Shown: positions 1 to 64,000 of the stretch, one piece after another | Numbering within the stretch: the stretch's first letter is position 1 | How the letters are laid out: the number at the start of each line of letters is the position of its first letter | Source of the DNA: a candidate division FCPU426 bacterium | GTDB taxonomy: Bacteria > Oederibacteriota > Muellerivitia > Muellerivitales > Muellerivitaceae | NCBI GenBank assembly: GCA_963771075.1 | Contig: CAVYSE010000007.1 | Coordinates: forward strand, 1 to 64,000 | DNA length: 64,000 nucleotides | Direction: 5' to 3' | Notes under the pieces: model-generated | The model's input: the letters and a program-made list of their open reading frames with translations, nothing else | What the model was told of the DNA's origin: nothing | The model's database searches: none | Position numbers and translations under genes: made by a program

Positions 1-208
1 ATTTCCCAAGGGCCGTGTGGAGGCCACCACAGATTTCCCTCAAGGAATGGGCGGCTCCCATCTGGCAGAAAAGCATGGAAACAAACTGATTCCAGCAACT
101 GAAACCTTTGGCGTGTTTTTCGGCTTCAAACTCCCGAACAATTCGTTCAAAAGCCGTGCGATCCACAAGTTTCAACACTTGGGCAAAAAGACTGGTTGGT
201 GGTACCAT
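1..208 (-). CDS. IS4-family transposase with DUF4372 N-terminus (5' part; runs off the window)
   Basis: Not in the ORF track. Minus-strand translation from ATG at 208 (GGAGG RBS upstream): MVPPTSLFAQVLKLVDRTAFERIVREFEAEKHAKGFSCWNQFVSMLFCQMGAAHSLREICGGL, the typical DUF4372 pattern of IS4 transposases. Confidence 0.88.
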   Translation of the reverse strand, partial: MVPPTSLFAQVLKLVDRTAFERIVREFEAEKHAKGFSCWNQFVSMLFCQMGAAHSLREICGGLHTALGK

Positions 209-334
209 CGAAATACGCCTCCGGATGTTTGAAGTAGCGACGGCTGGTAACCGTCGCTTTGGGCTTGTCGACTAACCCAATTCTACTTCAGTCGGAGGTG
301 TTCTTTTTTTAGTCCTTTATTTAGGACAAGAGTG
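1..334 (-). mobile_element. Left end of an IS4-family insertion sequence; probable terminal IR at ~315-334
   Basis: Transposase start at 208. The minus strand begins CACTCTTGTCCTAAATAAAGG at 334, resembling CACT..GTCC IS4 termini. Host-like coding sequence resumes right after 334. Confidence 0.7.
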
Positions 335-335
335 G

Positions 336-2482
336 CCCGGGCCATTTCATTACGGTTTAAGCGCACAAGACAATTATTTTGTTCTTTACGTCTTAGGGTG
401 GACTTTTTTTCCACCCATGGGTGTTCTGTTCGCCTATTCATTGGATTTTCTTTGCCGAAAAATTGAAGCTTCAATAGAGGTTTTTTATCCGTGCGTCATT
501 TTCTTGAACTTTGTACTTTCTTTGATGGTTCTCCATCCCGGTCTGTGGAATTCCAGCTTAATGGATCTTCTGGCCGATTTTTCTGTTTTTCAAGTTTGTG
601 CCTTCGGAATCGCGAAAATCATGAAAGGAAAAGAAGTTTTTTGGGTGAGAATTAAAGAAAAAAAGATTCTCTTTTGGTTGATGGTGTCAGTATTCCTGGC
701 TTGGATACTAAGCCTTCCGTTGAACTGGCGGCAAGTAATGCCGCCTCAAACTGCGTCAGGTTGGGTATTTTATGCCGGAATTTATTGGTTGTTTTATTTC
801 GTGACCAACCGGTACTCGGTCATCCCACCCCCTTCTGCGCCAAACTCGGAAACTTCAATTTGGAAAACAGGGAAGGGATTAGCTCTATATGGATTGATTT
901 TTCTCTTAATTTTTTGTTTAGTCATCGACCCGAAATTTGGAATGGATCGAGCGAATGTTTCCTTCTATTTAGGCCCCTTGGCGGACCTGGCCAAGGGAAA
1001 ATCACTTTTGGTAAACATAAATTCACAATATGGCATTTTGGTATTTTATTTTTTAAGCTTCTTTTTCAATCTTATGCCGTTGGGTTATACGTCGTTCACC
1101 CTTTTCGGCGAGCTTTTGATTGTTTTCCAGTTCCTTATTATTTATTTTATTGTCAGAAAATTATTCCAAATTGAAATTTATTCCTTTTTATGTTTAATCA
1201 TGCTCATTCTGATCAATTTCTGTTTAACCAAGGTCAATTTCCCGGATTATTATCCTTCCGTTGGCCCCCTGAGATTCGGTTTCATATATCTTTTGATGGC
1301 GCTGGTGGTGTTGCGGAATCGGAATTCTATTTGGGAAAAAAGAATATTAATTTTGGAATCCGGGCTGGTTGCATCCGCGTTTTTTTGGAGTTTCGAAGTT
1401 TGTATTTATACTGTTCCAGCTTATTTGGCTTTAACCGCCTATGAATCGATCCTATTTCAAGGAGGAAGAATTAATCTGAATGTGTCCCGCTTGGGTTCGT
1501 GTTTGGTTTTGGTCCTGGAGTGGATGTGTCTTATAGGCTTCTTCCTATATGTGGATATATGGCGGAGGTCCCATGAGTGGCCCCATTGGTCCTATTATTT
1601 TGATTACCTAAAAACATATAGGGAAGGGTTGTCCATGCTGCCGATGCCAGGATTAGGCGCTTGGTGGATGATTATAGGTGTCCTGTATTTTTCAGCTTTT
1701 ATGATCCTTGGCTTTTTTTTTAGCCAGGGAAAAAAACACCAACCGAAAGACTTAAATGTTATTGCGCTATTAAATTTCTATGGAATCACCCAGTTCCTTT
1801 ATTACCTGTACCGTTCCCATCCAAATAACCTGCTTCATATTTCAATGCCTGCCCTGTTGATTGTTTTTTACTGGTTTCACTACCTGCGCGGTTGGATTCG
1901 GTCTTTCGTCCCGGCCGGAATTCGATTCGGTTTCTTTATGCTCGTCATCCTATTAGGGGAGGAGCTCTTTCCAAGGTCCTAGATCTTCAGGCGGCCAATC
2001 TTCGTGAGGGGGCGCTTTCGATTTCGGATTATGGAAAAAGGATACTGGCGGCGGCCCATGATCTTCCGCGGGAGGATGCGTTCGCACTCTGCGCGGATCG
2101 CCTGATGCAAAAATATTCCGGGAATCAAAAGCCGTTAGTATATTTTTTCGGCGAAAAAGATTTGGATATTTCCTTATACACAAAAAGGTTCGAGATTTAT
2201 CCCTATAACGATATCATTCAAGCGGGGGGGATTCCTGTCCCGAAACTTGATTCTCGAATTCTTAATTATGACACAAAATTGAAAACCGGCGATTTCATCT
2301 ATGTATCTGAAGATTTTAATCAGGTTTACTACGCTTATGACTATCGCGGGGAAGTACGGAATATCAGGGTTGACCTTGAACAAAAACTATTGTTAGAACT
2401 AACTTTACATTTTGATTTCAAGTTGATGGAAATAAAAGATGGTATTGCTGTTTATCGGTTGACGAGTAAGAGCGAGCGTTAA
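336..2482 (+). pseudogene. Multi-pass membrane protein (possibly GT-C glycosyltransferase-like), apparently interrupted at the 5' end by the IS and frameshifted near 1956
   Basis: ORF 417-1982 has many TM segments and its frame stays open upstream to the IS end (PGPFHYGLSAQDNYFVLYVLGWTFFPPMG). ORF 1892-2482 continues after the GGGG run at 1956-1959 (LLG|GGALSKVLD). Confidence 0.6.
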
Positions 2483-2527
2483 GTCCATTATGCGGCAATA
2501 TGGGTTCAGGCTGGACTTCCCTCGAAA

Positions 2528-2712
2528 AATGAACACCGGAAGATCGTCCTGGATGTCTCGATCCGGGGGACGTTTTAAGCCAATTGGCTGAAAACCTCGA
2601 GCAACATCAGGCCGTTTACCCTGCCTGGGTCTTGATGAACAACCATTACCATCTACTACTTGAAATTCCGGCCCCTAATCTTTCTCTAACCATGAAACAT
2701 GTTAATGGATTC
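2528..2712 (+). pseudogene. REP-associated tyrosine transposase (RAYT/Y1, IS200-like) remnant, HUH region
   Basis: AWVLMNNHYHLLLEIPAPNLSLTMKHVNG matches the Y1 transposase MxNHxHLL..P..NLS..M motif. Truncated on both sides. Confidence 0.75.
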
Positions 2713-2830
2713 TTCTGCCCCGAAATAAGGATGGGGAAGGGGTACAATGGTTTGGACTTCTACCTGCATAACCGATTGGGAAAGTCTTTGATGGTGAAGC
2801 GTCTTTCGCAGAAACTCAAAGGAGCCACAC

Positions 2831-3040
2831 ATGAGAAACCTTGAATTGAACCACCGGGTGGGAAACTTAAAAACCAATAAGGTCGGGTTAATCGCGTCGA
2901 CCATGTTTAAAGCCAACAGCGGTGATTTTACCGGTTTCCTCGTTCTCACCGATAGTTACGGCTATGAGGTTTGGGATGATTCAGTCACCATTCCCATACC
3001 TGCCGATGCGGTGCCAGCCGCTGTTCCGCCCCCCGTTTAA
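2831..3040 (+). CDS. Small hypothetical protein (69 aa)
   Basis: GGAG RBS 7 nt before ATG; no family recognised. Confidence 0.45.
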   Translation: MRNLELNHRVGNLKTNKVGLIASTMFKANSGDFTGFLVLTDSYGYEVWDDSVTIPIPADAVPAAVPPPV

Positions 3041-3124
3041 AACTTTCTCAACATAGTTTTGGCGTCAGCATGAATGACACCTTCTCCTGCATGGGGAGAA
3101 GGAGAAAACAGCATTAATTTTTTA

Positions 3125-3387
3125 GGCTCTTTCACGAATTTGCAGATAACCCTTATCGCCAAGGCAGGTACCCCCCCCTTTGAAAAAGGGGGGCCAGGGG
3201 GGTATTAGCCTTTTTGAAATTGGCCATCAGGGGAATTTTTTTCCAAAAAATCAGGATAAAAACTAACTTCCCCCTCCCCCTCTCTTTCAGAGGGGGGAGA
3301 AAGCGGTTCGCCTTACTAGCCTTATTGGCCACGTTTAGGCGCCCCAAGGTAATTCTGGGCAACTATTTACAAGTTCAGGAAAGAGCC
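3125..3387. mobile_element. MITE-like element with imperfect 24-bp terminal IRs enclosing two GC-rich REP-like hairpins
   Basis: Left end GGCTCTTTCACGAATTTGCAGATA; right end reverse complement GGCTCTTTCCTGAACTTGTAAATA. Internal hairpins CCCCCCTTTGAAAAAGGGGGG and CCCCCTCTCTTTCAGAGGGGGG. Confidence 0.6.
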
Positions 3388-3401
3388 ATTTTTTATACCG
3401 A

Positions 3402-3479
3402 TATGAAGATGCGGTATTCCATGTGACCTCTCGGGGAAACAAACACCGGAAGATCGTTTTGGATGACACGGACCGGCGG
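3402..3479 (+). pseudogene. RAYT N-terminal remnant
   Basis: YEDAVFHVTSRGNKHRKIVLDDTDRR matches the RAYT YHVTSRGN...IFxDDxDR motif. Shares AACACCGGAAGATCGT..TGGATG with ~2532-2556. Confidence 0.7.
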
Positions 3480-3801
3480 ATGGGAAGGCTGGACGAGCCA
3501 GCCTTTTGAATCAAGATCCTCAACGCTGCAAATCCAACCCATGGAATAACTTCGTCCTCGTGCGGGGGGCCAAGATCGCCCCTCTTCATCCGGTGGAAGG
3601 AAAATGGAATGGGGGAATGGGCCATTTAAATAGGGCCTACCGGACGCCAACCGCTTTTGAAGTTAAGCCAAGGACCGAACCAGCGGTCAAGATTGGGGAT
3701 GAAGGGAACAAACATTTTCCTTGGCCCAAGAGAGTTTCCTGTTACACTGTGGGCGCAAAAAGGGGCCCAGGCCCTGCTCAAATTGAATCGGAGGATTAGG
3801 A

Positions 3802-3906
3802 ATGCCTTGTGGTAAGAAACGGCACCGCGCCAAAATTAAGACCCATAAACGTAAGAAACACCGCCGCAAGATGCGGGCCTTGCTGCGCCGGCAAGGCAGA
3901 CTGTAA
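3802..3906 (+). CDS. 30S ribosomal protein bS22 (AURKAIP1/COX24/DUF1713-like small basic protein)
   Basis: Below the ORF-track cutoff. GGAGG RBS; MPCGKKRHRAKIKTHKRKKHRRKMRALLRRQGRL matches the MPxGKKRKRxKxxTHKRKK pattern. Confidence 0.85.
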   Translation: MPCGKKRHRAKIKTHKRKKHRRKMRALLRRQGRL

Positions 3907-3918
3907 AATCTTTCCTGC

Positions 3919-6069
3919 TTGGTTCTAAAACCTAAAAATTTACGTTTAATCAACGGACTTGTTTATATCCTGCTGGCTGCGGTCTTTTTGATCGCGGCTA
4001 GCGGAATATGTGTCCGTCCCCCGTCGGATATCCCGCCTTTTTGGCTGCTTCTTTCCTGGCTTTTGTCTTTTTTAATGATTTTTCTTCTTTTGAAATTAAG
4101 GCTTCTCGGAAACCAGCATGCCCATGCCTTGACCTGGGTTTTGGCCGTCACGCTTCTTTTGGCGATATTGACCCAATCGACCGGTGGGGACCGATCGCCA
4201 TTGGTTTTCACCCTCTTCCTGCTCATGGGGGTGGCGGCATGGGAAGGAAAGAGTGTTTATCCATTTTTGATCGCCGCAATCATCTGCTTAAGCGAAGGCT
4301 TAGCCCTTCGCCATTCCCTCGCCTTTGAGGACCTTTCCCTTTATTTGAAATGGTTATCGTTTTTTATCACCGCATTTTTCCTGGCCAAAATCGTTCGGGT
4401 GCGTTACGAAAAGGAAAAATTAGACCAAAAACTCACGGACTTAAAAAACGAAGCGGATCACTTGGCGGCGAACGCGGAGCCGGGATCTTTTGAGACTCCT
4501 TCCAACCAATCCCTGGCCGAGGAAAGCCGCTTGAGCGCCAGGGTGGGATCGGTGATGGATTTAGAGCAATCCCTGGGGCGCCAGCTTTCATTGTTCCGCA
4601 TGGAAAGCGGGGTTCAAACGGCGGCTTGTTTTCTCTTAACCATGCTGGAAGAGAAAGAAATCCTCCGCCTCAGGGCCTATTCCACTTCGGCCCCGGATTT
4701 GGCCGCGGACCTGACCTTGGTACCGGGTGAAACCTTGGTGGGGTTGGCCGCGAAGGAAAGAAGAAAGGTGCTTTTAAACCAAGTGCCCCCGGATAGCGCG
4801 CGGGCCTTGCCTTATTACCTAAAACCCCAATCCGTGGGTTCCTTACTGTCCCTGCCCCTATTTTTGAAACCCGATCTGGAAACGGGCAAAAGCGCCGGCG
4901 ATGGGGAACTGATCGGCGTTTTGGTATTGGACCATCCCGCGCAACATTTTTTTAATGAGGAACGACTACGGTCCATCGAACTGTTGGGCCGCCTTTTGGC
5001 CGACATGGTGCAAAATCACCGGACGCTTCACTTCTCCAAAACCAAAACGGAAAACCTGCATACCCTTTACGAGGTTTCCAGGATTTTTTCGACTTCCGTG
5101 GATTTGGATCCCACCTTGGAAGCGACCGTCCATAAGGCGGCCCAAATCGCCGCCTGCGACGTGGCCTATATCGCGCTACGGGAGGGGGAGACCAGCCAAT
5201 TTAAAATCGTGAGCCACCTCGCGCCCAATCGGGGCGGCCTCAAGCCGGCCGAACTCGAGGAGGAATTGGCCGAGTGGATGTGCAAGAATAAAAAACCCAT
5301 TCGATACTATCGGGGTCAAAGGGAGAAATGGTTTCCCGCCTTTGACCGGCATGAGGGAATCCTGGGTTCCGTTCAATCCTTCCTCATGCTTCCCCTCATG
5401 GTCGAGGGGCGATTGTTGGGGGTTTTGCGGCTGAACAACCAAAAACCAAAAATCTACAGCGAATATGAGCAGGATGTACTGGAGACGCTCGCCAATCAAA
5501 CGGCTTTGGTTTTGGATAAAGTGAACAAGGTTCAAGTGATCAAGAACCTGGCGGTCAGGGATGGGCTGACGGGCCTCTACAACCACCGGTATTTTCAAGA
5601 TAAGCTTTCGGAGGAGTTGGCCAAAGCGGACCGGTATAAAAAAGACTTGAGCCTGATTTTGACGGATGTCGACCATTTCAAGAAATTCAATGATACCTAT
5701 GGCCACCAGGAAGGGGACAAGGTCTTGATGGGAGTAAGCCAGGTATTACAGGAAACGGTCCGGGCGAAGGTGGATACGGTCGCCCGCTATGGCGGGGAGG
5801 AATTCGCGGTCATACTTCCTGAAACCGACGGCAATGCGGCTTATGATTTGGGGGAAAGAATCCGTAAAAGTATTGAAAGCCGCCTATTTGAATATGAGGG
5901 AAAGAAGATCTACAGGGTGACCCTTTCGCTGGGCCTTTCCAGCTACCCTTTTGACGCGATCGAAAAACGGCTGTTAATCCAATATGCCGATCAAGCGTTA
6001 TATGACGCGAAAAAAAATGGCCGGAATTGCGTTAAAAAATACCGGCCTGGAATAACCCCGGAAAGTTGA
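3919..6069 (+). CDS. Membrane-bound sensor diguanylate cyclase (TM + two GAF-like domains + GGDEF)
   Basis: N-terminal TM helices, two GAF-like regions, RDGLTGLYN, DVDHFKKFNDTYGHQEGD and ARYGGEEF motifs. Confidence 0.93.
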   Translation: MVLKPKNLRLINGLVYILLAAVFLIAASGICVRPPSDIPPFWLLLSWLLSFLMIFLLLKLRLLGNQHAHALTWVLAVTLLLAILTQSTGGDRSPLVFTLFLLMGVAAWEGKSVYPFLIAAIICLSEGLALRHSLAFEDLSLYLKWLSFFITAFFLAKIVRVRYEKEKLDQKLTDLKNEADHLAANAEPGSFETPSNQSLAEESRLSARVGSVMDLEQSLGRQLSLFRMESGVQTAACFLLTMLEEKEILRLRAYSTSAPDLAADLTLVPGETLVGLAAKERRKVLLNQVPPDSARALPYYLKPQSVGSLLSLPLFLKPDLETGKSAGDGELIGVLVLDHPAQHFFNEERLRSIELLGRLLADMVQNHRTLHFSKTKTENLHTLYEVSRIFSTSVDLDPTLEATVHKAAQIAACDVAYIALREGETSQFKIVSHLAPNRGGLKPAELEEELAEWMCKNKKPIRYYRGQREKWFPAFDRHEGILGSVQSFLMLPLMVEGRLLGVLRLNNQKPKIYSEYEQDVLETLANQTALVLDKVNKVQVIKNLAVRDGLTGLYNHRYFQDKLSEELAKADRYKKDLSLILTDVDHFKKFNDTYGHQEGDKVLMGVSQVLQETVRAKVDTVARYGGEEFAVILPETDGNAAYDLGERIRKSIESRLFEYEGKKIYRVTLSLGLSSYPFDAIEKRLLIQYADQALYDAKKNGRNCVKKYRPGITPES

Positions 6070-6246
6070 ACGAACCCCATATCTGGTAGGTGTTGAGGAT
6101 GTTCCACTAAAAAAAGTATTCGCCGGAATTAAATATGGAGTGACATTCCTTTAGTCCTTTTTTCCCTTGGCCCCTTTGGCAAACTCCTTAAAATGGGCCT
6201 GTCAGCGGGATGAGCCGTTCGCTATCAACCTGAACAAGGTTTCGAA

Positions 6247-6534
6247 ATGATCCTTTCCATCCGTGAAATCGCCGCCAAACTTGGAGTTCACGAGCAAACC
6301 CTTCGGCATTGGGAGAAGTCGGGTTTGCTTAAGGTTTCACGTTTGGGAACGAATCGGACGAGGGTTTACAAAGAGGAAGACCTGGACTTGTGCCGCAAAA
6401 TAGCCAGTTTCTCCGGTCAAGGAATCAACTTAAGAGGGATTAAAGCTTTGTTGACCATCGAAAAAAACGGAGAAGGTGAACGGGATAAATTGCCGACAAC
6501 GAATAGACGAGCGAAGAAAAAAGTTTTAGGTTGA
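6247..6534 (+). CDS. MerR-family (HspR/BldC-like) transcriptional regulator
   Basis: SIREIAAKLGVHEQTLRHWEKSGLL..R...RVY..EDL..G.NL.GIK MerR HTH signature. Confidence 0.9.
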   Translation: MILSIREIAAKLGVHEQTLRHWEKSGLLKVSRLGTNRTRVYKEEDLDLCRKIASFSGQGINLRGIKALLTIEKNGEGERDKLPTTNRRAKKKVLG

Positions 6535-6600
6535 AATCAAGATAAATTTTTCGAGGCAAGGAAAAACGTGGTAAATGCAGGGTTTTAAACTGATTCTTTC

Positions 6601-6628
6601 TTGACAGTGTTAAAACCTTTGTCATAAT
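6601..6628 (+). promoter_or_regulatory. sigma70-type promoter of the flgB operon
   Basis: TTGACA-N16-CATAAT about 120 bp upstream of flgB, overlapping a TGACA-N13-TGTCA dyad. Confidence 0.65.
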
Positions 6629-6748
6629 GGCATTAATTTTTCGGCGATGACGAAATTTAGACGACTTTTTTCCCGCTCGAAGTTGATGAACGTTGCAAAC
6701 AGGTAAAATAGATTTTTACCCAATATTTTTTTGGAATAAAGCCGAGGA

Positions 6749-7177
6749 GTGCGCGTGATTAATCCAGTCAGTTTTCCAGATCCACTCATGGTCCTCCAAA
6801 AAAGCCTGGATTCTCTCTCGGTCCAACATCAAGTCATTTCAAATAATTTGGCGAATATCGATACACCCATGTTTAAGCGATCGGTGGTTTCTTTCCAGGA
6901 TAAGTTGCGAATAGCGCTCGATCCAAACCAAGCCTCCTCTCTCTGGCGGACCCATCCGATGCATTTCCCCTTGCCCCAATCGGTCTCGCTTAAGGATTTC
7001 CAACCGGATGTCACCAATATTTCAGATACGATTGGACGAAACGACGGAAATAATGTGGATCTTGAAATGGAATCCGGACTTTTGGCCGAGAACAATTTGC
7101 TTTATAACAGTTTGTCGGACGTGACGGGACGGTATATCGCGAATTTAAAACATGCCATTTCGGAAGGAAAACAATAA
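6749..7177 (+). CDS. flgB: Flagellar basal-body rod protein FlgB
   Basis: ISNNLANIDTP and RNDGNNVDLEME motifs; first gene of the cluster. Confidence 0.95.
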   Translation: MRVINPVSFPDPLMVLQKSLDSLSVQHQVISNNLANIDTPMFKRSVVSFQDKLRIALDPNQASSLWRTHPMHFPLPQSVSLKDFQPDVTNISDTIGRNDGNNVDLEMESGLLAENNLLYNSLSDVTGRYIANLKHAISEGKQ

Positions 7178-7180
7178 CCC

Positions 7181-7639
7181 ATGAGCGCCCTTTCTGGAGT
7201 TTTTGCGCCTTTCGCGATTAGCGCTTCGGCATTAACTGCGGAACGCCTTCGCATGGATGTGATTTCAAACAATATCGCGAACGCCAATACGACCCGTACC
7301 GTTCAGGGCGGCCCTTATATAAGGGAGCGTGTCGTGTTTGCGCCGAGGTTTGACCCCACGACCAGTTTTGCGCCCATGCTGGCTACCATGACGAGTGAAG
7401 GCCTGCCAGTGGGGGTTCGGGTGACCAGTATCCAAAAAGATCCTTCCCCGCCCAAAATGGTTTACGATCCCGGCCATCCGGATGCGAATGCGGAAGGTTA
7501 TGTGGCCTATCCCAATGTCAACACCGTGAATGAGATGGTGGACATGATTTCAGCGAGCCGGGCCTATGAAGCGAACATCACGGCCTTCAACGCAACCAAG
7601 TCCATGGCCTTATCCGCTTTAAGCATTGGTAAATCCTAA
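7181..7639 (+). CDS. flgC: Flagellar basal-body rod protein FlgC
   Basis: RMDVISNNIANANTTR, YDPGHPDA..GYV.YPNVN, EMVDMISASRAYEAN. Confidence 0.97.
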   Translation: MSALSGVFAPFAISASALTAERLRMDVISNNIANANTTRTVQGGPYIRERVVFAPRFDPTTSFAPMLATMTSEGLPVGVRVTSIQKDPSPPKMVYDPGHPDANAEGYVAYPNVNTVNEMVDMISASRAYEANITAFNATKSMALSALSIGKS

Positions 7640-7695
7640 AGTTTGATGAAGCTGTTCATGACGGATATCGTTTTTAAGGGAGTTTTTTAGCAACT

Positions 7696-8022
7696 ATGGA
7701 AATCCTACCCATTCAAATGCCAGTTTCCATGACACAGGGTGTTATTACGCCCATCCAAACCCTCTCGGTGGATACGGCTCAAAATTCAAAAGAAGTTTCG
7801 CCGGCCAATTTTAAAGATCTTTTACAAAGAGCTTTAACGGACTTGAACGCCAGCCAGGTTGGAGCAAACGATTCCATTAAAAACTTGGCCACGGGCGGGG
7901 AAGATAACCTTCACGATGTGATTATTTCGATGGAAAAAGCCAGCATGACGTTACAATATGCGATTCAAATTCGAAATAAGGTTTTAGAGGCTTACCAATC
8001 CGTGATTCAGATGCAGATTTAA
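7696..8022 (+). CDS. fliE: Flagellar hook-basal body protein FliE
   Basis: LHDVIISMEKA...QIRNKVLEAYQ.V.QMQI. Confidence 0.96.
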   Translation: MEILPIQMPVSMTQGVITPIQTLSVDTAQNSKEVSPANFKDLLQRALTDLNASQVGANDSIKNLATGGEDNLHDVIISMEKASMTLQYAIQIRNKVLEAYQSVIQMQI

Positions 8023-8085
8023 TCGTTTAGACGGGAAATTGATGGGAGCCCATTGACCTTGGGCACTTAACAAGACGAGGAAAAC

Positions 8086-9738
8086 TTGGACAATTTCATA
8101 CAAAAACTTGTTCAGCAATTCAAAGAGGTTTGGGGAAAACTGAACCTTTGGCAGCGTGGATTATTAATTGGTGTTCCCGCGATTTTATTCGTGGGTATGT
8201 TGCTCTTTATACTTTTGTCCTCCAAGGCTCGGTATGAAGTGCTTTATTCGCACCTGGAAGAAAAAGACGCGGCCGAGGTCGCGACGGAGCTTAAAAAAGA
8301 GAACATTCCCTACCGTGTTTCCTCGAAAGACAATTTTGTAATGGTTTTAGTGCCCTCCGAAAAAGTATATGACACCCGCCTGACCTTGGCTGGGCAGGGC
8401 CTCCCCCGTGGGAGCGGCGTCGGTTATGAAATTTTTGACCAGCCCAAGTGGGGAACGACGGATTTCACCCAAAAGGTTAACTATAAAAGAGCGCTTGAGG
8501 GTGAGCTGCAAAGAACCATCGGCAATTTGCAACAAATACAAACCGCTCGTGTCAGCATCGTCATACCCGAGCCTGAATTATTTACGGAAAAAGAAAAACC
8601 GACGACCGCCTCTGTCGTTTTGGACATGAAATCCGATGCGATCCTCAAAAAGGAACAAGTCCGGGGAATCGTCCATCTGGTCGCCGCAAGTGTCGAAGGT
8701 TTGAAACCTGAAAATGTCGAAGTGATTGATAGTAAAGGAAATATTCTTTCCGGGTTCATTCAAGAAGAAGCCGAAGACAACAACCAAGAAGCGGTGAACG
8801 GCGGCAGCAGCCTCACGCAACAAGCCAAATTGACCTTGCATGAGATGGAAGTTCGCCAAAACTTCGAGAAAGATTTAGAGCGCAAAGTCACCGCGATGTT
8901 GACGAAGGTGATGGGGGGGAATAACCGGATCGCGGTTTCTGTTTCAGCTGAGTTGAATTTTGATAAAACGGAAGCAGATTCCGAGGTTTTTGAACCGGTG
9001 GTGGACGGCCAGGGCATTGCCCGATCCACTCAAACGAAGAAGGAACAATATGTTGGCGATGGGGGCTTTCCCTCGAATGTAGTGGGTGGGGTGCCGGGCA
9101 CGGATACAAATATTCCGGGTTATCAAGCCATTTCCGGTTCTAATTCGCAATATTCGAAGGAAGAAAACACGACCAATTTCGAAATTAATCGAACGGTTAA
9201 GCACAACGTCATGGCTCCCGGATCACCCAAGCGCATTTCGATCGGCGTTTTTGTTGACAATCTTCAGCCTCAACAAGTAATGGCCATCAAGTCCGCGGTG
9301 GTAGCCGCTGCGGGGTTGGATTTAAACCGTGGTGATCAAGTGGATGTGGAAAACATGCCGTTTGACAACTCCCAAGAAGTGGCAAGTTTGAAGGAGACGC
9401 AGATGGAGACTCAGCAAAATTTTGTGATGACGCTCTTGAAGGTTGGTCTTTTGGTTTTAATGGCTTTTGGCGTGTTGCTTTTCCTTCGCTCGCTTTTGAA
9501 ACCAAAACGGGAAAAGAAATATGTGGAAGCCATGGACGATATCAGCGAGGAACCGGTGGTAGTCCCTCAAGTCGAAGACATTATTACCACGGATGTGACG
9601 GCTGAGGATTTGGCGAGGGCCGAATCGGCCCGTGAAGCTAAAAAACGTGAAGCGGTTCGCAAAGAAGTTTTCGAAATGGCTAATCAAAATCCGGAAAATG
9701 TCGCTCAAATAATAAAGAAATGGCTTTCTGAGGAGTAG
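8086..9738 (+). CDS. fliF: Flagellar MS-ring protein FliF
   Basis: Two TM segments, GYEIFD, RALEGELQRTI, LVAASVEGL, C-terminal NPENVAQIIKKWL. Confidence 0.97.
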   Translation: MDNFIQKLVQQFKEVWGKLNLWQRGLLIGVPAILFVGMLLFILLSSKARYEVLYSHLEEKDAAEVATELKKENIPYRVSSKDNFVMVLVPSEKVYDTRLTLAGQGLPRGSGVGYEIFDQPKWGTTDFTQKVNYKRALEGELQRTIGNLQQIQTARVSIVIPEPELFTEKEKPTTASVVLDMKSDAILKKEQVRGIVHLVAASVEGLKPENVEVIDSKGNILSGFIQEEAEDNNQEAVNGGSSLTQQAKLTLHEMEVRQNFEKDLERKVTAMLTKVMGGNNRIAVSVSAELNFDKTEADSEVFEPVVDGQGIARSTQTKKEQYVGDGGFPSNVVGGVPGTDTNIPGYQAISGSNSQYSKEENTTNFEINRTVKHNVMAPGSPKRISIGVFVDNLQPQQVMAIKSAVVAAAGLDLNRGDQVDVENMPFDNSQEVASLKETQMETQQNFVMTLLKVGLLVLMAFGVLLFLRSLLKPKREKKYVEAMDDISEEPVVVPQVEDIITTDVTAEDLARAESAREAKKREAVRKEVFEMANQNPENVAQIIKKWLSEE

Positions 9739-9743
9739 GGTTC

Positions 9744-10763
9744 ATGCCAGAAACCAAGAAAAAAACGGTCTTATCAGGCGAGCAAAAAGCGGCTGCCCTT
9801 CTCATTTCATTGGGGCCCGAATTAGCGGCCAAAATTTACCAACATTTAAAAGAAGAGACGGTTGAGCAGGTAACCCTGCAAATCGCCAATCTTCGGAAGA
9901 TCACGCCCGAAGAAAAAGATTCGGTAATGCAGGAGGTTTTGAATATTGCCGCGGCCCAGGAATATATTTCCCAGGGCGGCGTTGAATATGCGCATGAGAT
10001 TCTTGAAAAGGCTTTAGGGGCCAATAAGGCCATGGAAATAATCAATCGGTTGCAGGGCTCCCTGCAAATGACCCCTTTTGATTACATTAAAAGAACCGAC
10101 CCGCAGCAATTGTTGAATTTCATTCAATCGGAACATCCCCAAACTATAGCTCTGATTCTGGCCCACTTAACCCCCGAGCACTCCGCCACGATTTTGGGCG
10201 CTTTGCCGGCGGATGTTCAAGTGGACGTGGCGACGCGTATCGCGGTTTTGGACCGGGCGGCTCCTGATGTTGTGATGGAAATCGAACGCGTTTTGGAACG
10301 CCGAATTTCTTCAATCTTTACCCAAGAATTTACTGCGGCTGGCGGGGTTCGTGCTTTGGCTGAGGTTCTTAACCGAGCCGATCGGTCAACGGAAAAGGCC
10401 ATTATGGAGAAATTGGAGGAATCCAATCCTGAATTGGCTGAAGAAGTTAAACGCCTCATGTTTGTTTTTGATGACCTTATTAATCTGGATAACAGAACCA
10501 TCCAGCAAGTTTTACGTGAGGTGGATGCGAAAGATCTAGCTTTGGCGCTCAAAGGGGCCAAGGAAGAAGTCAAAGAACATCTTCTGAAAAACATGTCGAG
10601 CCGTGCGAAAGCCATGATCCTCGAGGATATGGAGGTCATGGGACCGGTGCGATTGAAACACGCGGAAGAAGCCCAACAGAAAATTGTTAACGTGGTAAGG
10701 CAATTGGAAGAAATGGGCGAAATAGTGGTGGCTCGTGGCGGCGAAGAAGAAGTGATGATTTAA
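9744..10763 (+). CDS. fliG: Flagellar motor switch protein FliG
   Basis: QKAAALLISLG, EHPQTIALIL, MFVFDDL, NMSSRA, GPVRL. Confidence 0.98.
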   Translation: MPETKKKTVLSGEQKAAALLISLGPELAAKIYQHLKEETVEQVTLQIANLRKITPEEKDSVMQEVLNIAAAQEYISQGGVEYAHEILEKALGANKAMEIINRLQGSLQMTPFDYIKRTDPQQLLNFIQSEHPQTIALILAHLTPEHSATILGALPADVQVDVATRIAVLDRAAPDVVMEIERVLERRISSIFTQEFTAAGGVRALAEVLNRADRSTEKAIMEKLEESNPELAEEVKRLMFVFDDLINLDNRTIQQVLREVDAKDLALALKGAKEEVKEHLLKNMSSRAKAMILEDMEVMGPVRLKHAEEAQQKIVNVVRQLEEMGEIVVARGGEEEVMI

Positions 10764-10790
10764 CATTATGGGTAACTCCTGGAGCGTACT

Positions 10791-11723
10791 TTGAGTCGAG
10801 AGGTGTTGGCCCAGCAAGATTACCAACTTTCACCAAGCGGGTTTGTGCTTGATAACACTTCTTGGCAGGAGGAGATTCATCGTCGGTTAGAAGAAGAACG
10901 TAAAAAGAGCCCTGTTCAATCCTGGCAATTGACGGGCGGGACCGTTCAGGTTCAATCGTTTGAACTTGGAAATTTTGAGGAACCTATTTCTTCTTCGCCT
11001 GTTATTGAACCGACCAAGGCGCCCAGCCCTGAGGAAATTAGGGCGGAGTTAATCTCCAGCGCGGAATTGGAAGCCCAAAAAATAAAAGAAGCCGCTAGAA
11101 AATCAGCTCTTGAAATAACCGAGCAGGCTCATTGGGATGTTCAAGAAATACTGAATAAAGCCAAGGAAACCGCTGAAAAAGAATCGATCGTTTATAAAGA
11201 AGAGGCTAAAGTCTCCGCCCGGGTGGAAGGTTTAGCGGAAGGAAAAGAAAAGGGGATTCGCGAAGGGAAAGAGGAGGGGCGAAAGGAATTCGAAGATTCC
11301 ATCAAAAAGTGGGATTTGATGACCCAAAACCTTCAGGCGAATCAAAAAAAAGTTTTATTGGAAATGAAACCCCTATTAGCGCTTCTCTTGGAGGAAGCCT
11401 TAAAACGTTGCCTTGGGAGTGAAGCGAAAAACAACAAGCAAATGGCAATAAATTTTGCCGAAGAAGCGATTAAAAAAGCTCATGATCGGGTGTCACTTAA
11501 ATTACATGTTAACCCGTCCGATCTTGAAGAATTCGAAGCGAATCGGGTAAAGCTTCAGTTAACGGTTGGGTCAGGGCCTTTGGAACTGGTCGCTGACGCA
11601 AGAATTGAGCAGGGAGGGTGCCTTTTAGAGACGGAAGCTGGCTCGATCGACGCTCGGTTGGGTACAATCGCTTCTCAAATAAAAGAGTCCCTTGGCTTGG
11701 GTTTGACGATCCCACAAGTATGA
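10791..11723 (+). CDS. fliH: Flagellar assembly protein FliH
   Basis: GxxEG repeats, LHVNPSD, GGCLLETEAGSIDA; lies between fliG and fliI. Confidence 0.93.
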   Translation: MSREVLAQQDYQLSPSGFVLDNTSWQEEIHRRLEEERKKSPVQSWQLTGGTVQVQSFELGNFEEPISSSPVIEPTKAPSPEEIRAELISSAELEAQKIKEAARKSALEITEQAHWDVQEILNKAKETAEKESIVYKEEAKVSARVEGLAEGKEKGIREGKEEGRKEFEDSIKKWDLMTQNLQANQKKVLLEMKPLLALLLEEALKRCLGSEAKNNKQMAINFAEEAIKKAHDRVSLKLHVNPSDLEEFEANRVKLQLTVGSGPLELVADARIEQGGCLLETEAGSIDARLGTIASQIKESLGLGLTIPQV

Positions 11724-11730
11724 GTAGGAG

Positions 11731-13080
11731 TTGACGTTTTTGAACCCTGTTTTGAATGATTTGTTACCGCCTGTGGACCATTTGGTTAATCAGATACAAA
11801 TGGCGGATATTACTCGTGTAAATGGTCGTGTTGAACAAGTTGTGGGTTTGGTGATTGAATCATCGGGACCGATGGCATCGGTAGGAGAAGCTTGTTGGAT
11901 CACCCCGGTGGACGGGCAAGCTCAGCCGGTATTAGCTGAGGCTGTTGGATTCAGGCAAAATAGGGTTTTGCTGATGCCTTTGGGCGAAATGAGAGGATTG
12001 GGCCCGGGAAGCGAAGTGTTAAGAACGGGAGCGCCATTCAAAATTGCGGTTGGACCAGGATTATTGGGAAGAGTTGTGGACGCGATGGGAGAACCCATTG
12101 ACGGCAAGGGGCCGTTGGAAAGAACGAACGATCGTTACCCTATTCATAGGGAACCTCCTCCGGCATTGGAACGGAGAAGAATTAAATCTCCCGTGGCTAC
12201 CGGGGTGAGGGCGATTGACGCCCTTTTGACTTTAGGAGAGGGACAAAGGCTTGGTGTATTCGCGGGTTCGGGTGTTGGAAAAAGTACTCTCCTTGGAATG
12301 GTTGCGCGGGATACGGGTGCCGACATTAATGTGATCGCTTTGGTAGGTGAAAGAGGCAGGGAAGTAAGAGATTTTCTTGAAAGGGATTTGGGGGATAAGG
12401 GTTTATCCAGAAGTGTGGTCGTGGTTTCCACTTCTGACCAACCATCCTTGTTGAGAATTCAAGCGGCTTTGGTGGCGACTGCGATTGCTGAATATTTTCG
12501 GGATCAAGGGAAAAAGGTCATGCTGATGATGGATTCCGTTACTCGATTCGCAATGGCTCAGCGAGAAGTGGGCCTGGCTATCGGGGAACCCCCGACTACA
12601 AAAGGTTACACGCCCTCTGTTTTTGCGCAATTACCGAAATTACTTGAGCGGGCGGGTACTACGGGTCACCACGGAAGTATAACAGGCTTATATACTATAT
12701 TGGTTGAGGCAGATGATATGAATGAACCTGTTGCGGACTCTTGCCGGGCGATATTAGACGGGCATGTCGTTTTATCCCGTGAGTTGGCTTCACAAAACCA
12801 TTATCCTGCTATTGATGTACTGAATAGCGTTTCGAGAGTCATGAATGATATTGTTTCCCCCTCGCATTTGGAGGGGGCGGGCCGAGTTCGTTCCATCCTT
12901 TCCACCTATAAAAGTGTGGAAGATCTTATTGCGATTGGTGCATACGTAAAGGGAAGCAATCCTAAAGTGGACCATGCGGTGAATCGATTAAGTGCGATAC
13001 AGTCTTTTTTAAAGCAAGGGCGGGATGAGGAAGCTTCTTGGGATAATACGCTCCAGAGTTTAAAAACTTTTTTAAATTAG
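11731..13080 (+). CDS. fliI: Flagellar export ATPase FliI
   Basis: Walker A AGSGVGKST, GERGREV, DSVTRFAMAQRE. Start codon uncertain. Confidence 0.97.
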   Translation: MTFLNPVLNDLLPPVDHLVNQIQMADITRVNGRVEQVVGLVIESSGPMASVGEACWITPVDGQAQPVLAEAVGFRQNRVLLMPLGEMRGLGPGSEVLRTGAPFKIAVGPGLLGRVVDAMGEPIDGKGPLERTNDRYPIHREPPPALERRRIKSPVATGVRAIDALLTLGEGQRLGVFAGSGVGKSTLLGMVARDTGADINVIALVGERGREVRDFLERDLGDKGLSRSVVVVSTSDQPSLLRIQAALVATAIAEYFRDQGKKVMLMMDSVTRFAMAQREVGLAIGEPPTTKGYTPSVFAQLPKLLERAGTTGHHGSITGLYTILVEADDMNEPVADSCRAILDGHVVLSRELASQNHYPAIDVLNSVSRVMNDIVSPSHLEGAGRVRSILSTYKSVEDLIAIGAYVKGSNPKVDHAVNRLSAIQSFLKQGRDEEASWDNTLQSLKTFLN

Positions 13081-13086
13081 GGGATC

Positions 13087-13578
13087 ATGGCCCTTCGATT
13101 TAGATTTAGATTGGAACAAATATTGAGTCTTCGTAAACAAAACGAAGACATGCGCGCTCGGGAGTTGGCTTTGGCTAAAGGTGAATTGATGAAAATCGAG
13201 GAAACGATTCGCGCCCATCAGGGGGAAGAAGCTAATTTTCTTGATGCTTTTAATGATATGGAAAGGTTGGGCTCTTTCGACGTGAATCAGGCGATGGCTT
13301 TTAATGAGTATAAAAATTGGTTGATTCGAGAGGAAATGAAGTTAAAAAAAAGTGAAAGACAATGCCAATTAGAAGTGGATCGCCGAAGGGGTTTGGCGGT
13401 AAAAGCTTCTCGTGAAAGAAAATTACTCGAAAACTACAAGGAAAAACAACAAAAGGCCCATGCGAATTTGATTTCAACGGAGGAGCAAAAGTTCCTCGAT
13501 GAGATTTCTTCAATAGCTTTTATCAGGCGGGAACGTTCGTTGAAGCTTCAAAAGGCAGGAGCTCTTTCATTACGGTAG
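13087..13578 (+). CDS. fliJ: Flagellar export protein FliJ
   Basis: FRFRLEQIL.LR N-terminus, coiled coil, EEQKFLDE. Confidence 0.92.
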   Translation: MALRFRFRLEQILSLRKQNEDMRARELALAKGELMKIEETIRAHQGEEANFLDAFNDMERLGSFDVNQAMAFNEYKNWLIREEMKLKKSERQCQLEVDRRRGLAVKASRERKLLENYKEKQQKAHANLISTEEQKFLDEISSIAFIRRERSLKLQKAGALSLR

Positions 13579-13603
13579 CGTCTTAATTTTGAGGAGGTGA
13601 ATT

Positions 13604-14416
13604 GTGGATCTTGCAACATGGATAGGATTGGGCTTGGGGGTTTTTGGAGTATTGGGGGGTTCTCTTTTGGACGGAACCGCCCTTTCCGCCCTTATACAGG
13701 GACCCGCCTTCGTCATCATTTTTTTTGGAACCGCTGGCGCTACCATGATGAGCTTCCCTTATTCCACGGTAAAGGAAGTCATACCAGTATTGAAAAAAGC
13801 TTTTCAACGGCAAGAATTAGATCCTTCAGCCATTGTTACTCAATTGGTGGGTTTTGCGACCAAGGCTCGTCGGGAAGGTTTATTAGGTTTGGAAGAAGAG
13901 GCCGAAGCTGTTGGCGACCCGTTTTTGAAAAAAGGTCTTCAATTGGTGGTGGATGGTACTGATATTGAAATGATTCGAAACATCATGGAAACGGACATCG
14001 CTTTCTTGGAATCTCGCCATAAAGTGGGGGAAAGCATTTTTGGAACTTTCGGGGGTTTTTCACCGACCCTTGGTATCATTGGAACCGTCGTTGGTCTGGT
14101 CCACGCTTTGTCGGCTTTCGGTTCGGGTGAAGCGGATCCCGTTGCATTGGTGGCGGCTATCGCGACGGCCTTTATTGCAACTTTTTACGGAATCTCCTTT
14201 GCGAATCTTTTTTTCCTCCCAATTTCATTTAAATTGAAACAAAACAGCCAGCAAGAGGTCTTAATGAGAGAGGTCATGCTAGAAGGGATTTTGGCGATTT
14301 CGGCGGGGGACAATCCCCGTATCGTGGAAGAAAAACTAAAAGCGTTCCTTCCTCCAAAATTGAAAGTAAACCTCGAAGTTAAAAAAGCTGAAGCGGATAA
14401 AGACAAAGAAGAGTAG
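13604..14416 (+). CDS. motA: Flagellar stator protein MotA
   Basis: ARREGLLGLE, FLKKGLQLVVDG, PTLGIIGTVVGL, ATFYGI, GDNPR. Confidence 0.96.
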   Translation: MDLATWIGLGLGVFGVLGGSLLDGTALSALIQGPAFVIIFFGTAGATMMSFPYSTVKEVIPVLKKAFQRQELDPSAIVTQLVGFATKARREGLLGLEEEAEAVGDPFLKKGLQLVVDGTDIEMIRNIMETDIAFLESRHKVGESIFGTFGGFSPTLGIIGTVVGLVHALSAFGSGEADPVALVAAIATAFIATFYGISFANLFFLPISFKLKQNSQQEVLMREVMLEGILAISAGDNPRIVEEKLKAFLPPKLKVNLEVKKAEADKDKEE

Positions 14417-14470
14417 TCCGTTTGAAACTTATGCCCCGTTTTGATGCGGGATTTGTAAAGGGAGTTTTCA

Positions 14471-15247
14471 ATGCCTAAACGTCGTAAAGGCGGCCATGAG
14501 GCGGGATTGGAGCTGGAATCCGGCGGAATGATGCGGTGGTTGCTCACCTATGCCGACTTAATTACATTGCTTTTGGCTACCTTTATTATTCTTTTTGCTA
14601 CGGCAACGCAAAGTAAGGCGATTGTCCAGGAAATCAAGGCACAGATTCGAGCCGTATTTGGGCCTATAGTGGGTAATACGGCTGTGCTTCAAAGCTCGGC
14701 CGCCAATGCCGGGGTTCACTATAAAGTGTTGCCGGGTGAACCCGAAGAAGGGGGACCGGGGGGAGTGAAAAAACCTTCACCGGTAACAGGAACCGGGGGA
14801 AACATCGAGGGCGAACTTCGCGGAAAGTTGCAAAAGCAATTGGGGGTAAACCACGTTCAAATTAGAAAGGATGCAAGAGGGCTTGTCGTTAGTTTATTAA
14901 CCGATAAAGTGCTTTTCGACTTGGGAGACATCCACATAAAAAAGGAAATGATCCCGGTGCTAGATTCGATAGGCGATGTTCTTCAACATAGCCCCCAAAA
15001 TAAAATCGCAGTGGAAGGGCATACGGATGATTTGGCAATCCGCACCTCAAAGTACCCGGGAAACTGGGAACTTTCTGCTTTAAGAGCGACTTCGGTAGTA
15101 AAGTTTTTTGTTACGCAACGAGGGCTGGATCCCAGCCGGTTTTCGGCAGCGGGTTATGCTGAATACCAGCCTCTCGTGCCGAACATCTGTGAAGCGAACC
15201 GTCGGTTGAATCGCCGGGTCGACATTGTCATTTTGAAGTTGAATTAA
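14471..15247 (+). CDS. motB: Flagellar stator protein MotB (OmpA-like peptidoglycan-binding domain)
   Basis: WLLTYADLITLL with the conserved Asp, EGHTD, NWELSALRA, NRRVDI. Confidence 0.96.
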   Translation: MPKRRKGGHEAGLELESGGMMRWLLTYADLITLLLATFIILFATATQSKAIVQEIKAQIRAVFGPIVGNTAVLQSSAANAGVHYKVLPGEPEEGGPGGVKKPSPVTGTGGNIEGELRGKLQKQLGVNHVQIRKDARGLVVSLLTDKVLFDLGDIHIKKEMIPVLDSIGDVLQHSPQNKIAVEGHTDDLAIRTSKYPGNWELSALRATSVVKFFVTQRGLDPSRFSAAGYAEYQPLVPNICEANRRLNRRVDIVILKLN

Positions 15248-15263
15248 ACTAGGAGGGTCGAAC

Positions 15264-15737
15264 ATGGCAGATCAAGGAGACAGAGGCTCTCGCGGGTTGT
15301 TGACCATTCTTTTGGCCATCACCGGGGTATCGCTTCTCTTGCTCATTTTAATGGGTTGGGGCACTTTCATGATCTGGTCTTCCAAGACCGAATCGAAAGA
15401 AGCGAAGATTATTGAACAAAAACCCGAACCCGGCAAAATATTCAATTTGGGAAGCTTCATCGTCAATTTGGCGGATGAAGAAGCTTCTCGATATGTGAAT
15501 GCTGAAGTTCAATTGGAATATAGCAAGGTAAATAAAGAATTGGATGTTGAAATTAAAGAGCGCGCGCCTCAATTCCAAGACTTGGTGAATACCTTGTTGA
15601 ATGATCGTAAAGCCGCTGAATTATCAACTGCCGAGGGAAAAGAACGTTTCAGAAGGGATCTTCAACTGAAGATTAACGAAACTTTGAAATTCGGTACTGT
15701 CACCAATGTTTTCCTCACCAAATTCGCCATTCAATAA
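15264..15737 (+). CDS. fliL: Flagellar basal-body-associated protein FliL
   Basis: Single TM, FIVNLAD, GKE.FR..L...IN, V.NVFLTKFAIQ. Confidence 0.93.
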   Translation: MADQGDRGSRGLLTILLAITGVSLLLLILMGWGTFMIWSSKTESKEAKIIEQKPEPGKIFNLGSFIVNLADEEASRYVNAEVQLEYSKVNKELDVEIKERAPQFQDLVNTLLNDRKAAELSTAEGKERFRRDLQLKINETLKFGTVTNVFLTKFAIQ

Positions 15738-15769
15738 ATTAATGGCGTGAGGGAAAGAAGGATTCGAGC

Positions 15770-16810
15770 ATGGATGACCTTTTAAGCGACGGTGAAGTAA
15801 GCGCGCTGCTTTCGGAATTGGATGTGGACATGTCCGGAGGCGGTGGTGGAACTACTGATTCGTCGGAGTCGGCTTCTGTTGTAACGCCCGAAAGCGGTGT
15901 TACTGTAGATGAACAGGGACGCAAAATCAAAACGTATGATTTTAACCGGCCCAACCGATTTTCCAAGGATCATATGCGTACCTTGGAGATGCTTCATGAG
16001 ATATTTTCAAGGGGTTTCACCGCTTCGGTAGCAGCGTATCTGCGGACGGTTGCCGAAATTAAAGTCGTGTCCGTTGTTCAGCTGCCTTTTCGAGAATACA
16101 CGATGTCTCTCCCAAGGCCCGATTGTATTTTTGTCGTAAAAATGGAGCCGCTGGATGGATCGTTTTTGTTGGAAATAAATCCAGAATTAGTTCTGACATT
16201 AATTGATCGTATTCTGGGTGGCCCTGGTAAGGCCCCAACGGCCGCCAGGGAATTGACTCTCATCGAGCAATCCGTCATTGAAAAAATCATAAACCGGGGA
16301 ATGGAAAATCTTCAGGAAGCGTGGCTAAAAGTTGGGCACTTTCAACCTAAATTGAGCGGCTATGAAACAACCGCCCAGTTTGTGCAAATTGTCGCTCCTA
16401 GTGAAATATCCGCAGTCATTGAGTTTGAAGTAAAGGTGAATGAAGTGGCGGGCAAAATGTCGATGTGTATTCCATATGTTGTTCTTGAACCCGTGATTGG
16501 GGATTTGTCCGCTCAGAAATGGTTTACAGTCGGGAAGAAAGAATCCACCTCGGAAACAGTTGAAAGCTTAACAAAGGTGATGAAAGAGACAAGGGTACCG
16601 TTTGTGGTTGAAGTGGGTGCGGCTCAAATAACGGTTCAAGATTTACTGGGATTAAAAGCAGGTGATGTTGTTCGGTTAAATACGAACCCTCATAATGAGA
16701 TTGATGTTCTGATCGAGGGATTAGTTAAACTGAAAGGGCGGCCAGGTATTTCTTCCAAGAAAAAAGCCATTCAAGTGACTCGCATTGTTTCCCAGAATGA
16801 AAAGATTTGA
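15770..16810 (+). CDS. fliM: Flagellar motor switch protein FliM
   Basis: YDFNRPNRFSKDHMRTL, DRILGGPG, RELTLIE, C-terminal SpoA domain. Confidence 0.97.
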   Translation: MDDLLSDGEVSALLSELDVDMSGGGGGTTDSSESASVVTPESGVTVDEQGRKIKTYDFNRPNRFSKDHMRTLEMLHEIFSRGFTASVAAYLRTVAEIKVVSVVQLPFREYTMSLPRPDCIFVVKMEPLDGSFLLEINPELVLTLIDRILGGPGKAPTAARELTLIEQSVIEKIINRGMENLQEAWLKVGHFQPKLSGYETTAQFVQIVAPSEISAVIEFEVKVNEVAGKMSMCIPYVVLEPVIGDLSAQKWFTVGKKESTSETVESLTKVMKETRVPFVVEVGAAQITVQDLLGLKAGDVVRLNTNPHNEIDVLIEGLVKLKGRPGISSKKKAIQVTRIVSQNEKI

Positions 16811-16825
16811 GGCAAGGTAACGATT

Positions 16826-17785
16826 ATGCCAGACATATCGGTTCTTGAAAATCTGGGCAATGCCCTTTCAGGTGATTTTGGCCAAACATTAACGGCTCTT
16901 GTTGGCCGGGAAGTACAAGTTCAATATAAAAGCGTTCAATTGTGTTCCGGAAATGATTTTGTTTCGTCCTTGCAAGGCCCGATGCTTGTTACTACATTGC
17001 AGGGTGTGGGCGGATTTCCTGGTTCGGCCTTGTTATTAACGTCCGAAAAAGATTCCGCAACAATTGCGGATTTGTTGATTGGCCAAGATGGCGCCTCTGC
17101 GCCTAAAAAAATGACAGAGTTGTATTTATCTGCTTTTACCGAAGTTGTTCAGCAATTGACAGATGGATTGAACAAAGGAATACAACCGTTTGTTGGTCCC
17201 AAGGCTGGTTATACGGTTAAATCAACAGAATCAAAAGAAACGAATGGGTTAGAATCCCTGTTAAAATCAATTGGTTCTTCTCTGGCAGTTATTACTTTTG
17301 CCTTAGTTGTTCCTGACCTATTTACTGGTGAAATGTGGATTTGTTTACCCGATTTGGCCGCTACAAAATTGGCCGATCCGGCGGGAAATTCGATGTTGGA
17401 ACAAGAACCAACATTGGCACCCGCTCAAACTAATGGTGTTTCCAAGAACACCCAAATGCATGCAGGAGGAAATTCAATGCAACAATTTGACCAAGAATTT
17501 TCGGGCTCAGCTCGTCCGGCTGGAGGCAACATCGGGTTACTATTAGATGTGCCTTTGAAATTGACTGTTGAGCTTGGAAGAACAACGAAACTGGTAAAAG
17601 AGATTTTGGCGCTTGCGCCTGGTTCCGTTGTCGAATTAGATAAACTTGCTGGAGAAGCGGTTGATATTTTGGTTAACGAAAAACCAATTGCGAAGGGTGA
17701 AGTGGTCGTGATTGACGAGAATTTCGGCGTTCGGATAACGGAAATATTAAATCCCGAGGAACGGCTTACTGCGGTCCAATCCTGA
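16826..17785 (+). CDS. fliY: Flagellar switch protein FliY/FliN (CheC-like domain + FliN domain)
   Basis: C-terminal LLDVPLKLTVELG...GEVVVIDENFGVRI plus an N-terminal CheC-like region (ADLLIG). Confidence 0.88.
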   Translation: MPDISVLENLGNALSGDFGQTLTALVGREVQVQYKSVQLCSGNDFVSSLQGPMLVTTLQGVGGFPGSALLLTSEKDSATIADLLIGQDGASAPKKMTELYLSAFTEVVQQLTDGLNKGIQPFVGPKAGYTVKSTESKETNGLESLLKSIGSSLAVITFALVVPDLFTGEMWICLPDLAATKLADPAGNSMLEQEPTLAPAQTNGVSKNTQMHAGGNSMQQFDQEFSGSARPAGGNIGLLLDVPLKLTVELGRTTKLVKEILALAPGSVVELDKLAGEAVDILVNEKPIAKGEVVVIDENFGVRITEILNPEERLTAVQS

Positions 17786-17808
17786 TCCGATCATAACGAA
17801 GTTTTCTT

Positions 17809-18501
17809 ATGAATCTCCATTGCGTGTCCTTCAATAGGTTGAATTGTTTTTTTTCTATTTTGATCCTTTTTACATGGATCAATGGATTTGTTGTGCCCGC
17901 CAAGTCTTACGGTATTGAATCTAACGCATCCCTTTTTGACACGAACTCTACCTCCTCGACAAATAGTGGTTCAAAAGGAAATCCTTTAGAACTTCCTTCG
18001 GATGCACCTAACGCATCACCGGGAATCCTTGATACTCTTGGGCGAGTGTTAGTGGCTTTATCGCTCGTCGTTGTTTTGATTGTAGTGACGGTTTGGGGAT
18101 TAAAATTAATTTGGGAAAAACGCGGAATAAGTCAACAAACTGATGAGGGAAAAAGCATTAGGGTTTTATCATCGGTATTTCTCGCCCCGAGAAAAGCTGT
18201 TTATTTAGTGGAGGTTGGAAAAAGAATATTGGTCATAGGCGCGGGAAATGAAGAGATGCACGCGCTGGATGTCATAATAGATCCTGTAGAGGTGGATGCC
18301 CTCAAAAAAAGTTCCGTTCAAGGATTCCCAGTTTTATTGGATAAAATTCTTAAACGAGCGGATGCCAAAGAACCTGTCTCGAATACTGCGGAAATATTAT
18401 CTGACAGTAAAAAAACGATTGGTGGATACATAAAACGTTTAAAGGAATCCTCTCCCAAAAATAAAAGAGCAATAGATGAAAGAGATGGAAAGCCGCAATG
18501 A
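17809..18501 (+). CDS. fliO: Flagellar biosynthetic protein FliO
   Basis: TM segment followed by L.PRKAVYLVEVG.RILVIG; directly before fliP. Confidence 0.88.
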   Translation: MNLHCVSFNRLNCFFSILILFTWINGFVVPAKSYGIESNASLFDTNSTSSTNSGSKGNPLELPSDAPNASPGILDTLGRVLVALSLVVVLIVVTVWGLKLIWEKRGISQQTDEGKSIRVLSSVFLAPRKAVYLVEVGKRILVIGAGNEEMHALDVIIDPVEVDALKKSSVQGFPVLLDKILKRADAKEPVSNTAEILSDSKKTIGGYIKRLKESSPKNKRAIDERDGKPQ

Positions 18502-19250
18502 AAAAAATATTGAATAAATTATTTAGCGGGTTATCGATTTGGCTTTTTACTATTCAATTAGTATCCGCCGCAGATTTGCCTTTACCCGCTATAAAGTTTG
18601 GCGTGGAACAAGCAAAAACTCCCCAAGAGGTGGCACTTAGCCTTCAAATTTTATTGGTCCTAACCGTTCTATCGTTGGCGCCTGCGATTTTGATCTTAAT
18701 GACATCGTTTACACGTATCGTGATCGTTTTGGCTTTTCTCCGTCAAGCTTTAGGGACGCAACAAATTCCACCGAATCAAGTCTTAGTTGGATTGGCCTTA
18801 TTTCTTACTTTTTTTACGATGCAACCTACTTTTAATAGAATTGACAAAGAGGCTCTTACCCCATATTTGGCTGGGAAACTTAGCACTTCGGATGCTTTTA
18901 AAAAAGGGGAGGACCCTTTGCGTCAATTCATGTTCAAACAAACCCGTGAGAAGGATTTAGCTCTTTTTGTGGCTCTTTCAAAGTCGAGTCGTCCCAGAAC
19001 AACTGAAGACATTTCGACATGGGTTTTAATACCGGCATTCGTGATAAGCGAGTTGAAAAAAGCCTTTGAAATGGGTTTTATCATATTTATCCCGTTTTTA
19101 GTCATCGATATGGTGGTTTCCTCTGTTTTAATGTCGATGGGTATGCTCATGCTTCCGCCGGTTTTGATCTCACTTCCCTTTAAAATCCTTCTTTTCATAA
19201 TGGTGGATGGTTGGAATCTCATTGTTCGATCAATAGCTCTTAGCTTTTAG
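18498..19250 (+). CDS. fliP: Flagellar export gate protein FliP
   Basis: MTSFTRIVIVL, QQIPPNQVL, PAFVISELK, LPFKILLF. Confidence 0.98.
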   Translation: MKKILNKLFSGLSIWLFTIQLVSAADLPLPAIKFGVEQAKTPQEVALSLQILLVLTVLSLAPAILILMTSFTRIVIVLAFLRQALGTQQIPPNQVLVGLALFLTFFTMQPTFNRIDKEALTPYLAGKLSTSDAFKKGEDPLRQFMFKQTREKDLALFVALSKSSRPRTTEDISTWVLIPAFVISELKKAFEMGFIIFIPFLVIDMVVSSVLMSMGMLMLPPVLISLPFKILLFIMVDGWNLIVRSIALSF

Positions 19251-19264
19251 CGGAGGGGATAAAA

Positions 19265-19534
19265 TTGACTGTTGAATTTATTGCTGATTTGGCGACTCGT
19301 GCTCTATGGGTGACTCTGCTTGTATCCGCGCCCATTTTAGGGCTTGGCTTGGCTGTTGGCGTTGCGGTTTCCATTTTTCAAGCGGTAACACAGATTCAAG
19401 AAATGACACTAACGTTTATTCCAAAAGTGATAGCAATTTTCATGGCAATCCTGATCTTTGGGAAATGGATGATTCTTATTTTAATTAATTTTACCTCGAA
19501 TCTTTGGAGTAATTTACCCAATTACGTCAAGTGA
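19265..19534 (+). CDS. fliQ: Flagellar export gate protein FliQ
   Basis: SIFQAVTQIQEMTLTFIPK. Confidence 0.98.
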   Translation: MTVEFIADLATRALWVTLLVSAPILGLGLAVGVAVSIFQAVTQIQEMTLTFIPKVIAIFMAILIFGKWMILILINFTSNLWSNLPNYVK

Positions 19535-19540
19535 GGGACT

Positions 19541-20326
19541 TTGCCAACTAACCCATTTGATTTTAATCCCAAAGATGTTGTGGCTTTTGTTCTTATTTTG
19601 GTAAGGCTAGCCGGACTTTTTATAACGGCACCTGTTTTTTCTAGCCGGAATATTCCTACTCAACTTAAAGCTGCTTGGGTTTTATTTATGACCTTTCTCG
19701 TTTTTCCGGTAGTCCCTTACCAACCTGCTGCTATTCCGACGCCGGGTTTGGCATTGGGATTAGCGGTAATAAAGGAGGGGGCGATAGGAATGTGTTTAGG
19801 TTTTGGAGCGCTCCTTTTGTTCACGGGAATTCAAATGGCGGGTCAAATCATTGATATTCAAATGGGGTTAGGCATGGTGAACATTATTGATCCTGTAACC
19901 AACGCGCAGATGTCTGTCATGGGACAATTTTATTTTTTAGTCGCCACCTTAGTATTCCTAGCGGTGAATGGTCATCACATGCTTATAAGGGCGGTGGTGG
20001 ACAGTTTTGCAATTTTACCTTTGGGAGAAGCGCATTTCACCACAGCTTTAGGGACTGAGATGATGCATCTTTTTTCCAATGTTTTTTTTATCGCTTTTAG
20101 GGTAGGTGCACCTGTTATCGGGGCTTTGTTTATTACGAATTTAGCCCTGGGAGTGGTGGCGCGTACCGTTCCTCAAATGAATGTTTTTATAGTTGGAATG
20201 CCCCTGAATATGGGTGTGGGCTTATTGATAGTCTCCTTGTCCATGAGTTTTTTTGTTTATACCCTGCAAGACATGTTTCATGGGCTCGGCCGGGATTTGG
20301 CCATTTTGATTCACGCTTTAAGATAG
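19541..20326 (+). CDS. fliR: Flagellar export gate protein FliR
   Basis: AGQIIDIQMGL, NGHHMLI, RTVPQMNVF. Confidence 0.97.
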   Translation: MPTNPFDFNPKDVVAFVLILVRLAGLFITAPVFSSRNIPTQLKAAWVLFMTFLVFPVVPYQPAAIPTPGLALGLAVIKEGAIGMCLGFGALLLFTGIQMAGQIIDIQMGLGMVNIIDPVTNAQMSVMGQFYFLVATLVFLAVNGHHMLIRAVVDSFAILPLGEAHFTTALGTEMMHLFSNVFFIAFRVGAPVIGALFITNLALGVVARTVPQMNVFIVGMPLNMGVGLLIVSLSMSFFVYTLQDMFHGLGRDLAILIHALR

Positions 20327-20342
20327 CGCAAAGGGATATATT

Positions 20343-21416
20343 TTGCCGGATCCATCAAAAACTGAAAAACCTACGCCGCATCGGATTAAAGAAGCGCGTG
20401 AACGCGGGCAGGTTGCTCGATCAATCGAAATTAATTCGGTGATGGTTTTACTCACTGGACTTCTCGTGATTCGCTATGCGGGTCCTTACATGGTGAATTC
20501 TTTGCGGGAGATCACAATCTTTTTTTACCAAAACATGAATACTCCATTAGGCTTAGAAAATATTTATACCTATGGAATATTCCTCATGGGTCGAACATTC
20601 CTTTTGCTTACGCCTGTATTAGGCGCCATTCTTTTTGTGGGGTTATTGGCAAATTATCTGCAAGTGGGGGTTTTATTCTCTCTCAAACCCCTTACCCCAA
20701 AGTTAAATAACATCAATCCTATTAATGGGTTTCAACGGTTGTTTTCAAGAAGATCATTGGTGGAATTTATCAAATCTGTTTTGAAACTTTTGATCATTGG
20801 AGGGATTGCCTTCGCCGGAGTGAAAGGCGCCTTGCCTAACTTGGTTCCTGCGATGGATATGGAAGGAACTGAGTCCTTAGCATTTGTTGGGTCTTTAGCT
20901 ATAGCTATTCTTAATAAGATCATTTTTGTACTATTGGTTCTGGCCGTTTTGGATTTTTTATATCAGAAATGGGATTATGAAGATAATTTGCGAATGTCTA
21001 AGCAAGAAATAAGGGACGAGTTTAGGCAAGCCGAAGGCGATCCAATGATCAAGGCCCGGATCCGCCAGATCCAGAGGGAAATGGCCCGAAGGAGAATGTT
21101 TGATTCGATTCCAAGAGCTGATGTAGTTGTCACGAATCCCACCCACGTGGCGGTTGCGTTGGAATATAAGGAAGGCATGCAAGCACCCGTTGTTTTAGCG
21201 AAGGGAGAAAGAGTAGTGGCGGAACGCATTAAAGAAATGGCCATGAAAAATGGAATTCCTATAGTTCAAAATCCACCCCTGGCACGAGCATTGCTAAAAT
21301 CGTGTCCAGTGGGCGCTTCTATTTCACCTGATTTGTTCGAGGCCGTTGCGGAAGTTTTGGCTTATGTTTACCGGTTAAATAAAAGGCAAACAAAAAGAAG
21401 AGAAACGGTGGTTTAA
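20343..21416 (+). CDS. flhB: Flagellar export switch protein FlhB
   Basis: KTEKPTP, EGDP.IK, autocleavage motif NPTH, AVAEVLAYVY. Confidence 0.98.
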   Translation: MPDPSKTEKPTPHRIKEARERGQVARSIEINSVMVLLTGLLVIRYAGPYMVNSLREITIFFYQNMNTPLGLENIYTYGIFLMGRTFLLLTPVLGAILFVGLLANYLQVGVLFSLKPLTPKLNNINPINGFQRLFSRRSLVEFIKSVLKLLIIGGIAFAGVKGALPNLVPAMDMEGTESLAFVGSLAIAILNKIIFVLLVLAVLDFLYQKWDYEDNLRMSKQEIRDEFRQAEGDPMIKARIRQIQREMARRRMFDSIPRADVVVTNPTHVAVALEYKEGMQAPVVLAKGERVVAERIKEMAMKNGIPIVQNPPLARALLKSCPVGASISPDLFEAVAEVLAYVYRLNKRQTKRRETVV

Positions 21417-21518
21417 CAATGGAAACCATTAAATTTCAATTAAGTAAGAATGATTAATATTTAATTTAAGGCTACAATACCAGTTCGCTAAGTATAGACA
21501 AATATTTGCGAGGGAAAG

Positions 21519-23600
21519 ATGCCCGAAGTCGTTACCATAAAAACTTTACAAGAAAAAAGTAGTTTAGCTATCGCTTTTGCTCTAGTCATGATCATTCTGA
21601 TGTTATTTATACCCCTGCCCAGCATCATTTTAGATGTTCTCATTTCATTTAATATTACCCTTGCGTTAGTAGTGGTGTTGGTCACGATGTACACTCTTGA
21701 ACCCTTGCAGTTTTCCATTTTCCCCACCTTGCTATTGATCACCACATTATTTCGATTGGCTTTGGAAGTATCCGCGACTCGATTAATCCTATTGCATGGA
21801 AACGAAGGTTCGGACGCTGCAGGTAAAGTGATTGAATCCATTGGTCAATTTGTAATCGGAGGAAGCCCGATTGTGGGTTTCGTCGTATTCCTAATTCTTA
21901 TCATTATTCAATTTGTGGTTATTACAAATGGCGCCCAACGTGTAGCGGAAGTGGCAGCGCGCTTTACTTTGGATGCGATGCCAGGGAAGCAAATGGCGAT
22001 TGACGCGGATTTGAATTCCGGGCTGATCACAGACGATCAGGCGCGAAAACGCCGCAAAGAGGTTGAACGAGAAGCTGACTTTTATGGAGCTATGGATGGA
22101 GCTAGTAAATTCGTTCGTGGGGACGCAATTGCGGCCATTATTATCGCTATAATTAATATTTTGGGTGGATTCGCAATGGGGTTTTATGTTGGCGGGCTTG
22201 GATGGGCTGACATTCTGACTCGATATACATTGCTTACCATTGGCGGTGGGTTGGCAACGCAAATTCCAGCGCTAATGCTCTCAACCGCTACAGGTATAGT
22301 CGTTACAAGAGCGGCATCGGAAAGCGATCTTGGGACGGATTTAATCAAACAGATTATTGCTCAACCGAGAGCCTTGTGGATAACCTCCGGTGTGATGTTC
22401 TTTTTTGGGATTTTCCCTGGAATGCCCCATGTTGCATTTATATTGATCTCGGTTATTTCGGGTGGCCTGGCTTATTATTTACGGAGTGTTCTGCAGGCGG
22501 AAATGGAAGAGTTGGAAAAAATAAAACAAACCGTTCCCGAAAAGAAAAAAGAACCAGAAAATGTTACTTCTTTATTACAGGTAGATCATTTAGAGGTCGA
22601 AATAGGGTACAGTTTGATCCCATTGGTGGATGAGGCGCAGGGTGGGGATTTATTAGAACGAATTACCGGTATCCGGAGGCAAATGGCGGGGGACCTAGGT
22701 TTAGTCGTTCCGCCGATACGAATTCGAGACAATATGCAGCTTCAACCATCCGAGTACATGATCAAATTAAAAGGTGTTGAAGTGTCCCGTTGGAAAATTA
22801 TGCCAGGACACCTTTTGGCCATGTCCACCGGACCCGATATGCCTAAGATTCCCGGTATTCCGACCAAAGAACCTACTTTTAATTTATCCGCTTATTGGAT
22901 TACGGATGAAGAAAAGGCCCAGGCGGAACAAATCGGATACTCAGTTGTGGATGCATCGACGGTCATCGCGACTCACTTGACAGAAATTATCCGCAATTAC
23001 GCCCATGAATTCTTAACTCGCCAAAGCGTTTCCAAACTTTTAGATCAAGTAAAAAAAGAATCTCCTGCCGTTGTTGATGAAATGGTACCCAGCCAACTTT
23101 CCTTAGGGGATTTGCAGAAGATTCTCCAAAATCTTTTGAAAGAGCACCTACCTATACGCGATATGGAAAGCATATTGGAGGCTGTCGCGGATCACATTAA
23201 AGAAACAAAAGATATCCAAATATTAACGGAGTACGCCAGACGTTCTTTAGCCCGATCGATTACAAAACAACATATTTCTCCCGATGGAAAAGTTTACGCT
23301 TTGACCTTGGATCCTAGGTTTGAAAAAACAATTATGGACTCGGTGCAAGCTGCGGAATCCGGGAATACTGCTGCGTTGGATCCGCGACTGCTGCAAACTA
23401 TGTTTCGAAGTCTTTCAAACGGTATTGAAAAGATGGCACAGCAAAGCCATCAACCCTTGGTCCTTTGTTCTGCGAATGTTCGGCCCTATTTTAAAAAAAT
23501 GATTGAAAGATTCATTCCTCATTTGACTGTTCTTTCCTTCAATGAGCTATTACCACGAACCGAAATACAATCGGTAGGCGCCATCGAGGCCAATGGATGA
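21519..23600 (+). CDS. flhA: Flagellar export protein FlhA
   Basis: RVAEVAARFTLDAMPGKQMAIDADL and FYGAMDGASKFVRGDA. Confidence 0.98.
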   Translation: MPEVVTIKTLQEKSSLAIAFALVMIILMLFIPLPSIILDVLISFNITLALVVVLVTMYTLEPLQFSIFPTLLLITTLFRLALEVSATRLILLHGNEGSDAAGKVIESIGQFVIGGSPIVGFVVFLILIIIQFVVITNGAQRVAEVAARFTLDAMPGKQMAIDADLNSGLITDDQARKRRKEVEREADFYGAMDGASKFVRGDAIAAIIIAIINILGGFAMGFYVGGLGWADILTRYTLLTIGGGLATQIPALMLSTATGIVVTRAASESDLGTDLIKQIIAQPRALWITSGVMFFFGIFPGMPHVAFILISVISGGLAYYLRSVLQAEMEELEKIKQTVPEKKKEPENVTSLLQVDHLEVEIGYSLIPLVDEAQGGDLLERITGIRRQMAGDLGLVVPPIRIRDNMQLQPSEYMIKLKGVEVSRWKIMPGHLLAMSTGPDMPKIPGIPTKEPTFNLSAYWITDEEKAQAEQIGYSVVDASTVIATHLTEIIRNYAHEFLTRQSVSKLLDQVKKESPAVVDEMVPSQLSLGDLQKILQNLLKEHLPIRDMESILEAVADHIKETKDIQILTEYARRSLARSITKQHISPDGKVYALTLDPRFEKTIMDSVQAAESGNTAALDPRLLQTMFRSLSNGIEKMAQQSHQPLVLCSANVRPYFKKMIERFIPHLTVLSFNELLPRTEIQSVGAIEANG

Positions 23601-24790
23601 GAATCAAGCGCTACGAAGCACCCACTATTCAAGAAGCCCTTATGAAAGTAAAGAAGGATTTGGGGCCTGAAGCGGTCATTTTATACACGAAAACTTTCCG
23701 AAAAGGCGGGGTGTTGGGACTTTTTGGAAAACTCGTGGCCGAAATTACAGCGGGGGTTGAACTTAATTTAATGGATGATATGGCCAAGCGGAAAGGCGCA
23801 ACCGCAACAGCCCCGCCTATTTTGGAGCGCAATGAAATTCCATTGTCTCGCACCGTATCTACTGGACCTGGCCGCTCCATTGGCACATTGGATCCTGCTC
23901 GCACTAAGGTGAAGGCTCTTCAACGAGAGCTAAATGAAATGAAAACATCAAGTGTTGCCAATTTGATCAAGGAAATGCAAAAACCTGACAACGGAACCAT
24001 CCTTTCGGATGGATACAATCGGCTGAAGAAAAAGTTATCAAAGCAGGAAGTCGAGGAATTTTTTATCCAAAAAATCATCAAGGGGATGATTCAAGAGAAA
24101 ATTGATCCGGAAAATCATGGTGAAGTTTTTGCCTGGTTGAACCGACAGGTGGCTTCTTCTTTGAAAATAGCAGCGCCCCTGTCTTTTACGGGATTTCAAA
24201 AGATTATTGCTTTTGTTGGGCCAACAGGAGTTGGAAAAACGACGACTTTGGCAAAATTGGCCGCTCGCTTTAGTTTGGTAGAAGGAAAAAGAGTTGCAAT
24301 GATCACGGCGGATACCTATCGCATAGCGGCAACCGAACAATTGCGGACCTATGGACGGATCATGGGGATCCCGGTGGAGGTTGCAAATGGGGTGGATGAA
24401 ATAGGAACGGTGATAGCCCGCCATAAAAATATGGATTTAATCCTATTGGATACGGCCGGACGCAGCCCCTCGAACGAAGAACAAATGGAAGAACTTAAGC
24501 AATTTATAGGTAAAAGCCATGCGGATGAAATCCATTTGGTATTGTCTGCAACTACAAAATATCTAGATATGATCCGAATTATCGAACGTTTTGGTATTGC
24601 CGTTCCTTTGAATCGAATGATTTTTACAAAATTGGATGAAACGCGGTATTACGGGGCGTTATTAAATCTAATGAACAATTTTCAAATTCCTCTTGCTTAT
24701 TATTCAACGGGTCAAAACGTTCCTGATGACTTAGAAGTGCCTCAAATCCCAGTAGTGTCGGAAAGAATTACTATGGCTTTGTTGGGCTGA
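23597..24790 (+). CDS. flhF: Flagellar biosynthesis SRP-family GTPase FlhF
   Basis: GPTGVGKTTT, DTYRIAA, DTAGRS, TKLDE, GQNVPDDL. Confidence 0.96.
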   Translation: MRIKRYEAPTIQEALMKVKKDLGPEAVILYTKTFRKGGVLGLFGKLVAEITAGVELNLMDDMAKRKGATATAPPILERNEIPLSRTVSTGPGRSIGTLDPARTKVKALQRELNEMKTSSVANLIKEMQKPDNGTILSDGYNRLKKKLSKQEVEEFFIQKIIKGMIQEKIDPENHGEVFAWLNRQVASSLKIAAPLSFTGFQKIIAFVGPTGVGKTTTLAKLAARFSLVEGKRVAMITADTYRIAATEQLRTYGRIMGIPVEVANGVDEIGTVIARHKNMDLILLDTAGRSPSNEEQMEELKQFIGKSHADEIHLVLSATTKYLDMIRIIERFGIAVPLNRMIFTKLDETRYYGALLNLMNNFQIPLAYYSTGQNVPDDLEVPQIPVVSERITMALLG

Positions 24791-24803
24791 AGAAAGGGTT
24801 TTC

Positions 24804-25709
24804 ATGCAGGATCAAGCCGAAAAACTTCGTCAATTAGTAGGGAAGTTAAATACCCAAGAGATCCCTGCTTTTTTAGCCCCGCCTAGTGGGCTGTGTCGAA
24901 TCGTGGCGGTGACAAGCGGAAAGGGTGGGGTTGGTAAAACGAATATTTCCGTCAATTTTGGACTTTTACTGGCTAAAAAAGACAGGCGTGTTTTACTGAT
25001 GGATGCCGATATGGGATTGGCGAACGTGGATGTCATGATGGGAATTATTCCTCCACATACCCTGGCCGATGTTTTAAATGGTAAAAAGCGTCTTTCAGAA
25101 ATCATACTCAAAGGGCCGCTGGGGTTGAGATTGGTGGCATCCGGGTCAGGTGGTGTTCAAGAGCTGGCTGAATTAACCGAAATTCAAAGGAACCGATTCC
25201 TTCAAGACCTTTTGGAGCTTCAAAACCAAGAGGAGGTCATTTTAATAGATACGGGCGCTGGCCTTCATCGCAATGTCTTGGCATTTGTTTTAGCCGCAGA
25301 TGAAGTGATTGTGGTAACCACCCCTGAACCCACCGCTTTGATGGACGCCTACGGAATGATCAAGACGATATATCGCGAGAAAAAGAACGCTAAAATCTCG
25401 GTGGTTGTCAATATGGCATCTACGGTTTCCGAGGGAAATGAAGCGGGAAGAAAGTTAGTTATTCTTTCTAAACGATTTTTATCGTTGGAAATCGCTTATT
25501 TAGGATCTGTCCCTCGAGACATGGGGATGGTAAGGGCCGTTAAAGAGCAAAAACCAATTATTCTTTCGTCTCCATTGAGTCCAGCGGCTCTTAGCATGAC
25601 CCGAATCGCTGATGCCTATTTCTCTGGTAAAATGGCCGCAAGTGAGGGGAACCTCACTCAGTTTTTTAAGAAAGTCACCCTGCTTTTTGGAGGGAATAAC
25701 CCTTCTTAA
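24804..25709 (+). CDS. flhG: Flagellar number regulator FlhG/FleN (MinD-like ATPase)
   Basis: MQDQAEKLR, SGKGGVGKT, DADMGLANVD, TPEPTALMDAY. Confidence 0.94.
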   Translation: MQDQAEKLRQLVGKLNTQEIPAFLAPPSGLCRIVAVTSGKGGVGKTNISVNFGLLLAKKDRRVLLMDADMGLANVDVMMGIIPPHTLADVLNGKKRLSEIILKGPLGLRLVASGSGGVQELAELTEIQRNRFLQDLLELQNQEEVILIDTGAGLHRNVLAFVLAADEVIVVTTPEPTALMDAYGMIKTIYREKKNAKISVVVNMASTVSEGNEAGRKLVILSKRFLSLEIAYLGSVPRDMGMVRAVKEQKPIILSSPLSPAALSMTRIADAYFSGKMAASEGNLTQFFKKVTLLFGGNNPS

Positions 25710-25795
25710 GTCGTGATACCTATTCCAGGAGTCGTTACAAATTTTTTGATTTCAAAATTGAAGTGAAATAGAAAATTTAAGGTTAGGAGAAACAA

Positions 25796-26206
25796 ATGGC
25801 AGATCAAAATAAAGGAAAACAATTTTATGAATTGACTCGAGAAAAGCCATACGGTCTTTTTCATATGATTTTAGTCGGCGGGACGGCATGCGCAGTCCTG
25901 GCTTTTTTGATCGTGTCTTTGGTCGGGACTTATGAAGGTTTGGCAATGGATTCGATCATTCTAGGATTCCTAGCGGCGGTTCTTTTGGGGTTTTTGGTGG
26001 GAGGTTTGTTGACTTGGTTGGCGATTCAATATATCAGCCCCATCGTGGAACGCATGGATCACGAGAAAGAAATCCCGGTCCCTGAGACAACCATCAATGA
26101 ATCGGTTGGCCCTTTGGAAGGTCCATCCCCTTCAGAGGAATCGGAAGATAAAGGCCAATCAGTCGATTTTGTGTTTCCGGAAATATCACCGGATCAGCAA
26201 AGCTAG
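25796..26206 (+). CDS. Hypothetical two-TM membrane protein with acidic tail
   Basis: AGGAG RBS, two hydrophobic helices; lies between flhG and fliA. Confidence 0.7.
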   Translation: MADQNKGKQFYELTREKPYGLFHMILVGGTACAVLAFLIVSLVGTYEGLAMDSIILGFLAAVLLGFLVGGLLTWLAIQYISPIVERMDHEKEIPVPETTINESVGPLEGPSPSEESEDKGQSVDFVFPEISPDQQS

Positions 26207-26216
26207 CGTCTTCTAA

Positions 26217-27059
26217 ATGACACAAGAGAAAAATTTAAAGGAGGTCTGGGCAAAATACTTAATAAATAAAAAGGATCCTGAATCCAGGGATATTCTCGCC
26301 CAAAATTATCTTTTTCTTGTGGACGCTGAAGCCCGAAGATTATTAGCCCGTTTACCTGCGAGGGTTTATTGGGAAAAAAAAGATGACTTGGCATCGGCGG
26401 GAGCAATTGGTTTATTGAAGGCCCTTGATCTTTTTAATCCGCCGATTGAAAAAAAAGACGACCCGGGTAGAGCTTTTGAGGCTTACTCGCGGTATCGCAT
26501 TCGCGGCCAAATGGTTGACGAGCTACGGGGTATGGATTTTGCGCGCCGCAATCTTCGAAAACAGGCACGACTTATTCAAGAGGCGGAAAAAAAGATAGAA
26601 CTTAAATTTCAACGATTTCCTCAACCTGAGGAGATAGCCAAGGCCTTAGGTGTGGATTTGGAAGTGTTTTATGATTGGGTGGCAGAAATAAATATGCTGA
26701 ACCTGCTGTCCCTTGATGCGGAAATACAGGGTTTAGGGGATGCCGGATCCTGGGCTGAAACATTGCCGGACGATAAAGCAGAGAATCCGCTTGATAAAGT
26801 GGAGATTCAGGAGAAAATTGATCAGGTTACCCAAGCCTTGAAAAAATTGGGCGAAACAGAACAAAAGGTTTTGCAACTTTACTACATGGAAACCTTGACG
26901 TTTAAAGAAATTGGAAGGGTTCTTCGGGTCAGCGAATCAAGGGTTTGTCAAATTCACCATATGGCAGTATTTCGTTTACAGGAACTTGTTGAAGGAGGAA
27001 AGGCCCATGGCAGTCACCAAGGATATGAACGGCTACATGACTATAACTACCGAAAATGA
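26217..27059 (+). CDS. fliA: RNA polymerase sigma28 factor FliA/WhiG
   Basis: DDL.SAG.IGL, YSRYRIRGQMVDELR, LTFKEIG.VL.VSESRVCQIH. Confidence 0.95.
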   Translation: MTQEKNLKEVWAKYLINKKDPESRDILAQNYLFLVDAEARRLLARLPARVYWEKKDDLASAGAIGLLKALDLFNPPIEKKDDPGRAFEAYSRYRIRGQMVDELRGMDFARRNLRKQARLIQEAEKKIELKFQRFPQPEEIAKALGVDLEVFYDWVAEINMLNLLSLDAEIQGLGDAGSWAETLPDDKAENPLDKVEIQEKIDQVTQALKKLGETEQKVLQLYYMETLTFKEIGRVLRVSESRVCQIHHMAVFRLQELVEGGKAHGSHQGYERLHDYNYRK

Positions 27060-28698
27060 CGGGACTTATTTGACTGTTTTCCCTCCTTCGGGAAAAGGGG
27101 TAAAGATCACCCTGGAAGACGTTAAAAAAGAGCTAATGAAAAGCAAGGTAAACCCCGATAACCCCGTTATGCTGACTCAAATTGTTTCACAGGCCAATGG
27201 AAAGCCCCAAAAAATAGTGAATCAAAAAGTCGCCACATCGCCTGGTCAGGACCAAGTATTTGTTGAAATAAGTGATGATGAAATGTCGGCCAAATTGACC
27301 GTCGTCCCTCCACAGTCAGATTCAGGGCAATTCTCGACCATTGATGATGTCCGGGAGGTTTTAAATCGCCGGAACGTTGTTTATGGAATCGATGAAACCC
27401 GCATGTCGGAAGTTGCCGCAAAGTTAACCCAATTGACCTCTTCCAAGAATATTTCTGAACCGATTGAGATTGAAATTGCCTTTGGAACACCCGTGACGAA
27501 TGGGGAGGATGCCAGGGTTGAGTATCTGTATAAAAAGACCGAAGAAACTGAAAAGCAAGCTCCGGTCCTTGAGGAAACCGAGGATGGCCGCGTCGATTAC
27601 CGGGCAGTTCATAAAATTGACAATATTTTAAAAGGGACGGTTTTAGCTCGAAAAATTCCACCCACTAAGGGTGTGTCGGGAATGACCGTCACTGGGAAAG
27701 CCATCGAGGCCAAGGATGGACAGGACATCGATGTACAGGCCGGCAAGGGTGTGGTGGTATCCCCCGAGAATAAGGATGAATGGTTAGCGGATAGTGACGG
27801 CCAAGTGATAGTTAAGGATAATAAAATTTCGGTAATGGCTCTTTATGAGATACCTGGAGATGTCAATTTGTCCACCGGTAATCTTGATTTCATTGGAACT
27901 GTTATCGTACGGGGCGATATCAAGGATGGGTTTAAAGTTTTTGCGGGGGAAGACTTGATTGTGAATGGGGTAGTGGAGGGTGCAGAATTAAAATGCGGTG
28001 GGAAACTGACGATCGTCGGCGGTGTCAGCGGGAATGATAAGGGGAAAATTGTTTGCCAAAGCGATGCAAATATAAAGTATATCCGTAACTCGATTGTTGA
28101 AGTCGGTGGAAATTTGTCCACTTCGCAAGCAATTATGCATAGTAAGGTGACGGTAGGTGGAAAGGTCACTGTGGCCGGGAAAAAAGGGGTCGTTGTGGGA
28201 GGCCAGGTGATTGCCGGGATTGAAGTGAACGCCGCTTCAATGGGGTCTAATTTCGCTACCCCGACCGAAATCATCGTGGGCGAGGCTATCGGGCTCAGGG
28301 ATGAGATCCAAAAAACGGATGTGGAATTAAAAGCCTCGGTTGAAAATCTGGATAAGACCAAGAAGGGAATACAGTTCCTTAAGGATCTCCAAACAAAAAT
28401 GGGCGGTAATCTGCCTCCTGACAAAAAAGAATTGCTTACCAAGTTGACCCGCGCCCAATTTAAACTGATGGCGGATACCAAAGCTCTTGTGGAGAAAAAA
28501 CAGGAACTTGAAAAGATCGATCAACAGGGAGCGGAAGAAAGACACCGGCTAGCAAAAGTGACGTGCATGGGAGTGATTCACACGGGGGTTAAAATAACGA
28601 TTAACAAAGCGTCCCGGCAAGTTTCCGAAGAATTGAAATATTGTACGCTGACCGAGTCCGATGGTGAGGTGAAGGTGGGTCCGTACAGGGGTAATTAA
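27007..28698 (+). CDS. FapA-family (DUF342) flagellar assembly protein
   Basis: GRVDYR, KIPPTKG..G.TVTG, GDVNLSTGNLDF.G.V.V.G beta-helix motifs. ATG at 27007 has an AGGAGG RBS and overlaps the fliA end. Confidence 0.9.
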   Translation: MAVTKDMNGYMTITTENDGTYLTVFPPSGKGVKITLEDVKKELMKSKVNPDNPVMLTQIVSQANGKPQKIVNQKVATSPGQDQVFVEISDDEMSAKLTVVPPQSDSGQFSTIDDVREVLNRRNVVYGIDETRMSEVAAKLTQLTSSKNISEPIEIEIAFGTPVTNGEDARVEYLYKKTEETEKQAPVLEETEDGRVDYRAVHKIDNILKGTVLARKIPPTKGVSGMTVTGKAIEAKDGQDIDVQAGKGVVVSPENKDEWLADSDGQVIVKDNKISVMALYEIPGDVNLSTGNLDFIGTVIVRGDIKDGFKVFAGEDLIVNGVVEGAELKCGGKLTIVGGVSGNDKGKIVCQSDANIKYIRNSIVEVGGNLSTSQAIMHSKVTVGGKVTVAGKKGVVVGGQVIAGIEVNAASMGSNFATPTEIIVGEAIGLRDEIQKTDVELKASVENLDKTKKGIQFLKDLQTKMGGNLPPDKKELLTKLTRAQFKLMADTKALVEKKQELEKIDQQGAEERHRLAKVTCMGVIHTGVKITINKASRQVSEELKYCTLTESDGEVKVGPYRGN

Positions 28699-28734
28699 TA
28701 ACGTCACATGCTTGATTTTAATTAAAGGTGCCTA

Positions 28735-29319
28735 GTGAGCCTTTTCAATGTTCTTCAATTATTATTTGATGCGTTTATTCTATTCGGAATTTTATTTTTG
28801 TTTAATTATTCCGTTAGCCAAACCCGAAAAAAAGAAGATGATCTTGAAATTGTAAAAAGCGCCCAAGCCCAAGAAATCAGAGAGCAGCTTCAGGAACTGT
28901 TGCTGACCCTGAAACAATTGGGAAATGAAGTTTCCGATAACATTCAAAAAGAGGTTCGTGAGGCAGAAGGAAAAACCGATTCGTTGCAAAAATTATTACG
29001 CAAGGTTCAAAAAGAGCTTGATGAAAGGGAGAAATTTCAGGTTGACGGCATTAAGCCCGTCAATTCGGTGAAAGGCCCAACCCCCAAAAAACGCAAAATC
29101 GAATCCGAAAAGGCTATTCTTCCAAGCGATGAACCTAATCTTGAGGAAAATACGGAAACGGGCATGTTCGGCCTATCCTCTGAAATAGTTCGGGAAGTCT
29201 ATCGTTTGGTAGATGAAGATAATGATATAAAAACAATTTGCGAAATGACATTGTTGAGTCGAGCAGAAATTCAGTTGATTTTGAATTTACGGGGGAATCG
29301 ATTTACGACACCAAATTGA
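28735..29319 (+). CDS. Hypothetical flagella-associated protein (TM + coiled coil + C-terminal HTH-like, DUF2802/DUF6115-like)
   Basis: N-terminal TM, coiled coil, VYRL.DE....I.....LSRAEIQLILNL. Confidence 0.65.
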   Translation: MSLFNVLQLLFDAFILFGILFLFNYSVSQTRKKEDDLEIVKSAQAQEIREQLQELLLTLKQLGNEVSDNIQKEVREAEGKTDSLQKLLRKVQKELDEREKFQVDGIKPVNSVKGPTPKKRKIESEKAILPSDEPNLEENTETGMFGLSSEIVREVYRLVDEDNDIKTICEMTLLSRAEIQLILNLRGNRFTTPN

Positions 29320-29349
29320 ACAATCGCTTTGTTTTGGGGTTATCTGGTC

Positions 29350-29988
29350 ATGGATAAAATAAGCAACCCAAATCCATTGGTGCCTGATTCGGGACTTAAC
29401 GTACAAAATCTGCCCAGAGATTTCAGGGATGGTGATACGGGGTTAATCGGTGCGGTATTAGCTTCTGGGACTTACTTAACGGTTTTACGGGATGGTACTA
29501 AAGTCAAGGTGAAGGGGCCGTTGGGATTGGAAGTTGGAAATCCTGTGAGGGTATTTCTTTCCCCGGCTGATTCAACGGCAGGGGTGAAAGGGAGTATACC
29601 CAGGACTTTGCTTTTGGAAAGTGAAGCGATATTGGCCTTGACCGCCCTGCTTCCGTTAGCGTTTGGTGGGAACGGTGCTAAGGCTAAAATTGAAGTTTAT
29701 ACTCCTAAGGAAAAAGTAAACACAAATAAAAAAAAAGTTATTTATTTCATAATTGCCCTCACTACAGAGCGTTTGGGCGATTTACAATGGAGCATTCATT
29801 TGTGGGGGAGGAACGCTGAAATTCAGCTTTTTTGTGGTGGAAAAAAGAATGAAAACGATATTCGAAATCTTCTGCTTGAGGTCGAAAACTCGGTTCGAAA
29901 GGCGGGATTTCTTTTAACAGGATCCGTCCAAAGGCTCGACGGGCCTTTTCAAGTCCCTCAGGGTTTTAGACTTGATTGGATGGCTTGA
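29350..29988 (+). CDS. Hypothetical protein with FliK-like C-terminal domain (YlqG-like)
   Basis: FIIALTTERLGDLQWSIHL resembles the Flg_hook/T3S4 domain; precedes the flhB-like gene. Start uncertain (29329 or 29350). Confidence 0.6.
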   Translation: MDKISNPNPLVPDSGLNVQNLPRDFRDGDTGLIGAVLASGTYLTVLRDGTKVKVKGPLGLEVGNPVRVFLSPADSTAGVKGSIPRTLLLESEAILALTALLPLAFGGNGAKAKIEVYTPKEKVNTNKKKVIYFIIALTTERLGDLQWSIHLWGRNAEIQLFCGGKKNENDIRNLLLEVENSVRKAGFLLTGSVQRLDGPFQVPQGFRLDWMA

Positions 29989-30284
29989 ATTTGAAAGCTG
30001 CACCAAGAAAGAAAAATCCACGCAAAGCCGCAGTCGCCTTGAAATACGACCGAGCGACCATGATTGCGCCTCGTGTTGTCGCAAAAGGGCAGGGATTAGT
30101 AGCGGAAAGGTTAATCGAACTAGCAAGGAAAAACGGTGTTCCGGTCGTTGAAGATAAATTGTTGATTGACATGCTGGATTCTTTGAACATAAACCAGGAG
30201 ATTCCTGGTGAGCTTTATCAAGTAGTGGCTGAAATATTGGTTGCGGTTTACCGCGCGGAAACCGCTCGTAAAGCGAAGCTTTAG
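29976..30284 (+). CDS. FlhB C-terminal-like protein (EscU/YscU/HrcU family, FlhX/YlqH)
   Basis: AVALKYD....APRVVAKGQGLVAERLI and EIPGELYQVVAEIL. Confidence 0.92.
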   Translation: MDGLNLKAAPRKKNPRKAAVALKYDRATMIAPRVVAKGQGLVAERLIELARKNGVPVVEDKLLIDMLDSLNINQEIPGELYQVVAEILVAVYRAETARKAKL

Positions 30285-30324
30285 AGATTAAATTTCTTAA
30301 TTGCTGTTCGTAACGAGGAAATGA

Positions 30325-32547
30325 TTGTTGCCGAAACAGATTCATTCGCGCCCAATAGTGGTGGCGAGAAGGGTGAGAGAATTGAACAAATTAACTACAC
30401 TTAAAAACGTGTTGGTTGAGGAGCGGAATGTTTTCCGCATATTTCGTTTGTTACCATTCTTGTTCGGCTGTTTTTTTCTTACTTCGACAGCTTTTTCACA
30501 ACTAGTTGAACCTTATTTTGCTCGTCCCAATAGCTTGGGAATAGGTCCGCGAGCCATGGGAATGGGCGGGGCTTTCGTGGCCATCGCAGATGATGCTTCG
30601 GCGGCATATTGGAATGTTGCGGGTTTATCCCAGTTATCCTCATATGAACTTTCGGTCGCTAGTGCTCCCACATATTTCACTGAACACATCGTCGGCGGCA
30701 ATCAAGCCTTTGGATTCCCCTATTACGAGTCCATGCAATTTTTGATGCCTATCGCCAAAGAAAACACCTTGGGAATTTCCTTTTTTCGCCCATTCCATCC
30801 CCAGATTAATTTTTACTCAGCCGCGACTTCTTTGACACCCTTGCAAAGCGGGGAGGCGAGTTATTTACAGAATCCCACCTTTCAAGAGAGTGAAATTGTC
30901 TTGTCTTATGCGGCTCGTTTTTCAGCGATTCAAAACTTCTCCGTGGGCATCAATGTTAAAAGGATAACGAACGATCCTTATTACATACGCTATTTTGGAA
31001 ACAACCAAGGTGTTTCCCAAAATTTAGCCGGAGCTATTCCAGTAATTGGCTATGGGGTGGATCTTGGCGTCCTTTTTAGAATTCCAATCACGAAATACAC
31101 CGAGGAATTACGCTTAGGGCTAGCTTTAAATAATTTGGTTAGCCAAATTCAATACTCACAAGGAATTACTTTTGACGATTCAGCGACTTCGGGTATTTTA
31201 ATGGGCCAACCCTTGATTGTGAGCGAAGGGGCGGGCTGGGGAGGCCAACTGATTCCGCCCGAAATTATTTTGGGCTTGGCTTATAAGAATAATTTTCTTT
31301 TCAAAATTCGAAATATAACGGATTTGGATTTTGACCAGGTATCGTCCTCAAATTACGATGATTCATCTCTCGCCTTGGCCAATAAATATTTGCGTTTTGG
31401 AACTGAATTTTGGTTTTTCAAGGATATCTTGAGTTTGCGAGCCGGTTATTCAACACCCTTTATCGCCCCTGGAACGATCTCAATGGGGTTAAGTGTTCGT
31501 GTCCTGAACGGCGATTTCCAAACTGATCTGGCATATTTGATGCCGGTGAGTCCGGAACCTGATATCCAGACCGGCTCTGCTGTGGCAACTACCGACCAGG
31601 GGGGGATCAATTATGAACCTTTCCATATTGGACTGACCTATCGATTCGGGGGTGGGGAAGAATTGCCCCCGCCCAAGGTGAGTGCTTATGTTCAGCCTAC
31701 GTCTTTTGTCCCATCTCAGGGTGAGTCGTCTACTTTTTATTTGGACACGACGGAAGATGTCCCTGTTCATCATTGGAGTGTCTTAATTTATGATCAAAAC
31801 AATCATTTAGTGAGGGGCATGAGGGGTCAGGGACCTCCACCCTCGAAGGTGGCCTGGGGTGGGGAAGACGACCTCTATAGGCCTTTACCACCAGGAGTCT
31901 ATACATGGGCTTTCCAAGTTGAGGATAATTTGGATCATATCGGTTCAAGTCCAGTTCAAACGATTGAACTGGTAACCCCGGCTCCAGTCGTTGCAAAGGA
32001 CGCATCAAAACTAATGAGCATTCGCCAACAGGAAAACGCCCTTTTGACCCAGGAAAGAGCCAAATTAACGTCTTTGGCTCAGCAAACCTTAAAAGCTTTA
32101 TTAGGGGAAGGCTCATCTAACACAGCAGCTGCTGCGGTGACTGTGTCAACACCGGTCGAGAGCCAAGGCAATACCCAGTATCCGCAAACGGGGGGGGTAC
32201 CATCTTTGGGGTTCCCCACCTTGACGCCTGATCAGCCTTTGAACGCTCATTTTGACAAAAATGACCAAGGCGATGAAATCGTTGCGGTGAGTTATAAATC
32301 CCAACAAAGTTATGTGCCTTATCTTTATCAAGAAGCCGCAGATGTCATTAAAACAACGGTCAATTCTGTAGGAACTGGTTTAAAAGAAATTTCTACTCGT
32401 GTATATTATGGGAAAAATGAACTGGATTTGGTGACGTCGACTCAAGCCGCCGCCAACTACGCTTCGGGCAAGATAAGCCAATTGCAGCTGATGCAGTTGT
32501 CGGATATCCACATTAACGGTGTGAAGGTGGGGCCGAATGGTTATTAG
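30325..32547 (+). CDS. PorV/PorQ-like outer-membrane beta-barrel fused to an FlgD-Ig-like domain
   Basis: Signal-like hydrophobic stretch, G.GPRAMGMGGAFVAIADDASAAYWN.AGL, SLRAGY; then W.V.IYD....LVR......PP..V.W.G.D......PGVY. Start uncertain. Confidence 0.8.
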   Translation: MLPKQIHSRPIVVARRVRELNKLTTLKNVLVEERNVFRIFRLLPFLFGCFFLTSTAFSQLVEPYFARPNSLGIGPRAMGMGGAFVAIADDASAAYWNVAGLSQLSSYELSVASAPTYFTEHIVGGNQAFGFPYYESMQFLMPIAKENTLGISFFRPFHPQINFYSAATSLTPLQSGEASYLQNPTFQESEIVLSYAARFSAIQNFSVGINVKRITNDPYYIRYFGNNQGVSQNLAGAIPVIGYGVDLGVLFRIPITKYTEELRLGLALNNLVSQIQYSQGITFDDSATSGILMGQPLIVSEGAGWGGQLIPPEIILGLAYKNNFLFKIRNITDLDFDQVSSSNYDDSSLALANKYLRFGTEFWFFKDILSLRAGYSTPFIAPGTISMGLSVRVLNGDFQTDLAYLMPVSPEPDIQTGSAVATTDQGGINYEPFHIGLTYRFGGGEELPPPKVSAYVQPTSFVPSQGESSTFYLDTTEDVPVHHWSVLIYDQNNHLVRGMRGQGPPPSKVAWGGEDDLYRPLPPGVYTWAFQVEDNLDHIGSSPVQTIELVTPAPVVAKDASKLMSIRQQENALLTQERAKLTSLAQQTLKALLGEGSSNTAAAAVTVSTPVESQGNTQYPQTGGVPSLGFPTLTPDQPLNAHFDKNDQGDEIVAVSYKSQQSYVPYLYQEAADVIKTTVNSVGTGLKEISTRVYYGKNELDLVTSTQAAANYASGKISQLQLMQLSDIHINGVKVGPNGY

Positions 32548-34105
32548 GTTTTGCGCATTATTCTTATTATTATTTTCAAGTTTTGTTCGAACGGCTCAAG
32601 CCGGAGCATTTGATAAGGGCGGTATTACAGGGGATGGGGCGAGAGCGGAAGGCATGGGAGGGGCGTTCGCTAGTGTGGCGGATTCCTCGGATGCCGTATA
32701 TTACAATCCTGCCGGTTTGGTTCAGGTTTTGCGCCCGGAAATTTCAGGTTTGGGTTCAGTTCTATTAAACGGGTTAGAAGATCTTTTCGTTTTTACTTAT
32801 GTTCAGCCTTTTGGCGATCAAATGGCCTGGGCCATTTCTACTCAACAGTTGCTTTTCTCCGATGGTAATGAGAACGATCGTATTTATATTGGGAGCTTTG
32901 CAGCGCCTTTGGCGATTGATAAATCCATTTCTTTTGGGATTAATGCTAAATATTATGGCGTAGATTCCCCTTCTCAACCCGATTTTCAGGCAAGCGGTTT
33001 TGGCTTGGATATGGGTTTTCTATACCACCTTCCCATTTATGACCCGCGCTATGGAAAAGAAATTAACATTGGTTTATGCGCGCAAGACTTGGACACGAGT
33101 ATTCAATGGCAAAAGGGTAATACTGACCCTATTGCCCTTTCAGTTAAGGGCGGGTTTAGTTATGAGTTTACGGATGATTTGGAAACTTCCTGGGAATTTG
33201 AAACAATCAACGATCCAACCGTAGGGCAACATACCTTGTTGCATGCAGGCATTGAGGGTTGGTTTTTCTCAGATCAATTGGGGCTTCGGACAGGCTATTC
33301 TGATTTTATGACCGAGTCAGGTCAATTCACCGCAGGTATAAGTTACCGTTCCCGTACCTGGGGGATTGATTACGCCTATATAGGTCATCCCGAGTATTTG
33401 GGGTCTTCTCATCGTATTGAAGCCAGCTGGAGATTTGGCGATTCGTTTTTGGGTAAAGTGAAGAGTTTTATACCCGAGGGTGTAACATCCTACGTGGATG
33501 GGGATATTATTACGCTTCGTTGGATTAATTCTCCTTCCATTTCATTAGCTGGTTACAACGTCTATTTTTCCAAAGTAACGGGGAGTGGTTACGTGAAAAT
33601 CAACCAGAACCCCATTAAGGCCAATTATTATTCCTTGCGGGGATTGGAGAAAAACACCCGATACTATTTCGTTGTAACTTCTTTGACAAATACCATTCCC
33701 CCGGTCGAAAGCCAATATTCCAGGGAGGTTGTTGCGGGGACCACTTCTGCTCCAGGAGCTCCTGTAGTGGTTCAAAGTGAGCTTCAAAACGAAGGAGTTA
33801 TTGACATTGCCCGACAAGCCGGAATGGGTGGGTTCCCTGATCCTAGTAAAAACGGTTTAAGGGGCTATAATATCTACGTTTCTGAGGTCTCGGGAGGTCG
33901 ATTCGATAAGGTGAATGCCCAACCCATTGCGAATGTTCCTACCTACTTGGTCCGGAAATTGAAGGTTGGTCAGCGTTATTTCTTCTCGTTTACCTCGGTT
34001 GGGTCGGATGGGACGGAAAGTGCTAAATCCCGTGAAGTTTCGGCTGTTGCCTTACCTTATACCAGTATTTCGCAACCACTCTCAACGACTTCCACTCCTC
34101 GTTGA
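32537..34105 (+). CDS. PorV/PorQ-like beta-barrel fused to two fibronectin type III domains
   Basis: Signal peptide, GARAEGMGGAFASVADS.DAVYYNPAGL, IDYAY..H..LG.SHRI; two FN3 repeats (GYNVY/GYNIY ... GL..NTRYYFVV, L..GQRYFF). Confidence 0.83.
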   Translation: MVIRFCALFLLLFSSFVRTAQAGAFDKGGITGDGARAEGMGGAFASVADSSDAVYYNPAGLVQVLRPEISGLGSVLLNGLEDLFVFTYVQPFGDQMAWAISTQQLLFSDGNENDRIYIGSFAAPLAIDKSISFGINAKYYGVDSPSQPDFQASGFGLDMGFLYHLPIYDPRYGKEINIGLCAQDLDTSIQWQKGNTDPIALSVKGGFSYEFTDDLETSWEFETINDPTVGQHTLLHAGIEGWFFSDQLGLRTGYSDFMTESGQFTAGISYRSRTWGIDYAYIGHPEYLGSSHRIEASWRFGDSFLGKVKSFIPEGVTSYVDGDIITLRWINSPSISLAGYNVYFSKVTGSGYVKINQNPIKANYYSLRGLEKNTRYYFVVTSLTNTIPPVESQYSREVVAGTTSAPGAPVVVQSELQNEGVIDIARQAGMGGFPDPSKNGLRGYNIYVSEVSGGRFDKVNAQPIANVPTYLVRKLKVGQRYFFSFTSVGSDGTESAKSREVSAVALPYTSISQPLSTTSTPR

Positions 34106-34125
34106 GATGAAAATGGAGATGATCT

Positions 34126-34911
34126 TTGCCTAGTGGCCTTTATATCGCTGCTTCTGGGATGAACTCGGATATTGTCCGTCAAGACGTTATAGCCAATAAT
34201 TTGGCGAACGTAAGCACGGTGGGTTTTAAGCAAAATCGCTCCGTGGATGTGGCTTTCCCTACATACCTAATCGCACGGCTTCATGATCAAAAGCTGAAGG
34301 TTATGGATGGCACTGCTGAACTTCGCCCCTCTATTGGTTTCATGGGTGGAGGTGTTATTCCCCAATCAAATGCAACGGACTACGCTCAAGGAGCACACCT
34401 GGAAACAAAAAGTCCGTTGGATTTCGCCTTGAATGGTCCTGGCTTTTTTGCTGTTCAGGGTGCCAATGGAAAAACTTATTTGACTCGGGATGGAAATTTT
34501 AATTTGGATGCCAATGGTAAAATTGTCACCAAAGAAGGTTTGACCGTCTTGGGGCATAACGGGGAAATTTTTGTAGATGGCAATCAATTGACCTCCGACC
34601 AGGAGGGAAACCTTACGGTGGATGGTAAGGCCTTGGACCAGCTTTTAACCGTGAAAGTCCAAGACGAAAACAACATGACCAAATTCGGCCATTCATTATT
34701 TCAAATCGGCCCTAAAAACAAAGTAGAACTCATGCCGAATGACGTTCAAGTGCAGCAGGGGTTTTTGGAGCAGTCCAACGTGAGTTCGGTCACGGAAATG
34801 GTAAATATGATCGATACCTATCGGTCTTATGAGCTGAATTCCAGGATCATCGCCTCCTATGATCATTTAATGGGCGAGGCTGCCTCGCAAATTGGTTCGC
34901 TTCACGTTTAA
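34126..34911 (+). CDS. flgF: Flagellar basal-body rod protein FlgF
   Basis: DVIANNLANVSTVGFK, LDFAL.GPGFF, TRDGNF, LEQSNV..V.EMV; precedes flgG. Confidence 0.88.
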   Translation: MPSGLYIAASGMNSDIVRQDVIANNLANVSTVGFKQNRSVDVAFPTYLIARLHDQKLKVMDGTAELRPSIGFMGGGVIPQSNATDYAQGAHLETKSPLDFALNGPGFFAVQGANGKTYLTRDGNFNLDANGKIVTKEGLTVLGHNGEIFVDGNQLTSDQEGNLTVDGKALDQLLTVKVQDENNMTKFGHSLFQIGPKNKVELMPNDVQVQQGFLEQSNVSSVTEMVNMIDTYRSYELNSRIIASYDHLMGEAASQIGSLHV

Positions 34912-34932
34912 AAAGGATTTGTAGTGTATTTC

Positions 34933-34984
34933 ACGGCCGGACTGCTATTGCGGAGGCCGTTTTACCGCCGAACGACAGAGGCGG
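34933..34984 (+). promoter_or_regulatory. Putative structured RNA element in the flgG 5' leader (two hairpins)
   Basis: ACGGCC-GGA-CTGC-TATT-GCGG-A-GGCCGT followed by CCGCC-GAACGACAGA-GGCGG. Same first-hairpin architecture at 46983. Confidence 0.6.
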
Positions 34985-35027
34985 AGGTGTTCTGGCTTCG
35001 CATAGTTAGAAATTAAGGAGGGCTTCC

Positions 35028-35825
35028 ATGATGCAGTCACTTTACACGGCCGCGACAGGCATGGCCGCGCAGCAGCTGAATCTTGATACCATTTCGAACA
35101 ACTTGGCCAACGTCAGCACCACGGGGTTCAAGAAGCAAAGGGTTGATTTTCAGGATCTCCTTTATATCAACCTAAAAACTGCAGGCACTCCGACCTCGCC
35201 CGAGACGAATACCCCCGCTGGTTTGCAAGTCGGAGAGGGCGTACAACCCATCGCAACCCAACGTATCTTTACCGAGGGTTCGGTCCAAAACACCAACAAC
35301 CCCCTTGATATCCTGATTCAGGGAAATGAAAGTTTCTTCCAGGTCACATTGCCTAATGGGGAAACGGCCTATACCCGGGATGGTTCATTTACCCAGGATG
35401 GCAACGGTAATATCGTAACAGCCAATGGATATTTCCTCGATCCGCCCATTCAGCTTCCGGCGGATACGGCTTCAATTCAAATCACGGCCACGGGTCAAAT
35501 CATGGTCCAAACGGGTAATTCCACGACCGCAACTCAGATCGGTCAATTGGAATTAACCCGCTTCGTTAATCCCACGGGATTAACCGCGATTGGGAACAAT
35601 TTGTATTTGGCCACTCCCGCTTCTGGCGAACCTATCCAAGGAACCCCAGGCTCCACTGGTTTTTCCAATGTCCAGCAAGGCTCCCTGGAACAGTCCAACG
35701 TGGATGTTACCGAGGAAATGGTAAATATGATCGTGGCCCAGAGGGCTTACGAGTTAAATTCAAAGGCGGTTTCTACGTCCGATTCAATGCTTTATGATAT
35801 CTCCACCATGAAGCAATTCCCCTGA
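35028..35825 (+). CDS. flgG: Flagellar distal rod protein FlgG
   Basis: SLYTAATGMAAQQ, FQDLLY, GLQVGEG, EEMVNMIVAQRAYELNSK. Confidence 0.97.
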   Translation: MMQSLYTAATGMAAQQLNLDTISNNLANVSTTGFKKQRVDFQDLLYINLKTAGTPTSPETNTPAGLQVGEGVQPIATQRIFTEGSVQNTNNPLDILIQGNESFFQVTLPNGETAYTRDGSFTQDGNGNIVTANGYFLDPPIQLPADTASIQITATGQIMVQTGNSTTATQIGQLELTRFVNPTGLTAIGNNLYLATPASGEPIQGTPGSTGFSNVQQGSLEQSNVDVTEEMVNMIVAQRAYELNSKAVSTSDSMLYDISTMKQFP

Positions 35826-35840
35826 TGACGAATTAGCGGA

Positions 35841-36818
35841 ATGCGAGGAACTACTTTATCGCTTTTCTTCGTTTTGGGGTTTTACGTCCAAACGCTGTGG
35901 GCTTTGGAAAAACCTTTTACCGTGCGGTTGTTGGATCAGGCGACGGTTGCGGGACCTGATATCACCTTGGGGGATGTGGCCCAACTGGCAGGAGATGAGA
36001 AACCTTTTTTGGATCGCTTGGGCCACATGGTTTTGGAGCAAGCGGCTCCGGTGGGGAGTTCGGTGGTTTTGAATCGTTCTGCGGTCAATTCGGCATTAAG
36101 CCGGGAAGGTTATTCGACGGGTGCTGTGGTTTGGGAGGGAAGTGATGCCTGTCGGGTTTTAACCCAAGTCCAGGATGTATCACCAGACCAGTTATTGGAA
36201 TCGGCAAAATTATTTATCCGGGTCCAAACTGGGGAAGATGCGAAAAATCTGGACATCAAGCTCTTGAGTCCGACCAAAAACATCAAGATGCCCGCGGGAA
36301 AACTGGAAATCCATTTTCGCCCCTCCCTTATCGGCCAATATGAGGGGGTGCAGATATTGACGGCTGAATGTTCGACGGATGGCCATGCCGGCCGGGTTAT
36401 TCCGGTAAGGTTGAACACACAGATCTTTCGGTTGGTGGTGGTGACGAAAAAAGAGGTTCGAAAAGGGGAAAAATTTACTAATGCTAATATTGGGTTTGAT
36501 CGACTACCCAGCGATAAGGTTTCCAAGGGAACGTTACAAAAGCTGGAGGATGTCTTGGGCCGGTCGGCCGGTATGGATCTCAAGGCTGGAACACCGGTCC
36601 GGTTTAGTGAAATCAACGATCCACCGATGATCCATCGGGGTGAAGTGGTTCAAGGGCTGGTGATAACGGGGAACGTCGAGATTTCGGTTTCCGTGAGGGC
36701 CCAAACGGATGGTAGGGCTGGGGAAGAAATTGTGGTTGAGAATACGGACACTCACAAGGTTTTGAGGGCGAAGGTTCTGGATGAAAATAAGGTTCAGATC
36801 GATCAAAAGAAACCTTAG
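35841..36818 (+). CDS. flgA: Flagellar P-ring formation chaperone FlgA
   Basis: ITLGDVA N-domain, SAF domain, DG..GE.I.VEN..THKVL.A.V. Confidence 0.92.
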   Translation: MRGTTLSLFFVLGFYVQTLWALEKPFTVRLLDQATVAGPDITLGDVAQLAGDEKPFLDRLGHMVLEQAAPVGSSVVLNRSAVNSALSREGYSTGAVVWEGSDACRVLTQVQDVSPDQLLESAKLFIRVQTGEDAKNLDIKLLSPTKNIKMPAGKLEIHFRPSLIGQYEGVQILTAECSTDGHAGRVIPVRLNTQIFRLVVVTKKEVRKGEKFTNANIGFDRLPSDKVSKGTLQKLEDVLGRSAGMDLKAGTPVRFSEINDPPMIHRGEVVQGLVITGNVEISVSVRAQTDGRAGEEIVVENTDTHKVLRAKVLDENKVQIDQKKP

Positions 36819-36821
36819 CCG

Positions 36822-37457
36822 ATGGGGGTTGGCATGACAAAAAAAATATTTTTCCTAATCGCCCTTTGGGCAACCGGATGGGGTTTCTGGCCTCACGGTG
36901 CCTATGGGGATTCCATTTATCCGTTGGAAGGGGCCGGCTCCATTTATACCGAAAAAAGAGCTCACCGGGTGGGCGATGTCATTACGGTACTCATCCAGGA
37001 AGACACCCAGGCCAGCCAGGGTGCCAGCAGCCAGAATCAAAAAACAGCAAGTATTGCCTTGGGCGCTGGCACGGGCAATTTGGGCGCCGGTGGATATGGC
37101 TCCAGCCTCTTGAATACCAATAACCAAATTGGCGTGGGTGCCAGTTCCAACCATCAAGGCCAGGGCTCCACCAGCCGGGGGACGACCATTACGGGCCAGA
37201 TGACTGCCAAGATCATGTCCGTTCTTCCTAATGGAAATTTCCAAATCGAGGGAACCCGCTATGTCGAGGTGAATGAGGAAAAACAAACTGTTGAGGTGGT
37301 GGGCGAGATCCGGCCTGACGACATTTCCCGGGATAATACCGTTCCCTCCTCGCGGGTGGCTGACGCCAAGATCAAAATTACGGGGACGGGACCGGCTTCT
37401 GAAACGGCCAAACCCGGTATACTCACACGCGTTTTTAGCTGGCTGGGGCTTTTCTGA
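36822..37457 (+). CDS. flgH: Flagellar L-ring protein FlgH (no lipobox Cys)
   Basis: RA..VGDVITVLI.E, VLPNGN..IEG, GEIRPDDI..DNTV.SSRVADA.I. Confidence 0.95.
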   Translation: MGVGMTKKIFFLIALWATGWGFWPHGAYGDSIYPLEGAGSIYTEKRAHRVGDVITVLIQEDTQASQGASSQNQKTASIALGAGTGNLGAGGYGSSLLNTNNQIGVGASSNHQGQGSTSRGTTITGQMTAKIMSVLPNGNFQIEGTRYVEVNEEKQTVEVVGEIRPDDISRDNTVPSSRVADAKIKITGTGPASETAKPGILTRVFSWLGLF

Positions 37458-37471
37458 GGGGAAGGGAAAAA

Positions 37472-38593
37472 ATGAAAAATAGCGAATCTCCTTTTTTAAA
37501 ATGGGTCATTCTTTCTATGGTTTTCCTGGCCGTTTGGCCGGCTTGGGGTGCCCAGGTGCGCTTAAAGACAATCGCCCAAATCAAGGGGGTGAGAGAAAAC
37601 CAGCTGATCGGATACGGTCTGGTGGTCGGTCTCCAACGCTCGGGTGACACCCAAAGGGTTGTCTCCACCCTTCAAAGTATTACCAATATGCTTTTGCAGT
37701 TCGGGATCAAAATTAATTCGGACCAGATCCGTACACAAAACGTGGCAGCGGTCATGGTAACCGCCCAGTTGCCCGCCCTAGTCAAATCGGGAGATAAGAT
37801 CGACGTGGTTGTTTCCTCGGTTGGCGACGCGCGTAGCCTTCAAGGCGGCAATCTTTTGATGACTCCCCTCCAAGGGCCGGATGGACAGGTTTATGCGGTA
37901 GCCCAGGGTCCTCTTGCGGTCGGCGGGTATTCGGACAATACAGGTGAGTTTCCTCTCATCCAGGTGGATGCTACGACGACCGGGCGTGTACCCAACGGGG
38001 CCATGGTCGAGCGGGAAGTGCCTTCCTCCTTCATCGACAACAACACGGTTTCCATTTTATTGAATAGCCCGGATTTCAGCCAAGCTTCCCTTGTGGCCCA
38101 GGCACTGAACCAGCAATTCGGCGAACCGGTTGCCCGGGCCGTTGACGGCGCCCAGGTGGACGTGAAATTGCCTCCCAATTACCAGGACAACGTGGTGGAT
38201 TTCGTCGCGGCGGTAGAAGAAACACAGGTACAGACCGATTCCGCGGCCAGCCGGGTCGTCGTGAACGAGCGGACCGGAACGGTGGTCTTGGGCCAGGATG
38301 TTCGCATTGACGCGGTGGCCATTGCCCACGGCAATTTGCGGTTGGTGGTCAAAAAGACGACCGAAATTTCCCATGACGCCGTTTTTGGGCATGATGAGCT
38401 GACTCACACCACGACCGTTTCGGCCGAGGACACCGGCAAACAGGGGAACCTGGTGGTGGTGCCCGAGGGCGCCACCTTGTTGGACATCGTCACCGCGGTC
38501 AACGCAGTGGGCGCAACCCCGAGGGATCTCATCTCGATTCTTCAAGCCATCAAAGAATCCGGCGCGCTTCACGCCGACCTGACGATCCTCTAG
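37472..38593 (+). CDS. flgI: Flagellar P-ring protein FlgI
   Basis: GVRENQLIGYGLVVGL, NVAAVMVTA, SLQGG.LLMTPL, LISILQAIK.SGAL.A. Confidence 0.97.
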   Translation: MKNSESPFLKWVILSMVFLAVWPAWGAQVRLKTIAQIKGVRENQLIGYGLVVGLQRSGDTQRVVSTLQSITNMLLQFGIKINSDQIRTQNVAAVMVTAQLPALVKSGDKIDVVVSSVGDARSLQGGNLLMTPLQGPDGQVYAVAQGPLAVGGYSDNTGEFPLIQVDATTTGRVPNGAMVEREVPSSFIDNNTVSILLNSPDFSQASLVAQALNQQFGEPVARAVDGAQVDVKLPPNYQDNVVDFVAAVEETQVQTDSAASRVVVNERTGTVVLGQDVRIDAVAIAHGNLRLVVKKTTEISHDAVFGHDELTHTTTVSAEDTGKQGNLVVVPEGATLLDIVTAVNAVGATPRDLISILQAIKESGALHADLTIL

Positions 38594-38607
38594 GTCCGGA
38601 GGTTCCT

Positions 38608-39069
38608 TTGACCCCTTATGTGACGGCAGTCACCAATTTTCTTCCCTCCCCCCAATCCATTATGGGAACGGGCAGCGAGCCACTATCCACCAGCTCCCAA
38701 TTGGCGGCCCAGACCCTCTTGTCCAATTCCTATTTGTCCCACGCACCCGCCTTTTCAAAACAGGGACAGTTAGATCCATTACGCCCGGTATTCGACTTGA
38801 ATTCCGCCCATGTCCACACGGACGCTCAAATGAAGAAAGTCGCTCAGGATTTCGAGGCGATATTTCTGCGAATGATGCTAAAGGAAATGCGTGATTCCGT
38901 CGAGAAATCGGGACTCATGGGAAACTCCCAGGCCACCGACTTGTTTCAATCGATGCAGGACGAACAAATGGCCAACAAGCTGGCTGGCGCCGGCGGTATC
39001 GGCCTCGGGTCCATGGTTTATCAGCAACTTCAGAAAGATTATTCCGCCCAGCAAAAAACCACCAAGTAA
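38608..39069 (+). CDS. flgJ: FlgJ-like rod-binding protein (no muramidase domain)
   Basis: VAQDFEAIFL.MMLKEMR and GGIGL..MVY.QL. Confidence 0.9.
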   Translation: MTPYVTAVTNFLPSPQSIMGTGSEPLSTSSQLAAQTLLSNSYLSHAPAFSKQGQLDPLRPVFDLNSAHVHTDAQMKKVAQDFEAIFLRMMLKEMRDSVEKSGLMGNSQATDLFQSMQDEQMANKLAGAGGIGLGSMVYQQLQKDYSAQQKTTK

Positions 39070-39498
39070 ATGAATTGGGCCAACTGCTCCCGTTGCGGCC
39101 AGGCCTACACCCATGTCGAGGGAGGAAGGGATATTTGTCCCGCCTGCGTCCGGGTCGAAGATGACCATTACGGCCTTGTTTTTAGGTACCTATCCACCCG
39201 TCCTTCCGCCACCGCCCAGGAAATAGCCCAGGAAACCGGGGTGGATATCAAGGAAATCTACCGTTACGTCCGCGAAAACCGCCTTCAACTGATCAAGAAC
39301 GATACGGGCTTATTTTGCGAATCATGTGGTATCCCCATTTCCCAAGGAAAAATGTGCGAAAAATGCTTTCAAAAGCTTTCCGCCGATATTCAAAATGACC
39401 TATTGAAAACCAGGGAAAACCTAAAAAAATACCATAAAACCGACGTAGGAAAATTCGTCAAAGACCCTAAATATCTTAAAAAATATAGGGGCGAATAA
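39070..39498 (+). CDS. Flagellar operon protein of TIGR03826/YvyF type (Zn-finger)
   Basis: NCSRCG..., ICPAC, I..YVRENRL, CESCG.PI..G.MCEKC; upstream of flgM. Confidence 0.85.
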   Translation: MNWANCSRCGQAYTHVEGGRDICPACVRVEDDHYGLVFRYLSTRPSATAQEIAQETGVDIKEIYRYVRENRLQLIKNDTGLFCESCGIPISQGKMCEKCFQKLSADIQNDLLKTRENLKKYHKTDVGKFVKDPKYLKKYRGE

Positions 39499-39557
39499 AA
39501 GTTGCTCTTTTAAAGGCTTTTGCCCGCCAAAGATTCCCTCGAAAACCCACTTTTTAC

Positions 39558-39584
39558 TCAAGTTTTTCCTTTGGGACCCGTTAG
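39558..39584 (+). promoter_or_regulatory. Putative sigma28 promoter of flgM-flgN-flgK-fliK
   Basis: TCAAG-N14-CCCGTTAG; same pattern and spacing at 46006 and 49615. Confidence 0.7.
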
Positions 39585-39612
39585 GTTCTCTAGAAAACCG
39601 AAGGAGTTTCTC

Positions 39613-39900
39613 ATGAAAATCGAAGGATTTCAAAATATCCCGGCCATTCTTCAGTCGTTCCAGAAGTCGGCCCAGCCCGCGCCCAAATCCGAAACGGAAG
39701 CGGGGTCAAGTTCGGTATCGCTCAGTTCTTTCGGAGAGGTACTCCAATCCTTACAGCGTCAGTCGGCGCAAATCGCGCAAGGCCGCGCGGGGAAAGTGGA
39801 TCAGCTGGCTCAACAGGTCCAGTCCGGTCAATACCAGGTTGATCTCAACAAGCTCGCCTCCAAGATCGTCGAAGCCAACATCATCGATTTCAAGGGATAA
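39613..39900 (+). CDS. flgM: Anti-sigma28 factor FlgM
   Basis: AAGGAG RBS, MKI start, SVSLSS, R..KV..L...V.SG.YQVD..KLA.KI. Confidence 0.9.
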   Translation: MKIEGFQNIPAILQSFQKSAQPAPKSETEAGSSSVSLSSFGEVLQSLQRQSAQIAQGRAGKVDQLAQQVQSGQYQVDLNKLASKIVEANIIDFKG

Positions 39901-39902
39901 CC

Positions 39903-40388
39903 GTGAACGATCTGGTTCTAAAACTGGTGGATGAATTGAAAAGGGAAAGGGGCTGTTACCAGCGCCTGGCATCCCTGGCGGCGGAGCAAAAACAATTCTT
40001 GATCGCGGGGGACCTGCAAAAGCTGGGTGTCAATTTGAAAAAGCAGGAAAAAGAAGTGTTCGCCCTTTCCCCCTTGCTGGGTGAGCGCAATGACCTGATC
40101 GCGGCGCTGGGTAAGGAACTTCGACTTTCCAACCCGACCCTGGAGCAAATCGTGAAGAAGGCACCCATCGAGGTCGTGGAAGAACTGAAGAAGGCAGTGA
40201 TCGAGTTGGTGCAATCGGCGAGGGAACTGGAAAGCATCAATAAAGGCAACGAGAAGCTGGCCCATAACGCGCTGTCCCTGGCGGACGTGACGCTCAAGGC
40301 GTTGGTGGGAAAAGGCCGTACCCAGGCAACCGCCCCTTCCGCCAAACCGGCGGGGCAGGGCTCGTCGTTCGTCAACCGCGTCGTTTAG
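39903..40388 (+). CDS. flgN: Flagellar export chaperone FlgN
   Basis: Helical protein with N..N.KL...AL; lies between flgM and flgK. Confidence 0.85.
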   Translation: MNDLVLKLVDELKRERGCYQRLASLAAEQKQFLIAGDLQKLGVNLKKQEKEVFALSPLLGERNDLIAALGKELRLSNPTLEQIVKKAPIEVVEELKKAVIELVQSARELESINKGNEKLAHNALSLADVTLKALVGKGRTQATAPSAKPAGQGSSFVNRVV

Positions 40389-40397
40389 GAGGCTTAC

Positions 40398-42812
40398 ATG
40401 ATCAGTGGGTTTCAAAGCATCAGCACCATCAACAGCGGATTAATCCTCGCTGAGTTGGAACAAGATGTCACCGCCTCCAACCTTGCCCAACCCTCCTTGG
40501 ATTCCCAGGGCTATCTGATGAACAGCCTGGAATCCGTGAACGCGGGGACAGGCCCCTCCCTTTCCTTCGATGGGCTCACCGGTGTGGTTTCCGTCGGCGC
40601 GGGCGTCTCAATCGATTCCATCACCCGCTTGCGAAGCTCTTTTCTCGACAGCCAAATCCGCCAACAAAGCATGCTGGTCGGATATAACGAGATCCTGGCC
40701 AACACTTCGGGGGGCGGGGTCCTCAACCAGGTCAACAGCATCATCAACGCCACGGCCTCCGACACGCTTAATTCGGCGCTAACCCAATTCCAGAACGCCT
40801 GGCTGAACCTTGGGAATGGAACGGGTTCCGCCTCCCAGGTTCTTTCCGCGGGCACCGCTTTCGCCCAGATGGCCAACAGCCAGTACAACGCCCTGCAGAA
40901 TTTACAGCTCACCTATAACGATAATATCCAGGGGACGGTCGGCCAGATCAACCAGTTGCTGCAGCAGCTCAGTTCCATCAATTCCCAGCTCAATGCCACC
41001 CAGGGCTCCAACCAGAATTCCTTGCTGGACGCCAGGGACTACGCGTTGGACCGCCTTTCCCGCCTGGTGAATTTCCAGGTCACTTTCGGCAGCAACGGAA
41101 CCTCCAGTGTGTTCCTCAACGGCGTTTCGCTTTTGAGTTCGGCTGGAGCCGGACAGCTCCAGGCCTTCCTGCCCGACCCAACCAACCCCGCCCTGGCGGA
41201 TATCTCGGTCTCGGCTCCGACCTATGGAAACCCCATGCAAACCGGCGGCAATCCCGCGGTGGCGAACCTCTCCCCAACCACGGTCGATATCACCTCCATG
41301 ATTACGGGCGGCAATTTGGGCGGGGAACTGCAGGCCCGCAACGTGGTGCTACAAAGCTACAAGCAGGAGATCAACCAAATCGCGACCGGGGTCATGAACG
41401 TGACCAACAGCATTTACGCCACCGGGTATAACGGGGCGGCGACCGGCCAGCTGTTTTTCGAGGGGACGGGGGCGTCCAATATCATTATCAACGGGGCCTT
41501 GACCCCCTCCGGAAACCTGGCCATTTCCAGTGTTTCCTCCAACCCGGCGCTATATGTTCCCCCGGTCGCGCCCCCCCCAGACACCGAGATCGCCCAATTA
41601 CTGGGCGGCGCCGGTAATTCCCCCGGATTGATGAACCTCTTGTCCCAAAATTACGCGGTCAGTTTGAAACCCATTAATCAAGCCGGCGCCGTGATCAATC
41701 CCTTTATCCCCATGGCAGGCCAACTTTTTCAAACCAACCCGGTGGGTGGGGGGGCGGGTTGGGGCACCATCCAAATCAACGGCGTGACGATTCAAAGCCA
41801 AACGGACCCAATCGCGGGGCACAGCTATAACGCGGCCACCGACAGCATCGCGGACCTGGTTCAGGACATTAACTCCCAGGTCTCGGGCGTCACGGCCGTT
41901 TATGACTCCACCAACCAGCGGTTCTATATTTTCTCCTCAAGCCCGGTCAAGATCATCGCGTCTGCCTCGGCCGGTTCTCCCACCTTTTTCCAATGGGCGA
42001 ACGTCACCGACGTGATGGTGGGCCTTTCCACCTTGAACAATAGCTTCGATCCCAACATGCCCAAGGTCTATACGACCGCCGGTTCACCCTTGCCGACCAC
42101 CCCCTCCCCCATGGATTCCCTGGTACCGAGTCCCGTGGCGCTCTTGAACCAACCCACCTTTGGGCCCAATATTTCCGCCTTGGCGGTCACGGCGGGGGCG
42201 AACGGTACTTTTTCCATCAACGGCATGGCGCCCTTGGCCTGGAACAATACCCAAAGCGTCAATACGGTTTTAACGGCCATCAACACCTCGGGCGCGGGCG
42301 TGGCGGGCCAAGCTTCGGTCAACACTCAAACGGTGCTTCCGACTTTTTTTGGCGGAAACAACACTCAAGCGGTGATCTTGTCTTCCTTGAGCCCGATTTC
42401 CATCGCCGATGTGACTGGAAATTTCACCTCCGTGATCGGGGTCAATACCAGCCTGTCCCTGGGAAACATGTCCTCCTCGGTTCTTGGGCAGGTTCAAAAC
42501 GACTTGACGGGCCAAACCGCCTTGTCCCAAGAGGACCAGGACGCCTTGAACCAGCTAAACACCGCCCAGGCCAACTTGGCCGGCATTAACACGGGGGGGG
42601 CCTCCTCGTCTTCCTCCGCCTCGGGCATACCCAACAGCTCCAATTCGGGGGTTCCCATCGCCTCGATCCAACAACAAGCCACCTCGGCCGCCACGGCCTA
42701 CAACGCCTTGTTAGAAATCATGCAGGTCATCGACAACATGTATCAGAACCTGATCAACGTCGTGGGCGGGGGCACCGCGACGAGCAACAGCAACAACAGC
42801 TTTCAAGGTTAA
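40398..42812 (+). CDS. flgK: Hook-associated protein FlgK-like (804 aa, divergent termini, two flagellin-hook IN-like inserts)
   Basis: GV.IDSITRLRSSFLDSQIR, LLDARD..LD.LS.LV, GG.LGG.L.AR, AYNA....QVID.MY..LIN; follows flgMN. Confidence 0.85.
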   Translation: MISGFQSISTINSGLILAELEQDVTASNLAQPSLDSQGYLMNSLESVNAGTGPSLSFDGLTGVVSVGAGVSIDSITRLRSSFLDSQIRQQSMLVGYNEILANTSGGGVLNQVNSIINATASDTLNSALTQFQNAWLNLGNGTGSASQVLSAGTAFAQMANSQYNALQNLQLTYNDNIQGTVGQINQLLQQLSSINSQLNATQGSNQNSLLDARDYALDRLSRLVNFQVTFGSNGTSSVFLNGVSLLSSAGAGQLQAFLPDPTNPALADISVSAPTYGNPMQTGGNPAVANLSPTTVDITSMITGGNLGGELQARNVVLQSYKQEINQIATGVMNVTNSIYATGYNGAATGQLFFEGTGASNIIINGALTPSGNLAISSVSSNPALYVPPVAPPPDTEIAQLLGGAGNSPGLMNLLSQNYAVSLKPINQAGAVINPFIPMAGQLFQTNPVGGGAGWGTIQINGVTIQSQTDPIAGHSYNAATDSIADLVQDINSQVSGVTAVYDSTNQRFYIFSSSPVKIIASASAGSPTFFQWANVTDVMVGLSTLNNSFDPNMPKVYTTAGSPLPTTPSPMDSLVPSPVALLNQPTFGPNISALAVTAGANGTFSINGMAPLAWNNTQSVNTVLTAINTSGAGVAGQASVNTQTVLPTFFGGNNTQAVILSSLSPISIADVTGNFTSVIGVNTSLSLGNMSSSVLGQVQNDLTGQTALSQEDQDALNQLNTAQANLAGINTGGASSSSSASGIPNSSNSGVPIASIQQQATSAATAYNALLEIMQVIDNMYQNLINVVGGGTATSNSNNSFQG

Positions 42813-42822
42813 GGGGTAAAAC

Positions 42823-45800
42823 ATGAGCGTGAAAAATATAAGTGACCTTCTGGACAGCCTATCCTCCAAGACCGCGAAATCGGCGGACGGCCTTTTAAAC
42901 CCGGCCAATCCCTCGACGGTCCCGGGCGGCGGTTCGGGCTCGGGGAATAATTCTTTCGGACAGGTGATCGCCAAGGTCGCCGACCAGCAGCAAACCGCAA
43001 ATAACAATCCTGCTCCCGCCGCTCAAGACAATCCGGCGCCGGTTCCGGTGGTGACTCCTACGGCAGTGACGGCCCCCGGAACCCAGAACCAGGCGCCCGC
43101 TCTTAATTCCAGTTCATCGGGTACGACCCAAACCACCCAGGACACGCTCCTGGTTTCAGAAAGGCTCCAGGGGGTCAAGCCCCAGGATATCGCCACCATT
43201 GAGAAATCCTTTTTTGCCATGGCCTCGGGGTTGGCCAGCCTTCTTTCCCAGGCCCAACAGCTCGCCGGGGAAAATTCGGATCAACTACAGGCCCAGTTGG
43301 TCGCTAATTCGGGTGGAAAGATCACTCCCGCCGAGGCGTCCCAACTGGTTTCCGCCGTTCTCAGTTTTATCAATAACCTGCCTCCGGGCCAAAATCCGCT
43401 CGACCTGAACAAACAAGACCAGAACAACCTGGTCGGCCAGATGCTTCAACAGATGCTTCAAAACCAACAGGTGGCTTTTGCCTTGACCCCAACGGCCATC
43501 CAGGGCGATCAAAATGGATCCAACAACGGTCAAGGTATTGCCGGGGTTTCCGGGGCGGCCGGACTCTCCAATGTCACCCTGCAATTCTTATTCACGGAAG
43601 GCCAGATCAACCAAACCAAAACCACCGGGAACCAGGGCTCAGGACTGCAGGTAAACTACCAGGCTGCCCAGGTGAGCGTAACCACCCAAACCTTTGAAAC
43701 CCAGAATGCGCAGGGCTTGAGGGGTACCGGGGCCGGGGCGGCAAACTTTGCCCTTCCCGCCGAGCCGTCCCTGAATACCGCGTTTAATTTCCAGCCCATT
43801 CCGCAGGATAAGGTCCAAGCCATCCTGAACGCCCTGAGCCAATTGGGCGCCCAGCCTGCTTCCGACCTGAATGTAACCGTGGTTAACCCCACCTTGACGG
43901 CCCAGGGGGAACAAGCCTCAGCCAATAGCAAAAACTTACAGTCACTCTTCAAGGTTTTGTTGCAAGCCGGGGCAGGGCCCGTGATGTTGCAGTCATCCCT
44001 CGCCCAACAGGCGGCCCTCACCAACAATTCCAACGTCCAAAATACAAACGTCACCGCGAATGCGGTCGCCCAATTGACTCAAGGTTTGACAGGCACTCTC
44101 CAGGCAGGCGCGGTCCAAGCCGCCGCGGGCACCCAAAACACGGCCAACCCCAATGTGAATCAAAACCCATTGCCGGTTCAAACGGGTGTCCCAGCCCCGG
44201 TTCAGCCGGTGATCAACCCCGTGCCGGCTCCGGTCGTCAACCAACCTCAAACCGGTCAAAAGCAACAGGTTGCTCAAGCCCCCTTGGCCACGGCCCCAAA
44301 TCCCGATGCGATTCAAGCTCCCCAGACCCAAGCCCCATCCACGGTGAATATCGCGCCCAAGACAACGGGCCAATCCTTCTGGTCTTCGGTGAATTTCAAG
44401 CGGATCAACGAGTTGGTGCTTCGCTTTACGAATTTCATTGGTAACTCCAACACCACCGTCGCGGTCCAAACCCCGGGCAACCAAGGCCCAGCCCAGATCG
44501 CCGTAGCCAGCTCTCCCAGCGCAATCACGGCCCAGGTGGGTACCTCCATCGGTCCCAACGCCCAGCCCATCAGTATTTCGCAACTTCCCGATGGCAGCGA
44601 AAAGGAAACCGTCAACAACAACGTGGTTCCCAATACGGTCCAAATCCAACCGGATCCCATCCCAACCTCGGTCGCTACCACGACCGTCCGGGTTGAAACC
44701 CAAAACCAGACCCGTTTAGCCCAAGACCTGCTGGATAACCAGGCGGCGACAGCCCAGGTGGCCGTTCAAACCCCGGTGGCCAGTCCGGTTACGACAGTCC
44801 AGGCCCAACCGGTGAGCAATTCCCAATCCTCATCGCCTGCCCAAAGCTCGGTTGCCCTTACCCCGCCCGCCCCCGGCACGAACGCGCAGGGCTTAGCGGC
44901 GGCATTGACAGCAAATACCAATCCCTTACCCATCGTACCCGCGGGTACGCCCAATATCGTGACCCCCACGGCGTCCATAAACCCGGCGCCACCGGCTACG
45001 ACCCCGGGCGCTCCAGTTCCACCTCAACCCCAGGTTTCCCTGAACCAGCCGGTTAATCCGGTGAATGTGGTTCAACCTGCGCAGTCCAACGGCACGAACC
45101 AGGGCTTGAATCCATTGAATCAAGCGGCAAACCCTGGTTTGTCCGCAACTCCCATTTCCCCGGCGCAAAATCTTTCCGGTTCGGTGGCGGCGGTGGATGT
45201 GTTCAAACAGGGAACGACCCAAGTCCAGCCCAACAATAACCAGGCTCCCCTCAATTCGGCCAATCCGGTACAGCCGACCGGCACCGTTTCCACCGCAACG
45301 GCACAAGCGGTCACGACCCCGACCAACCTGGGCGCCTACGATAATTCCAAGCCTATCGGGGTCCAAGAAAAGAACCCCTTGAACGATCTTATGAATTCCC
45401 AGAACCAAAATATCCCCAACTCGACCGGGTTGGTCTATACCCTTGGAAAGGGCGGGGAAGTCCAAGCGGTTAATGCCGCGGGTAACACCATTCCCATTAA
45501 CGCTACGGACCTGATCGGCCAGATTTCAGGGCAGGTTACCGCCAGGGGGGCCGAGTTAAGGGCCGTCACTTCCATCAGCTTCCAGCTTCAACCCGAGAAC
45601 TTGGGAAGGTTGAACATCCAGGTTTCCTTGGTGGACCAGTCGGTTTCAGCCCGAATTCTCGTGACAAACCCGGAGGTTAAGGAAGCCCTCCAGCAGCACA
45701 TGGTCGACCTTCAAACAGCCTTAAATCAGGCCGGGCTTGCAGATTGACCAGCTCCAGGTTCAGGTTCAGGGTGGAGGGGCCAGCCTTTTGGCCCAGTATT

Positions 45801-45934
45801 ATCAGTTTCAGCAGGAAGGTTATGGTTCCAGCCTGCCCCTCGGGGTCGGCGGTTATCCCGGTGGTTTGACTGAAAACGAGGCCTTAATAGCCCCTCTTTC
45901 GGATCGGAAATCGCTGGTCAACCTGCTGGCTTAA
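42823..45934 (+). CDS. fliK: Very long hook-length control protein FliK (~1036 aa; apparent +1 frameshift at ~45734)
   Basis: Low-complexity Q/N/P/T/A region, then LQPENLGRLNIQV...VKEALQQHM.DL..AL..AG (Flg_hook domain). Continues as LQIDQLQV in ORF 45737-45934; precedes flgD. Confidence 0.88.
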
Positions 45935-46005
45935 ATAAGGCTTTTGAGTGTCTTACCAGTTTTTGGTTTAGATGTTCCCTTGATACGTTTTTAGCGGGAA
46001 AAGGC

Positions 46006-46032
46006 TTAAGTTTTTCGGCATAATGCCGTTAG
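46006..46032 (+). promoter_or_regulatory. Putative sigma28 promoter of flgD-flgE
   Basis: TTAAG-N14-GCCGTTAG. Confidence 0.7.
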
Positions 46033-46060
46033 AATTAATCAAGAAAGAGGGGTGATTTTC

Positions 46061-46478
46061 ATGGTTTCAGGCGTGGAAAACAACAATTCTTTGTCGAACG
46101 CCTTGGGGAGTGTTGCGGGAAGCAGCAGCCAATTCGTGTCCGAGAACACGTTTTTAACTCTTCTGATTACTCAGTTGGAGAATCAAGACCCGATGAATCC
46201 CCAGGACAGCAGTCAGTTCGTGTCCCAGTTGGCTTCCTTTTCATCGTTGGAGCAAATGACGGCGATGAACACGAACATGCAGAACGTCCTGGATAACTCG
46301 GCGACCAGTTTGATCAACCAGCAACGTGACGCTGTTGGATCAAAACGGAAACATGGTTCAGGGAACGGTTACCGGTATTGTTTATTATTCGAACACTCCG
46401 GCAGTCCAGGTCAACGGCCAAAATTATCCTTTATCGGATATTCAAAACGTTGGCAATGTGGCAGCGACAGGACAGTAG
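46061..46478 (+). CDS. flgD: Flagellar hook capping protein FlgD (apparent +1 frameshift at ~46322)
   Basis: FLTLLITQLENQDPMNP...FVSQLASFSSLEQM; the shifted frame gives NVTLLDQNGNMVQGTVTGI...VNGQNYPLSDI, stop at 46478. Confidence 0.9.
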
Positions 46479-46537
46479 CAGCGGGGTTTGTATCTTGGCC
46501 CGGAAGTTTCGGGTCCTTGAAAGGCAGGTGAGGACCA

Positions 46538-46948
46538 GTGGTTCAGCAAGTGAACTTTAATGATTTGACTTTCAAGCCGGTGGATGACGTCCAAAGCAAG
46601 GGCCAGTTGCAGCAGATCCAGCAGCAGGCTAGTAAGGCCGCGGCGGCCGTCCAGCCCTTCGACGCGGTTTTCCAGACGGCGGTCGATAAAACCCAATCGT
46701 TGAAGTTTTCGGCCCACGCCAAGGAAAGATTGGCAATGCGCAATATCAACCTTTCCGGGGACGACATGGCCCGCATGAACGCCGCGGTCGATAAGGCGGC
46801 TTCCAAGGGGGCGCGTCAATCCTTGTTGGTGATGGACCAGCAGGCTTTTATCGTCAGCGTGCCGAACCGCACCGTGATTACCGCGATGGATGGCGGAAGC
46901 ATGAAAGAGAATGTCTTCACCAACATCGATAGTGCGGTGATCGTTTAG
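46538..46948 (+). CDS. Flagellar operon protein, TIGR02530 family
   Basis: LKFSAHAKERL..RNI, A..KGAR.SL, VSV.NRTVITAMD...ENVFTNIDSAVI. Confidence 0.93.
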   Translation: MVQQVNFNDLTFKPVDDVQSKGQLQQIQQQASKAAAAVQPFDAVFQTAVDKTQSLKFSAHAKERLAMRNINLSGDDMARMNAAVDKAASKGARQSLLVMDQQAFIVSVPNRTVITAMDGGSMKENVFTNIDSAVIV

Positions 46949-46982
46949 CCGTTAGTTGTTTATCGTTTTTGCAGGGTAGTGA

Positions 46983-47034
46983 CGGGCTGGACCTCCTAGA
47001 GGAAGCCCGAAATCAAGCGGGTTGAATACCCGCT
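46983..47034 (+). promoter_or_regulatory. Putative structured RNA element in the flgE 5' leader
   Basis: CGGGCT-GGA-CCTC-CTA-GAGG-A-AGCCCG followed by a second hairpin AGCGGGT..ACCCGCT before the RBS. Confidence 0.6.
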
Positions 47035-47054
47035 CAAATTTAAGGAGATAGACC

Positions 47055-49179
47055 ATGGGTATGCGTGATATGTACAGTGCCATTTCCGGTCTCGAAGCCA
47101 ATAGCACGTGGCTCGACGTCATCGGAAATAACATCTCGAACGTCAACACGATCGCTTATAAGGCGAGCCGGTTGGAGTTCGCGTCAACTTTCAGCCAGAC
47201 TCTCAATCCGGGCCAGGGAGACAATACGGGAAGCGACATGGGCGGCATCAACCCCCTCCAGGTCGGCTTGGGTACCCGCGTGGCTTCCATCCAGACCCTT
47301 TGGGCGGAAGGCTCGCTCCAGCAAACGGGCGTTTCCACCGACGTCGCCATCCAGGGTAACGGCTTTTTGGTGACCAAGAACAACGGAAACCAATACTTGA
47401 CCCGAGCCGGCAACCTGACCTTCGACAGTGCCGGTAACTTGACGGACCAGAACGGCGGATTGATCCAGGGGTTTGGGCCACGGTCCAATATAACCAAACC
47501 GAGATCAACTCCCAGAATGGCGCGGCGGGCAAATTGGCGGACGATGTTACTCCTTTGTACATCACCAACGCGCAACTGACCGTCAACAACACCAACTTGT
47601 CGGCGGCCACCAATATCCAGATCAACCCCAATTTCGTGGAGCCGGCCAGCGCCACCAACCAATTGAATTTCATTGGCAACCTGGATTCCTTCCAGCAGGT
47701 ACAAGTTTTGAATCTCGGTCAAGGGATTGACGCAGTCGGCGGGGGCGGCCGCTGATCCGGCTGCATTGCCGCTTGGCGCGGTTGACTATTGGGCTGGATA
47801 AGGTGGGTGTCTTCGCCGATGTTTTTAACGCCAATAAAATAGTTCCTGTGGCTATTGGACTGAATGGGCAATCGGCGGGCGCGGCTGTTACGGGGGGCAC
47901 ACGATCCCTTCAAATCGAAAACGACCTGGCTACCGGTGAGGATCCCGATGATCCGAGGCATACGACGCCTGTGATTGTCGAGGCTTGTTCCTTGGACGTG
48001 ATCCAGAATCGCTGCAAACGCGACGGGTGAGGATTTCGCGTGGAACCAGGAACCGCCGGTGACCCCGGCCCTGACTTCGGCCCAGACGGTCTATGACTCG
48101 ACCGGCACGGCCCACACCATCACCACCTGTTTTTATCAGGTGACGGATATCAGCACTAATGGCATCAACCCCACGCCTCAAAACCAAGTAGCCTATGCCT
48201 GGTATTCCTTCGACACGACAGGTGGCGCCGCAATCAGCACGCAAAACCTCCTGGGCGGGACTGGAATCTACGAGGGTTCTGGACACTTGTTGGGCCCAGG
48301 AAAAGGGTACGACCGTGGCACTGTGGGCAACGAATATTGGGGTGACCTGATCTATTTCAACTCCGATGGCTCATTGGCTTCCACTGGTGGGGCGGGAATT
48401 GTCAACGGCAATATCATCCAGACTCAGCCGGATATTTATTTGCCGCTCAGCCCAGCCATCTGGTGCTGATATCGTGGGACCTGGGACCGCCGCTCCAGAC
48501 GCTGGTGACCGCCACCATGAGTCCGGTTTCACCCATACCTACCTTAGGCGCTGAAATCATGCAAATGAAAATGAATTTCGGTACTGCCGGTTTTACCCAA
48601 GGACCTGGGGTCGATCACATGGAGTTAATTAAATACTGGCGTACCCGATGGAGATACACCACTTCCTGATTGGGGCCAAGACGTCCGGGAACTATCATCG
48701 GGGCAGGCCGCGACGGCTTATTCAGCGACGCGGAAGGCACCTACCAGGTGATCAATGGGGTCAACACCTACGTGGCCAACAGCTACGCCACGACCACCCA
48801 AAATGGTTACGCGGATGGAACTTTGCAAAGCCTTTCCTTCAACGCGGTCGGCACCATCGAGGGCCAGTTCAGCAACGGGCAGACCACGGCCCTGGGCCAG
48901 CTTTTGATGGCCAGTGTCGAGAACGTGAATGGTCTGGACTCCGTGGGTAACAACTACTACACCGAGGGGCCGAACGCAGGGGCGCAGATTTTGGGCACGG
49001 CCGGCACGAACGGGATGGGCACCATTGAGGGAGGTTATTTGGAAGGGTCCAACGTCGACTTGACGACGGAACTTTCCAACATGATCATCGCCCAAAGGGG
49101 CTTTGACGTGAACTCCCGGGTGATCTCGGTGGAAAACGCCAACCTGCAGGTTCTGACCCAATTGGGCCAGGGCGGCTGA
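47055..49179 (+). CDS. flgE: Flagellar hook protein FlgE (~700 aa) with multiple apparent frameshifts in the central region
   Basis: N-terminal AISGL...LDVIGNNISNVNT.AYK, TRAGNL.FD; central VYDSTG.AH; C-terminal LEGSNVDLTTEL..MIIAQRGF..NSRVI. Split over several ORFs. Confidence 0.88.
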
Positions 49180-49227
49180 TGACTCAATAAGAAGTAATGC
49201 GGCCTGAGTAATCAGGCATCGTTTAAT

Positions 49228-49262
49228 GGCGGCGCTTCCCATGGGGGGCGCCGCTTTTTTTT
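49228..49262 (+). terminator. Rho-independent terminator after flgE
   Basis: GCGGCGC-TTCCCATGGGG-GGCGCCGC stem-loop followed by a T8 run. Confidence 0.85.
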
Positions 49263-49266
49263 GTTA

Positions 49267-49521
49267 GGGTCTTTCCCAAATTTTTAGATAAAGGGTTTTG
49301 AAGTACTTTTTGTGGTCTGTCATCGAGAGGAGGCGCCCCAATCGGGGGCGGTTGCCGACGTCGCGATCTCAGTTCGATGTTCGTCTTGGCCTTTTTAAAG
49401 GTTTTTTTAAACTGGGATTGCCACCTCGTGAACGTCCGCCTATTCGGCGGCCACTCGTCGCAATGACAACCAAATAAAGCAGATTTAAAACAGACTCTAT
49501 CTGCAAATTTAGGAAAGAGGC
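49267..49521. mobile_element. MITE-like element with 24-bp imperfect terminal IRs enclosing an inverted REP-like pair
   Basis: Left GGGTCTTTCCCAAATTTTTAGATA; right reverse complement GCCTCTTTCCTAAATTTGCAGATA. Internal GTCATCGAGAGGAG...GCGATCTC (49319-49370) and GGGATTGCCAC...TCGCAATGAC (49414-49467). Confidence 0.6.
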
Positions 49522-49614
49522 TTTTGTTGTAAAGGGACGACTCTTCGGGTCGCCACTTGGCCGGGGCCTTAAAACAGCCGCACATTGCTGGGAATACCGA
49601 CGAAATTCCCTTGC

Positions 49615-49641
49615 TCAAGCTTTTAACCCATCAACCGTTAG
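49615..49641 (+). promoter_or_regulatory. Putative sigma28 promoter upstream of the kelch lipoprotein and flbD
   Basis: TCAAG-N14-ACCGTTAG. Confidence 0.65.
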
Positions 49642-49658
49642 GTTAAGATGTGGAAACT

Positions 49659-50727
49659 ATGAAATTAACCGACCGATTCATAAATGCCCTATCCGTGATC
49701 CTTTGCGTAATTCTTTTGGGGTCCTTCGGATGCTCGAAAAAAACACCCACTTCTCCCGGTGGATCGACCTGGGGCGAAGTGACCGCTCATGCCGCCTGGT
49801 CGCCCACGTTATGGAATGGGAGGGACCTTGTTTAATGGGCAGATGTGGGTGGCGGGGGGGGCTTGGGGCGTTTCCGGCGCTGTCACGAACTATTACGGGG
49901 GTGTCTACAAATCCGGTGACGGTGCCCAATGGAGTGAAACAATTGGGGATGGCAATAGCTTTTTCGGCAACCGCTATTCACCTGGCTTCGTTTCTTATAA
50001 CGGCCTCTTATGGGTCATCGGCGGAAACGAGAATGGAACCTTAAAAAATGATGTTTGGTCTTCCCCGGATGGTACGAATTGGACATTGGTGACAGCCCAC
50101 GCGGGGTTCACACCCAGGGAAGATTTCATTTCCCTGGTTTATAACAACGCGATATGGGTAATTGGAGGTTGGGATAATTCCGCTGAGGCGGATATATGGA
50201 CCTATACCACCGCATCCGGATGGGTGAAGGTGACGCCCGTGATCAACACATCCGCCATTCCAAGTTTTGGTATTGGTTTTAGGGGCCGGTGGGGTTCGGC
50301 GGGGACGGTATTCAACGGTCTCATCTATATTTACTCGGGATGCGCGGGAAGCCCTTATGAGGGTTCGCTCGTGGGCACCGGGGATGGCGACGTATGGTCT
50401 TTTGATGGGACGAATTTAGTCTTATTAGCGGACGGGGGAGTGGGAGGCAACCCGGTCCCAGTGGTTTATCACCAGTTAAGCGCAAATAACGGATACCTTT
50501 ACCTAACCACCGGGATCGCCCCGGGAGCAAATGTTTATCCCGGAAATTACACGTCGACCGATTGCAAAAACTGGTCATTTCACACTGGTGAATATCTTCC
50601 CCGGTGCGGCCACACCGCCCTTTCTTACAACAGTTCAGTCTATGTGATGGGGGGCTATGACCCCACCTGTTGGCAGGCGAGTGGATGCGCGGTGACCTAT
50701 TACAACGACGTTTGGAAAACCCAATGA
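49659..50727 (+). CDS. Kelch-repeat beta-propeller lipoprotein (apparent +1 frameshift at ~49804)
   Basis: Lipobox SFGC; repeats WVAGG/WVIGG/YVMGG and NDVWSSPDGTNW. ORFs 49650-49835 and 49789-50727 join as AAWSP|RYGM. Confidence 0.8.
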
Positions 50728-50752
50728 TCTTTGAATGGGTTGGGGTATATCC

Positions 50753-50947
50753 TTGATTAAAGTCACCCGACTTAACGGCCAGGAAGTCATTGTCAATTCA
50801 GACTTGATCCTTTTCGTCGAAAAATCACCTGAGACCATCCTGACCCTTCAAAACGGGAAAAAGATTACCATCAAGGAAACCGTTCCTGATGTGATCGAAA
50901 GCGTAATCGCTTTTAAATCCCGATGTTTTCCAAAGACCCCAGCCTGA
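50753..50947 (+). CDS. flbD: Flagellar protein FlbD/SwrD family
   Basis: MIKVTRLNG.E..VNSDLI.FVE..P.T.LTL.NG.K...KE. Confidence 0.93.
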   Translation: MIKVTRLNGQEVIVNSDLILFVEKSPETILTLQNGKKITIKETVPDVIESVIAFKSRCFPKTPA

Positions 50948-51128
50948 ATATGAAACTTGGACTTCATGAGGAATCCCTTAAATTTCACGTTTGAAACTGT
51001 TGCGTGTTCATGGAAGTAGGAAGATAATAATGATGCATTTGTGAAACCGCTTGGGCTGGGCTTAAATCGGTTGCAGATGGTTCGATTAAGAGACCCTGAA
51101 AGTGTCTTAAACAAAGAAAAAGCCTGGA

Positions 51129-53068
51129 TTGAAGAGCCGAAGGTTAGATTTTTCACAGCGGGAGACTGTACGAATGGTTTTTAAAGGTCGAAAGTTAAAA
51201 GGCTTCTTTTTCCCGGTTTTCGGCCTGGTCTTTTTATTTATCACTTCCTTGGGCAACACCCCCGCTTACGCCCTCTCGAATAATTTCCAGCAATATTTCG
51301 ACAGTTGGACAGGGTCCACAGCCAACACCAGTCAATGGAGCCTTACTTACGACCCTTCCGATGGGGTTAATTACACTTTAAACCCCTTTCAATTTCTCGC
51401 GAGCAGTGGGTCCCCGGTAGCGGACCCCTATGCCCCGGTGACTGTCGTTCAACCCGGCCCAACGACGGTTGTGTTGCCCGGCGCCCCCGTTACGGCTGAA
51501 TACGCCGCGATTGAAGGGGATAATACCTGCAATACCTGCAGCGCGGTGACCTTAACCTATTCGGACCCCCAAATCCCGGTTCCCCCGGTAAGCGGCGCTT
51601 ATATCATGATCGACGTCTTGAATACGGGTTCGGCGGGGAAGAACTACCAGTTGATCGTTACGGATACAAAGGGAAATACGATTTCCGATTCGACTGATAA
51701 CGTTCTCGTCGACTGCTTAAACCCTCCCCCCAACATCCAGGGAACATCCTCCCCCCAAACCTGGGCCACAGTTTTCATTGAGAATACCCTGACTTCTTTT
51801 CCTGTCAGCACGGTCAGTTTGGTCATCCAACCGGGTTCCACGGGGGATATGGACCCAATCGACGCGGATTTCGTTTACGTGGACGCCGTCCGGGACGCGG
51901 CCAGCCTGCCTTGCATTGTGCCCCCGACCCACACCTATACCCCCACCATTACCAATACCCCCACCCTGACCTATACCACGACCCCCACCAATACTTTCAC
52001 CCATACGCTCAGCCCGACGCCCACACCCACCTTAACCTATACCGTTAGCCCAACCCCGACCATTACCCTTACCAATACACTCAGCCCAACACCCACCAGC
52101 ACCAACAGCTTGACTCCGACGATCACCAACACACCCACGAATACATCTACCCTCACGCCGACCCCAACTATCACGAACACCGTTTCACCGACCCCGACTT
52201 TCACTTCTACCCCTTCTCCTACCCCCACTTATACTGGTACAGCCACCAATACTTACACTCCCACCGTGATTCCGACGTCCACTAAAACACCCACAGTCAC
52301 AAACTCGCCTACCTCAACCCCGACGATCACTTTAACCCTAACCCTCAGCCCGACCATTACCCTCACCAATACTTTGACCCCAACCATTACCAATAGCCCG
52401 ACCAACACACCTACCCCAACCTCGACCGTTACGCCCACTAACACATTGACCCTTACGAATACTTTGTCACCTACCAATACATTGACGCCAACGAATACAA
52501 TGACCTTGACGGTCACTTTAACTATTACGAACACCACGACCCCCACCTACACGCCCACACCCTCCTATACCACCACCAGCACCAACACATGGACCCCTAC
52601 ATGGACGTTAACGGTTACCAATACCTATACGAATACCTGGACACCCACTTTGACCTTTACCCAGACCATCACTAATACACCCACCGTTACCAACACGCCG
52701 ACTATTACATCGACTCCTCCCCCCCGACGGACACGCCTTGCCCGGTCAATATTTATCCTAATCCGATGGATTTTGTTAATGACGCGAACCACCACATTAC
52801 CTTTACGTGTGTCCCGGCAGGTTCCACCCTGAATATTTACACCATCTCCCTGTCCCTGGTCATGTCGTATGGGCCGAACGACGAGGTGTTCAACGCCAAT
52901 TCTTTGTATAAATCCGATCCTTCCACGCAACAGAAGATTGTTTATTGGGACGGCCGAAACGGCGACGGGAATCCAGTGGCCTCGGGCTTTTACATTTATA
53001 AACTCGAGGGACCGAACGGCCGGAGCTTTGGCAAGTTCGCGGTATCTAGATCTTTGAACGGGCCTTGA
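51129..53068 (+). CDS. Secreted Thr-Pro-rich surface protein with C-terminal T9SS type-A-like/FlgD-Ig sorting domain (frameshift in C7 run at 52719-52725)
   Basis: Signal peptide, Cys-containing N-domain, ~270-aa TPT linker; after the shift reads IYPNP...IYTISLSLV...[18 protein letters not shown]....GKFAV.R. Start may be ATG ~51174. Confidence 0.78.
51921..52725 (+). repeat. Degenerate Thr-Pro (TPT/TNT) coding repeat
   Basis: C/A-rich, G-poor stretch encoding [13 protein letters not shown] repeats with varied codons. Confidence 0.9.
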
Positions 53069-53069
53069 T

Positions 53070-54038
53070 ATGAACTTTTTCGTGAAAAATATTTTGTTGG
53101 GTATGGCTACTTTTGCCTTACTGACGGGCTACTCCGCAAGCGCCCAAACCGCGAACGGAGGGACCAACTCCTTTGATTTCCTCAATATTTCCCCCATTTC
53201 ACGCGCGGTCGGTGTAGGGGAAGCCTATTCAGCGGTGGGGGACGACGTCGGTTCGGTCTATTACAACCCCGCGGGGCTCGCCAGCATCCTGACCAATGAA
53301 ATGAACATTACTTATCTTTCGCTCTATCAACAGATGAGTTACGAGTTCATCGCTTTCGCCACCCCCCTTCAACCCTCTTTCCCTTCGCTCGGGGGGGTTG
53401 TCGCGCTGAGCGCGGGGTTATTACAGCCGGGAAGCATGACCCGCACCAATGATTCCGGACAATCCACGGGTTCTTTTTCAAGCGGGGATGAGGTATTCAC
53501 CTTGGCCTACGCCAAGGACATCAGCCCTACCCTCCACTTCGGAACTTCCATCAAACTCATCACCCAGCAAATCGACACCGTTCAAACCTCGCTTTTCGCG
53601 GTGGACGCGGGTGTGGTCGTTATTCCTTCTTTCCAAGGCATGCGATTCGGGTTAGTGGTCAAGAATATTGGCGCGCAAGATTCCGGATTTAACCTTCCAT
53701 TTAATCTTTTGGGGGGCATTTCCTACCGCCAATACGAGCTTTTCTCGGACCAGGATGACGGCGCGGTCATGGGGGAAGTGACTTTACCCATTCAACCTGT
53801 TGAGGATCCGGTCATGGCTTCTTTTGGTTTGGAGTATAATTATAAATGGATTGGAAACAGGGCAACGCTCCGCGCCGGTTACAAGTTCGTGAACAACGGT
53901 TTGGGCGGTGAGGGGTTGACCTTGGGAGCTGGCTACGGGTTGGATTTCGCGGGGGCGGTCGTATTCCTGGATTACGCCTACGCGCCCGCCGATGTTTTCG
54001 GGGATACGAACCGCGTCACTCTAACGACTAAATTTTGA
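53070..54038 (+). CDS. PorV/PorQ-family outer-membrane beta-barrel
   Basis: Signal peptide, FLNI.P.SRAVGVGEAYSAV.DD..SVYYNPAGLA, LRAGY, LDYAY.P...G.T.RV.L..KF. Confidence 0.87.
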   Translation: MNFFVKNILLGMATFALLTGYSASAQTANGGTNSFDFLNISPISRAVGVGEAYSAVGDDVGSVYYNPAGLASILTNEMNITYLSLYQQMSYEFIAFATPLQPSFPSLGGVVALSAGLLQPGSMTRTNDSGQSTGSFSSGDEVFTLAYAKDISPTLHFGTSIKLITQQIDTVQTSLFAVDAGVVVIPSFQGMRFGLVVKNIGAQDSGFNLPFNLLGGISYRQYELFSDQDDGAVMGEVTLPIQPVEDPVMASFGLEYNYKWIGNRATLRAGYKFVNNGLGGEGLTLGAGYGLDFAGAVVFLDYAYAPADVFGDTNRVTLTTKF

Positions 54039-55048
54039 GGCCTTCTTTTATGACTAAATCCTTTGGCTTATCGCTTCCCATGCAACCGGTTCGATCTTTG
54101 GCATTTTTAACGGCTGCCGCTCTTTTTTCTCCCTCCGTTCTTTTTGCCCAGGCGGTTGGTACGACCACTGCGGACATTTTGAAGGTCAACCAGGGAGTTC
54201 GGCCCGCGGCCATGGCCGGCGTTTATACCGCGTTGGGGGACGACGCTTACTCGATTGAATACAACCCCGCGGGCCTGGCTAAAATTCAGGCCACCCAAGT
54301 TCTTCTTTCCCACCTGGACAGTTTGGCCGACATTTCCTATGAGTACGTGGTTTTCGCCACGGCGTGGGGCGCGGAAAATGCGGCGGCGATCGGCTTCACT
54401 TACCGCTACATGCCCCCGATTGATAATAACAACGGGAACATTCCGGCCACTTCCCAGGACATGTTGGGAAGTTTTTCCTACGCGCGTAAGTTAGGGGACA
54501 ACATTCGCTTGGGAGCGTCGTTGAAATACCTGCAGTCGAACTTGGGACCTTTCAATGCCAGTTCGGTCATGGGGGATGCGGGGATCCAAATGGACCGCCT
54601 GCCCTTGGGGCTCAAGGCGGGGTTGGCCATCCAGAATTTCGGGACCGCGATGACCTTTGACCCGGCTTCCAACGCGGATCCTTTGCCGCTCTTCATCCGT
54701 TTTGGAGTGGGCATCCATCAGGTGTTTGAGGGCCAGCGGGATTTCAACGCAGGAATTGAGGTTTTCAAACCTTCCGATCAGGACATCAAAATGGGTTTTG
54801 GGGCCGAAGCCTGGCTTTTCCCAAACCTCTTCGCGGTGAGGGGCGGCTATAAGTACGATAACGCGGGGTCGTCTCCCACCCCGAACGCTTTCAACAATTA
54901 CACGCTGGGCTGTACCTTGACGCGGGAAATCGATGGTGATGATTTCTCCGTCGATATTGCTTACGCGCCGGCCAATTTCGGGGACACCTCTGAGGACACG
55001 TTCTTTTTCGGGTTGAATGCGAAGTTCAACCAGTTCAGGGTCTTTTAA
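54035..55048 (+). CDS. PorV/PorQ-family outer-membrane beta-barrel
   Basis: LKV..GVRPAAMAGVYTALGDDAYS..YNPAGLA, VRGGY, VDIAYAP. Start may be later (ATG ~54050 or ~54080). Confidence 0.87.
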   Translation: MRPSFMTKSFGLSLPMQPVRSLAFLTAAALFSPSVLFAQAVGTTTADILKVNQGVRPAAMAGVYTALGDDAYSIEYNPAGLAKIQATQVLLSHLDSLADISYEYVVFATAWGAENAAAIGFTYRYMPPIDNNNGNIPATSQDMLGSFSYARKLGDNIRLGASLKYLQSNLGPFNASSVMGDAGIQMDRLPLGLKAGLAIQNFGTAMTFDPASNADPLPLFIRFGVGIHQVFEGQRDFNAGIEVFKPSDQDIKMGFGAEAWLFPNLFAVRGGYKYDNAGSSPTPNAFNNYTLGCTLTREIDGDDFSVDIAYAPANFGDTSEDTFFFGLNAKFNQFRVF

Positions 55049-55079
55049 TTCATTCCGCCCCGGGAAATCCTTTCTTCAA

Positions 55080-55108
55080 TTGACAAGGTTTTATTCGCCT
55101 GATAATCT
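55080..55108 (+). promoter_or_regulatory. sigma70-type promoter of tRNA-Phe
   Basis: TTGACA-N17-TAATCT with extended TG. Confidence 0.55.
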
Positions 55109-55142
55109 TCATCGCTGTTTTTCTTTTCTACCGGCCGCATTT

Positions 55143-55218
<76 letters not shown>

Positions 55219-55513
55219 TTTTTTACATAATTAGCGGCGTGAAACGCCGTTTAACAATTGGAAAATGGTACGTGCTTGGGCTCATTTAAAAAGATTCTGA
55301 ATAAGATTCCCAAGCGCACCTTATTTCATCTATTTAGATAAAACCTACCATTCAAGTCCTGGGTCTTTCCCCCGATTCAATTTCTCATTTGCGCCCCGTG
55401 CCGTTGAAATAAGGTGACAAAGTAAATGATTGATGTTATTGTGCAACTGAAGGTAACCGATTTACCTTTTTGCCATTTCTGGCTGTTCTACCACACTCCT
55501 TACTTCACATTGA

Positions 55514-56794
55514 ATGGACTTTCTGGGTGTTTTTGGGGGGAGGAAGCCGATGAGAAGTTACTTTAGGATTTTAGTTTTGGTTTCACTTTTCCTTCCTGCC
55601 CGGGTTTTCGGCTCCTGGGGGTTCAGCGCTCAACTTTATGAGAACAATTGCATTACAACCATTCCTCTCACACTTCCCGCCATATCGGGCTTCCCAAATC
55701 AATCTATGTGCAACGCTGTCCGGGCAGAGGTGCTTGCCATTCAAGAAAGCGCACCTTGGGAAAAAAGCTGTGGGCCGAGTTGTTGGATATCTGAACTTTG
55801 TACCGTTGGTTACACTTGTAGTGCTTGCACTGGAAGTGATGACACCTTTGGAACTGGCACTATCTATTCGTTAAACCCTCAGGGCGATTCCTCAGGCCAG
55901 CCCTTTTTCAGCCCCCATTACACCGCAGATAACGATAACTGGATCGGTCAGACCATCGACCGTTTCAACACCAACTCATCCGCGAACCTGGGAGCCGCCT
56001 TTCCGGAAGGCATGGTCGTCAGCGACGACCCCTATCTTAATAACGTCTACCAATACATGGCGAACGCCGAATATGGGGACACCGGGGAAGCTTCCGATTA
56101 CCTGGCGAAACTTCAGACCGGACAATCCACGGGTGAACCCGGGGAAGCCCCGGGTGATCTTCAGGAATCCGATTTCTTTTTCCAACTTCAAACCGGCCAA
56201 ACCGGGTCCTCGGATCAAGCGGGTTCGGGGGATCAATCCGGAAATGGAACCGCCGGGGCGGGAGAAGGGAATACGCCGGTTCCGGTGGACACCACGTCGC
56301 TGGTCGTGACCGACGACTCGATGATCCAGCAAGCCGGCGAGGAAGCGGATCAAACCGAATCCATCGCGGGCCAAGTGGCCGAGGGTTTGGAGCCGCTGGC
56401 TGATCCGGGCATCGATTCGGCCAAGGAACAGGCAATCGAGGAGGCGGCCAAGGCCATCGGCGTTGAACTGCCGGAAGGCCTGGCGGGTAACGCTTTGCAG
56501 ATCGTTTCGGTCATCAACAACGGGATTTCGGATATACCCTCGGATATTTCATCGGCCGCGAACATCGCCTTGAATGCCCTTTCGGGTGAAATTCCGGCGG
56601 TGGGTACGGCGGTCGCGGCGGGCCAGATGTACGGTAATCTTTGTTTCTCGGCTTTCGATAATACCGTCAACCAGATTCATGACGCTTTACCCGGAATGCC
56701 AACCGCCAGTGAGTTTAAAAATCAAGTTTATGAGTCTGCGGATAACGTGGGACAACAGGCCGTCTTCACCTGGTTCGGTCGGGGGCCGAAATAA
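55514..56794 (+). CDS. Hypothetical secreted protein: Cys-rich N-domain, acidic linker, helical C-domain
   Basis: Signal-like N-terminus (likely ATG at 55550 after GGAGG), 7 Cys in the first ~110 aa; coupled to the next gene. Confidence 0.75.
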   Translation: MDFLGVFGGRKPMRSYFRILVLVSLFLPARVFGSWGFSAQLYENNCITTIPLTLPAISGFPNQSMCNAVRAEVLAIQESAPWEKSCGPSCWISELCTVGYTCSACTGSDDTFGTGTIYSLNPQGDSSGQPFFSPHYTADNDNWIGQTIDRFNTNSSANLGAAFPEGMVVSDDPYLNNVYQYMANAEYGDTGEASDYLAKLQTGQSTGEPGEAPGDLQESDFFFQLQTGQTGSSDQAGSGDQSGNGTAGAGEGNTPVPVDTTSLVVTDDSMIQQAGEEADQTESIAGQVAEGLEPLADPGIDSAKEQAIEEAAKAIGVELPEGLAGNALQIVSVINNGISDIPSDISSAANIALNALSGEIPAVGTAVAAGQMYGNLCFSAFDNTVNQIHDALPGMPTASEFKNQVYESADNVGQQAVFTWFGRGPK

Positions 56795-57750
56795 TGATGA
56801 CCTTCCCTATGAATAAGATCATTTTCCTCGCGCTCGTGGTATTGGCGTCATGGGCACAAGTCGGGATGGCGGATCCGGCCAAGGTATCGGGCAAATATGT
56901 TCCCCATACGATCCTTTTCGTTCCGGCCAACAAGAACATCAAATTGAACTGGGCGGTTTCCCCGCTGGAAAAGACCCCGCCCCAATGGAGCAATTACCGG
57001 CTCCGGATCAATGACCTGGGCAATCCCTGGTTGAGCAATTCCTCAAGCGAGTCGTCGAACCTTTGGTGCCTTAACAAGAATCTTGTGATGAATGTGGACC
57101 AGCCGCTGGATGACTACCTTTGGCTGCCCGGCGGGGAATTTCTCATCGCCTCCAACGGGCGCTTGGGCTACATCACCTTCCCTCCGATCAAGGATAAGTC
57201 CATACCTCAATGCGAATTTCATTCGGTCGTGCTTCTTCCCGTCAATCCGGTGCACCTTTCCCCGGCGGGCAAAAACAATCTTTACGTTTGGGGAAAAAAC
57301 AGCAAAAACGGGAAGATGGACATCTATCTCCTCGGAAAAAGCTCGTCCAAATCGAAAAGACCCATCAAGTTCCTGTTCGAAACGGATAAGACCCTCACCG
57401 CGGTGGGAGGGGACGAATCGAATCTTTTCGCGGCGATCGATTCGATGATCGTGAAGGTGGGAAAGAAAAAGATCACCGGCCTGGTGAATTTGAAGGGGGA
57501 GAGGATCCGTGAAATCGTTTATCCCTCGGGGAAGACCCTCTTTTATGCCTCGGATAACGGGGCGGGATGCATTGACATCAAGCACAAGCGTTTCCTCCAA
57601 TTCATTAAGTCGCCCGGCGTGGATATCGCCCCCGGGAAGGACGACAGCCTGTTCATCAAGCTCGACGCCTCATCCGGAATTTTAAAATTGGACGGCGCGT
57701 CCCATCTGGACCCATTGGCATCTCTTTCCACCGGCAAGGGCAAAAAATGA
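56794..57750 (+). CDS. Hypothetical secreted protein (possible beta-propeller)
   Basis: Signal peptide, beta-rich basic sequence; overlaps both neighbours. Confidence 0.75.
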   Translation: MMTFPMNKIIFLALVVLASWAQVGMADPAKVSGKYVPHTILFVPANKNIKLNWAVSPLEKTPPQWSNYRLRINDLGNPWLSNSSSESSNLWCLNKNLVMNVDQPLDDYLWLPGGEFLIASNGRLGYITFPPIKDKSIPQCEFHSVVLLPVNPVHLSPAGKNNLYVWGKNSKNGKMDIYLLGKSSSKSKRPIKFLFETDKTLTAVGGDESNLFAAIDSMIVKVGKKKITGLVNLKGERIREIVYPSGKTLFYASDNGAGCIDIKHKRFLQFIKSPGVDIAPGKDDSLFIKLDASSGILKLDGASHLDPLASLSTGKGKK

Positions 57751-58961
57751 CACATTCCATGAACCCTCAGGGGACTATCGGCGCTTGGCTCCGTGGAGGG
57801 GCCGCTCTCCTGGTTTTTTCATGTTTGACCGGCTGCATGACCATTCCCCGGGGTTATAAGGGGGAAGGCATCCCCACCCAGGATGAAGCCCGAAAGGCAC
57901 TGGTGAGCGGGGATACCGCTACCGCCCTTTTGGATTACCAATTTCTTTCCACTAAGTCCACGGAAGGCTCGCTGAACGCGGAATACGCCTACGCCCTCGT
58001 TCTGGACGGACATCCCGAAGCGGCGTTCCAGCAGGTAGACCGAGCCCGTCAAATAAGCCCTTCCGACCCTTCGGTTTGGTTCTTTTCTTCCCGCATCCTG
58101 GCCTTGACCGGCCACGCGAACCTGGCCGCCGCCCTTTGGCCGGCCAGCCGGAAGGACGGACCGGATTGGATCCGCCGGAAGTTGGACCGCGCCGAATCGA
58201 ATATCAAGGGAGGAGCGGGCAACGGAAAGGCTTATGGCGCCAAACCCGCGGACCGGTTCGCGAGGGCCAACGCCCTGGCGGCCCAGAATTTCCTGGTCAG
58301 CGCTTCGGTCGCGTTCGAGAACCTGATCGCGCAAAAACCCGGTGATGGAGCGGCCCACGAGGGATATTCCATGGTCCTCGAGAAATTGGGCGCCTACGAG
58401 CTGGCGGTCAAGGAAAACAAACAGGCCCAAGCGCTCATGAAGAATGAACGCGTGAGGAAGGCCCTGGCCAAAAGGACCGAAATCCTCGAGACGGAGGCAA
58501 AGGCTTTCTCCGGGAAGAACGCATCATCTTCCCCCGCCCAGGTCGATCCCAAGGGCCGGTGGTTCCTATACGGGGGAGGCCAGCTCAGCATGGGGAGCGA
58601 TGCCACCACACCCTCCGAGCTGTCGGGTCGGGTGGGAAAATTCTTCACGTCCTATTTCGACGCGGCGGTCAATGTGGACTACATTTCAAACCCCAAAACG
58701 GCCGGGGTCACCGCTTCCACATCCGGCTTTGACTTGGGCCTCTCCGGGCGGCTGACGCCCTCGTTTGAGACGGGGGGCCTATTCGGAATCGTGGGCGCCC
58801 GGGCGGGTTTTTCCGCCTCGGGGAACGGCGGCACCTTCTCCTTCGGAATGGGGCAAAGGGACGCGTCCGGCGAGCTGGACTTGACCGTTGATTTTGGCTC
58901 CGGCATTTATGACGGCGTTGACCTAACACTGGGCTACACCGCCTACCTGGGGGGGATGTAA
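57747..58961 (+). CDS. Lipoprotein with TPR repeats and C-terminal beta-barrel-like domain
   Basis: Lipobox LTGC; TPR-like AEYAYALVL.G..EAA...VDRAR...P; Gly/aromatic beta-strands at the C-terminus. Confidence 0.75.
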   Translation: MTHSMNPQGTIGAWLRGGAALLVFSCLTGCMTIPRGYKGEGIPTQDEARKALVSGDTATALLDYQFLSTKSTEGSLNAEYAYALVLDGHPEAAFQQVDRARQISPSDPSVWFFSSRILALTGHANLAAALWPASRKDGPDWIRRKLDRAESNIKGGAGNGKAYGAKPADRFARANALAAQNFLVSASVAFENLIAQKPGDGAAHEGYSMVLEKLGAYELAVKENKQAQALMKNERVRKALAKRTEILETEAKAFSGKNASSSPAQVDPKGRWFLYGGGQLSMGSDATTPSELSGRVGKFFTSYFDAAVNVDYISNPKTAGVTASTSGFDLGLSGRLTPSFETGGLFGIVGARAGFSASGNGGTFSFGMGQRDASGELDLTVDFGSGIYDGVDLTLGYTAYLGGM

Positions 58962-60727
58962 TGAAAAAACGCCTCCTTTTCCTGTGCCTCCTCGCGGGCC
59001 TGGCTTCCACCCTTCACGCCGCCTCCACGGAAGACGCGATCCAGGGTTTCCGCGACAAGGACTTAAAGGGTTATTCGGAGTATTTCTCCTCGGCCCGGCT
59101 GGACGCCGGGGGCGCTCTCGTCCTGGAGGGGACGGATGAATATTTGACCTCCAAGGACCTGGATTCGGTTATGGAGGAAGTGGTCCGCCTCTGGCGGAAC
59201 CGGTTGGGGGGAAGCGAATTCGATACCCACCCGGTCGTGACCGTGAACACGGCCTTGGGCGGGGACTTGTGGACCTGGAACCAAAACACGGAATCCGTCC
59301 TCTTATTACAGAGATGGGACATGGTCCACCCCATTCCGGCCAAGGTGAACGGCGTCAGCGGACGCTTCTTTACTTATTACGGTTTCAGCATGAGCGCGGT
59401 GAATACCACCCTCAGCCTGAATCTCAACCTGAGCATCGGTTCCTATTTCTTCCAGAACATCCTCGACTCGTCGTTCAATTTCAGCATGGGGGCTTCCGGC
59501 GACACGACGGATACCACCGGCGGCGGGACCTTGACGATGGACCTGGGCGGGATGGTCCGCGTGCATTTCCCCATCATCCCCAAGGCGGGCTTCACCGGCA
59601 ATGTGGGTTGCGGGCTCGATTTCAATTTGACCGGGTCCGGGAACGACACCGAATTCGATACCTCGACCAACGTGACGGGTTATGGCCTGGCGGGTGTTTC
59701 CAAAATGTTGAACCCCTCGACCAGCTTGGACGCCTCCTTGAAGATCCAAAACAACCCGCTGTTTTTGGTCGGGATCACGACTTTCTTCGGGGACCACCAG
59801 GTGGTGGGAACCTCGCCCAGTGTGGGCGATGCGGGGGTAGGCGATGGAGCGGCACCGAATCAGGCGAAGAAATGGACGAACGCGGTGACCCCCCTACCGA
59901 CGGCAACCTTCACGCCCGCGGTGGTTCAGAACAATACACCCACCTTTACCCCCACCGATACCGCGACCCCCGTCCCGCCGGTTGTTCCAACTCCCACGAA
60001 GGTGGCCGCAGTTCCCACGGCTATTCCCACGCCCATACCGACAGTTGCGAGGCCGACGGCCGTGGCCACCCCGGTGGCGACGGTTGTCAGTGCTACGGTC
60101 GTGCCCACCCCCGCCAAGACTGAAACCCCCGCGCCGACCCCGGTTGTTTCTTACAAAAAGTCCGACGCCGACCAACCCGGTTTTGTCATCAGCCTGTTTG
60201 GCGGGACGGGAATCCCCGTCAGCTCGGGTGCGGCAAGCCTACTTAACCCAGGGGTGTATTTGGACGCCCAACTGGGATTCGTTCTCAGCCCCGAATGGAC
60301 CCTTGGGTTAGAGGTTGGGTTCAACGACCAATTCTGGAACTTTGTCCAAACCAGCGAAATGAACGGATATACACCGCCCGATTCAAAACATATTCCGGCC
60401 GATATCTTCGTCCAGTATCACTTGAACTTGGGAACCTCGTTTTTTAAGCCCTATCTCCGTTTGGGCGCTGGACTGGCATTTGATTCTTATGGGGGCGGTT
60501 ACGAGACCACGGATATGCACGGAAACTCCCAGTGGATAGACACGCCGACCCAAAATACGACCAACCCCCTATTGTTACCCGGGATGGGCCTGGAATTTTG
60601 CTTTTCCGATAATTTCAGCCTGTCTTTGCAGGCGGCCCTGGACATGGACTTCGGGTCTAAGGATGAGTTTGGGGACAAACCCATTGAGATCGCTCCGCTT
60701 CAGTTTGGGATGAGTTTCAAGATGTAA
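58961..60727 (+). CDS. Outer-membrane protein with two predicted small beta-barrels joined by a Thr-Pro linker
   Basis: Signal peptide, first barrel-like region, TPT linker, OmpA/OmpW-like KPYLRLGAG..PGMGLEF...FGMSFKM end. Confidence 0.72.
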   Translation: MKKRLLFLCLLAGLASTLHAASTEDAIQGFRDKDLKGYSEYFSSARLDAGGALVLEGTDEYLTSKDLDSVMEEVVRLWRNRLGGSEFDTHPVVTVNTALGGDLWTWNQNTESVLLLQRWDMVHPIPAKVNGVSGRFFTYYGFSMSAVNTTLSLNLNLSIGSYFFQNILDSSFNFSMGASGDTTDTTGGGTLTMDLGGMVRVHFPIIPKAGFTGNVGCGLDFNLTGSGNDTEFDTSTNVTGYGLAGVSKMLNPSTSLDASLKIQNNPLFLVGITTFFGDHQVVGTSPSVGDAGVGDGAAPNQAKKWTNAVTPLPTATFTPAVVQNNTPTFTPTDTATPVPPVVPTPTKVAAVPTAIPTPIPTVARPTAVATPVATVVSATVVPTPAKTETPAPTPVVSYKKSDADQPGFVISLFGGTGIPVSSGAASLLNPGVYLDAQLGFVLSPEWTLGLEVGFNDQFWNFVQTSEMNGYTPPDSKHIPADIFVQYHLNLGTSFFKPYLRLGAGLAFDSYGGGYETTDMHGNSQWIDTPTQNTTNPLLLPGMGLEFCFSDNFSLSLQAALDMDFGSKDEFGDKPIEIAPLQFGMSFKM

Positions 60728-60752
60728 ACCCGATTTAAAATGACGAGTGCCT

Positions 60753-60789
60753 GGGCCGACTTCAAGAATGGGGTCGGCCTTTCTTGTTT
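60753..60789 (+). terminator. Rho-independent terminator
   Basis: GGCCGACTTCA-AGAA-TGGGGTCGGCC stem-loop followed by TTTCTTGTTT. Confidence 0.7.
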
Positions 60790-60932
60790 AAACACGCGAA
60801 CAACATCCCCGAATGAACAATGGGAGCAGAATCTTTGCAATAATTTGTGAAAGGGGCCCGATTATTTCCGCTATTATTCAGTCGGACGGCCTCCGATAAC
60901 GGCTAATTTTGGACAACCACTAAGAGGTACCC

Positions 60933-62357
60933 TTGAGCGAAAGCGCCAAAGAATTGATGCCCCAAGAGATTTTGAAACTATGCGATATCCGGGGCAAATA
61001 TCCCAATCCCTTGGGAAAGCCCGAGGCCCATACCGTCGGGTTAGCCATCGGCACCTTCCTTAAGGAATCCCAGGGACGCAACATCAAGGCCGTCATCGGG
61101 GGGGATATCCGGGAATCCTCGGTGCCCCTGAAAAAAAGCCTGCTCCAGGGTATGCGGGAATCCGGCCTCAAGATCGTGGACGCGGGGTTGGTTTCCACCC
61201 CCTTGTTGAATTTCGCGACGGGTTTCGCCGGGGCCGCCGCCGGCATCATGGTCACCGCGTCCCATAATCCTCCCGAGTACAACGGATTTAAATTCTTTCT
61301 GGCCGGCGAACCGGCGCCAGCGGCCTGGATCGAACATCTATACCAGATCCTCGCGCGGGGCAAGTTCCGCAAAGGGGCCGGGATCACGGAAAAAAAGAAT
61401 TTTTTCCCCGACTACCGCAACCGGATGGTCCGGCAGATCGCGGCGAACCTGAACGGGTACAAGATCGTGGTGGACCCCGGCAACGGCATGGCCGGCCTGA
61501 CCGCCCCGCCGATCCTACAGACCCTCGGACTTCAGGTGGAAATGATGAATGGGGAGTTGGACCCGAAGTTTCCCGGCAGGGGCGCCGATAGTTCCGATCC
61601 CAAAGCTTTGGAGGCGCTGGGGCGCCGGGTGGTCAAGGCGAAGGCCCTACTCGGAGTGGCTTTCGACGGCGACGCGGACCGGGCCAGCTTCGTCGACGGG
61701 CACGGACAGGAAGTACCGGGGGAGGTCATCCTGGGCCTCCTGGCCGAGGAGCCGTTAGGCCGCCAACCGGGATTGAAAATCATTTATGACGGAAAATGTT
61801 CGGATGGCTTGGATCAGTGGGTCCGGTCCAAAGGCGGGGTGCCGGTTTTGGAACGATCGGGTCACACCTTCGTTTATGACCGATTTAAAAAAGAGGGCGC
61901 GCTCATGGCGGGCGAGGCCAGCGGCCACTTTTTCCTTCCGGGCGCCTTCCCCGGGGACGCGCTCTACGCCTGCCTGATCCTTTTGAAAACCCTGAAGTCC
62001 CGGGGCCAATCCCTCTCCGAAGCCCTCCCTCCTTTCCCGAAACGGGTTTCGACCCACGACGTGAAAATACCCATGGAACGGGAAAAAGCCAATTCTGTTT
62101 TCGAGGGGTTGAAAACAAGGGCCTTATCGATGGGAGGGGAAGTGACTGGCGCGGACGGGGTGCGCGCGGTTTTTAAGGACGGTTGGGGCATCGCGCGCTT
62201 GTCCGTGACCGAACCGGTCTTGTCCTGCCGTTTCGAGGCTGAAACGATAGCCCGGTTGAAATCCATGACCTCGGAATGGCTTGAGGATTACCCCGAAATT
62301 CTTTCCAAGGTCAAATCGAAAATATCCACCCTCCGCGATCGAACTGAAAAGGCCTGA
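60933..62357 (+). CDS. Phosphomannomutase/phosphoglucomutase
   Basis: DIRG, catalytic TASHNP, metal loop DGDADR, GEASGH, R.S.TEP. Confidence 0.95.
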   Translation: MSESAKELMPQEILKLCDIRGKYPNPLGKPEAHTVGLAIGTFLKESQGRNIKAVIGGDIRESSVPLKKSLLQGMRESGLKIVDAGLVSTPLLNFATGFAGAAAGIMVTASHNPPEYNGFKFFLAGEPAPAAWIEHLYQILARGKFRKGAGITEKKNFFPDYRNRMVRQIAANLNGYKIVVDPGNGMAGLTAPPILQTLGLQVEMMNGELDPKFPGRGADSSDPKALEALGRRVVKAKALLGVAFDGDADRASFVDGHGQEVPGEVILGLLAEEPLGRQPGLKIIYDGKCSDGLDQWVRSKGGVPVLERSGHTFVYDRFKKEGALMAGEASGHFFLPGAFPGDALYACLILLKTLKSRGQSLSEALPPFPKRVSTHDVKIPMEREKANSVFEGLKTRALSMGGEVTGADGVRAVFKDGWGIARLSVTEPVLSCRFEAETIARLKSMTSEWLEDYPEILSKVKSKISTLRDRTEKA

Positions 62358-62360
62358 ACC

Positions 62361-62780
62361 ATGGTGTACTGTCTCTTTGTGGGCGCGTTCAAAGAACCCA
62401 GGCTGGAAGCCCAGGCCGCCGAATTCCATAAGAGGCTCAATCGCCTGTGGCCCGTGAACCTGCTCGTGCTCAAAGAAAATGCCAGGGAAATTCAAAGGTG
62501 GATCGAGGCTCGTCGGGGAAGGGGTCTTTTCGTTTCCCTGGACCCGGCAGGCAAAGGAATGGATTCCGGCCAATTCGCCCAATGGGTCACCCAAAGTTCC
62601 CAGGACCTCTATTTTTTCGCCTGGGGCGCGGGTGGACCCTTGGAAGGTTTGGAACTTCCTAAACCGAGGAAAATCAGCCTTTCGCCCATGACCTTTTCCC
62701 ATGAACTGGCCCGCGTCGTCTTGATGGAACAACTTTACCGTTCGGGCGCCCTTTTGAAGGGTCATCCCTATCCCAAGTGA
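62361..62780 (+). CDS. rlmH: 23S rRNA (pseudouridine1915-N3)-methyltransferase RlmH
   Basis: LD..GK.MDS..FA, SLSPMTFSHELARVVLMEQLYR, GHPY.K. Confidence 0.93.
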   Translation: MVYCLFVGAFKEPRLEAQAAEFHKRLNRLWPVNLLVLKENAREIQRWIEARRGRGLFVSLDPAGKGMDSGQFAQWVTQSSQDLYFFAWGAGGPLEGLELPKPRKISLSPMTFSHELARVVLMEQLYRSGALLKGHPYPK

Positions 62781-62815
62781 TGTACGCTTGAAAGGCTTGG
62801 TTTTTATTACCCTAA

Positions 62816-62983
62816 CTCGACTTTGGCAAATTTTGGGGTCGTTCTAATTTTCCCCCTCTGAAAGAGGGGGACTAAGGGGGGAGTTAGCTTTTTTAAACCC
62901 CATCGACAACGACTAATACCCCCCCTTATTCAAAGGGGGAATAGTCATGGGCAACACTCTTTTAGGAATTTGCCAAAGTAGAG
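62816..62983. mobile_element. MITE-like element with 17-bp IRs carrying the same REP-like hairpin pair as 3125-3387, in opposite orientation
   Basis: CTCGACTTTGGCAAATT ... AATTTGCCAAAGTAGAG (16/17 IR). Internal TCCCCCTCTGAAAGAGGGGGA..GGGGGGAGTTAG and CTAATACCCCCCCTTATTCAAAGGGGG. Confidence 0.62.
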
Positions 62984-63092
62984 ACCCTTAAAAGGATTAA
63001 AATGGGAACCTTGGGTATCGGTCAACCGTCTAACACTTTGAATTCAAAAATTTTAAGTTTTGCTCGTCACCAGGTTCAACAAGGGGGCATCC

Positions 63093-63899
63093 ATGAAGCG
63101 CGCAATTGAAATGAAGTGGGCCTTGCCGGTCCTGTTGTTCGCAGTCGCCTTTATGGGCCATCCATCGGCGGGAATACCCCAAACCCAAGATCAAGCCCAG
63201 CCGGTCGAGTATGTCATCGAAGATATCAAGGGGCAGGATGTGCAGGTTTTGGAGGATGGAAGCAAATCCTGGACTCCGGCCCAGGAGGGCCAGGAAGTGG
63301 AGTCGGGGGATCAGGTAAAGACCGGCAACAATTGCGAGGCCACCCTCACCCTGGAATCCGACACGACGGTTCATATGGATCCGAACAGCACCTTGAAGGT
63401 GGATCAGGTGGTTTCCAATGACGCGGGAGGGTTCTTAAGCCGGTTGGAGATGTTGGCCGGAAACCTATTGGCGGACGTGAAAAAGAACCTTCAGGAGAGC
63501 CATTCCACCTTTGAAGTAAGCGCCAATGGTGTAGTTTGCGGTGTTCGGGGTACGGCATTCGAGGTGGGCTGGGATGGAACCGACCTGAGGACGGCTACCC
63601 ATGAGGGAAAGGTGGAAGTGGTGGATCAGGACCATCAATCCCACTTCGTGGAAGCGGGGAACGTATCCCTGTTCAACCGGGGCCACTTCCGCCTCCAACG
63701 CCGAATGGAACGGCTCGAAAGCCAGCGTTTTCAACAATGGCGTCAATATCGGAAGGCCGTGTTTCAGAAAAGGCTCCAACGCCTCAAGGATATCCGGGAA
63801 CACCGCCGTCAGGCCTGGCGGCGCCAGGCTCCCCATCCCAAGGGCCATGGCCGCCGGTTCGAAAAGAACCAACACCCGGATCGGCGTTTCCAGCCCTGA
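63093..63899 (+). CDS. FecR-domain secreted protein with basic C-terminal tail
   Basis: Signal peptide, W.PA..G..V.SGD.VKTG, VCGVRGTAFEV, EG.VEV. Confidence 0.88.
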   Translation: MKRAIEMKWALPVLLFAVAFMGHPSAGIPQTQDQAQPVEYVIEDIKGQDVQVLEDGSKSWTPAQEGQEVESGDQVKTGNNCEATLTLESDTTVHMDPNSTLKVDQVVSNDAGGFLSRLEMLAGNLLADVKKNLQESHSTFEVSANGVVCGVRGTAFEVGWDGTDLRTATHEGKVEVVDQDHQSHFVEAGNVSLFNRGHFRLQRRMERLESQRFQQWRQYRKAVFQKRLQRLKDIREHRRQAWRRQAPHPKGHGRRFEKNQHPDRRFQP

Positions 63900-63942
63900 A
63901 GAAGGGAAGGCTGGTTTCGGACACTCGACTTGGTTAGAATCG

Positions 63943-63972
63943 AAAAAGAGAGGATTCTTTCCTCTCTTTTTT
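63943..63972. terminator. Hairpin terminator-like element
   Basis: AAAAAGAGAGGA-TTCTT-TCCTCTCTTTTT inverted repeat. Confidence 0.55.
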
Positions 63973-64000
63973 ATTTTGGGGGAACCGAACCATGATGGAT

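Follow-up and report, generated by a model that had tools for sequence, protein, structure and literature searches.

Accessory rings of the flagellar outer membrane include the FlgP disk and the FlgO/FlgP/FlgT H ring of Vibrio. In H. pylori, a FapH ring is described which protects the outer membrane during rotation (PMC11756786). Outside flagella, BamG is reported to be a FadL-family barrel acting as a structural subunit of the BAM complex of Bacteroidota (PMC12611786). Flagellar systems devoid of a filament are also on record: Buchnera is described as having kept the basal body, the export gate, flgD, flgE and flgK, and as having lost fliC (PMC8109811). Such a loss is given as rare, fliC being missing in only about 2-5% of genomes with at least 25 core flagellar components (PMC13277936). 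Flagellin is a near-perfect marker of motility, and a classifier of motility using FliC only is reported to be 99.5% accurate, in a study which also asks what the use of half a motor may be (10.1101/2024.12.05.626484).

The window (the whole stretch of 64,000 nucleotides analysed here) carries two outer-membrane barrel genes, A and B, between flhX and the genes flgF, G, A, H and I (Table 1). The two proteins resemble PorV in their 14-stranded barrel, N-terminal plug and family motif, and their host genome has a SprA-like gene. They differ from it in scoring below all cut-offs, in carrying C-terminal Ig, FN3 and alpha/beta tails, and in being tied to flgFGAHI, with GldM not found in the tested genomes. 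With BamG, as described, they share a FadL-fold barrel (Z about 26 for both A and B) and a presumed place as a structural part of an outer-membrane machine instead of a transporter, but BamG partners BamA and docks a surface lipoprotein, whereas the link of A and B is to flagellar rings, and their tails are predicted to be periplasmic. The likeness to accessory rings lies in genes placed alongside motor genes and in the proposed job, namely bracing the outer membrane round the bushing. No sequence or fold likeness to FapH, FlgP or the H ring was seen, and FapH is reported as a lipoprotein on a filament-bearing motor, while A and B are integral beta-barrels of a system without filament. As in the account of Buchnera, the barrel-linked system keeps the hook and flgK without fliC. 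However, motA and motB are reported lost from that reduced endosymbiont genome, whereas here an intact motor is found in genomes of 2-5 Mb, with enlarged hook proteins and newly added outer-membrane genes.

Domain make-up and family of the two barrels

Both genes encode the family barrel motif (A, GPRAMGMGGAFVAIADDASAAYWNVAGL; B, GARAEGMGGAFASVADSSDAVYYNPAGL; read directly from the translations), overlap each other by 11 nt and end 20 nt before flgF, just as the first-pass annotation had described. The start of A is most likely the TTG codon, which lines up with the GTG used as start by two close relatives. Over 29900-34300, independent contigs (partial cover) list no indel. A scan of 28500-36000 for promoters and terminators yielded 16 and 10 sites, respectively, where shuffled sequences gave 10.5 and 9.8, and is uninformative on a transcript break.

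Table 1. Barrel genes and flagellar genes in the window.
Feature	Position	Strand	Remarks
flgB, flgC, fliF, fliG, fliH, fliI, fliJ, fliO, fliP, fliR, flhB, flhA, flhF, flhG, fliA, fapA	6749..28698	+	mostly Pfam/NCBIfam matches; fliR, flhB, flhA, flhF, flhG named by eye from translations
motA, motB, fliL, fliM, fliN	13604..17785	+	stator and switch
flhX	29976..30284	+	FlhB C-terminal-like
Barrel A gene	30325..32547	+	longest ORF 740 aa; likely start TTG 30382, giving 721 aa; signal peptide, PorV/FadL-fold barrel, CTD/FlgD-Ig-like domain, helix, low-confidence linker, alpha/beta C-terminal domain
A, N-terminal plug and beta-barrel	30502..31656	+	residues about 60-444; best structural match PorV 6h3i_F
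A, Ig domain	31657..31980	+	residues 445-552; T9SS C-terminal-domain fold; predicted periplasmic
A, alpha/beta C-terminal domain	32215..32544	+	residues 631-740
Barrel B gene	32537..34105	+	522 aa; signal peptide, plug, 14-stranded barrel, two FN3 domains
B, two FN3 domains	33464..34057	+	residues about 310-405 and 418-507; predicted periplasmic
flgF, flgG, flgA, flgH, flgI, flgJ	34126..39069	+	rod and L/P-ring block travelling with the barrels
yvyF-like gene, flgM, flgN	39070..40388	+	
Enlarged flgK	40398..42812	+	804 aa; next gene fliK, not flgL
Long fliK	42823..45935 (end approximate)	+	974 aa up to indel near 45736
flgD, small flagellar gene, flgE	46052..49179	+	

PorV is the top structural match of both predicted models (PDB 6h3i chain F and 8gl6 chain F), the plug and barrel of A aligning to 6h3i_F with Z 28.2 and rmsd 3.4. 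FadL and BamG score near it (Z 26-27 vs 28-30). Against NF033709 (PorV/PorQ family), A and B reach 81.5 and 72.8 bits (E 8e-23 and 4e-20) and miss the cut-off of 90 bits; against NF033710 (PorV proper, equivalog at 250 bits), they reach 32.8 and 19.9 bits and also miss the cut-off. On sequence grounds, A and B are thus relatives of the PorV/PorQ family which lie below the NF033709 line. Pfam Toluene_X (FadL/TodX) does not match the window copies, and gives 17.7 bits in one orthologue for a cut-off of 29.7. No conserved lipobox cysteine was seen by eye in alignments A3 and A4.

In the FadL family, 14 strands leave both chain ends on the periplasmic side. As 14 barrel strands were counted in the B model (the N-terminal plug being present in the models of both proteins), the tails of A and B are predicted to be periplasmic. 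In addition, two paralogues end in the order barrel-Ig-OmpA, which places barrel-fused Ig domains in the periplasm. The two FN3 domains that had been assigned to B are recovered as a Pfam fn3 match (36.3 bits) and as two FN3 folds in the predicted model. Similarly, the FlgD-Ig-like domain attributed to A exceeds the FlgD_ig cut-off, with 27.1 and 29.4 bits, in the two distant orthologues that were scanned; a Pfam scan of this region in the window copy (about 445-552) gave no match, and its best Ig-type structural match is the C-terminal domain of PorU (Z 12.9, rmsd 2.3). The predicted model of A further contains a helix and an alpha/beta C-terminal domain which had been overlooked. A profile of the latter (631-740) matched A orthologues only, among the sequences searched; the domain gave no usable ESM Atlas match, and structural fold searches barely probe it. 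Conservation in A is higher in the Ig domain (0.74) than in the barrel body (0.50), and the tails of both proteins equal or exceed the barrel body in conservation.

By itself, a PorV-like gene is nothing remarkable here, as the genome of the window contains about 22 PorV-family loci (25 matches in 22 frames). In the barrel tree, a few rows of which had been trimmed at shifted starts, A and B join two paralogues in one subfamily (98/98), within which neither A (67/87) nor B (82/79) is supported as a group of its own. Two paralogues of this subfamily lie in non-flagellar contexts.

Linkage to the ring genes and undetected filament genes

Orthologues of B were found in 64 of the 99 genomes of the phylum, representing 17 of its 23 families. 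They were hand-picked from the search list, leaving out paralogue matches of about 30-36% identity; for G005, the match beside flgI was used and a second one on a short contig left out. Counts rely on B because the A2 profile, at E 1e-25, missed family f3, though A is present there in G004. B lies upstream of flgI on the same strand, at a distance of 3.36-4.25 kb, in 52 of the 53 genomes having both genes on one contig. The exception is the single-contig genome G074, where the pair is located 262 kb from flgI amid unrelated genes. In distant families, the A-B-flgFGAHIJ block is separate from the remaining flagellar cluster, indicating that the barrels moved with the ring genes, and flhX, which adjoins the pair on its upstream side in f1 and f2, is located elsewhere in those examined. 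Between the main groups, A orthologues share only 21-35% identity. None of 137 other PorV-family loci examined has a flgF, G, H or I match beside it. It is the conserved linkage, not the presence of a PorV-like gene, that goes beyond chance. A and B are encoded with motor genes and restricted to genomes having the motor, as expected of an accessory ring.

Parts of a canonical flagellum are present in the barrel-linked system, namely the MS ring, the C ring, the export gate, the rod, the L/P rings and the hook. Flagellin, FlgL and FliD, by contrast, were not detected in G000 nor in 59 of the 64 barrel genomes, with positive search controls, and FliS and FliW were found in none of four barrel genomes tested, the filament-type genome G032 being positive. 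The first-pass annotation had overlooked that this is no ordinary flagellum, the barrel-linked system having no detectable filament genes. Among the 64 genomes with one flgI, 56 carry barrel B and no flagellin, six carry flagellin and no B, none carries both, and two (74% and 82% complete) carry neither. All five genomes with both B and flagellin have two flgI, that is, a second, separate flagellar system; in the two such systems that were fetched (G092 and G087), flgL, fliC and fliD are present and no barrels precede flgF. Both FlgI and FlgG trees split 14 barrel-linked rows from seven filament-type rows (100/99 and 97/96), and at six sister-phylum flgI loci, flagellin or FlgL lies close by and no barrel was matched. 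One Flagellin_N match (G003, E 4e-7) proved to be an epimerase-FlgL chimera at a contig end and was dropped before counting (12 of 13 positives remain). Genome G046 (99% complete, no flgI, no barrels) was rejected as a clean loss, since its contig stops after flhG. The barrels and the loss of the filament form a single inherited event on one branch. The 56 genomes therefore do not count as independent cases, and both traits may coincide without any causal link.

The window copies retain the MotA motif RREGLLGLE, the MotB motif WLLTYAD and the FliM N-terminal motif, the first two including the conserved aspartate and torque residues of the stator. Among the barrel-type loci fetched, RREGLLGLE and the MotB aspartate motif are each found in 10 of 10; MotA of the barrel-linked group occurs in 58 of the 64 B genomes, and FliG of distant families is 66-73% identical to the window copy. 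The hook and its associated proteins are enlarged (FlgE, FlgK and FliK). The fliK indel is absent from three independent runs, and FliK measures 669-1079 aa in relatives. Likewise, flgD and flgE are broken by indels in the window, but the listed indels are absent from independent contigs and flgE is intact in relatives (496-873 aa), so that we rejected the hook as a pseudogene. Against the best explanation given below, FliK is reported to limit hook length without strictly setting it (10.1101/2020.03.25.007062), and long FlgK proteins with Flagellin_IN-like inserts are also present in ordinary flagellates.

A putative collar for a filament-less motor

A and B are inherited at the head of the rod and L/P-ring operon, in a system without detectable filament genes. 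They likely brace a rotary machine whose role is other than filament swimming. Our best explanation, to which we give an even chance, is that they form a barrel-anchored collar round the L/P ring of a filament-less motor, probably one spinning a short, thick, FlgK-tipped hook; contact, localisation and rotation are what we infer here. The first-pass annotation's idea of a dedicated outer-membrane module gains from the linkage, the co-occurrence, the ranking of PorV as first fold match and the periplasmic Ig domain of the paralogues, while contact with the rings stays a prediction. A and B would be exported by Sec and inserted by BAM, leaving their tails in the periplasm; they would pair and pack against FlgH/FlgI, in the role played elsewhere by rings of lipoproteins (FapH ring, FlgP disk, Vibrio H ring). 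As FlgL is missing, the axial structure would stop at FlgK. The motor may turn under high load, for example while its tip holds on to a particle or another cell; by means of the collar, the outer membrane would stay intact and the bushing fixed.

On a broader scale, and at somewhat less than an even chance, the system may be an ancient, phylum-wide organelle derived from the flagellum, with a proton-driven filament-less motor, an enlarged and exchangeable hook with a FlgK tip, and two recruited T9SS-family barrels which brace it or couple it to surface adhesins. Seventeen families have kept a complete motor with no detectable filament and gained two dedicated outer-membrane genes, which points to a selected function, not to decay. 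The question of the half motor thus becomes testable with named parts. If true, this would be a flagellar accessory anchored by integral barrels, the known ones compared being lipoproteins or periplasmic; it would link T9SS-family barrels to the flagellar T3SS, and would be a third fate of the flagellum, beside swimming and the injectisome. For annotation, a count of flagellar genes should not label these genomes as swimmers. A search of open-access literature returned no paper describing the barrels or, in a phylum of this kind, a system which bears a motor and has no filament.

Type IX secretion and other explanations

A and B may instead act as T9SS-like shuttles, or as display anchors: on their outer loops, beside the hook, they would hold a surface protein with a CTD tag (or the CTD-fold domain of A itself) and so couple adhesins to the motor. 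We consider this unlikely, yet it accounts for PorV as best fold match and for the PorU CTD fold of the Ig domain of A. The genome of the window also has a SprA-like gene and 68 FlgD_ig matches. About eight of 17 other paralogues sit after a CTD-like cargo gene (by eye; four with Pfam support), a CTD-bearing cargo gene also precedes C7:223942, the closest paralogue of B, and families f22 and f23 have sprA at roughly 10-20 kb upstream of the pair. GldM/PorM was not found in eight of eight phylum genomes (Flavobacterium control positive), suggesting a T9SS-like system without the usual motor; GldL and GldN each gave 0 of 5 genomes, with no positive control responding. Against a shuttle role, no conserved cargo gene is found upstream of A in the loci compared, and the Ig domain of A is internal instead of C-terminal, the same domain preceding OmpA in paralogues. 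Furthermore, contrary to what had been supposed, PorV-like proteins are no Bacteroidota oddity here: the phylum has many of them, and a SprA-like gene was matched in 92 of its 99 genomes (above the cut-off in seven; in G000 the gene is split, its first half reaching 168 bits for a cut-off of 200), also in genomes without flagellar genes, including all 13 genomes of families f4-f7, which have no flgI. Secretion thus does not need the motor, and a flagellar motor powering the T9SS was rejected for this reason. The flagellum-coupled T9SS-like system suggested at first pass is weakened accordingly.

A repurposed export or surface-sensing device, with the hook as a needle, FlgK as its tip, the stators as load sensors, A and B as an anchor and rotation of minor importance, is in our opinion quite improbable. 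The export gate, hook and FlgK are indeed kept without a filament, as described for Buchnera (PMC8109811), and the extra orphan copies of flgE and flgK suggest exchangeable surface parts. Steering is also dispensable, as searches did not find CheW in a number of barrel genomes (4 of 5 of f3, G074, G075 and others) nor FliA in G074. However, motAB are lost in Buchnera, whereas the stator motifs, FliL, FliG and both bushings are kept here, and no candidate effector was identified. A genome scan with a sigma-28 consensus returned 276 relaxed sites and no strict site before any gene, and thus no late substrate.

The collar reading also has to be weighed against an ordinary flagellum for swimming, with a flagellin that has diverged too far for detection, the barrels being a lineage-specific accessory ring. 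The genome of the window has FliA, FlgM, FlgN, FlhF/G and chemotaxis genes, and most genomes of the survey are incomplete metagenome assemblies. Nevertheless, five filament genes that these searches do recover from sister families are jointly undetected, flgL comes next after flgK at all seven canonical loci and at none of the 19 barrel-type loci with a readable next gene, and 36 barrel genomes of a hand-typed list of 60 high-quality genomes, single-contig G074 included, are without flagellin, which makes this explanation very improbable. We give least credence to A and B as general envelope proteins or FadL-like transporters which share the promoter of the ring genes and have no mechanical role: despite the close scores of FadL and BamG, the detached pair in G074 and the two same-subfamily paralogues in non-flagellar contexts, a general envelope protein should persist in non-flagellated relatives, whereas A/B orthologues occur in 0 of 27 genomes without both flgI and B, the three B genomes without a flgI match are fragmented assemblies, and the adjacency has outlasted rearrangement of the remaining cluster.

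Apart from the barrels, extra orphan flgE and flgK copies were observed, and an Rfam scan gave a single match, one tRNA.

Barrel genes and their linkage to the ring genes

The two PorV/PorQ-like barrel genes, A and B, lie in a co-directional flagellar cluster of 42 kb, where a profile search of the window found flhX upstream of them and flgF, flgG, flgA, flgH, and flgI downstream. Their coordinates agree with the overlap and the gap to flgF described in the first-pass annotation, and the PorV/PorQ-type barrel motif reported there is present in both translations. The start of A is probably a TTG at 30382, a register which agrees with two close relatives, and independent contigs, whose cover is partial, list no indel in either gene.

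Coordinates of A, B, and associated features (window positions, unless a contig C of the window's genome or a fetched locus L is named)
Feature	Position	Strand	Remark
ORF A	30325-32547	+	longest ORF; overlaps ORF B by 11 nt
ORF B	32537-34105	+	flgF begins 20 nt past its end
Gene preceding flhX	29329-29988		219 aa only
Gene preceding flhX, distant families	L234:11076-13715; L132:7206-9800; L164:9416-11938		second FliK-like protein, 840-880 aa
Short hairpin	~30345-30366		right before A's likely ribosome-binding site; kept in two close relatives, flanks diverge
Structured leaders	34912-35027; 46950-47054		precede flgG and flgE; folding without shuffle control
Small-indel cluster	45700-48600		breaks fliK, flgD, flgE; absent from independent contigs; assembly error-prone
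Kelch protein, Thr-rich secreted protein, second PorV-family barrel pair	49789-55048		after flgE
Two near-identical orphan flgE	C7:251483-253402; C8:91579-93495		638-639 aa; ~40-50% identical to operon flgE; true duplicate or assembly repeat
Three tandem fliL	L139:4595-6085		genome G001
Epimerase-FlgL chimeric ORF	L141:142-1332		contig end of genome G003; probably misassembly

B orthologues, chosen by hand from profile matches, occur in 64 of the 99 genomes of the phylum set (17 of 23 families). The neighbourhood survey suggested in the first-pass annotation ties them to flgI: of the 53 genomes with both genes on one contig, 52 have B in the orientation of flgI and 3.36-4.25 kb upstream of it, the exception being G074, whose intact A/B pair is 262 kb from flgI. 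The remaining B genomes have the two genes on separate contigs (eight) or no flgI match (three). Among 157 PorV-family loci, flgF comes after B at all 15 orthologous loci that include downstream DNA, and the 137 non-orthologous loci have no flgF, G, H, or I match. The linkage of A/B to the flgF-I genes is real.

Predicted folds of A and B and the PorV-like background

NF033709-type PorV/PorQ scores (81.5 bits for A, 72.8 for B) place the proteins near the family, under its NCBIfam cut-off of 90. AlphaFold models (mean pLDDT 75 for A, 79 for B) show a plugged barrel in both, with 14 strands counted in B, and their top structural match is PorV (Foldseek and VIA-align; Z 28.2 and 30.0); FadL, TodX, and Bacteroidota BAM-complex chains score Z 26-27. 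Beyond its barrel, B has the two FN3 domains claimed for it, and A has, in order, an Ig domain, a helix, a linker, and an alpha/beta domain, the profile of which matched A orthologues alone among the sequences searched. The Ig domain, previously described as FlgD-Ig-like, finds its best Ig-type match in the PorU C-terminal domain (Z 12.9).

In this fold, an even strand number places both barrel ends, and hence the tails, on the periplasmic side, which supports a predicted periplasmic location for the tails of A and B, as do two paralogues in the window's genome ending barrel-Ig-OmpA. Conservation among 14 diverse rows is 0.74 in A's Ig and 0.50 in its barrel body, and 0.70 in B's first FN3 and 0.66 in its barrel body.

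Genes of the PorV type are nothing unusual in this lineage: the window's genome has about 22 PorV-family loci, 68 FlgD_ig matches, and, in the sprA search proposed earlier, a SprA-like gene; SprA-like genes occur in 92 of the 99 genomes. These genes, and the CTD-like cargo genes preceding about 8 of 17 other PorV paralogues in the window's genome, would suit a type IX-like display beside the hook, a reading we consider unlikely; A has no CTD-like cargo partner gene. GldM was not detected in any of the eight phylum genomes searched (the control worked), and five genomes gave no match to GldL or GldN, in a search without positive control.

The second barrel pair of the window exceeds the NF033709 cut-off and occupies the same place in six family-f1 loci. 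A sprA-like gene lies about 10-20 kb upstream of the A/B pair in families f22 and f23 (genome:contig G088:C14, G089:C91, G091:C51, G092:C13, G093:C5, G094:C2, G097:C1, G098:C76), and not in f1, f10, f13, or f15.

Retained machinery and undetected filament genes

MotA of the barrel-linked group is present in 58 of the 64 B genomes; all 10 barrel-type loci compared keep its RREGLLGLE motif and the aspartate motif of MotB unbroken, and FliM still shows a recognisable N-terminal motif. Complete FlgK (697-865 vs 467-472 aa) and FlgE (496-873 vs 407-413 aa) are enlarged in the barrel type relative to the filament type, and barrel-type FliK has 669-1079 aa (Salmonella FliK, 405 aa; 10.1101/2020.03.25.007062). 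Assembly errors probably account for the breaks in the window's fliK, flgD, and flgE, as the listed indels are missing from independent contigs and relatives are intact. Searches did not find CheW in several barrel genomes, or FliA in G074. A machine converted to export or sensing, which has been proposed for Buchnera, seems more doubtful still than a display system; Buchnera, however, lost motAB (PMC8109811).

Hook and tip genes behave as multi-copy surface genes, with long flgK copies off the flgI locus (G050:C7:14142, G051:C20:20391, G091:C26:44232) and, in G003, a tandem of two flgE genes (locus L140). Possible non-flagellar stator pairs are the motA-like genes of G013, G014, G017, and G018, genomes that lack flgI, and the two additional copies of G074.

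No filament could be detected for the barrel-type system. Flagellin_N, which matches FliC and FlgL, was found in 13 of the 99 genomes and FliD_C in 12; the window's genome and its 30 family members gave no match to either. One Flagellin_N positive was dropped because its ORF, at the end of a contig, is chimeric. Searches of the window's genome with Flagellin_C, and with FliC, FlgL, and FliD profiles built on sequences of the phylum itself, were empty, and FliS and FliW were not detected in 4 of 4 barrel genomes (filament-type control positive). The 64 genomes with one flgI comprise 56 with B and no flagellin, six with flagellin and no B, none with both, and two, both incomplete, with neither. 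All five genomes with both carry two flgI; the second clusters fetched from two-flgI genomes are canonical and barrel-free, and six flgI loci taken from a PorV-rich sister phylum (301 genomes) are of the same type. Unrooted FlgI and FlgG trees separate 14 barrel-type from 7 filament-type rows (supports 100/99 and 97/96), and flgL directly follows flgK at 7 of 7 canonical loci and at none of 19 readable barrel-type loci. An undetected flagellin is improbable beside these patterns. Barrel gain and filament loss map to one branch, so that their coincidence counts as one event, not 56.

A candidate outer-membrane collar

We propose, at about an even chance, that A and B form a collar anchored in the outer membrane by their barrels, and that this collar encircles the L/P ring of a rotary organelle with a hook and no filament. 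The proposal draws on their position at the head of the operon building the bushing, on conserved parts that would face the periplasm, and on the precedent of a FadL-family barrel with a structural role in the BAM complex of Bacteroidota (PMC12611786). In H. pylori, an accessory ring guards the outer membrane during rotation (PMC11756786). The motor would turn, judging from the retention of stators and bushings; the weakest part of the proposal is that it would act against surfaces. The dedicated outer-membrane module envisaged in the first-pass annotation is supported by co-occurrence and linkage, its contact with the ring being a proposal. Co-transcription only is the least probable reading: in f3 and f10-f23 the block A-B-flgFGAHIJ-yvyF-flgK is separate from the fli/flh genes, so the barrels were kept with the ring genes through rearrangement, and A identity between its main groups is 21-35%.

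We found no description of the A/B barrels or of a filament-less, motor-bearing system in the literature searched. FliC alone is reported to predict motility with 99.5% accuracy, rotor genes without filament being flagged as an open question (10.1101/2024.12.05.626484); a 2026 preprint gives FCPU426 a loss of about 35% of ancestral flagellar genes, unnamed in the section concerned (PMC13277936), and Goldbacteria have been set against sibling clades without flagellar genes (PMC7031533). The barrel-linked machine would be a flagellar variant, and its outer-membrane accessory would be of a new type. In a search of 1.84 billion representatives, only about 18 of the 150 matches listed look like A orthologues, each 28-100% identical to some family reference.

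Follow-up and report, generated by a model that had tools for sequence, protein, structure and literature searches.

The window, a 64,000-nt stretch of contig CAVYSE010000007.1 from a candidate division FCPU426 bacterium, contains two flagellar gene leaders in which a first-pass annotation had described a hairpin with a GGA/A internal loop, one before flgG and one before flgE, each followed by a second hairpin. Both pairs of hairpins are present at the positions described. The features of the two leaders and the adjacent genes are as follows.

34126..34911, + strand: flgF-like proximal rod gene, directly 5' of the first copy of the element and before flgG
34933..34960, + strand: P1 of the flgG leader, a 6-bp stem with a GGA (34939-41)/A (34954) internal loop
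34965..34984, + strand: P2 of the flgG leader, with the canonical GA-NN-GA-NN-GA loop
34990..35011, + strand: third hairpin of the flgG leader, before the SD sequence; a family-level feature without a U tract
35015..35038, + strand: SD sequence and first codons of flgG, complementary to both P1 strands (competing fold)
35028..35825, + strand: flgG, distal rod gene (TIGR02488, 359 bits, over the cut-off)
46538..46948, + strand: gene for a 136-aa protein with profile matches to TIGR02530 and PF12611
46983..47009, + strand: P1 of the flgE leader, with a GGA (46989-91)/A (47003) loop
47016..47034, + strand: P2 of the flgE leader, stem retained and loop reduced
47055..49179, + strand: flgE, hook gene, in three reading frames in this assembly

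Profile searches bear out the identities given to flgG, flgE and the TIGR02530 gene, whose product scores 113.9 bits against TIGR02530 (cut-off 83.2) and 55.8 against PF12611 (cut-off 21.1). The best named families for the flgF-like gene are FlgEFG and FlgF, the FlgF score being below its cut-off.

P1 of the flgG leader reads ACGGCC-GGA-CTGC-tatt-GCGG-A-GGCCGT and has a CUGC/GCGG inner stem (flgG type). P1 of the flgE leader reads CGGGCT-GGA-CCTC-cta-GAGG-A-AGCCCG; its inner stem is CCUC/GAGG (flgE type), the 5' strand of which is an anti-SD sequence. Folded alone, each gives the drawn structure (z -3.2 for flgG and -2.4 for flgE). When the full flgG leader is folded in silico, however, P1 is displaced in the minimum-energy structure by a competing fold, 6.5 kcal/mol more stable, in which the SD sequence and start codon are paired. 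The descriptor of a 6-bp stem, GGA, a 4-bp stem and A is by itself only mildly enriched, with six matches in the 4.39-Mb genome and one to three in each of five local shuffles. A covariance model finds exactly two sites genome-wide, which are the copies in the flgG and flgE leaders.

Each hairpin pair is a copy of a single conserved leader RNA element. It consists of P1, which has an invariant C-G pair and an internal loop of the form GG(A/U/C)/R, and then P2, whose loop is usually N-GA-NN-GA-NN-GA-N; the start codon lies 65-136 nt downstream. Of the GGA/A loop first described, the GG is invariant, but the third base may be A, U or C and the bulged base A or G. The second hairpin belongs to the motif. 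Selection on RNA structure had been proposed from the two copies and is upheld by compensatory changes in all three helices: in an alignment fitted to the model, 97.5% of 1296 alignment cells pair (35-51% in slid controls) and 14 of the 15 base pairs show two-sided changes. RNAalifold, given a structure-blind alignment of 40 leaders, found the P2 helix de novo with a covariation term of -2.2; P1 was missed, having been misaligned through variation in loop length. Within the window's family, P2 with the canonical triple-GA loop is carried by all 19 flgG leaders, whereas the triple GA is kept in none of 15 flgE leaders. In both loops there are unpaired bases that never vary, which suggests a specific ligand.

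The element lies upstream of flgE and flgG in the window's phylum and in Bacillota, and upstream of flgE in several more phyla. The loci of relatives support the view that it is confined to rod and hook leaders. P1 is present in 26 of 29 usable flgG leaders, the element being missing from the other three, in TIGR02530-positive relatives, and from orphan flgE paralogues. Copies also stand before a fliK-like gene, before flgD and at the start of a merR-flgB operon, and in genome G041 two extra flgE paralogues far from TIGR02530 also carry the element. At least two copies are present in 43 of the 91 model-matched Bacillota genomes, and 23 of 28 fetched second copies sit upstream of flgG.

The element spans many unrelated flagellated bacteria and tracks TIGR02530. 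Our Bacillota sample comprised 151 genomes, 150 of them in the genome-wide model search. FlgD was found in 121, and 103 of these also have TIGR02530. The covariance model matches 91 of the 103 genome-wide; 11 of the remaining 12 match with filters off at E<=0.05, and in the last of the 103 P1 is visible by eye. The element is present in 102 of 103 flagellated Bacillota with TIGR02530 and in none of the 18 without it, where there were no matches genome-wide, at flgD-flgE or at the fetched flgF, flgG and flgE loci. These 18 negatives are non-independent, representing 10 changes on a quick and weak FlgE tree, of which only two are forced by well-supported branches. In the window's phylum, the flagellated genome G036 yielded neither TIGR02530 nor the motif. 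Bdellovibrionota are uninformative for co-absence because every one of the 28 flagellated genomes (of 40) gave a TIGR02530 match; in one of them, with a strongly diverged full-length TIGR02530 (41 bits), the leader motif was not found. The first-pass annotation had named the TIGR02530 protein as a candidate ligand, and the co-presence, the co-absence and a predicted RNA-acting fold all favour it.

The export gate motif has the pattern F-x-x-x-hydrophobic. The window's TIGR02530 protein has a low-complexity N-terminus with FDAVF at residues 41-45, and a motif of this kind is found in 53 of 54 TIGR02530 proteins, with F at residues 30-52 (median 36), as compared with a background of 21% of 2217 long ORFs in the window's genome; the 53 homologues are one conserved feature shared by descent, not 53 trials. 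A low-complexity N-terminus followed by this pattern is also seen in the window's FlgD, FliE, FlgM, FlgG and FlgE. The N-terminus of TIGR02530 resembles those of flagellar export substrates, and the protein is a candidate export substrate.

The residues H60, R64, K90, T115, F127, N129, I130 and D131 are invariant in TIGR02530. In the AlphaFold model (pLDDT 82), H60 and R64 sit in the helix that opens the C-terminal domain, and this domain is predicted to be RelE/ParE-like. Among the best 18 ranks of a structure comparison (VIA), 17 are RelE/ParE-type chains and the other is Cami1; the RelE/ParE-type matches have Z 4.4-5.7 and rmsd of about 3 A over about 70 residues, and a Z below 8 can reflect a common arrangement. 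Foldseek returned no match to the model at E<=0.001, and a PDB sequence search and an ESM Atlas feature search gave nothing clear. DUF4258 is matched weakly by 37 of 55 TIGR02530 members (best E 0.0023).

The 5' strand of P1 can pair with the ribosome-binding site (RBS) or start region in a subset of leaders. Of 88 leaders, 40 carry the reverse complement of the P1 GAC-N sequence in the RBS/start region, where 6 would be expected. In flgE-type leaders GAGGUC outnumbers GAGGUG 10:0; the corresponding ratio across 241 other genes is 12:74. Folding favours P1, to within 1 kcal/mol, in 68 of the 88, and only eight gain more than 0.15 in RBS accessibility when P1 is forced. In flgG leaders, pairing of at least 5 bp between P1 and the RBS/start is seen in 18 of 19 members of the window's family and in 0 of 19 elsewhere. 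A general covarying P1-RBS switch was considered for the flgE leaders and is unsupported by a swap test, which found no within-class covariation (17, against 16.6 in swaps, p 0.5).

Our main reading is that the leader element is likely bound by TIGR02530, which would thereby raise translation of the hook and distal rod proteins; we give this a probability of about 0.55. Recognition by TIGR02530 would involve the GG/R loop and the invariant C-G pair that goes with it, and probably also the triple-GA loop. With P1 kept closed by binding, its 5' strand (GACCUC for flgE leaders, and GACUGC for the flgG leaders of the window's family) would be unable to pair with the ribosome-binding or start region, and the output of FlgE and FlgG would exceed that of neighbouring genes on the shared long mRNA. 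The parts of this reading differ in strength. That TIGR02530 is the ligand appears probable; that the element acts on translation or stability of the next gene is favoured by a narrower balance; and activation as the direction of the effect is tentative, at slightly below even odds. As a whole, the element and TIGR02530 most likely form a protein-controlled translation switch.

TIGR02530 could alternatively be a site-specific ribonuclease that cuts at or beside the element, either freeing the flgE and flgG messages from the long operon transcript and stabilising them, or silencing them after rod and hook completion. 5' hairpins commonly protect processed mRNAs. The RelE/ParE-like model and the similarity to DUF4258 both speak for this. 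A 2026 preprint (10.64898/2026.08.28.747851) counts DUF4258 among the colicin-like BECR RNases, in which a His of the pre-alpha helix is conserved, and the invariant H60 and R64 of the domain-opening helix are compatible with ribonuclease activity. The same residues could serve binding alone, however, and no antitoxin-like neighbour was seen. In addition, release from an upstream cistron is not needed for some copies: in genome G029 those of the fliK-like gene and flgF lie near apparent transcript starts, after sigma-70-like hexamers recognised by eye. We regard cleavage as unlikely.

The element might instead be independent of TIGR02530, as a stand-alone stabiliser or the site of a housekeeping factor, with adjacency leading to joint deletion. 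The flgE copy often begins at the TIGR02530 stop codon, and three genomes (G013, G023 and G070) hold a flgG copy where TIGR02530 was not detected. G023 and G070 also lack flgD, and the hook locus may be unassembled there; in G013 (93% complete, 270 contigs) flgD is followed by an unrelated gene, and this exception to co-occurrence is unexplained. Against independence, the unlinked flgG copy is also absent from all 18 TIGR02530-negative flagellated Bacillota and from G036, and the invariant loop bases suggest a specific ligand. This explanation is improbable.

ANTAR and put elements are two-hairpin antitermination RNAs, and the element could similarly be a loading site that aids RNA polymerase through long flagellar operons. 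At the window's two copies, a search for internal promoters and terminators gave nothing above shuffles. In G029, strong hairpins with U tracts come after two copies, one of them directly before the flgF SD sequence, and there is one further such case in G076. Among 13 atypical copies, three clear cases of an intrinsic terminator were seen. The copies before the fliK-like gene, flgD and the merR-flgB operon start also speak for this reading. On the other hand, terminator-like sequence precedes the start codon in only two of 107 flgE/flgG copies, both weak, and the element goes with individual genes, such as the extra G041 flgE paralogues, rather than with operon starts. Antitermination is rated as quite improbable.

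CsrA, which had been offered as the other ligand and is here considered as acting under FliW control, is scarcely credible even though it binds GGA-rich motifs, also in flagellar mRNAs (PMC4894983, in part), and is encoded by most motif-bearing Bacillota: neither CsrA nor FliW was found in the window's genome (96.7% complete), CsrA was found in 0 of 25 genomes of its family and two of 41 of the phylum sample by a search that detected the control in three known genomes, the ANGGA context occurs in 0 of 89 leaders (the base at -2 from GG being C, G or U), the third loop base is U or C in 13 of 18 Bdellovibrionota leaders, the GG lies in an internal loop, and CsrA is present in nine of 18 motif-less flagellated Bacillota.

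A wider extension of the preferred reading, regulation by TIGR02530 of FlgE and FlgG synthesis, is that the protein and its RNA form an old and widespread assembly checkpoint at the mRNA level. A toxin-fold protein turned RNA regulator would gate translation of FlgG and FlgE by way of the leader switch and be exported through the flagellar gate like FlgM, so that the assembly state would set rod and hook synthesis. We consider this doubtful. If the preferred reading is true, there would be a control step in most sampled flagellated Bacillota (103 of 121), in Bdellovibrionota and in several uncultured phyla, and a toxin-like fold would have been reused as a housekeeping RNA regulator. TIGR02530 was not found in the flagellated controls E. 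coli, B. subtilis, Caulobacter and Thermotoga, which may explain why the system was missed. The candidate pair is compact and could be tested in a host that has neither part. Flagellar_put, listed as 'function unknown' in a June 2026 survey (PMC13277936), would gain a testable function.

The element matches no described family in Rfam 15: a cmscan of the window gave only a tRNA at gathering level, plus a chance wcaG match on the opposite strand (E 3.4). In the literature searched, neither the element nor a function for TIGR02530 is described. No flagellar terms occur in PMC11109978 (main text), PMC8632094 (main text and readable supplements) or PMC6429828 (readable supplements); two further supplements, those of PMC11109978 and PMC5737381, may bear on novelty. 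The motifs Termite-flg (RF01729) and flg-Rhizobiales (RF01736) are likewise candidate cis-regulatory RNAs upstream of flagellar genes, but their published rows show other sequences and structures (PMC2864571). Both fall below the gathering threshold in the window and 16 related loci, with no match even at E up to 5-10, and RF01729, searched without a positive control in 41 related genomes, matched none of them. Three automated, unnamed candidates, HMP2_4503, HMP2_12528 and HMP2_11826 (77, 38 and 52 nt), also lie near flgE (Roseburia) or flgG/flgF (Selenomonas, Oribacterium), but each is assigned to only one family or genus, in table rows without a flgE-flgG or TIGR02530 link (PMC8040213). Overlap with the element is possible, the comparison being one of table rows only rather than alignments.

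The CsrA-FliW leader of C. jejuni flaA resembles the element in having two stem-loops and an exposed GGA in a flagellar 5' leader, and in the proposed role of post-transcriptional control of an abundant axial subunit (PMC4894983, in part). In flaA, ANGGA lies in apical loops and over the SD sequence, whereas the element has GG(A/U/C) in a 3x1 internal loop with no upstream A, targets rod and hook genes, and occurs in a family in which no CsrA was found. RelE/ParE, colicin-like BECR and DUF4258 proteins share with TIGR02530 a predicted small alpha/beta fold and a conserved His/Arg helix at the domain start. TIGR02530 differs from the RelE/ParE and BECR proteins in being a hook-operon gene with a long low-complexity N-terminus, no antitoxin neighbour seen and a candidate cis RNA partner. 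FlgM acts on sigma-28 and transcription, whereas TIGR02530 would act on RNA. FlgM and other early export substrates carry a gate recognition motif (PMC8983047). TIGR02530 is like them in having a low-complexity N-terminus and then F-x-x-x-hydrophobic near residue 36. Flagellin is the main flagellar part for which post-transcriptional control is known, and regulation by TIGR02530, if true, would add a rod and hook step.

Both hairpins that the first-pass annotation had proposed in the flgG and flgE leaders are at the positions it gave, and each, folded alone, gives the structure drawn for it:

34933-34960, first hairpin (P1, flgG leader), preceding flgG (35028)
46983-47009, second hairpin (P1, flgE leader), after TIGR02530 (46538-46948) and before flgE (47055)

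A plain descriptor finds six sites in the genome and 1-3 in shuffles, an enrichment that on its own is weak evidence, and the only matches to a covariance model search of the genome are the two window sites. Compared with a close relative (L001), in which FlgE is intact (656 aa), there are frame changes in fliK, flgD and flgE at 45739, 46322, 47475 and ~48420-48460. These are likely to be assembly errors, and gene decay may be the other reading; TIGR02530 and both copies of the element are undamaged. Elsewhere in the window, two large genes of non-flagellar appearance (740 and 522 aa; 30325-34105), with N-termini that by eye look PorV-like, form an insertion between fapA and flgF, and there is a PorV-family gene at 54035-55048. 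FlgK (40398-42812) is unusually long (804 aa), and neither flgL nor flagellin is found downstream of it within the window.

The loci fetched comprise 80 around TIGR02530 relatives in many phyla, chosen as the best of 233 confirmed, with a further 30 from the window's phylum and 30 flgG loci. P1 is present in nearly all of the fetched TIGR02530-flgE gaps and consists of a 5-7 bp stem, GG(A/U/C) facing one purine, an invariant C-G pair and a short inner stem. A second hairpin, P2, follows within about 20 nt at most, and its loop reads N-GA-NN-GA-NN-GA-N in 48 of 66 flgE leaders outside the window's family, in 19/19 flgG leaders of the family and in 0/15 of its flgE leaders. The covariance model R1, built from 18 leaders, gave 96 matches at E<=1, a few of which were marginal, in 100 sources. 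The proposed selection on RNA structure is borne out by the R1 alignment, in which 97.5% of cells are paired (35-51% in slid controls) and 14 of 15 pairs show two-sided changes, although these figures lean favourable because the alignment is fitted to the model. A structure-blind alignment recovered P2 and did not recover P1.

Among relatives, 29 flgG leaders were usable and 26 of them carry the element; it was not found where a relative had no flgG match. In Bacillota, 23 of the 28 second copies fetched, a high-scoring subset, stand before flgG. The inner P1 stem is mostly CYGC/GCRG ahead of flgG and CCUC/GAGG ahead of flgE, in the window's phylum and Bacillota alike. Rarer sites precede flgF, flgD, a fliK-like gene, extra flgE paralogues, the start of a merR-flgB operon and one flagellin-like ORF (L216, G136:C6:7350-7406). 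The merR-flgB copy, in genome G035 (L154), is upstream of a small MerR-family HTH gene preceding flgB; such a gene (6247-6534) also lies ahead of flgB at the head of the window's flagellar cluster. Genome G000 has two stand-alone FlgE-like genes without the element (G000:C8:91645-93495, minus strand; G000:C7:251483-253333, plus strand), each matching FlgE equally (46% over 642 aa); similar orphans occur in G013, G023 and G024. Contig G024:C20 (L219, L305) is a rearranged remnant with flgE ahead of TIGR02530, flgD inverted close by, no strong flgG match and a degenerate P1 alone after TIGR02530.

The suggestion that TIGR02530 is the ligand was followed through co-occurrence. The Bacillota sample held 151 genomes, 121 with FlgD, of which 103 also have TIGR02530. 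The model detects the element in 102 of these 103 (91 genome-wide and 11 with filters off) and inspection by eye in the last, against 0/18 of those that have no TIGR02530, searched genome-wide and at hook/rod loci. At least two copies occur in 43 of the 91 genomes with a genome-wide match. A single deletion could explain absence at flgE alone; in the TIGR02530-negative genomes the unlinked flgG copy is absent as well. These 18 genomes are not independent and reduce to 10 changes on an FlgE tree of weak resolution, two of them forced by strong branches. G036, from the window's phylum, is consistent with co-absence. Against the pattern, G013, G023 and G070 carry a flgG copy with TIGR02530 not detected; flgD is also missing from two of them, and G013 still counts as an exception. 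All 28 flagellated genomes among 40 Bdellovibrionota have a TIGR02530 match. Eight have model matches, and the other 20 include 18 with a diverged P1 (13 by a finder score whose cut is attained by 1.75% of shuffles, five by eye) and one that is ambiguous. The last of the 20, in which TIGR02530 is decayed, has no P1.

TIGR02530 (PF12611, Flagellar_put), listed as of function unknown (PMC13277936), has the invariant residues H60, R64, K90, T115, F127, N129, I130 and D131, and 37 of 55 members give weak DUF4258 matches. A RelE/ParE-like fold is suggested by comparison of its AlphaFold model (pLDDT 82), with such chains in 17 of the top 18 rows (Z 4.4-5.7); Foldseek gave no significant match to the model. 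An N-terminal stretch of 30-50 residues is rich in P, Q and A and closes with F-x-x-x-hydrophobic (53/54 proteins, median position 36; background 21%), a pattern also at residues 31-42 of the window's FlgD, FliE, FlgM, FlgG and FlgE. The gate recognition motif of Salmonella FlgD is residues 36-40 (PMC8983047). This pattern, shared with flagellar export substrates, offers a lead that TIGR02530 may be exported through the flagellar gate.

In the lowest-energy fold of the window's flgG leader, 6.5 kcal/mol below the P1 fold, the P1 strands pair with the SD and first codons. TIGR02530 would stabilise P1 and so free the RBS. The main rival is that it instead cleaves the RNA; stabilization was chosen because the ligand seems to read an intact loop and the targets are abundant subunits (in Salmonella, ~120 copies of FlgE and ~25 of FlgG in each flagellum, compared with 5-6 of FlgD and FlgF). 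The complement of P1's GAC-N is present in the RBS/start region of 40 of 88 leaders (6 expected; three of 91 were set aside: one whose start was wrong, one duplicate with a frameshift, and the flgE of the window itself, also frameshifted), and of 17 of 43 after thinning (3 expected); 0 of 500 swaps attained the observed value. For flgE-type SDs, GAGGUC over GAGGUG is 10:0 against 12:74 in 241 other genes. A universal P1-RBS switch is nevertheless counted against, as the swap signal is mainly a difference between paralogue classes (none is left within flgE leaders), flgG pairing is confined to the window's family and in 68 of 88 leaders P1 is the preferred fold without help. Local terminators after the element are rare (2/107 copies), so attenuation is not how it acts in general. 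Each of two copies in genome G029 (L151:545-700, L153:451-590) is followed by a nearly identical strong terminator-like hairpin, one immediately ahead of the flgF SD and the other ahead of a low-complexity 161-aa ORF. CsrA, the other ligand put forward, was rejected: its presence pattern is wrong and the leaders do not fit its ANGGA consensus (PMC4894983).

Taken together, the element is a real, widespread cis RNA, likely with TIGR02530 as its dedicated protein. It is apparently new to the literature: no Rfam family matches it, and a literature search that covered supplements in part found no description. Termite-flg and flg-Rhizobiales, as far as their descriptions were covered, differ from it, and three unnamed automated candidates near flgE/flgG in PMC8040213 may be fragments of it. 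Although a member of none of those tested, the element would work like the known protein-bound flagellar leaders.
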